Source: Gammaproteobacteria bacterium (GTDB lineage Bacteria; Pseudomonadota; Gammaproteobacteria; Ga0077536). Taken from it: DNA of 64,000 bases. The stretch covers positions 1,504,001 to 1,568,000 of the forward strand of contig CAXXLL010000002.1 of assembly GCA_963662545.2 (NCBI GenBank), in the 5' to 3' direction. Position 1 is the first letter of the stretch. Every line of letters starts with the position of its first letter. The position numbers and the translations under genes are program-made. Positions 1 to 64,000 of the stretch are shown piece by piece. The notes below the pieces were generated by a model, which saw only the letters and a program-made list of their open reading frames with translations, ran no database searches and was not told the DNA's origin.

Positions 1-985
1 CGAGCATCGACCACCCATTCGGCCCGTAGAAGACCGCATTGACATTGCGTGAACTATTGATTGCCAGGATCCTCGCCTCGCCGATGTACACCCACGTGTG
101 TTCCATCGGCCGGCCGTTAAAGCCGTAGAAGTCTTCCAGGGTATGGTCCGTGCCCAATAAGGAATCGTATTTAACCTCCACGGAGATGCGGCGCACACGC
201 CGCAGGCTCGGAATGTAGGCCCACGAGTCGTCGGCTTTGTGCGGGTCCGCATAGCGCAGGATCAAAAACGAGGTGCCGGCGATGTCGAACGGCGAAACGA
301 AGGCCGTATGCTCGCGAAAGTTGGTGCCTTTCGCGAAGCCCTTGCCGTCGTTAAACAGGTAGTTCGAATCGGGCAGATCGGCGCGGTGCGACATGAGTAC
401 GCGCTGATAGGGTCCTCTTAACAATCGCTCGAACCTGCCGCCCCCGAGATAGTTTTCTTTGTATCTTCCGCCAGACCCGGTCACGGCTTCGTGATTGTGA
501 TGCGAACCTCCAGGGCGCACCCAGATCCACTGCACGTCATTGACGCTAATACCCGCATACTGCCAGCGGAACATATAGTTCCAGATCAGCCGCCAGCCAT
601 CCTCGCCGCTGCCGGGCGTGAACTTCTCCGGATCAAACGGACGGCCAGCGGTGTAATTCTCGTGCGCGCCATCGCTTGCTAATGTCGCCGTACCGTAAAA
701 CTGCTCAGTCGCCTTCAGGTAGACTTCGTGCGGAGTCAGGTCATCGGGCTCGACTATCCTCATATCCATGCCTTCGAAGAGGAGCGAGGACTGCTGCTCC
801 TCGGGAATGAAGGGTCTGAGCAGATCCGCATCTTCATACGTAATGGTGTCACCGACGATGAATTGTGGCTGAGCGTCCTGGTTCTGCTTGAGCCACGCCA
901 GGTGATCTTCTCGGGTAAACGCATTCCCTATAACTGGCTGCGCCGCTAATATCGCGGCCAACGCGTATTGCGCGTATTTCAACAT
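1..985 (-). CDS. DUF1329-family periplasmic protein (3' end runs off the window; not in ORF track)
   Basis: Manual translation: ATG at 985 with GGAGG RBS, signal peptide MLKYAQYALAAILAAQPVIGNA, motifs NYTAGRPFD and DDSWAYIPSLRRVRRIS typical of DUF1329. Confidence 0.8.
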   Translation of the reverse strand, partial: MLKYAQYALAAILAAQPVIGNAFTREDHLAWLKQNQDAQPQFIVGDTITYEDADLLRPFIPEEQQSSLLFEGMDMRIVEPDDLTPHEVYLKATEQFYGTATLASDGAHENYTAGRPFDPEKFTPGSGEDGWRLIWNYMFRWQYAGISVNDVQWIWVRPGGSHHNHEAVTGSGGRYKENYLGGGRFERLLRGPYQRVLMSHRADLPDSNYLFNDGKGFAKGTNFREHTAFVSPFDIAGTSFLILRYADPHKADDSWAYIPSLRRVRRISVEVKYDSLLGTDHTLEDFYGFNGRPMEHTWVYIGEARILAINSSRNVNAVFYGPNGWSML

Positions 986-1301
986 GTTGAAGTCCTCCCG
1001 TTTGTTGTGATCAAAAACAACGAAACATAAAGACAGAAATCACCACCCTTTTTCGATTCGGCATCGAGAGTACGGCGTTGGTCCGGACAAGCTAGCTTGT
1101 CCGGCAGGCAGGCGTCAATCACCGCCTGTGAATAGAGTATAAATATAATGTGAAATTTATGTGAAATCTGACCCTGATCTTCCAGCGTTCTTGCCGGTTA
1201 GTGTCCGGGAAGTTGTCTTCTTTTGAGCTTGGGCTATGCGTAATATGCCGTTCTGTGGGGGCAATGATGGAATAGCCGCCCAACAGAGTGAGGAGGCAGC
1301 A

Positions 1302-1808
1302 ATGACGGTTTCAGTCAACGGCATCGCGCACATTCAACTAACCGTAAACGACCCTGGGCGTTGCGTTCCATTCTGGGAGAAGCTGTGTCATTTTCTGGCA
1401 ATGCAAACGCTGTTACGCAATGAAGACTCGGTCTACTGCATCGGAAGCCGCACCGGCATCCTGGTTCGGGGTGCGCCCGCGGATAAGCGAGGCAAGCGCT
1501 TCGACCAGGATACGGCGGGATTGCACCATCTTTGCTTTCGAGCACGCAGCGCTGAGGACGTGGACGCCATCGCACGCTTCGTTACCGAAGAATTGCAGGC
1601 GAAAGTGATACACCCGCCCGAGGATGGCTCGCAATTCGCTCCCGGCTACTATTCATTTCTATGCGAAGACCCCGACGGTATTCGCATCGAGTTCAATTTT
1701 GTTCCCGGCAAGGGCCATCTCGGCGAGGGCGGCCGACTTGGACGGGGTGGCGAAGGGCCTGCGGACTCCTATGGCGGAGATGGGCTGGCCAATCGACAAA
1801 GTCGTTAG
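1302..1808 (+). CDS. VOC/glyoxalase family protein
   Basis: GIAHIQLTV...GLHHLCFRA...EDPDGIRIEF motifs; GAGGAGG RBS before ATG 1302. Confidence 0.85.
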   Translation: MTVSVNGIAHIQLTVNDPGRCVPFWEKLCHFLAMQTLLRNEDSVYCIGSRTGILVRGAPADKRGKRFDQDTAGLHHLCFRARSAEDVDAIARFVTEELQAKVIHPPEDGSQFAPGYYSFLCEDPDGIRIEFNFVPGKGHLGEGGRLGRGGEGPADSYGGDGLANRQSR

Positions 1809-1996
1809 CCTGGTCTGCTCACGAATGCGTAAAGCGAGAGAGTGAAGATGCTTAGCACGTGGTGGTTATGGTGATCGTGAATATCCGCAAAGTACGAATC
1901 AAATTAAACGGATCAAGCGCGGTTCAATAATCGTGGACTTGAGGGGGCTGTGCTTTTATTCTTGCCGTACACTAAATCTTTCGAGGAGATAGACCC

Positions 1997-2404
1997 ATGC
2001 GTACTCATGTAATTACGACAGTAGTTGCCTTCGTATTCACGTTGGGACTCAACCCACAAGTCGCTCGAGCCGACCATCACGAAGGGGGGCCGGCGGTGTT
2101 GCAAGTATTTACCATCGACGCGGCTGCGAAGGACCGGCCGGCGGTGCTTGAGCGGTTGAAAAAACTTCAAGCAATCCTTGCAAAGGAAGGCCAACCGAAA
2201 TTTCGTGTTTGGCTGGGGTCCTACGCCGGTGAAAATGTCGGCCAGCTATTTATTACGATAGAACGTAAAAATTATGCTGATTTCGGCGTCAACCAAGGTA
2301 AGGTCATGAGTTCTGATGCAGTCAGCAAGTGGATCGCGGACATTGATAATTCGGGGATTAGCAAACTGGTAGGACAGAGTTTGCTGACGGACGTAACGCC
2401 TTAA
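1997..2404 (+). CDS. Secreted hypothetical protein
   Basis: GAGGAG RBS; N-terminal signal peptide ending VARA; 135 aa. Confidence 0.7.
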   Translation: MRTHVITTVVAFVFTLGLNPQVARADHHEGGPAVLQVFTIDAAAKDRPAVLERLKKLQAILAKEGQPKFRVWLGSYAGENVGQLFITIERKNYADFGVNQGKVMSSDAVSKWIADIDNSGISKLVGQSLLTDVTP

Positions 2405-2623
2405 TCATCGGTCGTCAATGACGGGGGCCGCTACCTGCTAATTCCGAAGGTAGACACCCGACTTCTTATGCGCCGTCCAAAGCGGTGGAAAGGCTGCTCC
2501 CGAGGGGCTATTTGGTCCGGCGCTCAGTAGGTGCTGCGCCGCGTATCGGGGCGCCAGTATGGGGCGGCAGACGTATTCTAGCCGCCTCGTTTAGTGGAGT
2601 GCCCAAGTCGGAGGGAGTGCCCT

Positions 2624-3313
2624 GTGGCCCACAACGGAAAATATAGGGTCCTCGTCCTCACATCTGATCCGAATACCATTGACAAGGTCACCGCGATCGC
2701 CAACACGGCCTTTGCGAACGTCACGGTCATCTTCTGGGAATTTGGCAACGTGGCGACGAAAGGCGATGTCATCAAACAGATGGAGGCATGCGACTTCAAC
2801 CTTCTCATTTCTTACATCAACGGCATCATTTTCAAACACCACCATCTGGCGCGCGCAAGCTGGGGCGCCATTAACGTTCATCCCTCGCCGCCCGAGCAGC
2901 CCGGATGCTGGGGGATCTGGTGCGCGCCCGTGATCAGGCGGGATATCCGTACACACCACGACGTGACGGTTCACGAGATTGACGAGGATATCGACCATGG
3001 CCCGATCTACATGGTCGAGCGCTGGGAGGTTGCACCGACCGACAGCATCCAGGATGTTGAGCACCGCAGCGACGAAGTCTGTATGAAGATGTACGAGGCC
3101 GTAGTCGCGAGGCTCGCAGAAAGCACCAATGGCACCGCGTGTTTCGAGCGACTCGACGAGGCCTGGAATCCCGCTACCGGTAACTTCAGGCCAGAAGATG
3201 TTCGGGACTGGTTCAGCAAACTCGACCCCGCTCACCCCGCCCACCAGGAACGGGTGTGGTTGAACCATCCCAATGCTATTTACTCGCCGCCCTATTTCTC
3301 GGATCTCGACTGA
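2624..3313 (+). CDS. Stand-alone formyltransferase family protein
   Basis: AINVHPSPP and VTVHEIDEDIDHGPI motifs of the formyl_trans_N fold; GTG start after GGAGGGAG. Confidence 0.75.
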   Translation: MAHNGKYRVLVLTSDPNTIDKVTAIANTAFANVTVIFWEFGNVATKGDVIKQMEACDFNLLISYINGIIFKHHHLARASWGAINVHPSPPEQPGCWGIWCAPVIRRDIRTHHDVTVHEIDEDIDHGPIYMVERWEVAPTDSIQDVEHRSDEVCMKMYEAVVARLAESTNGTACFERLDEAWNPATGNFRPEDVRDWFSKLDPAHPAHQERVWLNHPNAIYSPPYFSDLD

Positions 3314-3400
3314 AACCTCATCGACTTCGGCCAGGGCCCGAACAGAATACCCCGTTTGGCGAACCAACGACTTGCAATGGGATTAAGTCTTGGGCGGTGC

Positions 3401-4786
3401 GAGTTATTGTCAAAAGTGGTGTTCAGGCGGTTGAATCAAGCGGCGACCTGATTGACCCTTGTCACCTCGATACCATCTTCAAATTTAACTCCAGTAATCA
3501 CCTTGGCCAGGTAGTCGAATCCACGTAGGCGTCGCCAATTCTTCTGCGCACACCGCCCCAGCTTGAACATCATATGGAGCATGCCGTCCCGAGAGAGACC
3601 GCCCTTGGAGCGCCGGGTCCGGTGCCGGATCGTAGCGAAGGTGGATTCAATCGGATTGCTCGTGCGAATGCTTTGCCAATGTGGTGCCGGAAAATCATAG
3701 AACGCCAGCAACTCCTCACGGTCTTTCTGTAGGCACAGGGTCGCCTTGGGATACTTCGGTTCATAGGTCTTGAGGAACAGCTCGAACGCCTTCTCGGCGT
3801 CGGCCTTTGTCGCGGCCTGCCAGATCGCGTGCAGGGCTTGCTTGGCTTTGGCCTGTGCTGACTTCGGTAGGCAGTTCAGCACGTTCATCGTCTTGTGCAT
3901 CCAGCAGCGTTGCTGGCGGGTCTCACCGTAGACTTCCTCCAGTGCGGCCCAGAAGCCCATGGCACCGTCCCCGATCGCCAGCTTGGGAATATTCATCCCG
4001 CGTGACTTCAATTTCAGCAACACCTCGCGCCAGCTCTGCGTGGACTCCCGCACACCATCCTCCATCGCCAAAAAACGCTTCTCGCCTCGCTCATTGACGC
4101 CGATCACCACCAACGCACACAGCTTCGTGTGCTCCGCCCGCAGGCCACTGTAGACACCGTCCGCCCACACCTACACCCAGCGGTCTTGGTCCAATCGCCC
4201 CTCGCACCAGTCGCGGTATTCTTGCGCCCACACCTGCTTCAAGCGCGACACGGTGCTCGCCGACAGGCCCTTCGCCTGCGGCCCCAACAAAACTTCCAGC
4301 GCAGCGCCCATTTCGCCACTGGAAACGCCCTTCAAATACAGCCACGGCACGGCCGCCTCCAAGGTTGTTGTCTTGCGCACATACGGCGGCACCAGCGCTG
4401 AACGGAAGGTCACCGGCTCGCCGAGCTTCGAACGAACCTTCGGTATCCTGACCGTGACCGTCCCCAAGCCCGTCTGCAACTGTCGCTCCGGCAAATAGCC
4501 GTTCCGAACGACACCCGCTTTGTCGTCCGCCGTGCGATGTCCTGAATACTGCGCCATATATTCTGCCAGCTCGATTTCAACCGCTCGTTCAATCAGAGCC
4601 CGAGCACCGTTTCTCAAGACCTCCGTCAACGGATCTGGTATTCCTTCTCGACCTGATAATTCAACAACGTTACTCTCTCTCATGGTGGCGTATCCTCTTT
4701 GGTTGGCTTGCTGCTTGGTAACAACATTTCAACCAGATACGCCGCCTTTATTCAATTCGCTCAAACACCAGATTCAGTTATAACTC
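3401..4786 (-). mobile_element. IS256-family insertion sequence
   Basis: Imperfect terminal IRs (GAGTTATTGTCAAAAGTGGTGTTCAG / GAGTTATAACTGAATCTGGTGTTTGA); flanking direct repeat TGGGCGGTGC at 3391-3400 and 4787-4796. Confidence 0.9.
3436..4683 (-). pseudogene. IS256 transposase with in-frame amber stop at 4171-4173
   Basis: Two in-frame ORFs joined at RWV*VWADG; mutator-type motifs RNGY, YLKGVS, QRCWMHK, IRTSNPIES. Confidence 0.85.
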
Positions 4787-4854
4787 TGGGCGGTGCACAC
4801 CGGCAGTTATTCGCCGTAAGTATCAGTACGGTCTGCACCAAGCTCTGGCACCAC

Positions 4855-5388
4855 TTACTTGCGAAATACAGCCAGCGAATCCTCGCACCACTGGATCCCC
4901 GCACTTTCGCTCGCGATCCCGCGCGTCAAGCTCAGGTACATACAGCGGTATTTGAAGGGTAGTTTTTCGGGCTCGGGGAAGTGCAGCGCCTCGAGTTCGC
5001 CGTAGTGGGCGAGAAGGTCGCGGTGGTGGGCTAATTGCGCCTCGAGTTCCGTGATGATGTGATCCCGATCGATCAGGTGCGCGGCAAACAGCTTGATCAA
5101 AAACGCGTTGCGCGTCGGCTGGCGTTTGCTGGGAACGGACAGCCAGCGCTTCAATTCTTTGCGGCCGGTGGCCGTGATCCGGTGAATCTTCTTCGTGGGC
5201 CTCGTTTCCTGTGCGACGGCTCTAGCGGATACCAGTTTCTCCCGTGCCATGCGCTTGAGTTCCTGATAAATCTGCTGGTGGCTGGCCTGCCAGAAATGGC
5301 CTAGACCGCTCGTGAAGCGCTGGGTGATTTCGTAACCCGTGCCCTCGGTGTCGGACAGGGTGACCAGGATGGCGTGTCGCAGGGACAT
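4855..5388 (-). CDS. PadR-family (AphA-like) transcriptional regulator
   Basis: MSLRHAILVTL...TGYEITQRF...GHFWQASHQQIYQEL closely resembles the AphA-type PadR N-terminus. Confidence 0.9.
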   Translation of the reverse strand: MSLRHAILVTLSDTEGTGYEITQRFTSGLGHFWQASHQQIYQELKRMAREKLVSARAVAQETRPTKKIHRITATGRKELKRWLSVPSKRQPTRNAFLIKLFAAHLIDRDHIITELEAQLAHHRDLLAHYGELEALHFPEPEKLPFKYRCMYLSLTRGIASESAGIQWCEDSLAVFRK

Positions 5389-5463
5389 GTGGACTCCGAT
5401 TGCCGCTGTGTTCGCGCTTGCCGCGCGAGTGGAGGTGTTCGAATACGGTGCAATATAACAAAA

Positions 5464-5483
5464 ATATGCAAAAACTTGCATAT
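5464..5483. promoter_or_regulatory. PadR/AphA-type operator 1
   Basis: Perfect palindrome ATATGCA-aaaact-TGCATAT between divergent regulator and dioxygenase. Confidence 0.75.
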
Positions 5484-5503
5484 CAACTGGCGAAAGCTAT
5501 ACT

Positions 5504-5523
5504 TTATGCAAATAGTTGCATAA
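5504..5523. promoter_or_regulatory. PadR/AphA-type operator 2
   Basis: TTATGCA-aatagt-TGCATAA, 40 bp from operator 1. Confidence 0.7.
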
Positions 5524-5545
5524 CAACCTATTTCTAGGAGCCAAC

Positions 5546-6985
5546 ATGAGCGCCACCCCTGATCTCCCGATGTCCGATCCCTTTGCCCCTCTGGGCCATT
5601 CCATCACCGAGGAATATCACTATGCCCCGTCTATCGAAGGCCGACTTCCTCTAGGACTCGAGGGCACCTTGCTGCGCAACGGTCCCGGCCTGTTCGAGCG
5701 CGCCGGGCGGCGCAAGCGTCACCTGCTGGACGGCGACGGTCTGCTCCAAGCGTTTCGCATTGCCGGCGGCAAAGTCGATTACCAGGCGCGCTTCGTACGC
5801 ACCGAAAAATTCAAAGATGAAGAACGGGCTGGGCATTATCTCTACCCGACATGGACCACGCGCTCGGCCAAAGGCATGTTGAGCAATAGTATCGGGCGCA
5901 TCCGAACGCAGGCGGGCGTCAGCGTCGTAGCTAAGCGGGGCCGGGTCTTCGCGTTCGACGATATCGGCCTGCCCTACGAAATCGACTCCTCGACGCTCGC
6001 AACGATCGGCGTTTACCAACCCGGAGATCGATCGGGGTCTCAAAATTTCAACGCCCACACGCGTTACGACAGTGCGACCGGTGACTGGCTGCTTTTCGGC
6101 CAGGAACATGGCCGGCGCTATGAAATCAAGGTCTTGATTCTCGATCACCAACTGCGCCGGAAAAAATTCTTCAAGATCGCGCCACCGCACGCAACCTACC
6201 TGCACGACTGGTTCGCGACCGAACACTACGTCGTGTTCAACCTGCACGCGCTACGGATCAATCCATTTCCCGGTCTGCTCGGCTTGAAGGCGTTTACCGA
6301 GTGTCTGCACTGGGCACCCGAACGCGGCAATCACCTCATGGTGATCGACAAGAACACGGGGCAGGTCGTGGCACAGGGAGACGCTCCAGCGGCTTTCATG
6401 TGGCACAGCATGAATGCCTATGAACAGGGTGATTCGATCGTCGCGGATTTCGTCGGCTACGACGAGCCTGATCACTTCATCGGCGCTGATCCCTACTTCG
6501 AACGTATCATGCGGGGCGAGCCCGGGCGCTTCCACGCGCCGGGAACGCTGCGGCGTTACCGTATCCCGCTTTCCTCCGGGCAGGTGGAAGAGACCATCGT
6601 CGACGGTGGACATTTTGAGTTTCCGATGATCGACGTGCGCCGGGCCGGCCGCACATACCGCTTCGGTTACCTGGCCGAGGCTGCACAAGGCACCGGCTGG
6701 CACGACAGTGTCGCGCGCGTCGACATGGAAACCGGAGCCAAGTCGCGATTTACTTTCGGTGAGGGCGTACAGGTCGGAGAACCCGTGGTTGTCCCACACG
6801 TGGATTCCGACCCGGACACCCAAGCTCAATCCGTGTGGCTGTTGAGCGTGATATTCAAAGCCGATACACGGACCAGTGCGCTGGCGGTGGTCGACGGTGA
6901 GCACATCGAGGATGGCCCGATTGCGACAGTCGAGCTCGATCACGCCACACCGCTCAGTTTTCACGGTACGTGGATGGAAGCTTAA
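5546..6985 (+). CDS. Carotenoid oxygenase / lignostilbene dioxygenase family protein
   Basis: GTLLRNGPG, HLLDGDG, conserved His residues (AHT, LHD, WHS, SFHGTW), EFPMID, GEPVVVP. Confidence 0.9.
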   Translation: MSATPDLPMSDPFAPLGHSITEEYHYAPSIEGRLPLGLEGTLLRNGPGLFERAGRRKRHLLDGDGLLQAFRIAGGKVDYQARFVRTEKFKDEERAGHYLYPTWTTRSAKGMLSNSIGRIRTQAGVSVVAKRGRVFAFDDIGLPYEIDSSTLATIGVYQPGDRSGSQNFNAHTRYDSATGDWLLFGQEHGRRYEIKVLILDHQLRRKKFFKIAPPHATYLHDWFATEHYVVFNLHALRINPFPGLLGLKAFTECLHWAPERGNHLMVIDKNTGQVVAQGDAPAAFMWHSMNAYEQGDSIVADFVGYDEPDHFIGADPYFERIMRGEPGRFHAPGTLRRYRIPLSSGQVEETIVDGGHFEFPMIDVRRAGRTYRFGYLAEAAQGTGWHDSVARVDMETGAKSRFTFGEGVQVGEPVVVPHVDSDPDTQAQSVWLLSVIFKADTRTSALAVVDGEHIEDGPIATVELDHATPLSFHGTWMEA

Positions 6986-6995
6986 AATTTTCCAA

Positions 6996-7190
6996 TGGCC
7001 GCGCGCGATTCGTCGATTAAGAATTGGTAGTTGCCAATGGCGCGGTCGATGCGCTTGCCGAGTGCCGGCCTGTCATCGGCCCATTTACGCATGACGTCGT
7101 GCTCGACCTTGAAGCGCTCTCATTCTTCGTCCAGCTGGGGCTTTGAGCCCTGCGGTGGCACCGGCAGCTTGACGGCATAAAGCGGGAAAC
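6996..7190 (-). pseudogene. Possible 3' remnant of an unidentified gene
   Basis: Coding-like frame LYAVKLPVPPQGSKPQLDEE*ERFKVEHDVMRKWADD...; no start codon, internal TGA; coordinates approximate. Confidence 0.3.
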
Positions 7191-7376
7191 GCAGGATTAC
7201 AGCGAAGAACGGAATCGTAGAATCTGGTCTTAATTAAACATCGCCGGCGATACGAGTATTAGGCTTACGCTCTGGATGCTCCGGTAGACGTGCCCGCCCA
7301 ACCGTATCGAGTGGTACGGCACTGGACGACGTGTCATCATTTCAGCAAGCGGCCGTTCGACGAAAGGGTGCTCGCC

Positions 7377-9668
7377 ATGACACAAGTGACAAAGCTCGAC
7401 GTACCCAAAGGCCATTCCCTGCATCACGTCGTCTGCCCCCACGACTGCCCGGACACCTGCTCGATGCTGGTCACGCGCGATGACCGCACCGGCCGCGCGG
7501 TTCGCGTACAAGGGGATCCGACCCACCCCATTACGCGCGGTCATCTCTGTAACAAAGTCAATCATTACCTCGATCTGGTCTACAACGACAAGCGCGTGCT
7601 TTACCCCCACAAGCGGGTGGGGCCCAAGGGACCCGGTGCCCGGTTCGAGCGCATAGGCTGGGACGAAGCCCTCGACACTGTGACCGGGAAATTTAAACAG
7701 ATCATCGTTGAATTTGGTTCGGAGGCGATCCAGCCTTTCAATTTTTCCGGCACGCTCGGGATGATCGGGTATTGGGGGATGGACAACCGCTTCTGGAACA
7801 AGATGGAGGCCGCCCGCCTCGAAATGTCCATCTGCGTTCACGCTGCTTACTGGGCCTGCCAGCACACCTATGGATCGGCCAACGGCGCGGACATCGCCAT
7901 CGCGTCCGAGGACGCCGAGGTGATTATTCTCTGGGCTTTTAACCCGGTCTCGACCGGGGTCCATGCCATGCCCTTCATCCGCGAAGCACGCGCACGGGGC
8001 TGCAAGATCATCGCCATCGATCCGCGCCAGACCCGCTCCACCTGGATCGCGGACTGGCATGTCCAACCACGGCCGGGTACGGATGGTGCGCTCGCGCTCG
8101 GGATGATGAAGGTCATCGTCGACAACGACCTGCACGATCTCGATTTCCTCGCGCAGCACACCCGCGGATGGCAGGAACTCATCGAAACCAGGCTGCCCGA
8201 CTACCCACTCGACCGGGTCTCGAAGATCACGGGCTTGCCGGCCGCCGACATCGAACGGCTGGCGCTCACTTACGGCTCGACCAGAAAAACCAATATTCGC
8301 GCCGGTCACGGACTCAACCGGCATCAGAACTCGGGGCAGATGTGCCGCGCGATACTGCTTTTGCCGGCCATCACCGGCGCGTGGCGTGAGCGTTGCGGCG
8401 GTGCCGGCTTCGGCCGCATCGAGGAAAACTGGGATCCCTTCTTTTTCGAGGAATTCCAACGCTTCGATCTCGGGGACCGCGACAGCAAGCGCCTCGTAAA
8501 CATGGTCCAGATGGGCCAAGCGCTGGTTGACGACATCGGCGTCGACGGCGAAAAACTGGATCCCCCGATCAAATGCCTGTTCGTCTACAACGCCGATCCC
8601 GCGAACTGTGTGCCTAATTCGAACAATATGCGCAAGGGCCTCATGCGCGACGATCTGTTCACGGTGGTACACGACACTTTCTGGACCGATTCCTGTGATT
8701 ACGCGGACATCGTCCTGCCGGCCGACACCCAGCTCGAACGTACGGACTTCCACGGTTCTTACGGTTTTTTTCATTACGCGATGAATCTGCCCGTGATCGA
8801 GCCGCTGGGCGAGAGTGTGTGCAACAGCGAACTCTTCCGCCGCTTGGCACACAAGATGGGGTACGTCGAGACCAGCGACAATGCCTTCACGCAGACCGAC
8901 GAAGAGATCATTCGGGATGTGCTGGTCGACGGTGGGCGCAACCCGCTGCTGGAAGGCGTTACCTACGAGTACATGAAGGAAAACGGCTGGGCCATGGGCC
9001 GCTTCGATTCGCCCCGCCGGCGCTACACCGAGATCGGCTGGCCGACCGCGGACGGCAAGATCCAGATCTATTCCGATGCCTTGAAGGAACTGGGCCAGGA
9101 TCCGCTGCCGACATACGTGCCCGAGGTCGAGGGCCAGGAGGATGCCCTGCGCGAGCGTTACCCCTTGCAGGTTCTGAGTACTGCCTCGCACTATTTCATC
9201 GGCGATTCGTTCCAGTCGGTCGAGCGCCTGCGCGCGATGGAGTCGCGCCCGACCTTTGAAATGAACCCCGATGATGCGAGGACTCGCGGAATCGAAGACG
9301 GCGATCTGTGCCGTTTGTTCAATGATCGCGGCGAGACCTTTGGCTACGCCGTCGTTATCGAAGGCCTGCTGCAGGGTGTTCTTGGTACCCAAAAGCAGTT
9401 CAAGGGCAGCGACACGCCCGGGGGCGTCAACGTCAATGCCCTGAACTCCGAAGTCCTGTCGGATTTCGGCTTTGCACCGACGTTTTATTCCTGTCTCGCG
9501 GAAGTGGAGAGGGCCAGCGACGCAATGTGCCAGCAGGCGCTGCTCAAGGAATGGGGTGGCGAGGCGGGTTACATCAGGAACTGGCGCGCGCAGAATCCCG
9601 GGGTGGAGGCGAGCGACACAGACATCCTCGAACAGGCGCGCACCGCGCACCCGGGAGTGTTCGACTGA
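7377..9668 (+). CDS. Molybdopterin-dependent oxidoreductase (DMSO reductase superfamily) with N-terminal [4Fe-4S] site
   Basis: CPHDCPDTC...GHLCNK, PGTDGALALG, DYADIVLPA, C-terminal MNPDDARTRGIEDGD. Confidence 0.92.
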   Translation: MTQVTKLDVPKGHSLHHVVCPHDCPDTCSMLVTRDDRTGRAVRVQGDPTHPITRGHLCNKVNHYLDLVYNDKRVLYPHKRVGPKGPGARFERIGWDEALDTVTGKFKQIIVEFGSEAIQPFNFSGTLGMIGYWGMDNRFWNKMEAARLEMSICVHAAYWACQHTYGSANGADIAIASEDAEVIILWAFNPVSTGVHAMPFIREARARGCKIIAIDPRQTRSTWIADWHVQPRPGTDGALALGMMKVIVDNDLHDLDFLAQHTRGWQELIETRLPDYPLDRVSKITGLPAADIERLALTYGSTRKTNIRAGHGLNRHQNSGQMCRAILLLPAITGAWRERCGGAGFGRIEENWDPFFFEEFQRFDLGDRDSKRLVNMVQMGQALVDDIGVDGEKLDPPIKCLFVYNADPANCVPNSNNMRKGLMRDDLFTVVHDTFWTDSCDYADIVLPADTQLERTDFHGSYGFFHYAMNLPVIEPLGESVCNSELFRRLAHKMGYVETSDNAFTQTDEEIIRDVLVDGGRNPLLEGVTYEYMKENGWAMGRFDSPRRRYTEIGWPTADGKIQIYSDALKELGQDPLPTYVPEVEGQEDALRERYPLQVLSTASHYFIGDSFQSVERLRAMESRPTFEMNPDDARTRGIEDGDLCRLFNDRGETFGYAVVIEGLLQGVLGTQKQFKGSDTPGGVNVNALNSEVLSDFGFAPTFYSCLAEVERASDAMCQQALLKEWGGEAGYIRNWRAQNPGVEASDTDILEQARTAHPGVFD

Positions 9669-10789
9669 TCGCGAGCCGCTCCGAGCTAAGCCGCGATCCG
9701 CTGAGCCCGCCCGCGCCCAGGGGTGAGATCTCGAAGCGCCGCGTGGTCGTCAACGACGCCGAGATCGCGTCCATGCGGGCATTGACCCACGATACTTTCG
9801 AGATCGTCGTCCGTTGCGCGCCTGGCGGCCCAACGATATTCGCCCGAGCGGGACAGTTTCTCGCTCTGAAATTCCCGGGCATCGACAAGCCGCGCCCTTA
9901 TTCGCTGGCACGTGCGCCGGAGGCGGAACGCCCGGGCGAACACACATTCTTCATCCGTCTCGTCCCCGGCGGCGAAGTCTCGGGCTGGCTCGCGGCCGGC
10001 GACCGCACCGGTGAGCGGCTCGAGATCAGCGGGCCGCTCGGCGCCTTCGGCCTCGATGATTCCTCCGTGCCCATGATTTGTATCGCCGGAGGCAGCGGCA
10101 TGAGTGCGATCAAGGGCCTGATTGAACATGCCTGCAACCGGCAGGTGGAGCGCGATTGCACTTTCATCTACGGAGCGCGTGAACAGCGCGATCTCTATTG
10201 CCGCGAGGACATCGAGGCGATCCAATCAAGCTGGCACGCCGCGTATCGATTCGAATTCGTGCAGGTGCTTTCTGAAGAACCGATGGGCACCGACTGGAAC
10301 GGCGCGCGCGGACTGGTGACGGAACATGTCAAACAGGCGTACCTCGATAGCGCTCGGATCGATCCCTCCCACTGCAAGGCGTATTTCTGTGGACCGCCGC
10401 CCATGATCGAAGCGGGGGCGGCGGTACTTACTGAAGCGGGCGTTTCCGAGGATGACATATTCCGCGACATCTTCGAGGATGCAAGTTCGCCTGCGCCAGT
10501 GATCGACAACGTGAAATGTGTGCTGTGCGACGAATGCCTGCTGGTCAAACCGGTCACTGGCTGCATCGTCGAGGCCTCGAGACTCGAAGTGGATTCGGAC
10601 GGTCAAGTCTCGGGATTTGATCCCATCGATCCGGCGCGGTCATCAGGCCTTTACTACAACGCGCTGGTCATCGACGAGCAGGCATGCATTCGTTGTTACG
10701 CCTGCGTCAGCGCTTGCCCGCACGATGCGATCGCGCCAGGTAACGCGCGTATTGCTCAGACGTTGCGGCAGCGATCCCGTTCGTTGTAA
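9665..10789 (+). CDS. FNR-type FAD/NAD(P)-binding reductase fused to a C-terminal ferredoxin domain (start uncertain)
   Basis: RPYSLA, GGEVS, AGGSGMS, YFCGPPPM; C-terminal CVLCDEC and CIRCYACVSACP. Confidence 0.85.
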   Translation: MIASRSELSRDPLSPPAPRGEISKRRVVVNDAEIASMRALTHDTFEIVVRCAPGGPTIFARAGQFLALKFPGIDKPRPYSLARAPEAERPGEHTFFIRLVPGGEVSGWLAAGDRTGERLEISGPLGAFGLDDSSVPMICIAGGSGMSAIKGLIEHACNRQVERDCTFIYGAREQRDLYCREDIEAIQSSWHAAYRFEFVQVLSEEPMGTDWNGARGLVTEHVKQAYLDSARIDPSHCKAYFCGPPPMIEAGAAVLTEAGVSEDDIFRDIFEDASSPAPVIDNVKCVLCDECLLVKPVTGCIVEASRLEVDSDGQVSGFDPIDPARSSGLYYNALVIDEQACIRCYACVSACPHDAIAPGNARIAQTLRQRSRSL

Positions 10790-10815
10790 CGCAGGAATGC
10801 TGAGTACTGTGCGGC

Positions 10816-11553
10816 TTAGGCCGCGCGTTCGACAGACCACATCCGGCGCGCGAAGGCGGGGTAGGGATCGGCGATCGCTCGGGCGACGTCGCCACGGATT
10901 AGCCCGAGTGTCGCGGCATCTGGAGCAGGTGTTTCGGGTACGTCGGGCGGGCAATCGAAATCGAAGCCGGTCTCGTCGCGAACTTCATCTACAGTGTGGC
11001 CGGGGTGGACGCTTGCGAGGCGGAAACGCCGGCGGTCGCGATCGAACAGGAACAGGCACCGACCAGTGACGAGCGCATGCGGTCCGCCGGGCCGGTAGAC
11101 GTTGGGCGGGCTGGTCCCTGGCGCACTGATGAAATCGACCTTGGGAACGAACACGCGCCGCGAATGTTCTTCGCGAAAGAGGATTACGCGCGGGACCATG
11201 AAATAGAGATAGGCCGATCCAAACGCACCCGACCAACGTACGTCTTGCTCCGGATAGCTGCCGATCCCGGTGAGGTTGATATTGGCCTCGCCGTCGATCT
11301 GTCCGCCGCTCAGGAAGAACACGTCGATGCGGCCTTGCCCCGCGCAGTCGAACAGATCGACGCCGCCGTCGGTGCGGTAGGGCTCCTGTTGGCTGCCGAT
11401 GATCGACAGGCGTGTCGTTCCGCCCGAGCGGTGCCGGGCAAGGAGCGCCGCCGATCCGGGGATCGGTGACAACACGCCGACCGCGATGTGGCCCGCGCCG
11501 TCGAGGAGTTTGGCGATCGTTGCGATCAGCAGTTCTTCGCTGCGGAAATCCAT
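10816..11553 (-). CDS. CoA-transferase subunit B (glutaconate CoA-transferase-like)
   Basis: FFLSGGQIDGEANINL, LASVHPGHTVDEVRDETGF. Confidence 0.8.
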   Translation of the reverse strand: MDFRSEELLIATIAKLLDGAGHIAVGVLSPIPGSAALLARHRSGGTTRLSIIGSQQEPYRTDGGVDLFDCAGQGRIDVFFLSGGQIDGEANINLTGIGSYPEQDVRWSGAFGSAYLYFMVPRVILFREEHSRRVFVPKVDFISAPGTSPPNVYRPGGPHALVTGRCLFLFDRDRRRFRLASVHPGHTVDEVRDETGFDFDCPPDVPETPAPDAATLGLIRGDVARAIADPYPAFARRMWSVERAA

Positions 11554-11586
11554 CGCTCGATTCGTGCGCGCCAGTGCGGCGAGTGC

Positions 11587-12414
11587 CTAGGCGGCGACGC
11601 CGGCCTCGTTCAAGACGTGTTCGTCGAGATACGCGCGGAAATCCTCCGCCGTTGCCGCGGCACGCGCATAATCGGCGAGCGCTTCGGCGTCGACGTCGTA
11701 ATGCCCGGGCAGGTTCAAGGGCCACGAACCCTTTGGCGCTTCCGCGATCCCCGTTACATAGAGCGACGAGATGCTCGCCGCCGCGAGTTCTTCGCGTTCG
11801 AGGATGTTGAAGTCCACGATCGCCTCGGCGGTGACAAAGGTCTGGCGCGCGGCATGAGCCATGATCTTGAGTTCGGCCTGGCGAGCGATGTAGAGGTTGC
11901 CGGCGCGATCGGCTGCGGGAACGTGGAATAAGGCCACGTCCGGTTGGATTGCCGGCAGCGCGACGATGGGGTCGTCGTCGGCGAACGGATTGTCGATGAC
12001 CTTGATATCGGGGCGGTTGGCGAGGATGTCCGATCCGATCAGGCCCCGCAGCGGCATGAAGGGAATGCCTTTCTCGGCGGCCTGCAGGCCGGCGTAGATC
12101 GCCGGGCAGGTCGCGTCCAGGATCCGGACTGTGCCGTTTTTCACCGCGTCGACAAAACGCGGCGCGGGACCGAACTCGCCGAGCGACACGCCCGCCGTTT
12201 CGATGGTATCGACGCAGCCCGCGCCGATCAGCAGATCCGGCAAGATGCCGCCGGTTGGTACCGTGATCACGTGTAGGCCGCGCGCACCGCGTCGGATCAA
12301 GGCATGGCCGAGCGCCATCGGTACACCGCAATCCTTGAACAGGGCGAGCCTGGCGCCGTCCGGAATGCGGGCGGCGAGGGCGTCGACACTGTCGGCGATG
12401 ATCGGATCGTCCAT
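11587..12414 (-). CDS. CoA-transferase subunit A
   Basis: DLLIGAGCV, GLQAAEKGIPFMPLRGLIGSD, PDVALFH...ADRAGN. Confidence 0.85.
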   Translation of the reverse strand: MDDPIIADSVDALAARIPDGARLALFKDCGVPMALGHALIRRGARGLHVITVPTGGILPDLLIGAGCVDTIETAGVSLGEFGPAPRFVDAVKNGTVRILDATCPAIYAGLQAAEKGIPFMPLRGLIGSDILANRPDIKVIDNPFADDDPIVALPAIQPDVALFHVPAADRAGNLYIARQAELKIMAHAARQTFVTAEAIVDFNILEREELAAASISSLYVTGIAEAPKGSWPLNLPGHYDVDAEALADYARAAATAEDFRAYLDEHVLNEAGVAA

Positions 12415-12718
12415 CTTGTGCTGGGTCTCCGTGTTATCTGCCTCGCGCGTTACGCGGGAAACATAAGGTTTCACGTTCGCTTGTCCGTTTCGACGATAGC
12501 AGATCGGTTTATGGTCGACCACCGTCCGAACGACCGGCTGGGATAAGACAGCGAAATTGCGTGTCACAACGCCAGTATCAGGGTTTGTCCTTTTTTACCT
12601 GTTTATTCGTTGGGGCTTGACGCCGCGCGTGCAGACGGGACGTCACTGGTGCCGTCGGCGCTAGAATTGGCTGTACCAATGTATTTCGATATGCGAAAAC
12701 ACCTAAAGGACGTAAACC

Positions 12719-13162
12719 ATGCCGCTTAGGATGACTAAGGACTCCCGCGAGCAGTTCCTCGCCGAACCGCGGATCGGCATCGTCGGAATCGACGAGCCCG
12801 GCCGCGCGCCCCGCGTGGTGCCGCTATGGTACGACTTCGACCCGGCCGTCGGCGTCTGGATCGTCTCTCGGACGCGTTCGCGCAAGACTGCGCTGCTGCG
12901 CGAAGCGGGGCGCTATTCCCTCTGCGTGCAGGACACGGCGCCCCTGGCCTACCGTCATGTCAGCGTGCAGGGGCCGATCATCGAGGAGCGGCCGTGCGAA
13001 CTCGAGCGGGATTTCCGGCCGCTGACCCGCCGTTACCTGGATCCCGAAACGGCCGACGCTTTCGTCGCGGAAACTTGGGAAGAGGCCCGCCTGATCTTTG
13101 TCATGCGGCCCGTGAACTGGGTCACGGCGGATTACGCGGAGCGGTTTACAAGCGACGCATAG
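12719..13162 (+). CDS. Pyridoxamine 5'-phosphate oxidase-like (split beta-barrel) protein
   Basis: EQFLAEPRIGIV...PRVVPLWY...SRKTALL...YRHVSVQG. Confidence 0.8.
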   Translation: MPLRMTKDSREQFLAEPRIGIVGIDEPGRAPRVVPLWYDFDPAVGVWIVSRTRSRKTALLREAGRYSLCVQDTAPLAYRHVSVQGPIIEERPCELERDFRPLTRRYLDPETADAFVAETWEEARLIFVMRPVNWVTADYAERFTSDA

Positions 13163-13222
13163 TCGTCGGGGTACGAACTGCGTGGCCTTGAAATATCGCG
13201 CGATAATTAAATCTGATACGTC

Positions 13223-15028
13223 CTAAGGTTCCTGCGTGTCCTCCTGCGACCATACGCTTCGCAGTATCTCGAAAACGGGAGGTAGAAGTTCTTTGTCTTC
13301 CTGACACTCGGTAAGGAAATTTTCGACAAAATCTCTGTCCCAATGAGGCACGACTCGGTTTAACTCGGGGATAACTGCAGCCGCATCGTCGGACTTCCCC
13401 TGACCACCCAGCGAGATCATCAGAAACACCCAGCTCCAACCGTTACGACCGCCAGCAGCAGCAAGCGACCCGCGCGCAGTTTTCTCAGCTTCTTCCCACC
13501 GTTGAAGAAAGACCAGCGCGAGCGAGTGATACATCCCGGCCATGTGCGCGCCGGGATCGTTAGGATTAAGACGTTTGAACCTTTCGAAATGTGCGAGCGC
13601 TACTGCGGGTTTCCCCGAGAACATCAGCCCTCGACCGTAATAGCAGTGCGCGAGTACATCGCTGGGATTCAGACGCAAACTGCGTTGCAGGTATTCCATC
13701 GACTCAGCCGGCCGACCGGCATATTGTAGTGCCACTGACTTAGCGACGAGGTTCCAGGGATCTCCGGCGTCAAGTGTCAACGCTTTTTCCGTTAGTCTTA
13801 GCGATTCGTCAATGTCCGCTTGATGATCCTCGCTTAAACCCAATGGAAACTTGAAAGCGGTCAGAAAACCCAGTACCGCCCAGGCGAATGCGTATTCTGG
13901 GTCGATCTCGAGAGCTCGGCGCACTAAGGATAAAGTTTCATCCAGAGTTGTCGTCGGGTTGAGAAAAAAAGTCGCCGTGGCCCGGGCCGCCAGCGCCCAA
14001 GCGTCCAGTTGCTCCGGCGGTTTTCTGCGGAAACGTTCTACTTCAGCCATTTTCAGATGAGATCCAAGCGCGGTGACGATCGCCTCGACTAAATCGTCGA
14101 AGACATCAAATAGTTCGGTCAACGCCCGATCAATTTTGTCTCCCCATAATTCGCGTCTGGTTTCAACGTCGATCAGCGCCATTGACACTCGAAACCGCGG
14201 CCCGATGTGTCGAACCGTCCCCTCGACGACATACCGAGCGCCGAGGATTTTGCCAATCTCTCTGATGTCCGGAACTTTGCCCTTGAACTGCATGACAGAA
14301 TTGTGCGAGATAACCGCGAACCTTTTGTCGCAGGACAGTCCCGTAATGATGTCGACGGTCATGGCATCGACCAGGTACTCCTGCTCCAAGTCAGTCGACA
14401 GGTTGGTAAATGGGAGAACCGCAATGGTGGGTATCCCTTGAGGACTGGCATCGTGATAAAACCCGTTGCGATGGTCTTCGTGGCGCGTTGACGGCTCGGC
14501 GATGAGCGTTTTAACCGGAACGCGGTAGGCATGTACGGGATGTGGAATGTTCTTGAACATCTGCTCGCCGAGATCTTCACAATCAAGGTCGAATTGGCCG
14601 GTTACCTGGTCGAGTATTTGCCGAGACAGGCAAATACCTCCGACTTCCGATAATCCTTCCAGTCGTGAAGCAACATTCACAGCGTCGCCGTAAATTCGGT
14701 CGCCCTCGATGCGTACGTCTCCGACGTGAGCCCCGAGTCGGAAATTCATCTGCTGTTCGTGTGGGATATCCGCGGACTTCGCGTGGTTAGCGTGCTGGAT
14801 CTCTACTGCGCAGTGCAGAGCGTGTACCGCGCTACCAAACTCTGCGAGAAAATTATCACCGGTGAAGTCCACCAGACGGCCATGATGGGTAACGACAGCG
14901 ATTCCAATCGCATCCTCATGCGCGGCGAGCATTTTAATGGTCGCCTCCTCATCGGTGGCCATGAGTCGGCTGTAGCCGACCACATCGCCGCTCAACATAG
15001 CTAACAGTTTTCGATCGCCTGAAGCCAT
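13223..15028 (-). CDS. Adenylate/guanylate cyclase domain protein with TolB-like and TPR regions
   Basis: DVVGYSRLM, FTGDNFLAEF, GDAVNVASRLEG, IAVLPFTNLS, C-terminal TPRs. Confidence 0.9.
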   Translation of the reverse strand: MASGDRKLLAMLSGDVVGYSRLMATDEEATIKMLAAHEDAIGIAVVTHHGRLVDFTGDNFLAEFGSAVHALHCAVEIQHANHAKSADIPHEQQMNFRLGAHVGDVRIEGDRIYGDAVNVASRLEGLSEVGGICLSRQILDQVTGQFDLDCEDLGEQMFKNIPHPVHAYRVPVKTLIAEPSTRHEDHRNGFYHDASPQGIPTIAVLPFTNLSTDLEQEYLVDAMTVDIITGLSCDKRFAVISHNSVMQFKGKVPDIREIGKILGARYVVEGTVRHIGPRFRVSMALIDVETRRELWGDKIDRALTELFDVFDDLVEAIVTALGSHLKMAEVERFRRKPPEQLDAWALAARATATFFLNPTTTLDETLSLVRRALEIDPEYAFAWAVLGFLTAFKFPLGLSEDHQADIDESLRLTEKALTLDAGDPWNLVAKSVALQYAGRPAESMEYLQRSLRLNPSDVLAHCYYGRGLMFSGKPAVALAHFERFKRLNPNDPGAHMAGMYHSLALVFLQRWEEAEKTARGSLAAAGGRNGWSWVFLMISLGGQGKSDDAAAVIPELNRVVPHWDRDFVENFLTECQEDKELLPPVFEILRSVWSQEDTQEP

Positions 15029-15121
15029 GGTTCGCCGGCCGCATTCGCTTTCCAGCTTCACGTAATCCCCATCATGATCCGGCCAGTTTAATCGATGCGC
15101 CTAACTCCTAGAAATGTCCGC

Positions 15122-15182
15122 TTCGGCCGATCGTGACATTCCCGCGGGAACGCTATTTAATTACGAATCATTAAGGTCTGAC
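15122..15182 (+). repeat. 61-bp direct repeat, copy A (copy B at 18170-18230)
   Basis: Ungapped match of about 52/61 by eye; contains palindrome TTCCCGCGGGAA and ends GTCTGAC. Confidence 0.85.
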
Positions 15183-15184
15183 CA

Positions 15185-15505
15185 CTGATTAGGGCTGGGT
15201 TATGCTCAATAGCGTGTAGCTGGAGTTGCGCGAGGTAGTAGCCGTAATAATCGAAGAAACAAACACTCCGATTGTTTTCCCGATGGATCATGTGCCAGAG
15301 GAGTCCGGCGATCTGCGATCGCGCCTGTCGCGGCATATTCATTCTCCTTGTGAACCGTCTCACTAGATCATCAGGCCTGCATGCTCTGATTAGGGCTGGG
15401 TTATGCTCAATAGCGTGTAGCTGGAGTTGCGCGTAGCCGTAATCACGTTCATCGAAGAAACAAACACTCCGATTGTTTTCCCGTGGGGCCAGAGGAGTCG
15501 GCGAT
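15185..15505 (+). repeat. Imperfect direct duplication of about 125 bp (15185-15312 and 15386-15505)
   Basis: CTGATTAGGGCTGGGTTATGCTCAATAGCGTGTAGCTGGAGTTGCGCG and ATCGAAGAAACAAACACTCCGATTGTTTTCCCG each occur twice. Confidence 0.9.
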
Positions 15506-15555
15506 GACTCGAACATGTGGTCCGCGCGCGATTTCCCCTTGGCGTTAACAATTAT

Positions 15556-16940
15556 GGGTCTACGCGGAAACGTGTGGGTTGATATTGGCATTTCTGGGTA
15601 GTGGCGGAAGAAATGCCGCAATGATTTTCAGTTTGAGGAATTCCTCATCACGATAGCCATAGGCGCGTCGTTGCAGGACCCGGATTTTGTTGTTGACCCC
15701 TTCGACCAATCCAAGACTGACTTTATTCTTAGCATCACAATAGGAAGCAATGCCATCCCAATGGGATTCAATCAGCTCAGCAAACTTGCGATACGGCGCC
15801 AATCGCTGCCATTTCAGACTGTCCTTCCAGCGCTCGAAAAAGGCACGCGCGCCGCGCTCGGTACGGTAGTCCCAGAGTTGGCCGAAGGTTTCCTTGAGGA
15901 CGTAGGCGGTGTTCAGACGCCGGTTGGCCTGGAGCAGTTTTTTCAGGGCTCGTCTGCCATCCAGATTCAGGTTCTCGCGTCGCGAGAGCAAGGTATATCG
16001 CTGGCCTTTGATGTAACTCCTGTCCTTGCCGCGGAGACGTTTGTATTCACGGCGCCGGACTTCATCGAGAGCCTTTGAGAGGTGGCGCATGATATGGAAC
16101 TTGTCATAGATGATCCGCGCCTGCGGTGCGTTGTTCATGACCGAGTTACGGAACGGCTTCCACATGTCCATCGCCGCCAGTTCGATGCGAGCGCTCTTGT
16201 TCTCGCCCAATGCCTGGAAAAACAGGTCGATGTCAGCCTCTTTGCGACCTTCACCACCGACCCAGATAGGACGCCCCCGATCCAGGTCACTGACGATGAC
16301 CCGGTAGTTATGTCCTTTGCGGATGGAGATCTCATCAATACCGATGGCCCGGGGTGCTGGCATGCCCGCCAGCTCAACCTGCTTTTGCATGTACAGCTTA
16401 TCGAGGTCTTTCACCGTGCTGTGGTGCAGGCGTTCCCTCTCGGCGACAGCCTGGTTCGGCATGTCCCGGCACAGCTTGCCCACCTGCATGGCAAAGCGCT
16501 GCGTATAGCGAGGGTTCTTTGCCAGCCAGTCAAGATGTTCTACCTGCACGCCGCCGCACCTCCGGCAACTGACACGCCAGCGTTCGAACTCCAGGTAGAT
16601 TCGCCATCCGGCAACTGACAGGTCTCGTACTCGCAGCACCTTCTTGTCGTAACGCCCGCGGCACCGGTGAGCACAGTGAGAACAGATCGCTGTTTTTTTC
16701 GCCTCTTGAGTTGGATCACACGGGCATACCGATCACCAAACATGCCCACCAATTTCGATGCGGCGGTAAAACCAGGGAACGCAAACAGCGCTCGGATCGA
16801 CTTGGGATTCTTCATGGCCTTAGCCTACCCACAAAATGAAACCACTTTCACCCCATACGAAATCTCTGAATGTCTACATGATTTCAATGGTTTACACTTG
16901 GTCTAATTCAGAATTTACCCACATGAATCCGCGTAGACCC
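15556..16940 (-). mobile_element. ISL3-family insertion sequence
   Basis: IRs GGGTCTACGCGGA; 8-bp target duplication ACAATTAT at 15548-15555 and 16941-16948. Confidence 0.93.
15560..16815 (-). CDS. ISL3 transposase, encoded across a -1 frameshift at an A7 run (16693-16699)
   Basis: IGIDE, AMDMW, DKFH, EGVNNKIR motifs; the -1 frame after RRKK gives zinc finger CSHC...RVRDL. Confidence 0.85.
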
Positions 16941-17072
16941 ACAATTATTAACAATTGTGGCCCTTTGTCACCGGGTCTGTAAGTTGATCCGCCGTTCCGC
17001 AGGTGTATAGGATTGTGGCGGGACTGAATGAAAGTTTATGGTATTACCGCGAAATTCGAGGGAGGATCGGAA

Positions 17073-18086
17073 ATGCGAGCCTGGATAAAGAATAACGGCT
17101 GGAACAGAAACCTGATCAGACTGGGCCTGGTGCTCGCGCTTATGCTGGCATTCACGACGTCGCAGGCGACTCCGCTCAATTTTTATTTCTTCGGCGACAG
17201 CCTCACGGATAGCGGTAGTTCCGTATTGAATCTCTTTTTCAATCCTACCGCGCCCCCGTCGCCGCCTTACAGTGGCAGCAGCTTTTCCAACGGGCCGGTA
17301 TGGGCTGAAACCGTTGGGGCTGCCTACGGTGTGCCGATTACGTGGGGCGTCAATAATTTCGCCGTCGGCGGCGCTGTGAGTGCCGACCTCAACGCTCCGG
17401 TTACTGCCGGCCAGCAGCTCGCGACGACGGTCGCCACCGGGGGGGTGCTCGGACAAACCGCACATTTCTTATCGACCACCGGGGGCGTCGCCGACCCCAA
17501 TGCGCTCTACAACATCTGGATGGGCGGCAATGACTTTCTCAATTTTCTGAACGCGCCACCGTCGGACCCTGTGGCGTTGATTAACGGTATCCTCAGTAAC
17601 ATCGGTACCGGCATCGGCACCTTGGTTGCAGCCGGTGCTCAAAAAATTCTGTTGATGAATCTACCGGATCTCAGCGTATCGCCCGCCGTACCGGACCCGG
17701 CCAAGGCCTTAGTGAGCGCCTTGGTTCAAAATTACAACCTGGCGCTAAGCGCTTTCGCATTGGGTTTGGAAGGTCAACTGGGGATCGATATCTGGACATT
17801 CGATGTTTTCGGTTTATTGGCTGCCAACAGCGGCAGTTGGTTGGATTCGGACGGTTTCCTAGGTATCGGTCCGGGTGAATCTGCCCTGACGTGCCTGAGT
17901 GTTCTTGCATGCGCGTTAGGGGGCGATAGTTCGCCATACCTCCTGTTCGACGATATTCATCCAACCGAAGAGGTCCATGCTTTGATCGGCAACGCGGTCG
18001 TGGCCCATATACCAGAGCCTTCGACCCTATTGCTGGCGGGTTTAGCCGTGGCCGGATTGGGCTTCCAGCGCCGGAAAGCCGCGTAG
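17073..18086 (+). CDS. SGNH/GDSL hydrolase with PEP-CTERM sorting signal
   Basis: FGDSLTD, FSNGPVW, GGND, FDDIHPT; C-terminus IPEPSTLLLAGLAVAGLGFQRRK. Confidence 0.92.
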   Translation: MRAWIKNNGWNRNLIRLGLVLALMLAFTTSQATPLNFYFFGDSLTDSGSSVLNLFFNPTAPPSPPYSGSSFSNGPVWAETVGAAYGVPITWGVNNFAVGGAVSADLNAPVTAGQQLATTVATGGVLGQTAHFLSTTGGVADPNALYNIWMGGNDFLNFLNAPPSDPVALINGILSNIGTGIGTLVAAGAQKILLMNLPDLSVSPAVPDPAKALVSALVQNYNLALSAFALGLEGQLGIDIWTFDVFGLLAANSGSWLDSDGFLGIGPGESALTCLSVLACALGGDSSPYLLFDDIHPTEEVHALIGNAVVAHIPEPSTLLLAGLAVAGLGFQRRKAA

Positions 18087-18169
18087 AAATTTCGAGCGCG
18101 TCAGAGTGATCAGAAAGCCCAGTTCGTTTCGCGCTATCTTTTGCTCCGCGACCATCCGTTTCGGCTGAA

Positions 18170-18230
18170 TTCGGCCGATCATTACGTTCCCGCGGGAACG
18201 TTATTTAATCGAGAATCATCAACGTCTGAC
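18170..18230 (+). repeat. 61-bp direct repeat, copy B
   Basis: Matches 15122-15182; contains the perfect 16-bp palindrome CGTTCCCGCGGGAACG. Confidence 0.85.
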
Positions 18231-18332
18231 TAATCGCCGGTGCCGATCAGTTAAAGCCGCTCAGACTAAGCCGGATTCGGCCCGGCCGGCTATATTAATT
18301 CAGAGCCACTCATTCAGTTGCGGCTCGGCTGC

Positions 18333-19166
18333 TCACCAATGTGTATGCCCAACCTGCAAGTCATTCTTCCCGCAGAGATCGACGCCGCGCACGAGCCAGA
18401 TCGGCCGGTTCTTGAACTCGACCGGCGTCGTTACCGATCCACTTCCCATGTTCAGAGCCCGATCGTAATGCGAGGTGGTGGGCATGTAGCGAATGGCGAA
18501 ACCCGCGCGCCGTTTGCCGGAGGTGTTGGGCTTGGAGCCGTGCACGATGCCGACGTCGTGCAGGGAGATTCGCCCGGCTTCGATCGCCAGGTCATAGGCC
18601 GTGGATAGATCGAGGCGTGGATCGTTAAGGACGTTGTTGAGGACCAGGTCTTCGCGGTCGCTTTGCTCGTGGCTGAATTCACCCATGCGGTGCGATCCGG
18701 GAATGACCCGCATGCAGCCGTTCTCCGGTGTCGCGTCGTCGAGCGCGATCCAGGCCGTGACGGTGGCATGCGGGCGTATCGGCCAGTACTGGCCGTCCTG
18801 GTGCCAAGGTACTTCGAGGCCTTTCTCGGCCGGTTTGCAGAAGACCGACGAGGCCCACATGATGATGTCGGGGCCGATGAGCGGCTCGACCAGGTCGAGC
18901 AGCGCCGGGTCGGTCACGTATTCGAAGAACTCGCGCGCGATGTCGACCCCGTCCGGGCCCTCCCAGGGCACGTGCGGCAGCGCAATGAAATCGGGGCGAA
19001 CGTCGCTGCGCGCTTCGACCAGACGGTCCAGCGAACTCCGCATGCGTTCGAGGCGATCCGCCGGCAGCCGCCAGGCCGGCGTTACCTGGCCGTCGCGGTG
19101 ATATTTTTCGATTTCGTCCCTCGTGAGGGCAGTGTGCGGCGATACCTCGGTGGCCCCGGCGCTCAC
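18333..19166 (-). CDS. Phytanoyl-CoA dioxygenase (PhyH) family Fe(II)/2-oxoglutarate dioxygenase
   Basis: PWHQD, WIALDDATPENGCMRVIPGSH, HGSKPNTSGKRR. Confidence 0.92.
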   Translation of the reverse strand: MSAGATEVSPHTALTRDEIEKYHRDGQVTPAWRLPADRLERMRSSLDRLVEARSDVRPDFIALPHVPWEGPDGVDIAREFFEYVTDPALLDLVEPLIGPDIIMWASSVFCKPAEKGLEVPWHQDGQYWPIRPHATVTAWIALDDATPENGCMRVIPGSHRMGEFSHEQSDREDLVLNNVLNDPRLDLSTAYDLAIEAGRISLHDVGIVHGSKPNTSGKRRAGFAIRYMPTTSHYDRALNMGSGSVTTPVEFKNRPIWLVRGVDLCGKNDLQVGHTHW

Positions 19167-19179
19167 GGCCCCGCCTCCA

Positions 19180-19728
19180 TCAGGATGCGGTGACTTCCAA
19201 CAGGTTGCCGTCGTCGTCCAGTACCAGGCCGGCCTCGCGCGCCATCGCCATGGTCGACTCGGGCCAGCCGACGCGGCCCGGATCGTGGCCGCCGACGACG
19301 GCGAGCATCATCGCGGTTTCGTCGCCGGCGTTGCGGAAGCCACGCATGACGTGGATGGGAACCGAGACTACGTCGTAGGGTTCGAGGATCACTTCCTTGT
19401 CGCCCTCGGGTCCCCAGAAAATTGACCAGCGGCCGCTCAAGGGCATGAAGACTTCCTGCGTCAGGTGCGAATGGAGTGCCGCGCCCTTGCCGGGTTCGGC
19501 CCTGACCATGGCGAGGTGAAATTCCTCGGCGGAGATGGGCGGATTCATCTCCGGATCTTCCGTTACCCCGCCGCCGATGATGCTGAAAATGTCGCGTTCG
19601 TGCCCAGGGAGATAGGTATCGATGAAGGCTTTCGAAGAGCTTTTCTGGTCCTTGAACCGCGCTACGTGTTGCTCCATGTCCTCGACTGAATAATCGATAT
19701 CCGAAATCTGCGCCGTATCCACCATCAC
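19180..19728 (-). CDS. Cupin domain protein
   Basis: PGKGAALHSH...EVF...DVVSVP...RGFRN. Confidence 0.85.
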   Translation of the reverse strand: MMVDTAQISDIDYSVEDMEQHVARFKDQKSSSKAFIDTYLPGHERDIFSIIGGGVTEDPEMNPPISAEEFHLAMVRAEPGKGAALHSHLTQEVFMPLSGRWSIFWGPEGDKEVILEPYDVVSVPIHVMRGFRNAGDETAMMLAVVGGHDPGRVGWPESTMAMAREAGLVLDDDGNLLEVTAS

Positions 19729-19826
19729 GGTCTCCTTTTCGAGTCCTCTGTCGTATTCGTTTCAGCCTACCGTAGATTCGGGATCTGCACCATGTCTGAA
19801 AGACTCGACCCCGAAACGGCTGTTGG

Positions 19827-19963
19827 TTTGAACCACACAGGACACAGAGGCCAAAGAGTATTCAGTTACTTATAACTGAGTTTCTCGTTTTTTTTCTTAG
19901 TGTTCTTAGTGGTGATCAAATCATTTTCTTCGTCTGTGATCTCTGTGTCCTCTGTGGTTCAAA
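19827..19963. repeat. Small inverted-repeat element (REP/MITE-like)
   Basis: TTTGAACCACACAGGACACAGAG (19827-19849) versus CTCTGTGTCCTCTGTGGTTCAAA (19941-19963), one mismatch. Confidence 0.75.
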
Positions 19964-20036
19964 TCCGCAGTCGCATATGTCGCCGCCTGATTGCGCCACA
20001 GCAGACATCGGTACAGCGACCTGATCCCGAAGCAGC

Positions 20037-21887
20037 TTACTTCGGACCAAAGGCGAGGAAGACATTGCCCGGCATGCCGAAAACACCATAGCCCGAGCCG
20101 AAATAGACCCAGCCGTCGACGACGGTAACACCGGCGCCCTTGATCGAACCGCCCTTGGCCGGCACGCCGTTGACGGTGGCGTAGTCACCCTTGGTGTCGA
20201 TGTCCCAGATGAGTTGTCCGTTTGCTGGGTCGTAGGCGCGCATGTGCCCGTCCATCGAGGCCGAGAACACCACGCCGGGAATAAGGGTCGCCGCGGCCGG
20301 TTGACCGGCATTGCAGCCCGGCGTGTCGAGGCAGTCCGGCGCCGCCGCCGGCGTATTCCAGACCTCGGCGCCGTCGGCGATGTTCAAGGCGTAGATGCCG
20401 CCGGCATGTCCGGGAAAACTCCGCGTTTCCCAGACGTCGGAGATCGGCACGTAGACGGTCCGCTCGTCCGCCGCGAAGCCCCATTCGATGCCGCCGAGTA
20501 CGCCGCCCGGCGACAAGCGCTTCTGCCATAGCATCGCGCCTTTGCGGTCGGGGTCGAGGGCGTGCATGACGCCGGATTTCTGGCCGGCGAGCAGGACCCT
20601 GCTGCCGTCCGGCAGCGTGCGGATGATCGCCGAGGAACCGAAATCGATATCCGGGCCGCAGGCCTCGATCGCCACCGGATCTGCGTTCGGTGCGACACAG
20701 GCAGTGGTGAACGCATCGTCGGCCGTGGTCTGGACACTCCAGCGGATCGCGCCGGTCTCGAGATCCATTGCGACGATGGAGTCACTGGTGTCAGCGGCCG
20801 GCGGCGAATAAGCATCACCCGTGGTTACGTAGAGCACCCCGGCTTTGGGATCAATGGTTGGCTGTGACCAGACGGCTGCACCGGACGGCCCCCACATCTG
20901 GACACCGCTCGACATCTTCTTCGTCTTCTGGGGCGCTTGTGTAATGACGTAGCTTTTCCAAACGCGCTGACCGGTCGAGGTGTCGTAGGCGATGACACTG
21001 CCGCGAAACGTGCAGCATTCGTAATGGGGCGAGCCGCCCGCGAGTTCCTCGAAGGAGGCGACCGGTACATAGAGTCGCCCATCGTGCAGCTTGGCCGAGC
21101 CCGTGACCATCGCCCAGGGATGGTCGTCCACTTTATCCTTCCACAGCAGGTCGCCGCGGTTGGCGTCGAGCGCGTAGACCCAGCCCTTGCGATCGCTGGC
21201 GTAGAGCACGAACGAGCCGTCGTCGCGCCGCTCGAGCAGGATGGCCGCGCGCACTTCCGCTGCGGTCTCATACTTCCAGTGTGCGCAACCGGTGCGCGCA
21301 TCGAGAGAATAGATCGCGCCCGCGGGCGATCCGATGAAGAGGCGCCCGCCGGCCACCGCGGGTTGGGTAGTCACCGACGTGGTACCAGGAAAGCCGAACG
21401 CCCACTTGAGTTCGAGCTTGGCGAGATCAACCGCGCCAAGCCCGGCATTTTCGACGTTCTGGAAATGTGTATTGTCGAGGTCGAGACCCCAGCCGTTCCA
21501 ATGGGGCCCCTCAAGTGCGTCCATCGCCAGCGGCGGCGCACTATCGCAGAGCGCGAGGTCCTCGTCGGCGGGAGTTTCGTCGATCGTGCCCCAGGGGATT
21601 TCGGACAGGTAGATGGCGACGGCCCGTTGTTCGAGTTCATTGAGGGCCGAGGCCTGGAGGATCATCAGGCCCCCGCGTTGAGTGTTGAAGATCTTCTCCG
21701 GCGGCAGCTTTGCCAACTGTGCCGGCGACATCGCACGCGGTACCGGATTTTCATTGTGACAACCGCTGCAGGCGGCCTCGAAGCTCATTTTGCCGATCGC
21801 GCGATCGTCATCCGCATTGGCGCCGCCCAATAGGCCGGCTGCCAGTACCATGAGCGCGGGCAAGCCGAGTTGCCTGAGACGTGTCAT
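20037..21887 (-). CDS. Cytochrome c / PQQ-dependent dehydrogenase (polyvinyl-alcohol dehydrogenase-like quinohemoprotein)
   Basis: Signal peptide, CSGCH heme motif, LKWAFGFP, YECCTFRGS, PQQ beta-propeller repeats. Confidence 0.9.
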   Translation of the reverse strand: MTRLRQLGLPALMVLAAGLLGGANADDDRAIGKMSFEAACSGCHNENPVPRAMSPAQLAKLPPEKIFNTQRGGLMILQASALNELEQRAVAIYLSEIPWGTIDETPADEDLALCDSAPPLAMDALEGPHWNGWGLDLDNTHFQNVENAGLGAVDLAKLELKWAFGFPGTTSVTTQPAVAGGRLFIGSPAGAIYSLDARTGCAHWKYETAAEVRAAILLERRDDGSFVLYASDRKGWVYALDANRGDLLWKDKVDDHPWAMVTGSAKLHDGRLYVPVASFEELAGGSPHYECCTFRGSVIAYDTSTGQRVWKSYVITQAPQKTKKMSSGVQMWGPSGAAVWSQPTIDPKAGVLYVTTGDAYSPPAADTSDSIVAMDLETGAIRWSVQTTADDAFTTACVAPNADPVAIEACGPDIDFGSSAIIRTLPDGSRVLLAGQKSGVMHALDPDRKGAMLWQKRLSPGGVLGGIEWGFAADERTVYVPISDVWETRSFPGHAGGIYALNIADGAEVWNTPAAAPDCLDTPGCNAGQPAAATLIPGVVFSASMDGHMRAYDPANGQLIWDIDTKGDYATVNGVPAKGGSIKGAGVTVVDGWVYFGSGYGVFGMPGNVFLAFGPK

Positions 21888-22267
21888 CAAATTTCCCCTA
21901 TCGAGAGTTGTGTTTTATTAGGTCAGGAATCGCGGCACTCGCCGCGGACGGGCGGCCCGCAGTCTAAACGTCCGGCCAGTGAAACATCAATCGGGACGGC
22001 TCACGCCGGTATGCGAGCGCTGTCCCCAGTTTCAGCGCATTTCAGCCCTACCTGGTGTCTACCCGCGTCACGTTCGGCGGTCTGCAGTGCAACGCCGTCA
22101 GCGGCGGAGCAATGTCATTGGGACGACCCGCTCGGCCTTGGTATCGCGTGACCCCGATCGAGGGGGCAGTTCAATCGGGGGAGATATTGGCTCAGCTATT
22201 AAACGTGTGACTTCCATCATATACACTGGAGGCATTAGCACAGCCTGAGAATACTGAGGAGAGCATC

Positions 22268-23578
22268 ATGGCGGCACTCGCAGAAGAACTGACAAAACTC
22301 GGCCAGCCCGCGCCCGACGTACGGATCGCTAAATGGGACGAGACGCCGAAAACGAAACTGGGACCTTTTGGCGCCGAGCCCAAATGGACCGAGGAAGAAG
22401 CCGCCATCGTCGACACCTTGACGCGCTTCGCCGAGAACGAAATGCGTCCGACCGGAGAGATCCTGGACAAGATGTCGCCGGAAGATGTCATCGCGCCGGG
22501 CTCGCCACTGTGGGGGATGTACGAAAAGTTCATGGAGATGGGCTTTACCGTCGACGTGATGCTGGACATGGAGCCCAAGCAACGGGCGAAGATCCTGTGC
22601 CTGTTCTACGAAATCCTGGGCTGGGGTGATTCCGGCCTCGCCATTTCGATCGGCGCCTCGACCCTGCCGCGCTATCTATCGCGCCTGTTCGGCAATGACT
22701 TTCTGGCTGAACTTTGCGCCGACGACAAGATCGGGTCCTGGGCGATCACCGAATCCGATCATGGCAGCGATACCCTCGATCCGGATCGTGAGGTGGCCCA
22801 TCCCCGAGGCACCCACGGGCGGCCCAACTGCGTGATCACCTTGAAGTCGGACAAGATCATCATCAACGGCCAGAAAGCGGCCTGGGTCTGCAACGCCAAC
22901 ATCAGCGAGGTCATCATCCTTTACGCCGCGGCCGATTCCGGTGCGGGCGCCGACCCCGATCACGGCGCCGTGGTGGTCATGCCGACCGACGTCAAGGGGT
23001 ACAGCCGCGGCAAGCCCTTGAACAAGATGGGGCAGCGCGCGCTGAACCAGGGCGAGCTCTTTTTCGACAACGTCGAATTGCCGCTCGAGCACGTCCTCGC
23101 TGGCCCCGAGAATTATCAGCGCTGCCTGTATTCGATTCATACCGAGGCGAACGTCCTCATGGGCGCGACCTTCGTGGGACTGGCGCGGCGCGCGTACGAA
23201 CTTGCGCACGCTTACGCGCATGAGCGCAAGCAGGGCGGGGTGCCGATCATCCGGCATCAGCACGTGGCCTATCGCCTGTTCCACATGTTCCGCAAGGTCG
23301 AAGCCGCCTGCGCGCTGACGCGTCGCGTCGCGGAGTACAACACGGTCAACGAGCACCCGGCCCTGCACGCCGCGATGACCTCGAAAGTCACGGGCACGCA
23401 GACCGCATTCGAAGTGGCCAGCGATGCCATACAGATGTTCGGGGGCAACGGTGTGACGCGTGAGTATCCGGTTGAGAAGCTGCTGCGCGACGCCCGATCT
23501 TCGATGATCGAGGATGGATGCAACGAGGTGCTCGCCATGAAGGGCGGTTTTGCGCTGGCCGATCCGGAACTGCTCTGA
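22268..23578 (+). CDS. Acyl-CoA dehydrogenase
   Basis: AITESDHGSD, INGQKAAWV, QMFGGNGVTREYPVEKLLRDAR. Confidence 0.92.
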   Translation: MAALAEELTKLGQPAPDVRIAKWDETPKTKLGPFGAEPKWTEEEAAIVDTLTRFAENEMRPTGEILDKMSPEDVIAPGSPLWGMYEKFMEMGFTVDVMLDMEPKQRAKILCLFYEILGWGDSGLAISIGASTLPRYLSRLFGNDFLAELCADDKIGSWAITESDHGSDTLDPDREVAHPRGTHGRPNCVITLKSDKIIINGQKAAWVCNANISEVIILYAAADSGAGADPDHGAVVVMPTDVKGYSRGKPLNKMGQRALNQGELFFDNVELPLEHVLAGPENYQRCLYSIHTEANVLMGATFVGLARRAYELAHAYAHERKQGGVPIIRHQHVAYRLFHMFRKVEAACALTRRVAEYNTVNEHPALHAAMTSKVTGTQTAFEVASDAIQMFGGNGVTREYPVEKLLRDARSSMIEDGCNEVLAMKGGFALADPELL

Positions 23579-23754
23579 CAGGGCGGCGTCGTGTGCAGAA
23601 ATGTGCCTGCAATGTCGGGGTCGGCGCAGGTTCGTGCGGCCAGCATGCGGACCGCAGGTCCAAATTATCTTCGCCGTTGATCATCAAGGAACTCTTGGAA
23701 GATGTTGATGGCCATCTCGGCGCGAAGTCGATGTTGGACCCGCAGCGGTAAGCC

Positions 23755-25374
23755 GTGATGACTGCAGGTTCCGGCGACACCATGATCCTCGCTCACCTGG
23801 TGGTGGATCGCATGGCCTCGCGGCCCGATCTCGACGTGCTGACGTTCGTCAATATCGAGCCCGACGGTTCGTTTAACGACGAAATTCGCACTTATAGCGA
23901 TCTCTGGCGGAACGGGCAGCGCGTCGCCGCGGCACTCGACGAAGAGGGCATGCAGGCCGGCGATGCCTTCGGACTGATCACGCTGAACCATCCTGAGTTC
24001 GTCGATACTATGGTTGGATCGTCGATCGCCGGCACGGTGTTCGTACCGATCGATCCGCGCACGCGCGGCAAGAAGCTGTCGTACATGTTGAACCACGCAC
24101 AATGCCGCGGCGCGGTGATCGGAGATTACGCGCTGCCGTACCTGCTGGAGGTTGCGTCGGATTGTCCGCGTCTCGAGTGGATCTGGGTGTTGTCGACGTC
24201 ACAAGGCCTTGCAACGGTCGACACTTCCCTGCGTCGGCGTTCGGTAGCGGACATTCTGGCTACCGAAATAACCGAGATGGCGATTCGCGTCGATGATCCC
24301 GAAACGCCGATGCAAATGCTCTATACCTCGGGTACGACCGGCGATCCCAAGGCGATACTGTCGCCTTATTCACGGTTCGGGTTCGTCGCGAGCCTCGGCG
24401 AAGCGCTCGGTATGAATGCCGACGACCGGCCGTACACCGGTTTGTCGCTGACGCACGCGAACGCGCAATTGATCACCTTGGGAACGACCCTGCACATGGG
24501 AGTGCGCGGCGTGTTTGCGCGCAAGTTCACCAAATCCCGGCTGTGGGGCACGACGCGCCACTACGGTTGCACCTTGTTCAACCTGCTGGGCGGCATGACG
24601 ACCGCGATCTATAGCGAACCCGTACGCGAGAACGATGCCGACAATCCGGTGCGCTACGTGCTTAGCGCGGCGATGCCGGCGGCGATCTGGAAAGATTTCG
24701 GACGGCGCTTCGGCATCGAGGTCTACGAATTTTACGGTGCGGCCGAAGGCGGACTGACACTCAATCCACCGGGCGCCGGCCCCGTCGGCAGTATCGGCAA
24801 ACCGCCGCCCAGCATGATCGGCCGCGTCGTCGACGACAACGATGTCGAATGTCCGCCCGGCACCCCTGGAGAGATCGTCTTTCAAAATGCCGACGGTACC
24901 TGTCCGGTCATCTCGTATTTCAAGAATCCGAAAGCCTCGAAGGAGAAAACGGCAGGTGGCTGGCTGCGGATGGGGGATGTCGGATGCCGCGACGAGAACG
25001 GCTGGTTTTTTTTCCTTTACCGCAGGGGCGGTGGTATCCGTCACAACGGTGATTTCGTCAATCCGGCCTTCGTGGAAAAGGAACTGGCCGAGCATCCGCA
25101 GGTCGACGACGTGTTCGTCTATGGCGTGACTTCGGCGAATGGCGTGCCGGGCGAAAAGGACGTGATTGCCGCCATCGTGGCCGTCGACCGCAATGGTTTC
25201 GACGCCCAGGATGTCTTCTGCCTGTGCCGCAAAAATCTCGAATCGAACTTCGTGCCGACTTATCTGCAACTGGTCGATGAGATCCCGAAAACGGCCTCCG
25301 AGAAACCGCAGGAGCGTTTCCTGCTCGAAGCGTTCGACGCCGACGCGGACAATGTCATCACCGAATCGAGCTGA
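23755..25374 (+). CDS. ATP-dependent acyl-CoA ligase (CaiC-like AMP-binding enzyme)
   Basis: YTSGTTGDPK, YGAAEG, GWLRMGD, IPKTASEK. Confidence 0.9.
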   Translation: MMTAGSGDTMILAHLVVDRMASRPDLDVLTFVNIEPDGSFNDEIRTYSDLWRNGQRVAAALDEEGMQAGDAFGLITLNHPEFVDTMVGSSIAGTVFVPIDPRTRGKKLSYMLNHAQCRGAVIGDYALPYLLEVASDCPRLEWIWVLSTSQGLATVDTSLRRRSVADILATEITEMAIRVDDPETPMQMLYTSGTTGDPKAILSPYSRFGFVASLGEALGMNADDRPYTGLSLTHANAQLITLGTTLHMGVRGVFARKFTKSRLWGTTRHYGCTLFNLLGGMTTAIYSEPVRENDADNPVRYVLSAAMPAAIWKDFGRRFGIEVYEFYGAAEGGLTLNPPGAGPVGSIGKPPPSMIGRVVDDNDVECPPGTPGEIVFQNADGTCPVISYFKNPKASKEKTAGGWLRMGDVGCRDENGWFFFLYRRGGGIRHNGDFVNPAFVEKELAEHPQVDDVFVYGVTSANGVPGEKDVIAAIVAVDRNGFDAQDVFCLCRKNLESNFVPTYLQLVDEIPKTASEKPQERFLLEAFDADADNVITESS

Positions 25375-25726
25375 CGCGGACTTGGGGTAGTCTACGAACG
25401 AACACTGGAATCAACGGCAATGCGTATCGCTTCGTCTTCGATTTTGAAAACCAACGCGCGGCCAGTAGATCTCTTGAGTTTTTTTGCGTAGGTTGTTGGT
25501 CCTCGAGGTGTGTCGTCAATCCCCGAAATCGTCACTTCCAGATTCGCTAGAGGTCTTCACTTTACGCGTGAATACTCGCTGGATTGGCTTTGATCGCCCT
25601 CAAAAAAATCCCCCCAATAGGAGCTTACGTCACCGGCGAGCGCGCGAAGTTGAGAAACATCTTCGTGTCATACCCCGCGTTTGTTGCTATCAGTTGGGGA
25701 GGAAACCTGCGGGAGGTCCGTCGGAA

Positions 25727-25880
25727 ATGTCAACAGCCAAATCCACGCATGGGCATTGCGCTCCGGGCTTCCATGCCGTCGGTGCTGCGTTTGAGCGCAA
25801 TATGGTGGACGGAGACATTGGCGCGGCTTTCGTGCTCTACCAGGGCGGCGCGATTAAAGTCGATGCGCGGTGGCGGGTGC
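25727..25880 (+). pseudogene. N-terminal fragment of a serine hydrolase (beta-lactamase-related esterase)
   Basis: GGGAGG RBS; HGHCAPGFHAVGAAFERNM...GAAFVLYQGGAIKVD, after which similarity is lost. Confidence 0.6.
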
Positions 25881-25964
25881 GGCGAGTTGGAAAGTCTGGA
25901 GGTTGCAGCGTATGCGCTGCTTCCAGTCGTGATGCGGTTCAGTAATTCATAAAGGAGAGAGCAG

Positions 25965-26273
25965 ATGAGGAGTGTTTCAAACCTGGCTTTGGGAACCTTG
26001 TTCATATTGTTCGCAGTCGGAACCATCGATATTTCCGTTGCAGTTGCCGATGGGGATCTCGACATGGTCTTTCAAGTTGAAGGAATGACCTGAGGCAGCT
26101 GTGCACGGACGGTCCGTGAGACCATTAAAAAAATTGCTGGGGTGACGCGCGTTCGTGTTGACGTGCAACAAAAGCGCGCCTGGGTGAGCTGTAGCTCCGA
26201 GGTATCCGCCCAGCAAGTGATGGCGGCGATTGCATCGAATGGAAGATATCAAGCGAAGCTTGTCGAGGACTAA
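25965..26273 (+). CDS. Exported heavy-metal-associated (HMA, MerP/CopZ-like) domain protein, probable selenoprotein (UGA at 26091-26093)
   Basis: AAAGGAG RBS, signal-peptide-like N-terminus, FQVEGMT-[TGA]-GSCARTVRETIKKIAGV...; frame stays open to TAA at 26271-26273. Confidence 0.85.
26104..26118 (+). promoter_or_regulatory. Putative bacterial SECIS hairpin
   Basis: CACGGA-CGG-TCCGTG stem-loop with a G-containing loop, beginning 10 nt after the in-frame UGA. Confidence 0.6.
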
Positions 26274-26384
26274 CTCCCTCACACGGAACGGTTCCCCTTC
26301 AGCAACCTTGAGACAACTTTCAGGGTTCGATAAACGTCGCTGCGAGTAACAGTACGACAGAATGTCTTAACCGTTACAAAAAGC

Positions 26385-27179
26385 CTAAAACAATCCCGGT
26401 GCCTTCACGTTTAGCGCGCGCTGCATGACCTCGAGTTCCTTATCGCGATCCGGAAACGGTGCGGGACGCGTAAACAGCTTGTCCTGCTTTAATTCCTCGA
26501 CCACTTCTTCGCTGCGCGGGTAGGCTTCGCCGTATTTGTTCATGAAAAAGTGATTTTCGAACGGTTGGCGTGGACGCTGGCCGCCGGCTTCCCAGTGTTC
26601 CATCGGATAACCAACGCACTGCATCAATAGCAGGCGGCAGTGATCGGGTATACCAATTGCCTTGAGGATCTCATCCCCTTCCGGCGTGCCGAGAAAACAC
26701 GTTCCAAGACCGAGTTCATAGGCCATGAGGGTTGCCTGGGCCATACCTTGGCCGCAGTCGATTTCATTCAAGCCCGGCTGCTTTAGGAAGTCCTTAATGC
26801 CTTCGAAGACGGGCAGGAATTTTTCTTCCAGGGTCTTGTGTCTTATGTCTTTGGGACCAAATCCGAGCGCCCCGATGTCGACCAGCTGGCGCAGGCGATC
26901 GGCTTGTCCGTCGACCATGCCTGGGTCGCAATACCAGACGATTACGACCGGCGCGATCCGTAGCTGCCAGCCGACGACGACGGCTTTCAACGAATCGAGC
27001 ACCTCTTTGGATGCAGTTTCGCGATGAATGGCCACGGCCTTCAGGGTCTGCACGTTGCCCCAGTGCGTCGCGATGCGGGCGGCCTCGAACATCATCTGGA
27101 TTTTCTCCGGCTCCACCGCTTTGTAGGGCTTCAAATACCGGATCGAACGGCGGCGGCCGATAGCTTCCCTTAATTCCAT
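26385..27179 (-). CDS. Nitroreductase family protein
   Basis: AIGRRRSIR, LMAYELGLGTC, VGYP. Confidence 0.85.
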   Translation of the reverse strand: MELREAIGRRRSIRYLKPYKAVEPEKIQMMFEAARIATHWGNVQTLKAVAIHRETASKEVLDSLKAVVVGWQLRIAPVVIVWYCDPGMVDGQADRLRQLVDIGALGFGPKDIRHKTLEEKFLPVFEGIKDFLKQPGLNEIDCGQGMAQATLMAYELGLGTCFLGTPEGDEILKAIGIPDHCRLLLMQCVGYPMEHWEAGGQRPRQPFENHFFMNKYGEAYPRSEEVVEELKQDKLFTRPAPFPDRDKELEVMQRALNVKAPGLF

Positions 27180-27341
27180 GAACGTATCCTCCGAATGGGG
27201 CTGGTTATTTTGGATTGAACTGCTTGATTATTCATTATTCTCAGACGATCGTGAATTGATCGATGACAAGCAAAGTTTGACCCATCCGCATGGGGTCTGT
27301 AAATGGCGTCGGCGAATCAAACTCTTGCATACATCGAGCCG

Positions 27342-28097
27342 CTAAAAGATTCCCTTGTTCTGCACACCGTCCACGACGATGGTTACCCCGGAAATCCAGT
27401 TCGCGCGCGGTGAAGCGACGAACACGATGGCGTCGGCCACTTCGTTTGGCGTGCCCATGCGGCCGAAAGGAATCGTCGAGACGACTGCATCGTACATCTC
27501 CTGATCGTTCTGTTGCACGACGTCCCAAAAACCTCCTTCAATGAAAATCGACCCGGGCGCGATGGAGTTCACCCGAATGTTCTTCGGCGCGAGTTCCTGG
27601 GCCATGGTCTTGGCATGCGTAACGAGCGCCACTTTGACCGCGGAGTAGGCTGGAGGATCTCCCGCCCTGAGGCCGGAAATCGAGGAGATGTGAACGATGG
27701 ACCCACCACCGGCGGCTGCCATCCAGGGCACGACTTTTTGTGTCGCTCGCACCGTACCCATCAGGTCGACGTCGATACTGACCTTCCAGCCCGCTTCATC
27801 GTCGGTCATGCCGAAGCCCGAGGTGTTATTGATCAGGATGTCCGTGCTGCCGAGGGCGTCATGCGCGCCGTCCAGAAATGCGTTCAGTGAATCGGCGTCG
27901 CCGACGTCGCAGATGGCGCCGTAAGCTTTGACGCCTGCGGCTTCGATATCGGCGCAGGTTGCATCGAGGGCTTCCTGACCACGGGCGCAAATGGCGACAT
28001 TTGCCCCTTCGGCGGCAAGCAGCAGCGCCGTGCACCGACCGATGCCTTTGCTGCCACCCGTGACGATTGCGTTTTTGTCTTTTAATCCGAGGTCCAT
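27342..28097 (-). CDS. Short-chain dehydrogenase/reductase
   Basis: TGGSKGIG, YSAVK, IRVNSIAPG. Confidence 0.93.
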   Translation of the reverse strand: MDLGLKDKNAIVTGGSKGIGRCTALLLAAEGANVAICARGQEALDATCADIEAAGVKAYGAICDVGDADSLNAFLDGAHDALGSTDILINNTSGFGMTDDEAGWKVSIDVDLMGTVRATQKVVPWMAAAGGGSIVHISSISGLRAGDPPAYSAVKVALVTHAKTMAQELAPKNIRVNSIAPGSIFIEGGFWDVVQQNDQEMYDAVVSTIPFGRMGTPNEVADAIVFVASPRANWISGVTIVVDGVQNKGIF

Positions 28098-28117
28098 GCC
28101 TTGACTCCTTCGTTCGC

Positions 28118-28948
28118 CTACCGTTTCCCGTACACGCCCTTCACGGTAATGGTTCGGCCTTCTTCATTGTTGCTGAGGGCGTTTTGCATTTTTGTCTCGA
28201 CGTCATCGGATACGATGACTCTAATCGTCAGTAGTGTCGGGTCATGTGCCTTGATAACGGCATTGCGTTTCTGGCTCGTTTCTATTACCTGTCGCGTCGT
28301 CTCCTCTAACGCAATCCTTTCGAGGCCGGCATCATCCAGTAATTTCCGGAGTGCATCCAGCGTTACGAGAAAATTAATTTCCGGCCGCGATGCCCAGAAT
28401 GTCGGCAGGTGAATGGGCTGGCCATCGCCCGCCAGCACCGCCTCGAATGCGAAAAGCCCGCCTGGTTTCAGGATGCGCGCGACCTCGCTGAAAAAGGCAG
28501 CCTTGTTTGCGACGTTCATCATCATGTTTTGCGACCAGGCAGCCTCAGCGCAGGCGTCTTCGAGCGGGAGCGCCGTTGCGCTGCCGTGGTGAAACTCGCA
28601 GTTCGCGGTCATGGCTAGCTTCTCCGTCAATACGGTTGCCGCGCGCACGAATTCCCGGGTCAAATCGACGCCGATGACTCTGCAGCCGAATTCCGCCGCC
28701 AGCGTTCGTGCCGGTCCGCCAATACCGCAGCCGACATCCACCACCGCCATGCCTTCGCGAATTCCGGAAAACGCGGCGAGATCCCGCGTCGACGCGATAC
28801 CGCCGCCATGGAACTGATCGAAGGGCGTGAGATCTTCAGCCGTCAATGCTTCGAGATCTTTACCGGCATTTTCGAGTGCTTCGAATATTCGCGCACAAAT
28901 GTCCACCCCACCGTAGTGGTCGTCGATATTCGAATGGATCGTTGACAC
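28118..28948 (-). CDS. Class I SAM-dependent methyltransferase
   Basis: DQFHGGG, VDVGCGIGGPAR, LKPGG. Confidence 0.9.
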   Translation of the reverse strand: MSTIHSNIDDHYGGVDICARIFEALENAGKDLEALTAEDLTPFDQFHGGGIASTRDLAAFSGIREGMAVVDVGCGIGGPARTLAAEFGCRVIGVDLTREFVRAATVLTEKLAMTANCEFHHGSATALPLEDACAEAAWSQNMMMNVANKAAFFSEVARILKPGGLFAFEAVLAGDGQPIHLPTFWASRPEINFLVTLDALRKLLDDAGLERIALEETTRQVIETSQKRNAVIKAHDPTLLTIRVIVSDDVETKMQNALSNNEEGRTITVKGVYGKR

Positions 28949-29077
28949 TGAGACCAGCGGATTCGCTTACAGATAATCGTGAATCACTTCACCATCGCCC
29001 AGCGTGAAGTCGGTACTGTATTTTGCGCTTTTTCGCCATTCTCCGTAGCCTTTCTTATTGCTGGGAATCGTTGCGGA

Positions 29078-30427
29078 CTAGCGAAGGCTCAGGGTACCAG
29101 GCATGCCGAATCGCGGTTTCAATGTGACTTTCGCAACCGTCTCAATGGGGTGGCCTGGCAGTACCCGAAAGCGGAAGCGCTGCACGATTTGTGCTAGGAC
29201 TAATTGTACTTCGAGCATGGCCATGCTTGCGCCGATGCAGGTGCGTGGACCGGCCGCAAACGGCAAATAGCAGTAGGAATGCCGGCTTTCGCCGCGGCCG
29301 GGAGCGAAGCGCTCGGGGTCGAAACGTTCAGCGTCCGGCCAGAATTCGGGGTGGCGATGCAGGGCGTAAGGGACGACGCCCACATAGGCATTGGCCGGCA
29401 GCAGGTATTCGCCGAATTGCTCGGCTTGCTCGCAACGTCTGGCATAGGCCCATACCGGCGGGTAAATGCGCATGGATTCCTGGACGACCTGCTTGAGGTA
29501 AGGAACGCCGGCGAGATCGGCGGCGCTCGCCGGCGCCCCGTTCAACTGGCCGGTAAGTTCATCGACCAGGCGCTGTTCGATCTCGGGGTGGGTGGCGAGG
29601 AGATACAGGGTCCAGGCCAGCGCGTTTGCCGAGGTTTCGTATCCGGCCAGCATCAGGGTGACAACCTCGTCGCGCATCTGCGTTTCGTCCATGCCTTCGC
29701 CGGTCTCTTCGTCGCGCGCATTGATCAGTCGGTCGAGGATGTCGACCTCGCGCGTGCCGTCCGCCCGGCGCGAAGCGATCATGGCATATACGATTTTGTC
29801 CAGGCGCCGCTTGGCCTTTTTCCACTTCAGGTTATAAGGAGTCGGTAACCAGGGGTACAGCGTCATGAGTGCGCGAGGTTCCTGGGTTTGCAAGTTCACG
29901 ACCTCGATAATCTCCGCGATTTCATCGGCGTACTGTTCTATATCGCTGCCAAAGAGGGTGGCGCCGACAATCTGAAAGGTCAGCTTGCCCATTTCGCGAT
30001 CGACCCAGATCGGATCGCCACCGACGCGTTCGTTCCAGTTTTCCACCAGCGATGCCGTGAGCCTGTTGATAGTGGCGTCAAAGCCCGCGATGTTGCGATT
30101 GCTGAACAGGGGCTGCATCAGCTTGCGCTGTTTCCCCCAGTGCGGGCCGTCATTCGACACTAGGCCGTTGCCCATGACCTGTGCCAGCACGCGGTAATCG
30201 ATCGTGCGTTTGGAAAAGTGTTCGTAGCTTTGAGAAAGCACCCGCCGTATGAAATCCGGGTGATTGACGAGGTAAACGTCGTAGAACCCGCGCCAGCATA
30301 CGAAATCGCCGTATTGCTGCAGGAGTTCGTGCATGAAGGTATGCGGCTCGTTGGCGTAGCGCCTGGCGCGGTAGAACCTGCGCGGGGAGGGGGGACGCCT
30401 AGAACTTAGCGCGGAAGCTTGGGTCAT
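29078..30427 (-). CDS. Cytochrome P450
   Basis: AGYETS, ESMRIYPP, FDPERF, PFAAGPRTCIG. Confidence 0.95.
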   Translation of the reverse strand: MTQASALSSRRPPSPRRFYRARRYANEPHTFMHELLQQYGDFVCWRGFYDVYLVNHPDFIRRVLSQSYEHFSKRTIDYRVLAQVMGNGLVSNDGPHWGKQRKLMQPLFSNRNIAGFDATINRLTASLVENWNERVGGDPIWVDREMGKLTFQIVGATLFGSDIEQYADEIAEIIEVVNLQTQEPRALMTLYPWLPTPYNLKWKKAKRRLDKIVYAMIASRRADGTREVDILDRLINARDEETGEGMDETQMRDEVVTLMLAGYETSANALAWTLYLLATHPEIEQRLVDELTGQLNGAPASAADLAGVPYLKQVVQESMRIYPPVWAYARRCEQAEQFGEYLLPANAYVGVVPYALHRHPEFWPDAERFDPERFAPGRGESRHSYCYLPFAAGPRTCIGASMAMLEVQLVLAQIVQRFRFRVLPGHPIETVAKVTLKPRFGMPGTLSLR

Positions 30428-30616
30428 TGATGACCGCGTTGCAGGTGTCGTTTGGACCTGTGATCAATGGTGATGAGCGCGATCCTGTCGCCGTGTTCAA
30501 ACATAAATTCGTCAGATCCCGTTACGAAATAGTCGGCCCCCATGCGTGCGGCAGGTCACTGGCTTTGCGGTGTACAGGGCTTGATCGTACTTGCGGCCGA
30601 AAGCACCCGCAGCGGG

Positions 30617-31180
30617 TCAAGAGAGGTATTGGCCGATCAACAGTTCGGCATTTTGACGAGCGAGGGCAGGCGCGCTGGCGTCACCGCTGACGTGGGCATA
30701 AGCGATCGCACCGTCGAGTAACATCAAGAGACTTTTGGCGAGGTCCTCGGGCTTGGCGGCACCCGCATCTTTGGCGATCCGCGCCATGTAATTCGTGAAC
30801 AGGCGCTTGTTCTCCGCTGCGGCGGCGCGGATGGGATCTTCGGGTTCACGGAATTCGTTTGCCGCCCTGACAAAAAAACAACCGCAGAAGCGGTCGTCTT
30901 GGATCATTTCCTCGACCGCGTCGAAAACGGCCAGGAGGCGTTCGCGGGGGTCCTTGGAACTGTTCTCAATTTTCTTCATGACCGCGTTGCGCCAGGCTTC
31001 GTCGGTGCGGCGTACGCAGGCGAGTATGAGTTCCTCCTTGGAGCGGAAATGATTGTAGAGGGTCATCTTGGCGCAACCGGATGCTTCGAGGATGCGATCG
31101 ATGCCGGTGGCGCGGAATCCGTATTGCTGAAACAGTGCCGAGGCACAGTCGAGCAGGCGCTCCCTTTTGCTCACTGTCAT
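30617..31180 (-). CDS. TetR/AcrR family transcriptional regulator
   Basis: GFRATGIDRILEASGCAKMTLYNHFRSKEEL; GCFF motif. Confidence 0.92.
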   Translation of the reverse strand: MTVSKRERLLDCASALFQQYGFRATGIDRILEASGCAKMTLYNHFRSKEELILACVRRTDEAWRNAVMKKIENSSKDPRERLLAVFDAVEEMIQDDRFCGCFFVRAANEFREPEDPIRAAAAENKRLFTNYMARIAKDAGAAKPEDLAKSLLMLLDGAIAYAHVSGDASAPALARQNAELLIGQYLS

Positions 31181-31320
31181 ACAGTGGATCTCGCTTAAAC
31201 AGCTCAGTCTAGGCCATTCTAGAGCAGAATCGCTGGTGTTCAAGCATTTAGCGGGCGCACTCCTTAATTCAACCCGACTATCCTCGGTTCAAAATTGTCC
31301 GGCCCCGGCTCCGCCACCGC

Positions 31321-31349
31321 TTGACTGTACAGACTTGTCTGTCTATCCT
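31321..31349 (+). promoter_or_regulatory. Sigma70-type promoter overlapped by a palindromic operator
   Basis: TTGACT-N17-TATCCT; palindrome ACAGAC-TT-GTCTGT at 31329-31342 in the spacer. Confidence 0.65.
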
Positions 31350-31355
31350 AGCATC

Positions 31356-31495
31356 ATGTCGAGGCATCGACACGACGGCGGCACACTCTCAAAGCTGTTC
31401 CGCCTCCCCCGCTAGCGTCCTCGTTCCCCCCGAGCGCTAGTACTGCCTTTACCCGCCGGCGCCGCGATCCCCCATTACGTCGCCGGCGGGTTTTC
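31356..31495 (+). ncRNA. Candidate small RNA or attenuator leader with C-rich loops
   Basis: Lies between a promoter and an intrinsic terminator; three TCCCCC motifs, two of them in hairpin loops. Confidence 0.45.
31451..31495 (+). terminator. Rho-independent terminator
   Basis: ACCCGCCGGCG...CGCCGGCGGGT stem followed by a short T run. Confidence 0.65.
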
Positions 31496-31621
31496 TCGAT
31501 CGCGGGTGGAAGATCACGTACAAATAGCCGGCCGCTGACACCTGACGGTCCGGGGAAAATGTGCGATGGTTAGTCGAGCCAGATGCTTACTGCCTTGTGC
31601 GGGCGGAACGTCGGCGGATTA

Positions 31622-32548
31622 ATGATGCTTATCTGGATCCTCGGCACCGTATTCACGCTGTTCATCGTCGCCGCCGCGATCTATTTCGTCGCGCCGGGCG
31701 TCCTGTTCAATCTCGCGATGGCGCTGGCACGCCGTAACGGCGGGCTCACGTGTAAGCAAGTCACCGTCGACGGACACTGCATTCCATACCTGGAAGGGGG
31801 CTCCGGGGAGCCGCTGTTGTTGCTTCACGGCTTTGCGGCAAACAAGGATCATTGGACCTTGATCGCGCCCCTGCTGACGCGGCACTTTCACATCATTGCC
31901 CCCGACATACCCGGGTTCGGGGACAGCAGCCGCCACCAGGACGCTTGTTACGGTCTCGACGAACAGCTTGCGAGGATCGCCGGGTTCGCCGATGCGCTCC
32001 ACCTCGACGAATTCCATCTCGGCGGCAATTCGATGGGGGGCTATCTTGCGGCTATGTTTGCCGCACGGCATCCGGGCAAAATCAAAAGCCTCTGGTTGCT
32101 GGCACCCGCCGGCGTGCTGTCAGCCGAACCCAGTGAAATGCAGGAAATGTTCGAGCACGGAGACAATCCGCTGCTGGTCGACGGCGCCCGGGCTTTCGAT
32201 GATCTGGCGGATCTCGCGTTCACCGTCCAACCACCCATGCCGGCACAGTTCAAACGCCCACTGATCAAACGTGCGGTAGCGGAAGCCCCCTTCAACGCTA
32301 AGATTTTTTCAGAGATGTTTACCGATCCAGTCGGCCTCGAACCCGAGCTCGAAGGTTGCGACGTGCGTTCGCTGATCGTTTGGGGCGATCAGGATCGGCT
32401 TTTGCATTCAAGCGGTGCGGAGATCCTGCACCGCCTGTTGTCCAGCAGCGAGTGTCGCGTCATGTCGCTAATGGGGCATGTGCCGATGGTCGAACGGCCG
32501 GCGGAAACGGCCGCAGATTACCTGCGGTTCCAGGGCAAGCTGGGGTGA
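31622..32548 (+). CDS. Alpha/beta-fold hydrolase (lipase/esterase) with N-terminal membrane anchor
   Basis: LLHGF, GNSMGG nucleophile elbow, WGDQD, GHVPMVE. Confidence 0.92.
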   Translation: MMLIWILGTVFTLFIVAAAIYFVAPGVLFNLAMALARRNGGLTCKQVTVDGHCIPYLEGGSGEPLLLLHGFAANKDHWTLIAPLLTRHFHIIAPDIPGFGDSSRHQDACYGLDEQLARIAGFADALHLDEFHLGGNSMGGYLAAMFAARHPGKIKSLWLLAPAGVLSAEPSEMQEMFEHGDNPLLVDGARAFDDLADLAFTVQPPMPAQFKRPLIKRAVAEAPFNAKIFSEMFTDPVGLEPELEGCDVRSLIVWGDQDRLLHSSGAEILHRLLSSSECRVMSLMGHVPMVERPAETAADYLRFQGKLG

Positions 32549-32663
32549 AACTGGCGCAACCTTCCTGGTAATGCCGGCATTTCACCAGGCGGCCCTGCTA
32601 GTACGCCATGACACGGTATTAGGAGGTAAGATCGGCGCTATTGAACCAGTCGAGGAGGGGATC

Positions 32664-33053
32664 ATGCAGAATCGGCACGGGGAACTTTACGACATCACAA
32701 TAAAATTTCTCGATGCGTTCAATCGCAACGACCTCGACGGCGTCATGTCATTCTTCACTGACGATGCAGTCTACGAAGAACTTCATGGCAAGGTAAATGA
32801 AGGCAAACCCGCCATTCGAGAAGCGTTCGCACCACAGTTCGAGGGTGCGTTCGGTAAGATGGAGTTCATTGAAGACGATACCTTTATCGATGCCGATGCC
32901 GGCAAGATCATGAGCAGTTGGGACCTGCATCTCGACATGGATGGTGTGCCATCCATTCTTAAGGGCCTCGACCTTCTACAGTTCGACGGTGACAAAATCA
33001 TTCGCAAACAAACCTTTGTCAAAGCGAAAGCGCCGCTGTATGAAGACCGTTGA
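32664..33053 (+). CDS. NTF2/SnoaL-like protein
   Basis: FLDAFNRNDLDGVMSFFTDDAVY; GAGGAGG RBS. Confidence 0.85.
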   Translation: MQNRHGELYDITIKFLDAFNRNDLDGVMSFFTDDAVYEELHGKVNEGKPAIREAFAPQFEGAFGKMEFIEDDTFIDADAGKIMSSWDLHLDMDGVPSILKGLDLLQFDGDKIIRKQTFVKAKAPLYEDR

Positions 33054-33624
33054 ACCGTTTACACGTCATTAAATTCAACGGGTGGCGAGCGGCCGTCGTC
33101 ATCGATGCCGGTGAACTACCTCCTCGCAGTTTTGGACTTCGACGATCGATGAAAACGGAGACCGAACGGCTGCGCCGGGGGCGCTCCGCTGCCCGGTAAC
33201 CACCATGAGCGAAGAAAAACTCCGCAACGCGCTGCGCCCCGGACACAAGCTGCACTGGTACCAGATCGAAAAGGTCCTGGGGCAGGGCGGATTCGGTATC
33301 ACTTATCTGGCTTACGATGCGAATCTCGATCAGCATGTTGCGATCAAGGAATATCTGCCGATGGAACTCGCCGTTCGCGAAGGCGATTTTTCGGTTTATC
33401 CCGCTTCCGAGGCGCAGGACGAACGCTACAAGTGGGGACTGGATAGATTTTTAACCGAAGCGCGGACGCTCGCACGCTTCAAGCATTCAGCGATCGTCCG
33501 GGTCATGAGCGTATTCGAAGAGAACAATACCGCCTACATGGTCATGGAATACCAGCAGGGACAAAGCCTGCAGGAGTTGCTGGAACGCGAGCGGACCCTG
33601 ACTGAAAGCGAACTCATCGACCTA

Positions 33625-34769
33625 AATAGGTGTTCCAAAAACTCGATCAAATAAAAAGAACTCAGGTGACATTCAGAGATCAGAGGTTGTATCGAGCAAT
33701 CTACGTTCCCGAAAGAGGTCACCTGAGTATGGATAGTTTAGTGTCATTGACGCGCTCACAGAAACGTCGCTTTAAGCGGTTGATTCAACGCAGCGATAAC
33801 GGGCGGGTGGTTCGCCGCGCTCAAGTCCTGTTGCAGTTAGTTTCAGGCGTCTCACCGACGGCCGTGTCACGCAGTTTGTCGGTCGCGCGTTCAACGGTTT
33901 ATCGATGGGTCACGCAATTCCAGACCGCGGGTGAAGCCTTTCTCGAGGCGTGCGGCTCGGGCCGGCGGGCGTATACGGTGGATGACACCCTGTTGGAGAC
34001 GCTCGCCGAGTTAGTTGAGCAGCCGCCCAGTGATTATGGCTACCTGCGCAGTACGTGGACGAGCGAGATGCTGGCCGAGACGCTGAATTCGTTGCTGTCA
34101 CGGCCCATTCACGCCTCTACGGTACGTCGCTGGCTAGTTAATTTGGGATTCGGCTGGCGTCGTGCTCGTCCGACCTTACATCTGCGCGACCCACGGGCAG
34201 CCACGCGCCTGAAAGCCATTCATCGTGCGTTGTCTCGAGCCCCATCGGGGCATGAAGTGTTTTACGCCGATGAGGTCGATATCGACCTCAATCCCAAAAT
34301 CGGTTTCCTTTGGTCTACTCAAGGTTGTCAACGTGCCATCCCCACGCCTGGGCAAAACCGGAAACGCTATCTGGCGGGCGCGCTGCACGCACGAACCGGT
34401 CGCGTTGCGTATGTCGAGGGCACACGGAAAAACAGCGACCTATTCCTTTGCCTGCTCGACCACCTGCGGCAAACTTACCGCGCCGCGCGTCGAATTATCT
34501 TGATCGTGGATAACTACATCATCCACAAATGTCGCTTGGCACACGTCTGGCTAAAGCACAATCCGAAATTCCGATTGCTGTTCCAGCCGGCCTATCAGCC
34601 CTGGGTCAATGACATTGAGAAACTCTGGAAACAGTTGCACGACAATGTCACCCGGAATCATCGTTACTCGACCATCGACCGTCTGATGGACGCAGTACGT
34701 GCCTTCATGCGTGCGGCAAGTCCATTCCCGGGAAACTGCCCGAGTGTCGCAAGATTTGGATCACCTATT
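33625..34769 (+). mobile_element. IS630-family insertion sequence
   Basis: IRs AATAGGTG/CACCTATT; TA duplication at 33623-33624 and 34770-34771 in a CTAG target. Confidence 0.93.
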
Positions 34770-34772
34770 TAG
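33729..34772 (+). CDS. IS630 transposase
   Basis: HTH N-terminus, YADE, IVDNYIIHK, QPAYQPWVNDIEKLW. Confidence 0.92.
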   Translation: MDSLVSLTRSQKRRFKRLIQRSDNGRVVRRAQVLLQLVSGVSPTAVSRSLSVARSTVYRWVTQFQTAGEAFLEACGSGRRAYTVDDTLLETLAELVEQPPSDYGYLRSTWTSEMLAETLNSLLSRPIHASTVRRWLVNLGFGWRRARPTLHLRDPRAATRLKAIHRALSRAPSGHEVFYADEVDIDLNPKIGFLWSTQGCQRAIPTPGQNRKRYLAGALHARTGRVAYVEGTRKNSDLFLCLLDHLRQTYRAARRIILIVDNYIIHKCRLAHVWLKHNPKFRLLFQPAYQPWVNDIEKLWKQLHDNVTRNHRYSTIDRLMDAVRAFMRAASPFPGNCPSVARFGSPI

Positions 34773-37487
34773 TCAAGCCGATGCTGGACGGCTTGGAAAC
34801 GATCCATAGCCAAGGTTTTATTCACCGCGATATCAAGCCCTCGAATATTTACATTCATGACGACGGTCAACCCGTGCTGCTGGATTTCGGTTCAGCGCGC
34901 CAGGCGCTAGGCGAACACACGCAAACGCTGACCAGCGTCGTGTCACCGGGATATGCGCCATTCGAGCAGTATTACTCGAGGAGCGATCGACAAGGTCCGT
35001 GGACGGATATCTATGGGCTGGGCGCAACGCTTTACCGATGTATTACCGGCCTGCAGCCGATGGCCGCCATCGACCGCAGCGAAGCCATTCTCAAGGCCGA
35101 GCGGGACGTCTTCGTAGCGGCTTCGGAAATCGGGGCCGGAAAGTACTCCCATGCATTTCTTGCCGCGGTCGATCACGCCCTCCAATTCAACGAGAAGAAA
35201 CGTCCTCAGACGATAGCCGAGTGGCGTCAGCAATTCGATTTCTCACCCAGCGGTGAGGTCGAACCGCGCGACAGCCTTAACACGACCTACCCCGATCACG
35301 CGACGACCCGATTCAGCGAAGTCCTCGACGATACCTTCGACATCACGACCGGAGCCCTGTTCGATTCTGAGGTGCGCGACACCGAGCCGCAGAGCCGCCC
35401 GTCCACGCGTTCAAAACCGCATAGCGCTCCGTCCGGCCCGTCATTACCATCGGATACGACACCACGTTCGGCACGCCGGACACGCCAGGAAAAACCGGCA
35501 AGCGCCCCGCTGACGGCGACGATCTTCGACGCGGCCAAGCGCCGACTTTGGCCAATAACGTTCTTAATCTTGGTGGTCACGGCGGCGGCCTGGTATTTTC
35601 GCGACTCGGGATTCATTCCTCAGCTTGTGTTGACTTCCAAGAGCGGGCAGGAAGCGCGGCGCTTGATCGAGCAGGGCGATCGGGCGCTTGCCGCGGGACA
35701 GGTATTTGAACCCTTTGATAACAGCGCGCTCGCCTTCTACGTTGCGGCGTATGCCGCCAGTTCGAAGGACCCGGCGGTCCGTCACGGCTTGACCATAGCG
35801 GGTGAGAGCCTGGTTAGCGCGCTTGAAGAAGCGATCGTGATCGATGACATAGGGCGGGCCGAAGCCCTCGGCAAAACACTTCTTACGATCCCGGGTGAGG
35901 TATTCGATCCAACAGCGGCGCAGACCGCGCTCGCAAGCGCCCGGGGGCGATGGGCGGAATACAGCAGGAGGTCTGAAAGAATAGAGGGTTTTTTGAATGC
36001 GGCCGTACAAGACCTCGAACGTGGGCGTCTGTTGGGCCCCGGCACGGACAATGCATTGGCTAAATACCGTGCGGTGCAAATCCTTGAACCCGAGCACCAA
36101 GGAGCGGCTAAAGGACTGCTGGATTTAGGCGTGCGGGTCGCGGCGCTCGGCAGTAAAGCACTCGATGGAGGTAAGGCGGATGAAGCAGGAAAATGGCTGG
36201 CGCAGGCGCGCATGCTGAATCCGCAGGCACCGGAGGTGGCCGCACTCGAGTCCGGGTTGTCCAAGCTTAGGTCGAAGGAAACGGCCACGGAGGTGCGCCA
36301 GTCCGAGATCAACCAGTTGTTGCAGACCGCAATCACCGACGTCGCCGCCAATCGCTTATCGAGTCCCGCGGGCAAGAACGCACTGGAGCGTTATCGGCGC
36401 GTACTCGAACTCGAACCGGGCCATCCCGTTGCGCTAGCTGGTATCGAAGACATACGTGATCGATACATCGCGCAGGCGACGACCGCCCTGCGGAACGAAG
36501 ATTTCGAACGGGCCGCTGCCAATCTCGCCAAGGCGCGCAAGGTACAACCCGGGTCGCCGAAGGTGCGCGCGCTCGAACAGGATATCGCGGCGACGCGCGA
36601 GCGGATGGACCGCGACGAAGCCGCACGTCTCGCCGCCGAGGCCGAACAACGAATCGACCAGGAGGCACGTTTGCGCGCGGAGGCCGAACGAGTACGCATG
36701 GAGGCCGAGCGCAATCGCAAGCAGCGCCAGGAGGCGGAAGCCATGCGCCTGCTGGCGGAAGCGGAGCGCAAGGCGGCCGGGGAAAAGGCGCGGGCGGAAT
36801 CCCAGGAAAAGATCGATGCCGAATTGGCGCGGCCGCGGATCGTGGTCGATTTTTACGGTTTTCACCCGAAATTCAGCCGCTATGCTCTGACGCCGGAACG
36901 GGTCATGCACGAGGTCGAACCGATGCTCACCAACGCGGGCTACGAAATCGTCAAGCGCCACGACGTGCACGATGTGGGCCGCGCCTGGAGCAACGTAAAG
37001 CTTCTCGTCTTCAAGCTCTACGTCAACGAAAATACGGCGACGGGGCTTTATTCGTACATCGGATCGGTTAACTTTTTCCGGGATGAGGCAGTTCTGTTGG
37101 GCCTGCGGGAGGCGATCGACACCAAAGCGCTGTGGACCCGAGGTCAAAATGGATTGGGTCCGCCGACGGATTTGCAATATCTAGTCGACCGGTTCGCGAC
37201 CTTGACCCAGGATTTTCTGAGGGATTCCAAACGCTGGCGTAAATAGCGGGTGAAGTGAAGTGATAATGGTCGCTAAATAGGTTTAAAATGAACCACATAG
37301 GTGAAATACGATAGATTATTATGTGGTCCAACAGAAAAAGGGGCCGCGGCGAATAGGTTTTGGAGCGGTAATTTCCGCCAAAAACGGCGTGCCGATTGAA
37401 CCAATGGCCCGATTCGCGTTACAAACCGGACAGAGGGTGTAGTGTGTGCGGCGAGCCTGACGCGTGACCGGGGCTCCAGCGCCACGA

Positions 37488-38087
37488 ATGATGAATAAGC
37501 AAAAAGCAGAAAAACCGGAATCGGGATCGGACCACGATCTCCTGAGATTACGCTCGCTTTACAGCGGAGGCGGTCAGTTCGAATCCCTGTATCGCGAGTT
37601 CTATCCGCGCTTGTTCGAGTTCATCGTGCGCATACTCGGCCAACCGGACGGTGTTGAGGAAACGATCAACGACACGATGTTGGTGGTCTGGAACAAGGCC
37701 GACGAATTTCGCGGTCAATCCAAGGTTTCGACGTGGATTTTCGGTATCGCCTACAGAAAGGCGCTCAAGCGACTCAAGGCGAACAAACGCGTGGCCGAGA
37801 GAGAGTTACAGCGGGATGCAGAAATGGTGGACACACGTGATCCGGCTGACATCGTCGGACACGGGAAATCCTTGGAGCGAATCCGCGCCGCGGTTGGAAG
37901 CCTGCCGCCGGCGCAGCGTAGTGTCGTACATCTGGCCTTTTTTTATGGTTACAGCTATTCGGAAATCGCCAAGATCGTGGATTGTCCGGTCAACACGGTA
38001 AAAACGCGGATGTTCTATGCGCGGGAACGCCTCCGTCCGGTACTCGATCAGGCGAAGAACAAGGAGATTTCCGGTGAAGATCGGTAA
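37488..38087 (+). CDS. ECF-type RNA polymerase sigma factor
   Basis: FRGQSKVSTWIFGIAY, SYSEIAKIVDCPVNTVKTRMFYAR. Confidence 0.93.
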   Translation: MMNKQKAEKPESGSDHDLLRLRSLYSGGGQFESLYREFYPRLFEFIVRILGQPDGVEETINDTMLVVWNKADEFRGQSKVSTWIFGIAYRKALKRLKANKRVAERELQRDAEMVDTRDPADIVGHGKSLERIRAAVGSLPPAQRSVVHLAFFYGYSYSEIAKIVDCPVNTVKTRMFYARERLRPVLDQAKNKEISGEDR

Positions 38088-38772
38088 TCAAGACATCATG
38101 CATCCAGCGCACGATCGCGTTTGGGAAATGCTGCCCTGGTACTACAACGATACCCTCGATCCCTCCAGGCGCGGCGAAGTCGAAACGCATCTTGGCGAGT
38201 GCCTTGTCTGCGGGCGTGAGATCCGTCGTCTCGAGCGTTTGTTCGAGGCGGTTGCGGCGCCGGCCGAGGAACATGCCTGCGCGCAGGCGTATTTACGCCT
38301 GTCCGATCGGATCCATGCCGGGAACCGGGTGCCGCAGATGTGGACCGGCAAGCTGTTGGCTGGACTCAGAACGATTTTTGAACCGGCGCCGTTCATCGCC
38401 GGGGCGTCGGTGCTCGTCGTCTCTTCTATTCTGGTTGCGGTGATCGTGGTTAGCGGTGACGCCAAGCTGGCCGCTGTCGAGCAACCATTTCAGACGCTCG
38501 GCCACCAGGAGAAAGTGTCGGCACCATTGTCCCACCCATTGTTTCGCATCGTTCTCGAGGGCGAGCCGAATGCGGCCGGACTTGATGACTGGCTTAAACG
38601 ACACGACGCGGAATTGATCAATGGCCCATCGGTAATCGGCGTCTTGACCGTGAAAATCGCGATGGGAAGGCGCAGTTTCGAAACCGTGCTTAACGAGATG
38701 CGAGCAGACGGTGAAACCATTTTCGTCGAACCCGTAGACCTCATAGGGGCGCGCCCGGACAGACGACGGTGA
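38074..38772 (+). CDS. Zinc-finger (ZAS) anti-sigma factor
   Basis: LPWY...HLGECLVC motif, one transmembrane segment, overlaps the sigma gene. Confidence 0.85.
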   Translation: MKIGNQDIMHPAHDRVWEMLPWYYNDTLDPSRRGEVETHLGECLVCGREIRRLERLFEAVAAPAEEHACAQAYLRLSDRIHAGNRVPQMWTGKLLAGLRTIFEPAPFIAGASVLVVSSILVAVIVVSGDAKLAAVEQPFQTLGHQEKVSAPLSHPLFRIVLEGEPNAAGLDDWLKRHDAELINGPSVIGVLTVKIAMGRRSFETVLNEMRADGETIFVEPVDLIGARPDRRR

Positions 38773-39896
38773 CGAAAAGCATCAGGCTGATCTGCGCAGC
38801 GCTCGCGCTCGCATCGGCTACGATAGTGAGCCACGGCGCCGAACCCGATTCTTCGCCTACCGGACCGAGCATCCGGCTTCACTCGGAAGCGGATAAACTA
38901 CAACAGATCCTCGTCGTGCTCGATGAAACCGTCGAGCGGTCATTTTGGTTGTCCACGGAACTGGAAGAGTCCTACGGCATTACGCTCGTTGACAGCCGCC
39001 CCCTTGAATCGCTCGGCGTGCATTGCGCCGTTTACTCGCTGGCGGGCGGACAGGATCGGGACGCGCTCATCACTCAATTGAACGCCGATCCCAGAATCTG
39101 GCGGGCGCAGCCGGTGTTGGTGCACAGGGTGGCTGGCATGCCAGCCAAAGATCCGTATTTCGATGTGCAAATGCGCACGCGTTCGGGCGGCGTCATCGCG
39201 GTCCTACAGCGCGGTACCGGCCGCAACGTACGCATTGCCGTTATCGATACCGGCGTCGACTCGGATCATCCCGACCTCGTCGGGCAGATCGCAGAAAGCC
39301 GCAATTTCGTCGGCGGCGACAACGCCGCTATTCCCGCCGAATTCCATGGTACCGCTGTGGCCGGTTTAATTGTGGCGAATGCGGGCAACGGCGTCGGCAT
39401 ACACGGTCTCGCGCCGCACGCGGAGTTGTATGCGCTACGCGCATGCTGGGAACCGCGTTACGGTTTCGGCCTCTGCAGCACCTACACCTTGGCCCAGGCG
39501 CTCGACTACGCGATTGAGGTCCGCGCGCGCATCATCAACCTCAGCCTCGCCGGGCCCGACGATCCCCTGCTTACGGAATTGGTCACCCGCGCGATCGAGT
39601 TGGGTGCCATCGTCTTCGGTGCCGTCGGCGAAGAAAAGACACAAAGCTTTCCGGCTTCGATCGCCGCCGTGATAGCGGTCGATCAGGGCCGCGCCAGCGA
39701 CATTGAAATTCCGGGGCCGCGCCTAACGGTACCCGGGCAGCAACTGCTTACGACGGTGTCCGACGGTCGATACGATTTCGTTTCCGGTTCGTCGTTCGCG
39801 ACCGCGCATGCCAGCGGCGTAGCCGCGGTGTTGCTCGAGGAGCAACCCCACCTAAAGGCGCAGCAGTTGGCCGAGTGGCTGCACCGGCTCCTCTGA
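38769..39896 (+). CDS. Secreted S8 (subtilisin-like) serine peptidase
   Basis: AVIDTG, HGTAVAG, SGSSFATAH triad. Confidence 0.92.
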   Translation: MTKSIRLICAALALASATIVSHGAEPDSSPTGPSIRLHSEADKLQQILVVLDETVERSFWLSTELEESYGITLVDSRPLESLGVHCAVYSLAGGQDRDALITQLNADPRIWRAQPVLVHRVAGMPAKDPYFDVQMRTRSGGVIAVLQRGTGRNVRIAVIDTGVDSDHPDLVGQIAESRNFVGGDNAAIPAEFHGTAVAGLIVANAGNGVGIHGLAPHAELYALRACWEPRYGFGLCSTYTLAQALDYAIEVRARIINLSLAGPDDPLLTELVTRAIELGAIVFGAVGEEKTQSFPASIAAVIAVDQGRASDIEIPGPRLTVPGQQLLTTVSDGRYDFVSGSSFATAHASGVAAVLLEEQPHLKAQQLAEWLHRLL

Positions 39897-39942
39897 AACT
39901 CTGCGGCAAGCCTGACTTTATTACGTCACAGGCATGGCGCTT

Positions 39943-40788
39943 TCATGGCATGTCGCTGCGGGTTAGCGACCACTGCTCACCGTTCACCGACGCACGCTGT
40001 TCCGCTTCGAGTTTCAAAAGGTGCGCGTGCAAGGACTTCGCGGCCCATGGATGCAGGCTTTTATCGACGTCGTTGTAGACCACCGGTGTCAACGCTCCGA
40101 TATCAGCCTCGCTCAGGCGTTCAAGCGCATCGATGACTTTCTGCTCGCGTTTGAGACGGTGTGCGATGAGGTAGCGGATTTCACCGTGCGGGTCACTGAT
40201 CAAATCACCGTGACCAGGGGCGATGAATTCGACATCGTATTCGAGCATGCGCTCTAGAGACGCCATGTAGTGTGTCATATTGCCGGCCGGCGGGACGATG
40301 ACGACGGTCGATCCGCCCATGATGTGGTCGCCGGTCATCACGATCCGATCCTCCTCCAGCAGGTAGCATACGTGGTTGCTGACATGGCCGGGGGTAAGCA
40401 GGGCGCGTAGGGTAAATTCCGTTGTCTCCAATCGCTCGTCCTGCGCGACGGCCCGCGCTCCTGAGAAGCTCGTATCCTGATAGCCGTCGTTCTCGATGAC
40501 ATTACCGATGAGTTCCGCACCGGTGCGATCGGCGATCGCGCGCGCGGCGGGTGAATGGTCGCGGTGCGTATGGGTGACGAGTATCCACTTGAGCCTCTTG
40601 CCGAACAACTTGACGATGGCATCGATGTGTTCGTCGATAGCGGGCCCGGGATCGACCAGCGCGAGTTCTTCGTGACCAACAATGTAGCTGTTGGTACCGG
40701 GGCCGGTCATCTTGCCGCCATTCGGCGCGGTGATTCGCCGCAACCTGGGCGACAGGGCGACCGCGCTTCCATAGCTTATTTCAGGCAT
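39943..40788 (-). CDS. MBL-fold metallo-hydrolase (LACTB2-like)
   Basis: MTGPGTNSY, THTHRDH, TPGH, PGHG. Confidence 0.9.
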   Translation of the reverse strand: MPEISYGSAVALSPRLRRITAPNGGKMTGPGTNSYIVGHEELALVDPGPAIDEHIDAIVKLFGKRLKWILVTHTHRDHSPAARAIADRTGAELIGNVIENDGYQDTSFSGARAVAQDERLETTEFTLRALLTPGHVSNHVCYLLEEDRIVMTGDHIMGGSTVVIVPPAGNMTHYMASLERMLEYDVEFIAPGHGDLISDPHGEIRYLIAHRLKREQKVIDALERLSEADIGALTPVVYNDVDKSLHPWAAKSLHAHLLKLEAEQRASVNGEQWSLTRSDMP

Positions 40789-42295
40789 GCGGGTTTCCTG
40801 CTTGATGCGGGGCGCGCCGTTCGCGCCACGGCATGGCTTGTTCGAGTTGGGCGGCGAGGCGGATCAACACGGCTTCCTCGTATATTTTCGCGGTAAACAT
40901 CATGCCCACGGGCAGTCCGTCTACGCTCCAGTGCAGCGGCAGTGAGATTGAGGGTTCACCTGTGAGGTTCGCGAGCGGCGTTGAGACGACAAAGCGAAAA
41001 CTGATTTCCGCAAGCTGTTCCAGCGCTTTGCCGAACTTGGCAATCGGTCCGAGCGGAATGACGCTCGATATTTTCGCGCGGACGTAATCTGTTCCAGTTG
41101 CCTTGAAAACGCCAAGCGGTGCCGGCGGCGTCGCCAGGGTCGGGGTTAGCAGGACGTCGAAGTCCTCCATGAAGCGGCCGATCGTGCGAACCTGTGTCTC
41201 GATGACTTGGTTGGCGATGGTCAGGTCGACGGCATTGAAGCTGCGACCGAGATTGGCAAGAACGCGGGTTTCCAATTCGAAATCACGGGCTGTTGGATTA
41301 CGCCCAAGTTTGGCCTTTGCGCTGGCGATCTCGGCGCCGGTACAGGCTGCAACTCGCAGGAGGAAGGCGCTCGCCAAGGACATTTTATCGATCGGGGGGA
41401 CTGCTTCGGTAACCTCATGGCCGAGCTTTTCCAGGGCGGCGCAGGTGGCATCGAGACCGGTGAGGCATTCCGCATGGATCGGCGCCTCACACAGCAGCGC
41501 TTCGTGGCAGACCGCAATGTGCAACCGTCCGGTGTCACGGCTCGTTTCGTCAAGAAAGGGCCCGGGCGCAGGCGGTGCCGAGTACAGATTGCCGGGATCT
41601 CCGCCAGTGGTCGCATCGAGCATCGCTGCGGTATCGCGTACGGTGCGCGTGATCACGCCTTGTTGAACCTGGCCGTACCAGCCCTCTCCCATAATCGGTC
41701 CCGCCGGATTTCGTCCGCGCGAGGGTTTCAAACCAACTAGCCCATTGCAGGACGCCGGTATGCGAATCGATCCGCCGCCGTCACTCGCACCCGCCATCGG
41801 CACGACGCCGGCTGCAATCGCCGCGCCGGCGCCGCCGCTGGATCCTCCGGACGTGCGAGTCAGGTCCCAGGGGTTTAGAGTCGGGCCGAACAGTTCAGGC
41901 TCGGTCGTGCCGACGAGGCCTAGTTCGGGCGTATTGGTCTTGCCGAACGCGACCAGTCCCGCGCGGCGAAAGCGGGTGACGATTTCCGCATCATAATCGG
42001 GCACGTAGTCCTTGAAATAACGCGAACCGGTGCGCATGGGAACCCCGGCCCAGGCCTGGCCCAGGTCCTTCAATAGAAACGGCACGCCGGTAAAAGCACC
42101 GGTGGGCAAGTCGGTCGCCACGGCGTCCCTAGCCAGGTCGTACATATCGTGGATGACCGCGTTGATTTCGGGATTGATGCTTTCGCATCGTGCGATAGCC
42201 TCCTCCAGTAATTCGGCCGGCGATACCGCGCCGCTGTGCACGAGTTCGGCGAGGCCGAGCGCATCGTGGTCGTCGTATTCCTTGAATCCGCTCAT
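40781..42295 (-). CDS. Amidase (amidase-signature family)
   Basis: [26 protein letters not shown]. Confidence 0.95.
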
Positions 42296-42521
42296 GATGC
42301 AGTGGAAAGGCGCATAGTCCGCACAGGCTTGCTCGTTGGCAGGGCCGCCTAATTTCCCACCAATCCGACACTAAAGAAAGCGCGGTGAAGGCCAATCCTA
42401 CTCGCCGATGCGCCTATGTGCTAGATTCCGCGCTAACCGGAATCGCGGTGGGCGCCGTGTCGCGGGCAGCCGCGGAAAGAATTCAGTTTGGACAGCATAG
42501 ACAACGTTAGAGGTCAGCAAC

Positions 42522-42953
42522 ATGAATGCAGCAGTTTTGGAAGAACGCGGTGTGCAAGTCGCCAAGGGGATGGCCAGCGTGCAGGATTGGCTCAAGTGCA
42601 CCGATGAAATTTCCATGAAGGTTTTGTCGGTCGATGAAGCGCGGCACTCCGTTGAATTCCTGTTCAAGATCGCGGCCGGCTACACGTCGCTCCGGCACAA
42701 GCATACCTGCGAGACGCATGTGTTGGTGATACAGGGCAAGGTCGTCAATAAAACGACCGGGTGCACCTTCGGCCCGGGCGATTACTGCTACCAGGGCTAT
42801 AACGATGAGCACGTCGAGGAATTTCCGGAAGAAACCATCGTCTATGGCAGCTACCGCGGCGATAGCGAGAAGCTCGTTGAGTTCTACGACGAGAAAGGTG
42901 AAGTTTGCGGCGAGTTCAAGGTTTTGGATTTTGCCGCGGGTCTTGCAAAGTAG
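42522..42953 (+). CDS. Cupin-fold protein
   Basis: HKHTCETHVLVIQG...GPGDY...EHVE. Confidence 0.75.
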   Translation: MNAAVLEERGVQVAKGMASVQDWLKCTDEISMKVLSVDEARHSVEFLFKIAAGYTSLRHKHTCETHVLVIQGKVVNKTTGCTFGPGDYCYQGYNDEHVEEFPEETIVYGSYRGDSEKLVEFYDEKGEVCGEFKVLDFAAGLAK

Positions 42954-43064
42954 CCGGAAACTTCTTTCTCCGGTAAGACGATTCTTGACACCCTAGTCCG
43001 GCCGTTTGTTTCAGCCCGCTTGCGCGCGAGCTTGCTGCGCATACATGCTCGGCCGATCACCAAA

Positions 43065-43823
43065 TCAGCCCATACGTTCCGGAGCTTTAACGATTCCAGG
43101 CCACAATTCAGGGTCGTGGCCGTAGACGATCTGCGCACCACGGCTTTGGAGTGCACGGATTTTGTGCAGTGAGGCGATAGCGTCCTCGCGATCGAACAGG
43201 ACGCCAGGCATGTGCAATTCCTCCAAAGTACGCCGCAGGTAACAGGCGTCTCCCGTCAGAACGAATTCGCCCCGTTCGGTTCGCACCCGCAGCGACTGAT
43301 GGCCCGGTGTGTGACCGTATGTGGGCAGACAAACCACGCTGTTATCGCCGAAGATATCGAATTCGCCCTGGATTTTTTTAATGTCCTGTCCGGTCTGGTA
43401 ATCGCCCGTGTAATAACCGAGATCGGGTTCGGATTTCGTCGCCCACTCCCATTCCTTCTTCTGAATTACCACCGGTGCGTCGGTGATCTTGCAATTGCCG
43501 CCACAGTGATCGAAATGCAGGTGGGAGTTGACCAGGTGCGAGACATCGGAGACACCCACGTCGATCGATTCCAGACAGGCCTCGATCGCTTCGTCTCCGC
43601 GGTAATGTACTTCGACCATGGCATTCAGGTCTTCGCCGAAATAGCCGAGCGGATCCGTTCGCAGCTTATCGTGCAGGCCCGAATCGAAAAGGACATTACC
43701 TTTGGGGTGTTTAATTAGGAACGCGGGGACGGGAACCGTCATCGCGCCCTCTTCCCCCTCGAGAAAAGTTCCGGCCGGCATGCTTAGCTGGCCGCAATCG
43801 AACGCGTACAATTCAACCGTCAT
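43065..43823 (-). CDS. N-acyl-homoserine lactonase (AiiA-like) MBL-fold protein
   Basis: SHLHFDHCG, GHTPGHQS, LTGDA, GHD. Confidence 0.88.
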   Translation of the reverse strand: MTVELYAFDCGQLSMPAGTFLEGEEGAMTVPVPAFLIKHPKGNVLFDSGLHDKLRTDPLGYFGEDLNAMVEVHYRGDEAIEACLESIDVGVSDVSHLVNSHLHFDHCGGNCKITDAPVVIQKKEWEWATKSEPDLGYYTGDYQTGQDIKKIQGEFDIFGDNSVVCLPTYGHTPGHQSLRVRTERGEFVLTGDACYLRRTLEELHMPGVLFDREDAIASLHKIRALQSRGAQIVYGHDPELWPGIVKAPERMG

Positions 43824-43936
43824 GTTCTCGTCCTCCGGCTCCGGATCGTGATATCCAACGGGGATATTATCGCCGCAGGACACCTCGGTGCACCTATAAT
43901 GCGGCCCCCGCTTAAGGATATGCAAAGGAGGTCTTC

Positions 43937-44800
43937 ATGCCGGCAGTGGTGCTGGACGGCAAGGCGCTTGCCGCCGCCAGCGAAGCGGCACTGGCCGCGC
44001 GCGTTGAAGCCCTGAAGGCGCAGCTCCGGGGCCGTGTTCCGATCCTTGCGACGATACTCGTGGGCGCCGATCCTGCATCGGCGACCTACGTCAAAATGAA
44101 AGGCAATGCCTGCAAACGCATCGGCATGGATGCGCTGAAGATCGAACTCGACAAGGACACGACGACGGCGCAGTTGTTTGATGAGATCGACCGCTTAAAC
44201 GCTAATGACGACGTGCACGGGATCCTGTTGCAGCATCCGACTCCCGCGCAAATAGACGAGCGGGCATGTTTCGATCGCATCGTGCTCGAAAAAGACGTCG
44301 ACGGGGTAACGGCGCTGGGTTTCGGCCGCATGGCAATGGAGGAAGCGGCCTATGGTTCCGCGACCGCGGCCGGTATTATGCACCTGCTGCGGCATTACGA
44401 TATCGAGCTTGAAGGACGCTTTGCGGTCGTCGTCGGACGCAGCCCAATCCTTGGCAAGCCGTTGGCAATGATGCTTTTGAACGCCAACGCAACGGTGCTC
44501 CAGTGTCATTCGCGAACGCAGGGTCTGGCCGGGCTCGTCCAGCAGGCAGACGTCGTAGTCGGCGCCGTCGGCAAACCGGAATTTATTAGAGGGACATGGA
44601 TTAAGGATGGCGCCGTGGTTATCGACGCCGGTTATCATCCGGGCGGTGTTGGCGACGTTGAGATCAGCGCCATCACCAAACGCCTTGCTGCCTATACGCC
44701 GGTACCCGGCGGCGTGGGCCCGATGACGATCAGTACGCTAATTTCACAGACGGTAGAATCGGCGGAAAAGCATTGTGGACTCTCGTCGACAAGATTTTAG
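43937..44800 (+). CDS. folD: Bifunctional methylenetetrahydrofolate dehydrogenase/cyclohydrolase
   Basis: [30 protein letters not shown]. Confidence 0.96.
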
Positions 44801-44849
44801 GGATTGAATGGAGTTTTAGCGATAAAGCCTTCGGCATATACTCACGCTG

Positions 44850-46064
44850 ATGACGAATGAACACCTTCTTACCGGATTTCGAGTTCTCGACCTGACGCGG
44901 GCACTTGCCGGCCCCACCTGCACCCGGATGTTCGCCGAGTTGGGTGCGGATGTGATCAAGGTCGAAGCCGCGCCGGACGGGGACATGGTGCGGACGATGT
45001 CGAAGATTCGCAACGAACGCAGTCTCTATCTCATCCAGCAGAATCTGAACAAGAAAAGCTTGTGCCTCGATTTTCGCAGGCCTGAGGGCATGGCGCTCAT
45101 TCGAGAGCTGGTACCCCACTGTGATGTCGTCGTCGAGAATTACAGGCCCGGCGTCATGGCGAAGATGGGCCTGGCTTACGACGATCTCCGTGAATTACGG
45201 GACGACATTATCCTCTGCTCGATTTCGGCGCTCGGCCAGACCGGGCCATTATCGGGGAAGCCGGGCTATGACTATATCGCCCAGGCTTATTCGGGCGTGA
45301 CCTCGATGATTGGAGAGTCAGACGATGCACCCTATATCCCATTGATAGCGGTGGGCGATATCAGTACCGGAGTCACTGCTGCCTTCGGCATTGCGGCAGC
45401 ATTATTGAACCGTTCCCGCACGGGTGAAGGACAACATCTCGATATCGCGTTGTTAGACTGCTATTACCATTACCATGAAGTCAACGTTCACCAATACAGC
45501 GGCAGCAACGGTGAGACAAAACCGATGCGTTGCGGCCGGCATCTCACCTACGTCTGTCCCGCCGGCGTGTTCAAGGCAACGAATGGACACATCATTCTGA
45601 TCGCCTTCCTGCATCATTGGGCAGACCTGTGTACGGCCATGGGGCGTCCGGAACTCGTCGAGGAAGAGGCGTTTGCGACCGACGCGGCGAGACTCGAGCG
45701 GGTGAGCGAGGTCGTGGCCTTGATCGAGGCATGGCTGGCGACCTTTCCTGACGTCGACTCGGCAATCGAGCTGCTCGAATCACACGGTATCCCATGCGCG
45801 CCGATTTTGAGCGTCGAAGAAACGGTGACCCACCCGCATTTCGTCGCGCGCGGCACGGTACGAACGATCAAGGACCCGATCGCCGGGGAGTTTCAGATCC
45901 CCGGAATGCCGGTAAAAACCTCGGGATATCCGGCGGAAAATGACTACGTCGCACCCTGCCTGGGTGAGCATAACGGGGAAGTTCTGAAGGGGATCCTCGG
46001 CAAAAGCGATGCAGACGTCGAAGCCTTGACCAAGGCGGGCGTGCTCCACGCCGGAGACGTTTGA
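44850..46064 (+). CDS. Family III CoA-transferase (CaiB/BaiF)
   Basis: RVLDLTRALAGP, LGADVIKVE, ENYRPG, PGYD, LGEHN. Confidence 0.93.
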   Translation: MTNEHLLTGFRVLDLTRALAGPTCTRMFAELGADVIKVEAAPDGDMVRTMSKIRNERSLYLIQQNLNKKSLCLDFRRPEGMALIRELVPHCDVVVENYRPGVMAKMGLAYDDLRELRDDIILCSISALGQTGPLSGKPGYDYIAQAYSGVTSMIGESDDAPYIPLIAVGDISTGVTAAFGIAAALLNRSRTGEGQHLDIALLDCYYHYHEVNVHQYSGSNGETKPMRCGRHLTYVCPAGVFKATNGHIILIAFLHHWADLCTAMGRPELVEEEAFATDAARLERVSEVVALIEAWLATFPDVDSAIELLESHGIPCAPILSVEETVTHPHFVARGTVRTIKDPIAGEFQIPGMPVKTSGYPAENDYVAPCLGEHNGEVLKGILGKSDADVEALTKAGVLHAGDV

Positions 46065-46098
46065 TCGTCCGCTAAGCCGTGGGCACCGACGCGAACCT

Positions 46099-46611
46099 AT
46101 GCCTCATCGAGAAGTGACGTCCGTCGCAGAGCTCAAAGCATCCGCGCGCCATCTGGCCAAGGGCAACCTGTTCGAGGATTTCTCGGTCGGTCAGGTGTTC
46201 GAACATCATTGGGGACGTACGCTCACCCAGGCTGAGAACGCCTTGTTTTCGAGCTTGACTTTGCATTTCAATCCCCATTATTTCAACGTGCAGTATGCCG
46301 CCGAGCATGGTCATCCGGGCACTGTCCTGAACCCGCTGTTGATCTTCAATACGGTGTTCGGTTTGAGTGTCGAAGACCTGAGTGAGGCGGGCATGGGCCC
46401 CTTTCTGGGTGTCGACGAACTGAGCTTTCACATGCCCGCTCATGCGGGCGATACGCTCAGCGCGCGAAGCATGGTGGTGGACAAACGCGATTCGAGCAAA
46501 CGGCCGGAGTTCGGTATCGTGACCTGGCATACCGAAGGCTTCGACCAGCATGGCGATCGCTTGATCGACTTCAAACGTACGAATCTCGTTGGCCGGCGGC
46601 ACAAGGGCTGA
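46099..46611 (+). CDS. MaoC-family (R)-specific enoyl-CoA hydratase
   Basis: FEDFSVGQVFEHHWGRT, SVEDLSE, GDTL, RPEFGIVTW. Confidence 0.88.
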   Translation: MPHREVTSVAELKASARHLAKGNLFEDFSVGQVFEHHWGRTLTQAENALFSSLTLHFNPHYFNVQYAAEHGHPGTVLNPLLIFNTVFGLSVEDLSEAGMGPFLGVDELSFHMPAHAGDTLSARSMVVDKRDSSKRPEFGIVTWHTEGFDQHGDRLIDFKRTNLVGRRHKG

Positions 46612-46616
46612 ACTCG

Positions 46617-47801
46617 ATGGACCAGGCGACGATGATAAGCGGATATTTCACCGAAGAGCGCCGTATGATCCGCGACACCGCGCGCGCGTTCACGCTCGCC
46701 GAAGTGCTGCCGGTCGCGAACGAACTCGATCCGGTGAAGGGAGAAATACCGGCTTCGCTTCGGCGCAAACTCGCCGACATGGGGTATTTCGGCATTCGAA
46801 TTCCAGAGTGCTATGGCGGCAGCGGACTCGGTTGCTTCGAATATTGTCTCGTCGCAGAGCAGCTTGCGCGCGGCTGGATGAGCGTCGCGAGCATCATCGC
46901 GCGCGGTAACGGCACCTTGACCATCGACCTCCTGTCCGACAAGCAAAAGGCGATGATCCTGCCGCGCGTTGTCGAGGGTGAGTACCTCGCCGCGATATCC
47001 TTGTCGGAACCCGATACGGGATCCGATCTCGCATCGATTTCCTGCCGCGCCGAGCGCGACGGTGACACCTGGGTCATTACCGGCAGCAAATACTGGTGCA
47101 CGTTCGCCGACGGCGCCGATTACATCCTCCTGTTTGCGCGCACCTCGCCGCGGCCGGACGAAAACAAGCGGCACCTCGGCATCAGCGCTTTCATCATCGA
47201 CAAGCAGCGCGGAGCGCTCCCGGAGGGAATCCACGGCAGTGAAATTCCCAAGATCGGCTATTTCGGTTGGAAAACCTGGGAACTGGCGTTCGACGGCTTC
47301 CGTGTACCGGCGGATGCCTTGATCGGAGAGGAAGGCCGGGCTTTCTACGCCCTGGCCAAAGGGCTGGATGAAGCGCGTGCCCATACCGCCGCGCGATCCA
47401 TCGGGTTGGCGCAGGGCGCGCTGGAGGATGCGCTGGCCTATGCGCAGGAGCGCCAGCAGTTCGGCCGGCCGATCGCCGAATTCCAGGATTTGCGTTTCAA
47501 GCTCGCGCGCATGGCGACCGACATCGAAGCGGCGCGCCAATTGCTTTATTTCGTCTGCGACAAAATAGACGGCGGCGAGCGTTGCGACAAGGAAGCCTCG
47601 ATGGTCAAGTATTTCGCCAGTGAAATGTCAGAACGCGTGACGAGCGACGCGCTTCAGATCCTGGGCGGTGCCGGCTATACGAAACTCTACGCCGTCGAAC
47701 GGCACTGGCGCGACGCACGGCTCACCAAGATCTTCGAGGGTACCTCGGAGATTCAATTACGGATCATCTCCGATCAACTGCTGGGGAAGAGCGGGCGGTA
47801 A
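46617..47801 (+). CDS. Acyl-CoA dehydrogenase
   Basis: LSEPDTGSD, GSKYW, QILGGAGY, IFEGTSEIQ. Confidence 0.94.
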   Translation: MDQATMISGYFTEERRMIRDTARAFTLAEVLPVANELDPVKGEIPASLRRKLADMGYFGIRIPECYGGSGLGCFEYCLVAEQLARGWMSVASIIARGNGTLTIDLLSDKQKAMILPRVVEGEYLAAISLSEPDTGSDLASISCRAERDGDTWVITGSKYWCTFADGADYILLFARTSPRPDENKRHLGISAFIIDKQRGALPEGIHGSEIPKIGYFGWKTWELAFDGFRVPADALIGEEGRAFYALAKGLDEARAHTAARSIGLAQGALEDALAYAQERQQFGRPIAEFQDLRFKLARMATDIEAARQLLYFVCDKIDGGERCDKEASMVKYFASEMSERVTSDALQILGGAGYTKLYAVERHWRDARLTKIFEGTSEIQLRIISDQLLGKSGR

Positions 47802-47810
47802 GGCGATTTC

Positions 47811-48278
47811 GTGCACGTCCCGCGAACATTATATTTCGAGGACTTCAAACCGGGTGAAACGCTGCGCCACCATCGCGGTAAGACGCTCACGGAAATGGAC
47901 CAGGTTTTGATCACGAATCTAGTCATGAATACCGCGGCCGGTCATTTCGACGAAGAACTGATGAAGGATCATATGTTCGGGCAACGCGTCGCGTTCGGCG
48001 GCGTCACGATCGCGCTGGTTATCGGCCTCACAGCGCAGGACACGGCTGAAAATGCCCTCGCCGAACTTTCCCTGGACAAGATTCGCCTCACCCAGCCGGT
48101 ATTTCACGGCGACACCTTGTATGCCTACACGAGGGTGCTCGGCAAAGAAGAAGCCGATCGTGAAGATGCGGGCATCGTCGAGTTTCATCATTGGGGCGTG
48201 AACCAGGACGACAAAATAGTCTTCGAAGGGGATCGCCGCGTGTTGATCAAAAGGCGCAGCCACTGGACAAAAAAATGA
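47811..48278 (+). CDS. MaoC-family hydratase
   Basis: LYFEDFKPGETLRHHRGKT, QDTAEN, PVFHGDTLYA. Confidence 0.88.
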   Translation: MHVPRTLYFEDFKPGETLRHHRGKTLTEMDQVLITNLVMNTAAGHFDEELMKDHMFGQRVAFGGVTIALVIGLTAQDTAENALAELSLDKIRLTQPVFHGDTLYAYTRVLGKEEADREDAGIVEFHHWGVNQDDKIVFEGDRRVLIKRRSHWTKK

Positions 48279-49195
48279 CCGAACCTGTGACGCGACCCCT
48301 GCGTTTACGCCGCGCCGAGTTAGCAGTACCCGGCAGCAACGAGCACATGATGCAGAAAGCTTCTCAAATGGACGTCGATCACGTCTTCCTCGACCTCGAG
48401 GATGCGGTGGCTCCGGCGGAGAAAGTCGCCACTCGCCAAAAGATCGTCACCGCGTTGAACGAACTAGACTGGGGCCGTACGGTGCGCTGCGTTCGCATCA
48501 ACGACCTCGAGACGAATCTGGCCTATGAAGACGTCATCGAAGTCGTGGAAGGGGCGCAAGATAATCTCGATATCATCATCATCCCGAAGGTCAAATCCGC
48601 TTTCGACGTGCAGTGGGTCGCGTTGCTGCTGGATCAAATCGAGGGCAAGCTCGGCATGGCCAAACGGATTGGGCTCGAAGTACTCATCGAGGAAGTCGAG
48701 GCGATGGTGAACGTCGAGGCGATCGCCGGCGCTTCGGACCGCCTGGAAGCGCTCATTTACGGGGTTGGCGACTATTCGGCGTCGCAGGGAATCAATCCCG
48801 ACGTGTTCAAAGAATCCCATAATTATCCGGGCGATGTCTGGCATTACGGGCGTAACAAGATCAGTATCGCCGCGCGCATGCACGGCATCGACTTCATCGA
48901 CGGTCCTTATCCCAACATCAAGGACCCCGACGGATACCTGCGCGAGTGCGAGCGGGGTATGTTCCTGGGCGCAGTCGGCAAATGGGCCATCCATCCGTCG
49001 CAGGTCGAGCTGGCGCAAAAAGCATTCACCCCGGATCCGGAAATCGTCGAGCGTGCGCGCAAGATGAACGCGGCATATCTCAAGGCCGTGGAGAATGGAG
49101 AAGGCGCCGCCCAAGTCGACGGGTTCCTCGTCGACGCCGCCACCATGCGCCTTTATGGCAAGGTGTTGGAAATGGCCGACCGGATTGGCATTTAG
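48275..49195 (+). CDS. CitE / malyl-CoA lyase family CoA-ester lyase
   Basis: RRAELAVPGS, FLDLEDAVAP, VRIN, GKWAIHPSQ. Confidence 0.9.
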   Translation: MTEPVTRPLRLRRAELAVPGSNEHMMQKASQMDVDHVFLDLEDAVAPAEKVATRQKIVTALNELDWGRTVRCVRINDLETNLAYEDVIEVVEGAQDNLDIIIIPKVKSAFDVQWVALLLDQIEGKLGMAKRIGLEVLIEEVEAMVNVEAIAGASDRLEALIYGVGDYSASQGINPDVFKESHNYPGDVWHYGRNKISIAARMHGIDFIDGPYPNIKDPDGYLRECERGMFLGAVGKWAIHPSQVELAQKAFTPDPEIVERARKMNAAYLKAVENGEGAAQVDGFLVDAATMRLYGKVLEMADRIGI

Positions 49196-49197
49196 TC

Positions 49198-49260
49198 GGT
49201 ATTGTCACGTTAACTCCAACTCGACATGTCATTCACCGAGTTGCGGTGGTTTAGGAGCTC
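49198..49260 (+). mobile_element. Isolated IS6-type left end
   Basis: GGTATTGTCACGTTAACTCCAACTCGACATGTCAT..., nearly identical to 52908 onward. Confidence 0.65.
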
Positions 49261-49453
49261 GATCATGAGTGTCAGGTCTTGCCTTTTGCCGTGACGTGAG
49301 AAAAAGGCAAGGTAGACACCGAAGACATCGCGCGGACGGCCGTTTAGAAGCGATTCCGCGCCGTTCTCCGTGTTGGCATTGGCTCGCACGCGAGCTCCAG
49401 TATCAAGGAGCGCTGACCCATTAAATTCTCTTGAACAGATATCCATTCAAATA

Positions 49454-50190
49454 AATCTGTCCCCCTTGGTTCTCTTCCTCCGTACGGTCACAGGCGCGGA
49501 GCGCCTTTACAGTTGTTAACAATTATTGCGAATCCCCCCCACCGACCGATGTGCTACATTTGGGAGGTCAATATTTGATAGCTTCGCGGGGAGGAAATCT
49601 CGGTGTCAAAAGTTATTCGCAGTCCCCCGCTTCGACCTGTCTAAACCAAGTCGTCCGGAAGCCGGCATTTCGGTGGTAAGATCTCTCGAAGACGCTCCAG
49701 AAACCGCCGCGATCCTATTCGGGGCCGCAGGTGCTCAGGCAAGCCCGCTTGGAACCGATTATTTTCCGATCTTGGACCTGGCCGATCTCGGCGGAGTGCT
49801 GGAAAGCCATTTCGCGCCTGGTCCCATCATCTTCGACGGAGAATTCTCCTTCAATTCGTGGGGAGCCCAGAATCTGTCCCCCTTGGTTCTCTTCCTCCGG
49901 TCACAGGCGCGGAGCGCCTTTACAGTTGTTAACAATTATTGCGAATCCCCCCCACCGACCGATGTGCTACATTTGGGAGGTCAATATTTGATAGCTTCGC
50001 GGGGAGAAAATCTCGGTGTCAAAAGTTATTCGCACCCCGTTGGTTTTTCTATTTGCCGCGATCCTATTCGGGGCCGCAGGTGCTCAGGCAAGCCCGCTTG
50101 GAACCGATTATTTTCCGATCTTGGACCTGGCCGATCTCGGCGGAGTGCTGGAAAGCCATTTCGCGCCTGGTCCCATCATCTTCGACGGAG
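49454..50190 (+). repeat. Tandem duplication of promoter and 5' end of the VPLPA-CTERM gene
   Basis: 49454-49621 matches 49871-50034; 49706-49841 matches 50055-50190. Confidence 0.92.
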
Positions 50191-50729
50191 CCCCAACACC
50201 GATTCCTGAGATGTTTCCTGGACTCGGCTCGGGCGTGGTGCTCACGGAAATGGTGACCCCGGGACCGGGATTTGACGTCATCGAATTCTGGTGGGAAAAC
50301 ATGGTCCCGGGAGATCCCTTGTTTGATACACCGCTTGCCCCCGATCAGGCGATATTCACGATTTTCGACGGCTTATACTGGGGACCAGGCAGCCCGGGGG
50401 CGATTGTCACAGTTGTCGATGTCGTCCTGACGTTTACCGCCGGTGGAGCACCTCCACTTCACCTTACTGAACTGGATTACTTTCCTGGCGTATTCGGCTC
50501 CGGTACGGAAATTGACGCGATTATCGTGGATATAGATATCCCGGATATTGCGTCGTTGCTAGCCGGGTTAGAAATTTCTGACGACATAACCGATCTTCAC
50601 GTCACACTCCATGCGACACACGTTCCGTTGCCAGCCGGGTTGCCACTACTGGCGGCTGGGCTGTTTGCGGTTTTCCGATTTTCCGGCCGAAGACGCGCCC
50701 ACACGTTAAGGAGTCAGTACCCTTATTGA
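50016..50729 (+). CDS. Secreted protein with VPLPA-CTERM sorting signal
   Basis: Signal peptide ending AQA; C-terminus VPLPAGLPLLAAGLFAVFRFSGRRR. Confidence 0.85.
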   Translation: MSKVIRTPLVFLFAAILFGAAGAQASPLGTDYFPILDLADLGGVLESHFAPGPIIFDGAPTPIPEMFPGLGSGVVLTEMVTPGPGFDVIEFWWENMVPGDPLFDTPLAPDQAIFTIFDGLYWGPGSPGAIVTVVDVVLTFTAGGAPPLHLTELDYFPGVFGSGTEIDAIIVDIDIPDIASLLAGLEISDDITDLHVTLHATHVPLPAGLPLLAAGLFAVFRFSGRRRAHTLRSQYPY

Positions 50730-50975
50730 GCCCCTTGCATCCAGCGTAAAGGGTACTGGCCCCTTATTCTGGCGTCGGCGTGTTGAGTTGTAGATAGTGA
50801 AGACTTGACCCCTTAGCGTTCCTCCTTAGCGCATTTTCTTGACCTGCAAACCCAAGGAGTCGCCCGGCCAGGCCGAGCGAGTTGCCGCCTAGCGTTCCAG
50901 CATTGGATCGGAGCGGCGAGTGCGGATATTTTCGGCCAAAGCCCCGCTTCAATCCACCTCCACCGCAACGACTTC

Positions 50976-52886
50976 ATGGGCGTTCTCAACAAGGGCTCGG
51001 GCGTCGAATCGTTCGGCGTGGCGCCCGGCGGTTACATCGGCTTCTTCGATCCCGAAACGGGCGACCACGAAAGCTTCGTTCCCCCCGACGACCCGCCCGC
51101 GATGAAGCGCATGGAAATCAAGAACCAGGCTGGTTGGGCGCGCCGCGGCGTACGTCACCAGGGTGAAATGACGCCCGAGATGGTGCGTCGCCTAGTCACG
51201 GGTTGCGCTGCCGGTGAGCCGCTGCCCGGTCCGTGGTTCGAGGGTTTCGACGTCGACGTGCGGGTGCGTGAGGGCGAGGTGCCGCTCGAGTATCTGGAAG
51301 CGGCCGCCACTGCGGTGCTCGGCCGCGGCTGGCGCGCAGCGTGGACGATCTACGAAAGCACGCTCACCCCGAATCAAGGCCTTGAGTACGAGTATGAACT
51401 GGTCCCGAAGCGCGGCATGTCGCTGAAGACTCCCGAGGTGTGGGAAACCTCGTACGCGCTGGCGGCGCAGCCGAAGCTCGCGGACGTCGAACCGAGCTTC
51501 GTGTTCCTGTCGAGCAATCTCGATGCGCTCGAAGAGCGCAACAGCCCGCGGCGCGCGAGCGGGGTGCGAACCGTCCACCTGCCGCAGAGCCTCGAACCCA
51601 CCTGGTGCCGCGACGTCATGAATCTGGAAGCTGCCTGGCGGGTCGCGACCGGCAGCGGAGTTCGCATCGGGCATCCAGATACCGGCTGGATCCCCCACCC
51701 GGAGATCCAGAACACGACCCAAGGCGGCCCCGTCCGAACCGACCTCGATTACGACTTCGTGGACGACGACGACGACGCCCGCGCAGATCTCGACGACGAC
51801 GATCTGCTGCCCGGCGGACCGAACCACGGGACGGCAACCGCCAGCGTGATCGCGAGCCCTGCGGGCTCGCAGAACGCCAACCCGCGCGAGTTCGTGGTGG
51901 GAGCGGCACCCGGAGCCGAGCTCGTTCCGCTGCGCGTGGCGAACAGCGTCATACATTTCTCGCTGCGTCGCGTGCGCAAAGCCATCGAGTTCGCCGTAGC
52001 CAACGGTTGCCAGGTGGTGTCGATGAGCCTCGGCGGCCCCTTCCCGAGCCGGAGGCTCAGAAAGACCCTGCGTCGCGCCGCGGACGCCGGTGTTGTGGTG
52101 ATCGCCGCAGCCGGCAACCACATCCCCTTTCGGGCGGTCAGCTTTCCCGCGCGCTACTCGGACGTCGTGGGCGTCGCGGCCTCGAACGCGGTCAGCCGTC
52201 CGTGGTCGGGATCTTCGAACGGCGACACCGTAGACATCACTGCGCCCGGCGAGTCGGTGTGGCGCGCACTGGTCGAGGACTCGAACGGACGTACCCGCAA
52301 GATCAGCCGGCGCAGCTCGGGCACTTCGTATGCGACCGCGCACGTGGCGGGGGTGTGCGCCCTGTGGATCGAGAAGCACGGCTTCGCGAACTTGAACAAT
52401 CGTTACGGCGGCCGGGTGGCCGAAGCCTTCCGCGACGTGCTCCGCAGCACCGCTCAGCCAGGCGTCGAGATGGATGAAGGAGACTTCGTCGGCATCATCG
52501 ACGCAGAGGCGGTCGTGAACGCAGCGCTTCCCACGCTGGGGTCGCGCCGCACGCGCGCGGCGCGCATGCGCTCCGAAGACGACGCGCTCGAGCCTTTCCG
52601 CGCCCTGCTGCCACGCTGGAGCGACGCCCATTTGCGTCGCGCACTCGAAGGCCTGCTGGCGGTGCGTCCAGCGGGGCTCGCGGCGCGGCTCGCCCGGGTC
52701 GGGCGAGAGATCGCGTTTCAGTTCGCCACCGATCAACGCCTGCTGCGCGACTTCGATGCGGAGTGCAGCGGCATGACGCGCGGTCGCAAGGGCAAGCGCG
52801 CGTCGTCGACCGGACGCAACATGGAGAGCGTGCGGCGCCGCTTGCGAAGGATCTCCACGTCCGAAACGCTGCGGGGCGCTCTATGA
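50976..52886 (+). CDS. S8 serine peptidase (start uncertain, no clear signal peptide)
   Basis: HPDTG, NHGTATAS, AAAGN, SGTSYATAHVAG. Confidence 0.88.
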   Translation: MGVLNKGSGVESFGVAPGGYIGFFDPETGDHESFVPPDDPPAMKRMEIKNQAGWARRGVRHQGEMTPEMVRRLVTGCAAGEPLPGPWFEGFDVDVRVREGEVPLEYLEAAATAVLGRGWRAAWTIYESTLTPNQGLEYEYELVPKRGMSLKTPEVWETSYALAAQPKLADVEPSFVFLSSNLDALEERNSPRRASGVRTVHLPQSLEPTWCRDVMNLEAAWRVATGSGVRIGHPDTGWIPHPEIQNTTQGGPVRTDLDYDFVDDDDDARADLDDDDLLPGGPNHGTATASVIASPAGSQNANPREFVVGAAPGAELVPLRVANSVIHFSLRRVRKAIEFAVANGCQVVSMSLGGPFPSRRLRKTLRRAADAGVVVIAAAGNHIPFRAVSFPARYSDVVGVAASNAVSRPWSGSSNGDTVDITAPGESVWRALVEDSNGRTRKISRRSSGTSYATAHVAGVCALWIEKHGFANLNNRYGGRVAEAFRDVLRSTAQPGVEMDEGDFVGIIDAEAVVNAALPTLGSRRTRAARMRSEDDALEPFRALLPRWSDAHLRRALEGLLAVRPAGLAARLARVGREIAFQFATDQRLLRDFDAECSGMTRGRKGKRASSTGRNMESVRRRLRRISTSETLRGAL

Positions 52887-52907
52887 GCCGCAGCCCTACC
52901 GGCTCCG

Positions 52908-53184
52908 GGTATTGTCCCGTTAACTCCAACTCGACATGTCATGCACCGAGTTGTGGTCGTTCAGGAGCTGGTTGCAATCTGCCAAGACCTGAACGCCCGT
53001 AACCTGAAAAGTCGATAGTTTTTGGCGGCCGTCTACAATTTATTCAACCTTGGTCGTCACCTTGTTTCAGTGAAACCTATCGATTTTTTCGAATGCGTGC
53101 CTTTGCGCTTTGGGAGCAAATTACTGTGTAAAAGGCAGATTCTGGTCAAGTACGTCCAGACAGAGAACTTAACTTGTCAGTACC
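52908..53184 (+). mobile_element. Internally deleted IS6-family element
   Basis: IRs GGTATTGTCCCGTTAA / TTAACTTGTCAGTACC; residual AAVYNLFNLGRHLVS resembling an IS6 transposase C-terminus. Confidence 0.75.
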
Positions 53185-53217
53185 TCCGTCACCCTTACTA
53201 CTCGGAATAGGTTCTAG

Positions 53218-54522
53218 TCATCGGCGTTCAGCTCGCGCCTGCCCTTCATCTCGGTAGTGACGCGCCCGCTCCTCATCTCCAGCATCCCCGTATACGAGGC
53301 TCAGGTTGACATACGCCTCGGCATAATTCGCATCACAGGCGATCGCATTTTTGAATGCGCGAATCGCACCGTCGTCATCGCCCAGGGCTTTCTCGATGAT
53401 TCCCAGGGTGTTGTGAAACGCCGCCACGCGGTCATTACGCCAAATCACGGTTGTAGCGTTTTCCCGCGCGGCATCCAATTCTCCGCGCTGATATTGGATA
53501 ACGGACATCATGTGCAGCGCGAGCGTGGTGAACGGCCGTAAGTCCAGGATCTCGCGACATCCGGCTTCGGCGGTATCGATTTCGCCCGCGTCGATCTTTT
53601 GTTTTACTTGCGCGGTGAAGGTTTCTATGGCTTTTATATCGACGTAGGCGATCTGCTGCGCAAAGGCGCCACTGCCGGAATCGCCGGCGTTCAACCAGCC
53701 GCGACAGAGTGCGCGGTAGCAGGCCCTGCGCTGTTCGGCAGTGAGGTTCGCGCGCCCGACCGCGCCGACATATTCGAGGCCCAGCCGAAGCCCGGTGCAC
53801 CTCGACCACAAGCCGCGCTTGTCGGGATCGAACCAGGCGAGAAGTTCGCGTTCGTTGGCGGCCGCTTCGGTAGAAATACCGGCATGCATACGGCGCAGGA
53901 ACAAGTACTCGGGAACTTCTCGGAATTTTCCCATCAGGCCGAGCTCCGCCAGCATCACTTTGTCCGCGCCGATATAGCTGCCGATCAGGCTGGTGCCGTT
54001 CAGCGCTTCCGTCCGGATCAGACCGAACACCGGATTGCAGCGGGAAATTACGCGCAGCAGGCGGTAGAGGCGCTGATGCGGCTTACCGGATTCGAGGCTC
54101 AGATTATCCATGAACTTAGCAAACACACCGCCTTGTTCGTCAATGAACACGGTTCTCGGATAACACAAAACCGTCGAGTCGCCGGCATCTTCGAACGCTT
54201 CGAGGCAGCGCGCGAGAAAGGTGGGCGCGCACTCGTCGTCGTGCGCGGCCCATTTGAAGAACCGGCCCGTCGCCTCGCCGACGGTGAAATTGTAGTTCCA
54301 CGCCGCACCGCGGTTCCGGTCATGGCGTGTATATCTCACGCGTGAGTCCCGCGATTCGTATTCAAGGCATATTTCGGCGGTTCGATCAGTCGAGCCGTTA
54401 TCGGAAATCAGAATTTCGAAGTCTTCAAAGGTCTGGTTCGCCAAGGACAGCAGTGCGCGCCTTAGAAAGCGCTCGCCGTTATAGACCGGCAGGCCAATCG
54501 AGACGGTCGGGTGTGGAGTCAT
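53218..54522 (-). CDS. GT2 glycosyltransferase with C-terminal TPRs
   Basis: VSIGLPVYNGE, SDNGSTD, WAAHDD; TPR AFHNTLG...YAEAYVNL. Confidence 0.92.
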   Translation of the reverse strand: MTPHPTVSIGLPVYNGERFLRRALLSLANQTFEDFEILISDNGSTDRTAEICLEYESRDSRVRYTRHDRNRGAAWNYNFTVGEATGRFFKWAAHDDECAPTFLARCLEAFEDAGDSTVLCYPRTVFIDEQGGVFAKFMDNLSLESGKPHQRLYRLLRVISRCNPVFGLIRTEALNGTSLIGSYIGADKVMLAELGLMGKFREVPEYLFLRRMHAGISTEAAANERELLAWFDPDKRGLWSRCTGLRLGLEYVGAVGRANLTAEQRRACYRALCRGWLNAGDSGSGAFAQQIAYVDIKAIETFTAQVKQKIDAGEIDTAEAGCREILDLRPFTTLALHMMSVIQYQRGELDAARENATTVIWRNDRVAAFHNTLGIIEKALGDDDGAIRAFKNAIACDANYAEAYVNLSLVYGDAGDEERARHYRDEGQARAERR

Positions 54523-54572
54523 GGTTCGGGCCGCTAAGGAACCTAAGCGTTCGTTTCAAGTGCAGCGTATCG

Positions 54573-55763
54573 TCAGATCGTCAGCACGTCTGCGTTCTGC
54601 CCGAGTGCCCGAAGGTCCGATTCAACCTCGTCCCGATAGAATGCATTCGAAACAAGTACGACGTCGGGCTCGATAGTCCGAAGTGCTTCCGGCGCCACGA
54701 TGCGGTGACCGCTGCCGGCGACGTAGCGGCCCTGTTTTCTCGGGTTGAGGTCGACGGCTGCGGCGATGTGTGCGGGATCGGCCAGAGCGTTGAGAAAGCT
54801 CACCCCTTTGGAACCGACGCCCCACAGTACCGCTGGTCCTATCGACTGTTCGCGTCGTTCGAAAAATCTGCGCCAATGGTATTCGCGCGCAGCGGCTTCG
54901 CGCCGGAACCGGGTAAGCGTATCGTCGCTCAGGGATAGGTCGCTCATCCGTACAGTATCTTTTTCGCGTAGCGCGCCGATCCGTGCCTCGACGGACAAAA
55001 ACTGATCGTCGAACGCGAGGTCGATAGACGTGAGCACGTAACCGGAGATCTCGAGCAGCGCGCGGATAGAATCGCGCGTGAAATAGAGCGGATGTTCGAA
55101 GATCACGTCCCATAAACCGCAATGTTCGAGCATCGTCTCGGCGTTCGGCACTTCGAAGTAAAATCGGATCCCGGATACCGATGCGGCGCGCGCCCGGACG
55201 AGCTTAAGCAGTTCGGCCGGCTCTGCGAGATGCTCGAGCACGTGGCGGCAGACGACGAGACGGGTCAGGTCCGTAATGCAGTCCGCCGCTGTATAGGGCT
55301 GCTTGCGAAGGCTGACGGTTCCGTCATCGTTCGGTTCGCCGTTTTCCGTAAGCGCCGGGTCGTAACCGATCCCGCGACAACCGGCGCGCCGGCAGAGCAG
55401 GGTGAGAAACTCGCCGTGACCACAGCCGAGTTCGACGACTTCACCTCGGCGCAGGCATCCGTCCGCGGCAAGACGCGCCGCCAGTTCTTCCGAGTACGCC
55501 TGAAACCGCCGGGAGAAGTGGAGCGAATTCTCGTAGTCCTCGTCATACACGACGGCGAGCGGATCGAATCGAACGTTCTGAATCCCGCCGCAACGCTCGC
55601 AGCGGGCGAGCATGATATCGGCTGTTGGTGCGTTGACGGCTTCGTGCCGCGACGCGTATTGCCTGTTGCACAGGATGGGCGTACCAGAGCGATTGAAGAA
55701 TTCCGTGAGCGCGGTGCTCGAGCAGAGGGCGCATCGGACCGCGGTGCCGTTCATGTCATGCAA
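54573..55763 (-). CDS. NDP-hexose C-methyltransferase family protein
   Basis: CALC/CERC zinc site, ELGCGHG, RHVLEH, FEVP, FEHP, WGVGSKG, DLNPRKQG. Confidence 0.88.
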   Translation of the reverse strand: MHDMNGTAVRCALCSSTALTEFFNRSGTPILCNRQYASRHEAVNAPTADIMLARCERCGGIQNVRFDPLAVVYDEDYENSLHFSRRFQAYSEELAARLAADGCLRRGEVVELGCGHGEFLTLLCRRAGCRGIGYDPALTENGEPNDDGTVSLRKQPYTAADCITDLTRLVVCRHVLEHLAEPAELLKLVRARAASVSGIRFYFEVPNAETMLEHCGLWDVIFEHPLYFTRDSIRALLEISGYVLTSIDLAFDDQFLSVEARIGALREKDTVRMSDLSLSDDTLTRFRREAAAREYHWRRFFERREQSIGPAVLWGVGSKGVSFLNALADPAHIAAAVDLNPRKQGRYVAGSGHRIVAPEALRTIEPDVVLVSNAFYRDEVESDLRALGQNADVLTI

Positions 55764-56920
55764 TAAAGCTCGGGCCGCGCATTCATTTCATCAAGCTCGC
55801 GCCGTACTTCGTCCTCATAAATTGCGTTCATCACGACCACGACGTCAACCGGCCGCGACTTGATTGCCAAGGGCGGCAGGATCTCATAACCCGATCCGGG
55901 CAGAAACTTGTTCTGCTTGCGGGGATTGATGTCGACGACATAGTCGACCGCGAACTCGATCGCGAGCGTGCTCAGAAGGGACACCGCTTTCGAACCGCCA
56001 CCCCACAGCACCACCCGACGCCTTTCGCGGCGCCACTCCATGAATAAGGCACGCCACCGGGCGAGGCTCGCGGCCATCCTGGTCGTGAAATGCTCGTTCA
56101 GGGCATCGATGCTGCTGGCGTCGTTTATCGGTACTGCACCCGCTCCGCCGTTGCCGCTCGTCGCCTCCAGGATCAGATATTGATCGTCGAAGACCGCATA
56201 CACGGTGTCGACATGGAAACCACAGGCGTCGAACAGATGCGACAGCGATCGTGCGGAATAGTAACCGCAGTGTTCGTAGTAAATGTCCCAGAAAGCCGAT
56301 CGTTCGAATATCGAATCCGCGTCGGGCACTTCAAACAGAATTGCCGCCTCGTCGTGCACGCGCCCGCGAAGAAAGCGCAGGAAGCGAACGGGATCGTCGA
56401 TGTGCTCGAGCGTGTGTCTGCAAACCACGAGATCGGCAAGCGGGATCAGGCCGGCCTCGCGTTCGATCTCGTTGGTGACGAATCGAACGTTCACCGGGCG
56501 CTCGCCACCGTCTTCACGCTCCCGGTAGCCGGGGTCGACGCCGATGCCGGTGAGCCCGCGGCCCTTGCACAGTGCCGTCAGGAAATCGCCTTTCCCGCAG
56601 CCGATCTCGAGCACGGTCTGCCCGGTGCAAGGTAAGCGGTTCGCGATCCGCTGGATTATTTCGTCCGTAAACCGGTTGAAGCGCGCCGAATAGGCCTGCG
56701 ATTCTTCGCAGCGTGTCGAATACTCCACGCGTGCCGGATCGAAGCATCGGTTGAAGATGTAACCGCAGCCGCCGCACAAAACGAGATCGATATCCCCTGC
56801 GCTGACGCCCGTCGCGGCGTCGCGCGAGTTCATCAGCAGAACATCGTTGACCGGTACGTTTTCGACGTGGTGGACCTGCCGAAGATCGGGGTTGCCGCAT
56901 ATTCTGCATCCGGATTTCAC
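55751..56920 (-). CDS. NDP-hexose C-methyltransferase family protein
   Basis: CRIC/CGGC, EIGCGKG, RHTLEH, YYEH, WGGGSK, DINPRKQ. Confidence 0.88.
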   Translation of the reverse strand: MKSGCRICGNPDLRQVHHVENVPVNDVLLMNSRDAATGVSAGDIDLVLCGGCGYIFNRCFDPARVEYSTRCEESQAYSARFNRFTDEIIQRIANRLPCTGQTVLEIGCGKGDFLTALCKGRGLTGIGVDPGYREREDGGERPVNVRFVTNEIEREAGLIPLADLVVCRHTLEHIDDPVRFLRFLRGRVHDEAAILFEVPDADSIFERSAFWDIYYEHCGYYSARSLSHLFDACGFHVDTVYAVFDDQYLILEATSGNGGAGAVPINDASSIDALNEHFTTRMAASLARWRALFMEWRRERRRVVLWGGGSKAVSLLSTLAIEFAVDYVVDINPRKQNKFLPGSGYEILPPLAIKSRPVDVVVVMNAIYEDEVRRELDEMNARPELYCMT

Positions 56921-57035
56921 TAACGCGGCCTCTTTTCAATCATTTGTTTTTCAAATATTTTTCAGCCTGCTGGCTCCTGCGGAAGTCCTTTTTTGTAGGC
57001 GGCAGCCAGCTGGTGAATTTCTTTCAAGATAGATT

Positions 57036-58258
57036 CTAAATAATTTCCGGCATTGGAATCGGGACGATGAACTTTCCTCCCGCTTCTCGGTATTGCGCTT
57101 GCTGCGCCAGGATTTCCTCTTTCAGGTTCCACGGCAAAAGCAGCATGAAATCAGGAGACGATTCGGAGATGGTGTTCACCGGCATAACAGGCAGGTGTAC
57201 GCCCGGGACCAGGCGACCTTGCTTGTGTGGATTGGCGTCGACCACGTAATCGATCACATCGGTTCCGAAGCCGCATGCGTTTAATAGCATCGTCCCTTTT
57301 GCGGCTGCGCCATAAGCGGCGATACGACTCCCATCCGCTTTCAATCCGGCCACGAGGTTTTTTAGTTCGTCGATCAATCGCCCCACGCGTACCGCAAATT
57401 CGTCATGGTAGTTCGATTGCGTCAGGCCGCAGCGGCGTTCGCCGGCCGTCAGCCTGTCGAGCTCGGTGCATTCGACCTGTCCCCGGCTTGCGGTAAGCCG
57501 CAATGATCCCCCTTGTGCCGGGATTCTCTCGATGTCGTGTATATGCAGATCGTGAAATGTCAGCAGCCGTGCGATCGCGCCGGCCGAGAAATAGCAAAGA
57601 TGCTCATGATAGATGGTGTCGAACTGCAGGCCGTCGATCAGCGACTTGAGGTAGTGCACTTCGATTCGGGCACTCCCCCCTGGTTTCAGAAGCGCGCCGA
57701 TACCTGCAACGAATTCGTGAAGGTTTTCCACGTGCGCGAGCACGTTGTTCGCGATGACGACATCGGCCTGCCCGCGCTCGCGCATGATCGCCTGAGCGAG
57801 CGAGGCGTCGAAAAATGCCTCGCGGACATCGATCCCCCGCGCGCGCGGCCTCACAGGGACCGGCGGCGGGTTCGACGCCCAATGCCGGGATCCCGCGCTT
57901 TTTGAAGCTTTCCAGGAGATAGCCGTCGTTACAGGCGAGTTCGACGACCAGGGACTGGCCCGTCGAGGCGATGCTGGGCGATCAGGGCATCGACATGCGT
58001 CCGGCTATCTTCGACGAGCGTACTTGAATACGAGGAATAGTACGGGTAGCTCTCACAAAAGAGCTTTTCACGAGGCACGGTGCCGGTGACCTGCATCAGC
58101 GAGCAGTCGCTGCACCAGGCGAGGTCCAAGGGATAAAGCGTTTCACCGTTGATCGCGGACGCGCCGACCAGAAAGCCATCGGCCAGCGGCTTGAGTCCGA
58201 AGGAAAGAAATTCATCGAGTGCCGTTGAGCCGCAGACGCGACAACTCTTGATGCGCAT
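57036..58258 (-). pseudogene. NDP-hexose C-methyltransferase with two frameshifts (about 57960 and 57840)
   Basis: CRVC..., SLVVELACNDGYLL and ANNVLAH...YHEH...YGAAAKG lie in three different frames. Confidence 0.8.
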
Positions 58259-58274
58259 GAAGTTCTTTCGCGCC

Positions 58275-59324
58275 TCAGTCGCCGGTTACGATGTCGCTGG
58301 CGTCTTCCCGTCGCAGGTCTTGATCGAGTTCGCCGCGATCGACCATTGCCTTGAGCTGCGGCAGGCGCTCGAAGCGCGCACCGACGAAGTCGGCGTACGC
58401 GACGGCGTAGCGGCGAAACGCATTCTCCAGTTGCGCGATGCCGAGATCCAAATCCCACTTAGGGTCGAACCCCGTAACAGTTTTCTGGATTTTTTCACAG
58501 CTAACACGGTAGTTGCGTGCATCCCGGAATCGCTTGTCAGCATGTCGTACACGACTACCTTCAACCTGCGCCGCGACCCGATCGGCGATATCACGCACGG
58601 TGTAATTCTCTTCCGTGCTGCCAACGTTGTAGGCCTGATTGTGAGTGAGTTCGCGCGGCGTTTCACACACCGCGAGGATCGCACGGGCGATATCTTCAAC
58701 GTGGATCAATGGGCGCCAGGCGATACCGTCGCTTTTCAACAGCACATCGCCTGTGATCACGGCATATCCGACGAGGTTGTTGACCACGAGGTCGGCACGC
58801 AGTTTCGGCGACACGCCATAGGCCGTGGCGAACCGGAGATAGACGGGCGAGAAATCATCGCCGGCCAGCGTCGCGAGACCTCGTTCTGCAAGGACTTTTG
58901 AACGTCCGTATACCGACACGGGATGAAAGGGCGCTTCTTCGTCGATGAGTGTGCCGTCGGACGCACCGTAAAGGCTGCACGACGACGCCAGCACGAATCG
59001 CCTGACGCCGGCCGTCTTCGCGAGACGCGCGAGTTCGACGGCCGCACGAAAATTGATCTCCTCGGTCGCGCGCGGATTTAGATCGCCCATCGGGTCATTG
59101 CATAGCGCCGCCAGATGCACGACCGCATCCAAGCCTTCGAGCCGGCCGGTCGTGATCATCCTGACGTCGAGACGAGCGGTGTCGAAATCTTCCCTAAACG
59201 GAAATAGACGGCGGTGCTCGAACCAGTACGAATCCACGCCTCGCACTTCATGACCGGCGTCGATCAGCATCGGCGCAAGAACAGAGCCGATGTAGCCATT
59301 GTGGCCGGTCACGAGAATCTTCAC
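58275..59324 (-). CDS. NAD-dependent epimerase/dehydratase (NDP-sugar)
   Basis: ILVTGHNGYIG, SSCSLYG, YGRSK, RFATAYG. Confidence 0.92.
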   Translation of the reverse strand: MKILVTGHNGYIGSVLAPMLIDAGHEVRGVDSYWFEHRRLFPFREDFDTARLDVRMITTGRLEGLDAVVHLAALCNDPMGDLNPRATEEINFRAAVELARLAKTAGVRRFVLASSCSLYGASDGTLIDEEAPFHPVSVYGRSKVLAERGLATLAGDDFSPVYLRFATAYGVSPKLRADLVVNNLVGYAVITGDVLLKSDGIAWRPLIHVEDIARAILAVCETPRELTHNQAYNVGSTEENYTVRDIADRVAAQVEGSRVRHADKRFRDARNYRVSCEKIQKTVTGFDPKWDLDLGIAQLENAFRRYAVAYADFVGARFERLPQLKAMVDRGELDQDLRREDASDIVTGD

Positions 59325-60100
59325 GAGCTCGCATCTCCAGTGTGCCAAGGCGCAGCGCCGCGGCGCCACAGGTCTTCCATGCGTTCGAGATCGGCGGGCG
59401 TGTCGACGCAGTCCCAAAAGCCCTGGTGCCGGAAGGCCATCAGTTCGCCCGCGGCAGCAAGGCGCGGCAGCGCGCCGGTTTCAATCATTTCCATATCGGA
59501 TTCGATGAAATCCATGACTGCGGCTTCGAGGACGAAGAACCCTCCGTTGATCAATTCTTGCGCGCTGCCCGGCTTCTCGTCGAATGCGACTACACAGTCA
59601 CCGTCCAGGGTGAGCCGGCCGAAACGGGGCGGCGAGCGCACCGCGGTGACCGTTGCGATTTTGCCATGCTCACGGTGAAAGTCTAATAGTCCTGTGAGAT
59701 CGAGATCGGCTAGTCCGTCACACCACGCGAGAAAAAACGGATTGGCGCCGATGTCATCGCGCAAGCGGCGCAGGCGCCCACCCGAACCCGTGTGCAGGCC
59801 CGTATTGATAATTTGTGTTACAAGTCCGGATCCACCGGGATCCGTCACGCATAAGGCACCATCGGCCGTTTCTATTTTGGGCAAGGTGAAAAGATCGTTC
59901 GGTTTCGAGAAATACTCGGTGATCGAATTGGCAAGGTGCCCCGTTGCCACGATGAATTCGAAGTGACCGTGATGCATGAACAACCGCATAATGTGAGACA
60001 GGAGCGGTGTGTCCCCGACGGTGAGGAGCGCTTTCGGCGTTTCGTGCGTTTGCTGACCCAATCTGGAACCCGTTCCGCCGGCAAGGATGACCGTTTTCAT
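59321..60100 (-). CDS. rfbF: Glucose-1-phosphate cytidylyltransferase-like sugar nucleotidyltransferase
   Basis: VILAGGTGSRL, TGSGGRL, INGGFFV, HQGFWDCVDT. Confidence 0.8.
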   Translation of the reverse strand: MKTVILAGGTGSRLGQQTHETPKALLTVGDTPLLSHIMRLFMHHGHFEFIVATGHLANSITEYFSKPNDLFTLPKIETADGALCVTDPGGSGLVTQIINTGLHTGSGGRLRRLRDDIGANPFFLAWCDGLADLDLTGLLDFHREHGKIATVTAVRSPPRFGRLTLDGDCVVAFDEKPGSAQELINGGFFVLEAAVMDFIESDMEMIETGALPRLAAAGELMAFRHQGFWDCVDTPADLERMEDLWRRGAAPWHTGDASS

Positions 60101-60180
60101 TCGGGAATATTCAAGTAGGTTTTAAAGCAGCCGCAAATAAGGGCGGTGATGACGATAACAGTGACAGTGATGAGATATCA

Positions 60181-61278
60181 ATGAGGTCGGAGTCTCCATG
60201 GCGAACAAGGATCGCAGGCGGCGTATTCGCGCTCGCCTGCATCATGTGCGCGAGCGCTGCAACCGCGGATTCGGCGCGCGCAACGAGCACCCCCGAAATC
60301 GCGATCTGGTACGGCGATCACCAGAAGTTTGGACAGCGCGGAACGCCGCAACGCTGGCTGAACGTACTCGGCAGTATTGATCCGATCGAAACCGTCGAAC
60401 GTCTCACTTACAGGCTCGATGGGGGTACAGAACGGCTCTTGTCCATCGGGCCCGACGACCGCAGACTCGCCGGCAGCGGCGATTTCAACATTGAAATTCC
60501 GGTAAACCCGCTCGCAGCGGCCGCCAGTACCGCCGGCCGGGCGCACGGGATTGAAATCCGGGCGCACACTCAAACGGGCGAGGTCCATTCGAGCACGATG
60601 CACTTCGAATATGACCCGCGTGCCGCGTGGCCGCTGCCGTATCGCATCGAATGGCACAAGGTCACCGATGTAAACGATGCCGTGCAGGTCGTCGACGGCA
60701 ATTGGGTCATTCAGGAGAAAGGACTGCGCACGCTAGAAATGGGCTACGACCGCGCGGTCGCGTTCGGCGATGCGCGCTGGGGTGATTTCGAAATGATCGC
60801 GGAAGTGACGCTGCACGGGATCGATGCGTCGGGCTACGCGCCGCCGAGCAACGGTCCGGGATTCGGGTTTTTGACGCGCTGGCAGGGACACATCGACAGG
60901 GACGAACAGCAGCCGAAAATCGGCGTGTGGCCTGCTGGCACGCTGGTGATGTACCGCTGGCGGCGCGCGTGGGAAACGCCGCGGCTCGGCATGTTCGGTA
61001 ACGGCGGTGTGCCGCTCGGGTTCGACCAAACGGGGTTCCGCTTCGAACCCGGGGAAACGTATATCGTTGCGATCAGGCTCGTCACACTGCAGAGCGGACA
61101 CACTTCCTGCGGGCTCAAGATCTGGCCGCGGGACGCATCCGAGCCCGACAGCTGGATGCTGTTTATCACTCTCGAAGACACCGCGCCGGCATCCGGTTCC
61201 ATTCTTTTCATCGCGCACCATGCGGACGTCACCCTCGGCCAGGTCGCGGTACGCAAGCTGAACCTTGAACGGCGATGA
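60181..61278 (+). CDS. Secreted hypothetical protein, beta-rich
   Basis: Signal peptide, Trp/Gly-rich 365-aa ORF divergent from the sugar cluster. Confidence 0.7.
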   Translation: MRSESPWRTRIAGGVFALACIMCASAATADSARATSTPEIAIWYGDHQKFGQRGTPQRWLNVLGSIDPIETVERLTYRLDGGTERLLSIGPDDRRLAGSGDFNIEIPVNPLAAAASTAGRAHGIEIRAHTQTGEVHSSTMHFEYDPRAAWPLPYRIEWHKVTDVNDAVQVVDGNWVIQEKGLRTLEMGYDRAVAFGDARWGDFEMIAEVTLHGIDASGYAPPSNGPGFGFLTRWQGHIDRDEQQPKIGVWPAGTLVMYRWRRAWETPRLGMFGNGGVPLGFDQTGFRFEPGETYIVAIRLVTLQSGHTSCGLKIWPRDASEPDSWMLFITLEDTAPASGSILFIAHHADVTLGQVAVRKLNLERR

Positions 61279-61297
61279 TGGCTGAATGAGGTGGTAG

Positions 61298-62500
61298 ATG
61301 CTTAACGTACTGCTCGCCTGGGAACTGGGCGGCGGCCTCGGGCATGTGAATCGGCTGTGCGCGCTGGGCGATGCGCTGGCCGCCGACGGCCGGCAGGTGC
61401 TTTATGCACTGGTACAGCCGTCCGCGCTCGACGACATTCCAGGGCCAAATGCACGTGAAGCCGTTCCGGCGCCATTTTTGAAGAAGCCGGAACAGGCACC
61501 GCCCTACCCGATCTGCAACTACGGTGAACTGTTGCTGCGCTGCGGCTACCGGCGGCCGGTGGAATTGTGGGAACTGTTCAACGGCTGGTGCCGGATCCTG
61601 AAGCAATACCAACCGCGCCTGTTGGTCGCCGATCATTCGCCGACCGCTTTGCTCGCAGCGCGCGCGCTCGGGATCCCGGCCGTTCGTTTCGGCACCGGCT
61701 TCGCCGCGCCGCCTTCGGCGACGCCCTTCCCCCTGCTGTCACCATCGCTCGAAAACTACCGCGAGCGCGTCGCCAAGAGCGAACAAGCCGTGCTCGAAAC
61801 CGTGAACCGGGTCCTCGTCGAATGTAAATACGATCCCTTGACGGTGCTCGAAGACATGTTTGACGGCATCGCGCGCGACTTCGTCGCATCTTTTCCCGAA
61901 CTCGACCAGTATCCGGGGCGCGAGGGGGTGGAATATTGCGGGCCGATAACTACATCTAACACCGGCATCCCGCCGCAATGGCCCGCCGAGCACGAACCGC
62001 GCGTGTTCGCCTATCTAAAGGGGAAGGATCCAAACTTCCGCGCGGCCGTCGCGCAACTCGCCGACAGCGGCGCCAATCTGCTGATCTTCGCCAGTGACGT
62101 CGATCCTGCGGTGGCAGCCCATTACGCCGCGCGCAACGTCGCGTTCGCGGAACAACCGGTCGATCTGGGCGAAGCGGCGGCGCAGGCCGATGCGGTCGTG
62201 TGCCACGCCGGTCACACGTCCGTGCTGCAATGCCTCGCGGCTGGTACGCCCCTGATCCTGCTGCCGACGTACCGCGAGCAGACCATGACAGCCGAGCGCG
62301 TCGTGGCCCTCGGTGCCGGCGTGGTGGCGGTTCCGACGAAGGCTTCCAGTCAGCTCGGCGCAAGCTTGACTCGAGTGCTGGAGGCAGACATCTGCAAAGC
62401 CGCCGCAGGGTTCGCCGAGGCGCATCGTACGCACTCCAGGGACGCCGCTCTGGAACGCCTTGTGGACGCCTGCCGAAACCTCGCCGGTCCATGCGATTGA
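61298..62500 (+). CDS. GT-B fold glycosyltransferase (GT1/GT28-like)
   Basis: AWELGGGLGH, ADHSP, VCHAGH, PTYREQ. Confidence 0.85.
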   Translation: MLNVLLAWELGGGLGHVNRLCALGDALAADGRQVLYALVQPSALDDIPGPNAREAVPAPFLKKPEQAPPYPICNYGELLLRCGYRRPVELWELFNGWCRILKQYQPRLLVADHSPTALLAARALGIPAVRFGTGFAAPPSATPFPLLSPSLENYRERVAKSEQAVLETVNRVLVECKYDPLTVLEDMFDGIARDFVASFPELDQYPGREGVEYCGPITTSNTGIPPQWPAEHEPRVFAYLKGKDPNFRAAVAQLADSGANLLIFASDVDPAVAAHYAARNVAFAEQPVDLGEAAAQADAVVCHAGHTSVLQCLAAGTPLILLPTYREQTMTAERVVALGAGVVAVPTKASSQLGASLTRVLEADICKAAAGFAEAHRTHSRDAALERLVDACRNLAGPCD

Positions 62501-62659
62501 ATTATAAGATAAATCCTATATCTACTTGTTTTACGTAGTAAAAAGCTTTATCTTCGCGGAGCAAGCGCGCTTAGCCGGGACGGTCGTGCGCGGCGTTTTG
62601 AAAGCCTCTCAACGTCGAGTCGCAGATCCCGTTGCATCATCCCCCCGGGGGGTATTTGA

Positions 62660-63914
62660 ATGAGCTTCATCGATCACGTTCGCGGCGTGTTTCTGTTCAC
62701 CGCCTTGCTCGCCAGCAGCAGCGTCGCAGCCTTGAGCGATTCGGAAGTCGACAAGCTGTTCAACGACGCACTCCTGCAGTCAGGCTCGGGCGATCTCGGC
62801 CTACGAGACCATTCTGAGCGAACGGCCGGGCGCCGGCCGTGTGCGGCTCGAACTCGCCCTCGCGAACTACCGCGCCCTGAATTACGCCGCCGCGCGTGCG
62901 GAAGCGCAGAAGGTGCTCGACGATCCGGCGACCCCTGAGAACGTACGTCAAACCGTCCGCGCCTTTCTGGCCGAGATCGACAAGTCGGACAGAAAGCACC
63001 TGTTCACGCCGTACCTGTCGTTCGGCTGGATCCACGATGACAATGTCAATGTGGGACCGGATTCCTCCGTCATCGACATCGGCACGACCACCTTGACGCT
63101 TGCCGCCGGCTCAAAGCCGCGCGAAGACGACGGCGTCCAGATCTCGGCCGGTATCAACCACCGCTACCTGTTCGACAACACCATGAGCATCGCCGGTGAC
63201 CAGGCGGCGGTTGCCTGGCTGAGCCAGGTGAGCCTGTTCCGCAACCAGTATTTCGACGAGGACGATTTTCATCTCAACGTCATTACCGTGCGCACCGGGC
63301 CATCATTTTTGGTCTCCCGGAAATGGCGGTTGCAACTCGACGGCGAATTCAACCACATCGCCATCGGCGACGACGCCATCGCCATCTACGGCGGTTTCAA
63401 CCCGTCGCTGAACTTCTTCATCAGTAACCAGTTGACCTTGACCTTCTCGGGCCAGATCCAGATCCGCGATTTCAACCGCGGCTCGGATAAGGATCGGGAC
63501 GGCGAGTACTATGCCGGCGGCGGCGCGATCGGCTATCAACTGGCGAATCTGCCCGTAGTCATCCGCTTCGGGTTCAGCGGCTTCACCGAAGACGCCGATA
63601 CCGCGCGCCGCTCCAACGACGGCTGGATTGCCAACGCCGGGGTCAACTGGCGGCCCATCCCCAAGGCGAACGTGTTCTTCAATTACTTCCATCGCGACCG
63701 CAAATACGATGGCGCGGAGCCCATCTTCGCGGTGAGGCGGGACGAGAACGAGGATCGCTTCTACGCGGGGGCCAGCTATCGGCTGATCGACGGCGGAACC
63801 CTGGACGGCCTGACTGTAAACTTTAGTTACACGAATACCGAACAGGACTCGAATGTGCCTATATTCGAGTTCGAACGCGACCAGTTCCTGCTGTCGCTGT
63901 CGAAAACCTTCTGA
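62660..63914 (+). pseudogene. TPR plus outer-membrane beta-barrel protein (Slam/DUF560-like), frameshifted near 62800
   Basis: Signal peptide at 62660; the next frame continues YETILSERPGAGRVRLELA; HDDNVN motif; ends in LSKTF (terminal Phe). Confidence 0.75.
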
Positions 63915-64000
63915 TCAAGTGTGAAACAGGCCACATAATTCCCCGCCGCATGCGCGTTTAATACGCCAATACGCGTCGAAAATTCCCACCACGAATTCGA

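Follow-up and report, generated by a model that had tools for sequence, protein, structure and literature searches.

A hidden gammaproteobacterial gene for a predicted exported selenocysteine-containing HMA protein of the MerP type, with a conserved in-frame UGA and a candidate SECIS hairpin

We propose that a 102-codon frame on the plus strand of the window (the whole 64,000-nucleotide stretch of gammaproteobacterial DNA analysed here) encodes an exported one-domain HMA protein (ferredoxin-like fold) with selenocysteine as its first metal ligand, in the motif G-M-T-U-G-S-C, an explanation that we hold as a whole to be very likely. That the gene specifies a genuine selenocysteine-containing protein is, from the comparison of its relatives, almost certain. 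In the model, SelB and Sec-tRNA(Sec) would recognise a hairpin at 26108-26126 with an apical CGUGA closed by a C-G pair, and selenocysteine would be inserted while the ribosome is on the UGA. A competing hairpin at 26104-26118 would be melted by the approaching ribosome, because it begins only 10 nt after the UGA. The 102-residue precursor would pass the Sec translocon and be cleaved after A-V-A, and in the periplasm the 74-residue mature protein would bind a soft, thiophilic metal ion of the Hg(II)/Cu(I)/Ag(I) class, holding it between the U43 selenolate and the C46 thiolate, where MerP and CopZ use two thiolates. The ancestral role was probably the capture of metal for hand-over to a MerT-like transporter, since in relatives the gene follows a MerT-like gene within a cassette of metal type. 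In the genome of the window the transporter gene would have decayed and the selenoprotein gene would have been kept and duplicated, and the protein most likely acts here without MerT, either buffering metal in the periplasm or carrying it to some partner.

The frame runs from the ATG at 25965 to the TAA at 26271-26273, and the Shine-Dalgarno sequence AAGGAG (25952-25957, plus strand) lies 7 nt 5′ of the ATG. Paralog and congener have exactly this sequence despite divergence in the DNA farther upstream, and a strong Shine-Dalgarno sequence occupies the same position in each relative. The single internal stop is the TGA at 26091-26093, codon 43, which is followed by GGC AGC TGT and so reads M-T-U-G-S-C; the alignment to Pfam HMA (PF00403) places it on the first cysteine of GMxCxxC. 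Calling of open reading frames with table 11 yields two pieces in place of the gene, one of 42 aa (25965..26093) and one of 43 aa (26142..26273). An earlier note on this DNA had described a hidden selenoprotein, missed by the ORF track, with a ribosome binding site, a leader, one HMA domain and a UxxC site whose first cysteine is replaced by the only internal TGA, and all of these features are borne out. A promoter and terminator scan of 25350-26450 returned neither sigma-70-like sites nor plus-strand terminators, and the single metatranscriptome contig spans only 26231-26487, that is, the last 43 nt of the gene, the adjoining intergenic region and a gene end, and says nothing about transcription either way. 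Upstream, a 153-codon ORF (25484..25945) is interrupted by a stop in the congener and was therefore not accepted as a gene.

The case for selenocysteine rests foremost on codon 43 itself. TGA is present at this codon in all 16 family sequences, which amount to 15 distinct coding sequences and 11 distinct SECIS rows from few clades and hence are not independent, and none has Cys there. The set is made up of the window copy, its paralog (79% identity to the window copy), the congener (84%) and 13 full-length metagenomic relatives (52-65% identity), the latter retrieved with search patterns that left out codon 43. A TGA shared at one codon by 16 of 16 sequences is placed far beyond chance. The ten weaker, distant hits of the metagenomic scan all carry Cys, the first of GMxCxxC, opposite U43, and in Pfam HMA as well as in solved HMA domains the residue opposite the UGA is likewise the first Cys. 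The homologue comparison of Cys with TGA that the earlier note had proposed comes out for TGA throughout the family, and the UGA at 26091 is, on this comparative evidence, a conserved sense codon.

The genome is equipped to read it. All four genes whose presence the earlier note had wished to see checked were found: a tRNA-Sec (selC) with anticodon TCA at 62.2 bits against a cut-off of 47, and selB (417 bits), selA (587) and selD (283), all above their curated cut-offs. Furthermore, this machinery is in use, since 11 other genes of the genome have a Pfam domain that spans an in-frame TGA; all of these verified selenoproteins belong to redox families (AhpC/TSA, CMD/AhpD-like, Rdx, UGSC). A genome-wide read-through scan on codon usage alone was too permissive, passing 2242 of 26,660 candidates. 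A motif filter and a shadow filter gave 133, and of the 20 tested against Pfam seven proved false, being either two genes in one frame or cases with a one-sided domain.

Two overlapping and mutually exclusive hairpins follow the UGA. The one that we very probably take correctly for the SECIS, hairpin B, is GACGGUC-[CGUGA]-GACCAUU (26108-26126, plus strand), which starts 14 nt 3′ of the UGA and in the window copy has four apical pairs, a C/A mismatch and two more pairs. It is foldable in 16 of the 16 sequences (-3.9 to -11.6 kcal/mol), and its CGUGA loop is invariant in all of them. Pairing reaches 89.6% of its cells, whereas slid controls do not exceed 46.8%. Codons 50-54 show no synonymous variation at all; over codons 49-54 the codon differs in 13 of 505 same-residue sequence pairs (2.6%), compared with 37-43% elsewhere, and the minima of synonymous variation among 96 six-codon windows are those starting at codons 47-52. 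The loop also recurs in the genome: of 13 other selenoprotein genes, 6 have CCGUG between +13 and +30, against 2.37% of 168,379 TGA sites (P = 2.7e-7), as do 4 of 11 in a strict set (P = 9e-5). The SECIS loop signature of this organism can be written C-CGUGN-G, about 10-17 nt 3′ of the UGA, and it helped to flag further candidate selenoprotein genes. No pair of either hairpin shows a compensatory double change in the family alignment, and the support for hairpin B is, as read from this alignment, conservation and not covariation.

Hairpin A, CACGGA-[CGG]-UCCGUG (26104-26118, plus strand), is the one that the earlier note had named as the SECIS. It does exist 10 nt after the TGA as described, but it is not the element that the family conserves: it belongs to one clade, is favourable in 5 of the 16 sequences, where hairpin B folds in every one, and has 69.7% of its cells paired. 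Fold energy alone favours neither hairpin, as 162 of 200 shuffles of the 66-nt stretch 3′ of the TGA fold as well or better (z = 0.83). It could be argued that in the window copy and its genus hairpin A has replaced the hairpin of the family as the working SECIS. In both copies of this genome it folds more stably than hairpin B (-7.8 kcal/mol, with -3.9 in the window copy and -5.4 in the paralog for hairpin B), it is retained in all three copies of the genus, once through a change from C-G to U-G, and its spacing of 10 nt is that of the GrdB-like hairpin of the same genome, with the UGSC hairpin at 11 nt; hairpin B, moreover, is mismatched once in the window copy and bears another mismatch in the paralog. 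We nevertheless consider such a replacement unlikely. The folding energy of hairpin A is positive in 11 of the 16 family sequences, its loop is CGG in one and CAG in the other of the two copies of the genome, and this loop matches none of the 13 other SECIS candidates. The zone free of synonymous change is centred on hairpin B (codons 50-54) and the 5′ arm of hairpin A (codons 47-48) is variable, while the apical GGUC-CGUGA-GACC of hairpin B is complete in the window copy and the congener, the paralog having A for the first G of the arm.

The encoded protein is, by profile and model, a small HMA protein. Residues 35-80 match Pfam HMA (PF00403) with 45 bits (cut-off 24.8), and the AlphaFold model has the order beta-alpha-beta-beta-alpha-beta (E32-39, H44-55, E60-66, E71-76, H82-90, E96-100), with a block-mean pLDDT of at least 94 over residues 31-100 and a disordered stretch (pLDDT <50) over residues 1-28. 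In this model the metal loop is predicted to lie between beta1 and alpha1, as in the HMA fold. In a Foldseek comparison periplasmic MerP ranks first (1osd_A; TM 0.92, rmsd 1.1 A, 30% identity); there are 89 matches at E <= 0.001, and nearly all of those listed are HMA domains. Residues 1-28 (25965-26048, plus strand) are a predicted Sec-type signal peptide, with a basic N-terminus, a hydrophobic core and an A-x-A just before the cleavage point, whose two alanines, A26 and A28, do not vary among the 14 aligned sequences. From these features we infer that they serve as an export signal, and the cell has a periplasm to receive the product, being diderm as judged from a BamA at 847 bits. The two cysteines Cys46 (TGT, 26100-26102), the second ligand of UxxC, and Cys76 (TGT, 26190-26192), a third cysteine that closes strand beta-3, are likewise invariant in the 14 aligned sequences, both on the plus strand. 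The WV-x-C signature that contains Cys76 is missing from the 10 distant Cys-type HMA hits.

The genomic surroundings suggest a past link to metal transport. Directly upstream of the gene lies a decayed MerT-like remnant (25605-25952, plus strand) of which only the C-terminal tail is recognisable; this tail, AAYALLPVVMRFSNS, matches the end of the MerT-like proteins in the family loci L126 and L116. Over its 116 codons the remnant frame differs from that of the congener by 6 synonymous and 22 non-synonymous changes, and the congener's remnant has in-frame stops and a 1-nt indel, which, taken as a substitution pattern, is that of a sequence evolving neutrally. An intact MerT-like gene stands directly upstream in five of the 16 family loci (L116, L117, L126, L127 and L128), its product scoring 25.8 and thus under the Pfam cut-off of 32.9. 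Four of these five loci also have a periplasmic CxxC HMA-like protein and an outer-membrane-barrel-like protein, and L126, which reaches farther upstream, adds a small CC-motif membrane protein and a MerR/CueR-like regulator that stays under both cut-offs (CueR 132.7 against 147.4, MerR 126.5 against 150.85). No merA was seen in any family locus. L117 extends past the gene, and its row closes with a HicB gene on the opposite strand. The earlier note had called the gene stand-alone, with no mer or cop genes beside it. This is right for the intact genes of the neighbourhood, which encode a nitroreductase, an SDR, a P450 and an acyl-CoA dehydrogenase and serve lipid or xenobiotic oxidation, not metals; it overlooks the remnant, and it fails for the ancestral state, given the MerT-like gene upstream in the five relatives. 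Judged by this comparison of loci, the gene is an orphaned merP-like gene that was not stand-alone originally. In the genome of the window no MerT and no MerA above cut-off was found (best 405.7 against 454.45), and no HMA-domain protein besides the seleno-HMA. The gene was duplicated in this genome as a sharp-edged 380-nt unit, and no flank element conserved 5′ or 3′ beyond the Shine-Dalgarno sequence was found that would account for it.

Periplasmic binding of a soft metal is the function that we predict from sequence and fold, and we think it rather more probable than not to be correct. The main alternative is a periplasmic redox selenoprotein that carries no metal, in which U43 and C46 would cycle between the selenol/thiol and the selenenylsulfide and would act on a substrate or a partner protein, as most bacterial selenoproteins do. 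It draws on the redox families of all 11 other verified selenoproteins, on the oxidoreductases that make up the intact neighbours, on a genome without MerT, MerA over cut-off or another HMA protein, on a best structural match, 1osd, that is the oxidised (disulfide) form of MerP, and on the invariant third cysteine, C76, as a possible resolving residue. Against these points, the protein has an HMA fold and keeps the GMxCxxC metal motif except for U in place of the first C, a MerT-like transporter precedes the gene in relatives, and the row of L126 opens with a metal regulator of MerR/CueR type. By the topology of the predicted fold, C76 at the end of beta-3 would lie at the far end from the metal loop, and we know of no HMA domain that acts as an oxidoreductase. 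We therefore regard a redox role as quite improbable and retain metal binding as the preferred function.

A wider reading can be offered only tentatively, and we think it more doubtful than not: that this selenium-only MerP-like family is the metal-capturing end of a novel soft-metal cassette, and in the genus of the window genome was freed from it, duplicated and retained by selection as the sole HMA protein of the cell. The cassette itself, which we put forward with the same reserve, would comprise the MerR/CueR-like regulator, the CC-motif membrane protein, the CxxC HMA protein, the barrel and the MerT-like protein, with no reductase in view. If true, this would imply a selenium-dependent role without MerT, for example as a very high-affinity periplasmic trap for ions of the Hg/Cu class. 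An exported HMA site in which a selenolate is paired with a thiolate offers a natural test of the effect of selenium on the affinity and exchange of Hg(II) or Cu(I), and a test case, too, for why some lineages retain an obligately selenium-dependent metal binder after loss of the transporter.

A dead HMA gene, whose TGA would stem from simple nonsense mutation or from faulty assembly, is a reading that the evidence already contradicts and to which we give next to no weight. Such a locus would fit the two short ORFs of table-11 calling, the intact neighbours that are not metal genes, the pseudogene upstream and the weak codon-usage scores of the gene (8.6 and 5.1 log-odds units). It does not fit a TGA kept in every family sequence down to 52% identity, with neither Cys nor another stop in its place, in an alignment that is free of gaps for all 16 relatives and contains no frameshifts or further stops. 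Over codons 44-102 the three copies of the genus have 22 columns with synonymous changes only and 12 with non-synonymous ones, so that the part after the TGA is, by this count of substitutions, under purifying selection, against the neutral drift of the adjoining remnant. The earlier note had reckoned with reads carrying TGC or TGT and with close relatives having only Cys and no conserved hairpin; instead, contigs from three separate studies across 26091-26093 show no differing letter and read TGA, and all 16 family sequences combine TGA with hairpin B. Finally, that the real gene is a 101-codon antisense ORF (25977-26282, minus strand), open in the window copy, the congener and four further relatives, can be dismissed with similar assurance, as it is broken by one or two stops in 10 of the 16 relatives and the plus frame has both the Pfam HMA match and the bias towards synonymous substitutions.

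The gene has escaped notice in public protein collections, which hold the family as halves only, namely 42-residue N-terminal pieces and a 58-residue C-terminal piece, so that surveys of metal handling in these bacteria miss it; it encodes the only HMA protein of its genome, yet was overlooked by annotation. A protein homologue search at near lengths found no relatives. Among 1.84 billion representative proteins, the best 150 profile matches (at least about 87 bits) were multi-domain HMA proteins and included no Cys version of the family. A scan of genome contigs with patterns specifying Cys at the selenocysteine position returned only ordinary HMA proteins, at no more than 52% identity and over partial length; it is silent on selenocysteine-containing relatives because its patterns demanded Cys. 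As far as these sequence searches reach, the family is new and found solely in the selenium form so far, and the kind of protein is already known. It adds to an established theme instead of founding another, since selenoproteins of HMA/MerP type are already in the literature.

Among known proteins MerP (1osd, 1afi; TIGR02052) has a similar layout, with a cleavable leader (a predicted one in our protein), one HMA domain about 72-74 residues long and a metal site at the beta1/alpha1 junction, and merP follows merT much as the family gene directly follows a MerT-like gene in the five loci. The seleno-HMA differs in having selenocysteine instead of the first Cys and an extra invariant Cys76, and at 38.6 bits it does not reach the TIGR02052 cut-off of 92.55; compared with the mer operon of merT, merR and merA, the window has only the merT-like pseudogene remnant. 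Proteins of CopZ type (NF047957, NF033795; 1k0v, 2qif) share the fold and the motif, and NF047957 is the best sequence-profile match, at 55.9 bits under its cut-off of 85. CopZ, however, has Cys where this protein has selenocysteine, and it is a cytoplasmic protein without a leader.

Selenocysteine-containing HMA proteins are, as the earlier note had stated, an established class that appears in review tables and NCBIfam entries. Table 2 of the GOS selenoproteome lists a "Mercuric transport protein MerP" selenoprotein with 2 sequences from marine metagenomes, and the paper ranks it among the "previously described" families (PMC2398784). The protein listed there may or may not belong to the family described here, as the table row gives no motif, domain or sequence (PMC2398784). 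The UxxU metal-binding (seleno)protein NF041115, which is the "putative mercuric reductase" of review tables (PMC9312934, PMC13188914), is likewise small and of HMA type, has selenocysteine in its metal motif and ranks second among the NCBIfam matches. At 50 bits it remains under the cut-off of 95, it has UxxU with two selenocysteines in contrast to UxxC here, and its 74-position model, which aligns only with residues 34-101, the mature domain, covers no leader. The same review tables carry, in the row for TIGR01525, a cation-transporting P-type ATPase selenoprotein with UxxC (PMC9312934, PMC13188914). Together with the MerT/CopZ fusion-like NF045683, which also has selenocysteine in a heavy-metal motif, this row provides precedents for UxxC metal sites and for MerT-linked HMA selenoproteins. 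Those are large membrane proteins or fusions, whereas the seleno-HMA is free, single-domain and, by prediction, exported; its 33 bits fall short of the NF045683 cut-off of 375, and its 102 residues include no MerT part. The UGSC family (PF24696 / NF041046) was considered and rejected, with no match at Pfam E <= 0.01 or NCBIfam E <= 1. The tetrapeptide U-G-S-C by itself does not define that family, for which a profile match is needed, and the true UGSC member of the genome lies at C3:2104973-2105557, with 135 bits.

The seleno-HMA gene (window 25965-26273, forward strand) has a conserved sense UGA, an RNA element 14 nt downstream with the SECIS loop signature of its genome, a complete Sec machinery in the same genome and an HMA fold with U-x-x-C, and we propose a model that accommodates these observations. 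Sec would be inserted at the UGA by SelB acting at a hairpin at 26108-26126 (hairpin B), after which the precursor would be exported and then cleaved. The mature protein may bind a soft metal ion two-coordinate between selenolate and thiolate. Ancestrally, the metal would have been handed over to a MerT-like transporter, and in the window's genome (G000) the protein may have taken on a MerT-free role, either buffering metal in the periplasm or carrying it to a further partner.

Judged on its sequence, this is a real selenoprotein gene whose TGA is decoded, on four lines of evidence: conservation, selection, machinery and base call. An AAGGAG at 25952-25957 precedes the ATG at 25965 of a 102-codon frame that ends with the TAA at 26271-26273, and its sole internal stop is the TGA at 26091-26093, codon 43, within G-M-T-U-G-S-C. 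This TGA falls on the first Cys of the GMxCxxC metal site, as the Pfam HMA match (PF00403, 45 bits, gathering threshold 24.8) covers residues 35-80. The earlier note had described just this arrangement and had rightly said that the ORF track misses the gene, for which standard ORF calling gives only two pieces of 42 and 43 codons. It was right on the core and the feature is real; the pairing it gave for the SECIS was the wrong one, and it overlooked a decayed merT.

Searching all six frames with stops read through turned up two further copies with exactly one TGA each, a paralog (G000:C2:2211093-2211398, 79% identity) and a copy in the second species of the genus (G002, the congener, 84% identity), and the codon position is the same in all three. 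No other genome among the 81 searched for the order, itself a single family, has a TGA-bearing copy, and the genus's third genome (G001, 89% complete) gave no match. Metagenomes were scanned with an alignment whose Sec position was masked as X, using two search patterns that both excluded the Sec codon, which returned 24 loci: 13 full-length relatives (52-65% identity), 10 distant HMA domains and one spurious N-terminal match. The earlier note had turned to homologues with Cys or TGA at this codon, fearing close relatives with Cys only and no conserved hairpin; all 13 relatives, in gapless alignment, and both other genus copies have TGA, Cys occurs only in the distant domains (10/10), and hairpin B forms in 16/16 of the TGA-bearing family. 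A Cys form was sought in 5.8 billion proteins by near-length word search, with nothing found, and by exhaustive profile search of 1.84 billion representatives, where the sole single-domain-sized protein among the top 150 was a 58-residue fragment starting two codons after the TGA. The 42-residue N-terminal fragments form four clusters in protein collections. Across the three close copies, codons 44-102 show 22 synonymous-only and 12 non-synonymous columns, the leader codons 1-42 show 7 and 15, and a frameshift or second stop occurs in none of the family sequences compared.

The selA, selB, selC and selD genes to which the earlier note had pointed are all in G000, with tRNA-Sec at 62.2 bits (cut-off 47; anticodon TCA by ARAGORN) and selA (587 bits), selB (417) and selD (283) each above cut-off. 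The genome was scanned for read-through frames followed by Pfam verification, and the machinery is in use, at least 11 other genes having an in-frame TGA spanned by a Pfam domain: three AhpC/TSA genes (G000:C2:938684-939151, C2:936104-937243 and C2:1605084-1605728), six CMD/AhpD-like genes (C2:919622-920251, C3:2556842-2557363, C2:1242747-1243838, C2:1763979-1764527, C3:2091457-2092107 and C3:2095538-2096185), one Rdx/SelW-like gene (C3:2013543-2013785) and one UGSC gene (C3:2104973-2105557). Two more are probable selenoprotein genes, one GrdB-like (C2:1219199-1220098) and one an AhpD-like paralog (C2:1394608-1395726) that shares 41-50% identity with two CMD genes. One of the CMD genes stops 88 nt short of selA. 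On the minus strand at G000:C2:1272288-1273844, selD is matched within an open frame of 761 codons that also gives a weak pyridine-nucleotide-disulfide-oxidoreductase-type match at 1273521-1273844, which suggests that SelD is fused to an N-terminal oxidoreductase domain.

For the SECIS, two overlapping hairpins have to be weighed. The earlier note had named CACGGA-CGG-TCCGTG, starting 10 nt after the TGA, and this hairpin A is indeed found at 26104-26118; it is unremarkable alone, as 162 of 200 shuffles of the 66 nt after the TGA fold at least as well. Both were evaluated on all 16 family sequences (the window copy, paralog, congener copy and 13 metagenomic relatives). Hairpin A is favourable in five (the three genus copies and the relatives L122 and L123) and has positive energy in the remaining 11, with 69.7% of its cells paired. 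Hairpin B forms in every sequence (-3.9 to -11.6 kcal/mol), with 89.6% of cells paired against at most 46.8% when partners are slid, and it consists of a 5' arm G-R-C-R-G-U-C, the loop CGUGA and, in 15/16, a 3' arm G-N-C-C-G-U-C. Compensatory double changes occur in neither hairpin among the 16, so that support for hairpin B comes from conservation: at codons 49-54 same-residue sequence pairs use different codons in 13/505 cases (2.6%) against 37-43% elsewhere in the gene, codons 50-54 have zero synonymous variation, and the lowest of 96 tested six-codon windows begin at codons 47-52. The region is thus conserved beyond what the protein requires. Independent support comes from other selenoprotein genes of G000, of which 13 were picked by the residues near U and by Pfam, RNA structure playing no part, because six of them have CCGUG between +13 and +30 from the UGA (background 2.37% of 168,379 TGA sites, P = 2.7e-7; 4/11 in the strict Pfam-verified set, P = 9e-5). 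The usual form is a pentaloop CGUGN with a C-G closing pair, as in CUC[CGUGA]GA, GAC[CGUGA]GUC and CUC[CGUGC]GAG. In the window copy a G-to-A change at 26124 (Val-to-Ile, codon 54) weakens hairpin B to -3.9 kcal/mol, and hairpin A at -7.8 kcal/mol is the stronger; its loop, however (CGG, or CAG in the paralog), has no match among the 13 genes, and together with its positive energy in 11/16 this makes it an unlikely SECIS. Hairpin B is most probably the SECIS of the window copy; a conserved hairpin does lie just downstream of the UGA, with a pairing other than the one first named. Two paralogous read-through frames, C3:590797-591351 and C3:2120132-2120683, share KAFT-x-G-U-T-x-E-C-K-S around the TGA and a GCUC[CGUGA]GAGC-type hairpin downstream; found via the loop signature, they are likely further selenoprotein genes.

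An AlphaFold model from a 14-sequence alignment, with Cys in place of Sec, has beta-alpha-beta-beta-alpha-beta order and block-mean pLDDT of at least 94 over residues 31-100, residues 1-28 being disordered. The first Foldseek match is 1osd_A (TM 0.92, rmsd 1.1 A, 30% identity), a periplasmic MerP from Cupriavidus metallidurans (entered under the name Ralstonia metallidurans CH34), with many HMA domains close behind, and a PDB sequence-profile search returned the same set of structures. Residues 1-28 have a basic N-terminus, a hydrophobic core and invariant A26 and A28, a leader that would fit signal peptidase I cleavage before D29; the cell has a periplasm, since BamA is present (847 bits). 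Positions C43(U), C46 and C76 are invariant in the family alignment, C76 (26190-26192) in 14/14 members within a W-V-x-C at the end of strand beta-3, a signature absent from the distant Cys-type HMA matches.

HMA-type selenoproteins are already on record, as the earlier note had said of the Sec-containing HMA/MerP-like class, and this gene adds to a known class. NCBIfam holds NF041115, a UxxU metal-binding (seleno)protein, and NF045683, a MerT/CopZ fusion-like selenoprotein; MerT-family selenoproteins and a cation-transporting ATPase with UxxC appear in review tables (PMC13188914, PMC9312934); and in the GOS paper (PMC2398784) Table 2 gives two sequences for a "Mercuric transport protein MerP" selenoprotein, placed with the families described before, a table row that may represent the same family. 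The terms "MerP", "PF00403" and "HMA" are absent from the 2026 review, mercury, copper and heavy-metal terms from the BSepDB and deep-Sep papers, and the available parts of the literature searched hold no description past that row. The protein falls under every curated NCBIfam cut-off (CopZ_AFE_1862, 55.9 bits against 85; NF041115, 50 against 95; MerP, 38.6 against 92.55; NF045683, 33 against 375), and, although it contains the tetrapeptide U-G-S-C, it gives no match to the UGSC family. It would work like MerP, yet it stands outside the curated MerP family.

The earlier note saw no mer or cop genes beside the gene, which holds for the intact neighbours, lipid or xenobiotic oxidation genes unrelated to metals (22268-30427): an acyl-CoA dehydrogenase (22268-23578), an AMP-binding enzyme (23755-25374) and, on the minus strand, a nitroreductase (26385-27179), an SDR (27342-28097), a methyltransferase (28118-28948) and a cytochrome P450 (29078-30427), the AMP-binding enzyme and nitroreductase being neighbours in the congener also. 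It does not hold for the decayed merT remnant upstream, nor for five metagenomic relatives (L116, L117, L126, L127, L128) in which a MerT-like protein of 123 residues containing the motif TTCCALP (Pfam MerT 25.8 bits against 32.9; NCBIfam MerT 28.6 bits) is encoded upstream, 12-17 nt from the seleno-HMA start where read (L116, L117, L126). Remains persist as a half-gene in L124, a 14-residue tail in L125 and a 53-residue stretch in the window, where the remnant frame (25605-25952) is, by its substitutions, in neutral decay, because a comparison of 116 codons with the congener shows 6 synonymous against 22 non-synonymous changes, and the congener's frame has in-frame stops and a 1-nt indel. Two more genes lie upstream of the MerT-like gene in L117, L126 and L127, encoding a leader-bearing protein with a CxxC HMA-like segment (193 residues in L126) and a protein of about 300 residues whose last residue is Phe, as in outer-membrane barrels, and which has no family match; only the latter is visible in L116, which is cut short. 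L126, reaching furthest, adds a 119-residue CC-motif membrane protein and a MerR-family regulator just below both cut-offs (CueR 132.7 against 147.4; MerR 126.5 against 150.85), so that L126:340-3240 holds all six in order: MerR/CueR-like regulator, CC-motif membrane protein, CxxC HMA-like protein, barrel-like protein, MerT-like protein and seleno-HMA. This row is conserved in L126, L127, L117 and L116, the shorter loci showing the last three or four genes, with no reductase gene in view. The context of L118-L123 differs: the three scanned, L118, L119 and L122, all have an MFS transporter downstream, and L122 also has a flavin monooxygenase on the upstream side. Between selB and tRNA-Sec, G000 has several metal-related genes (L140, G000:C2:1247000-1262000; features at 6086-6574 (+), 9605-10447 (+) and 2967-4873 (-)), among them a MerR-family regulator 50% identical to that of L126, two YbjQ "putative heavy-metal-binding" genes, an HlyD/ABC pair and several small ORFs without family match.

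In G000, MerT was not found by Pfam or tblastn, MerA had no match over cut-off, and the two seleno-HMA genes are the only HMA-domain matches. The main functional rival to metal binding would have the Se/S pair act in redox chemistry, a reading which we regard as improbable and which keeps some weight because all other G000 selenoproteins belong to redox families and no metal partner for seleno-HMA can be named there. The paralog (L141:6094-6402; L141 is G000:C2:2205000-2218000) and an OYE/dienoyl-CoA-reductase-like gene are flanked on either side by a copy of one DDE_Tnp_1 transposase (4587-5933 (-) and 10433-11860 (+)), a layout like a composite transposon, yet the paralog and the window copy have no more than 380 nt in common, the seleno-HMA gene itself with 16 nt ahead of its start and 58 nt beyond the coding end.

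Where the earlier note allowed for reads with TGC or TGT, contigs of three separate studies span the TGA without a differing letter. A simple nonsense mutation (set against the conserved TGA, selection, Sec machinery and this base call) and a real antisense ORF (stops in 10/16 relatives) are both rejected because the four lines of evidence say that the TGA is decoded. In each of three separate runs the assembly breaks at a 34-nt stretch, 26077-26110, which has roughly two- to fourfold the summed depth of its flanks; since this stretch is identical in the paralog, both seleno-HMA copies are probably present in the samples of those runs too.
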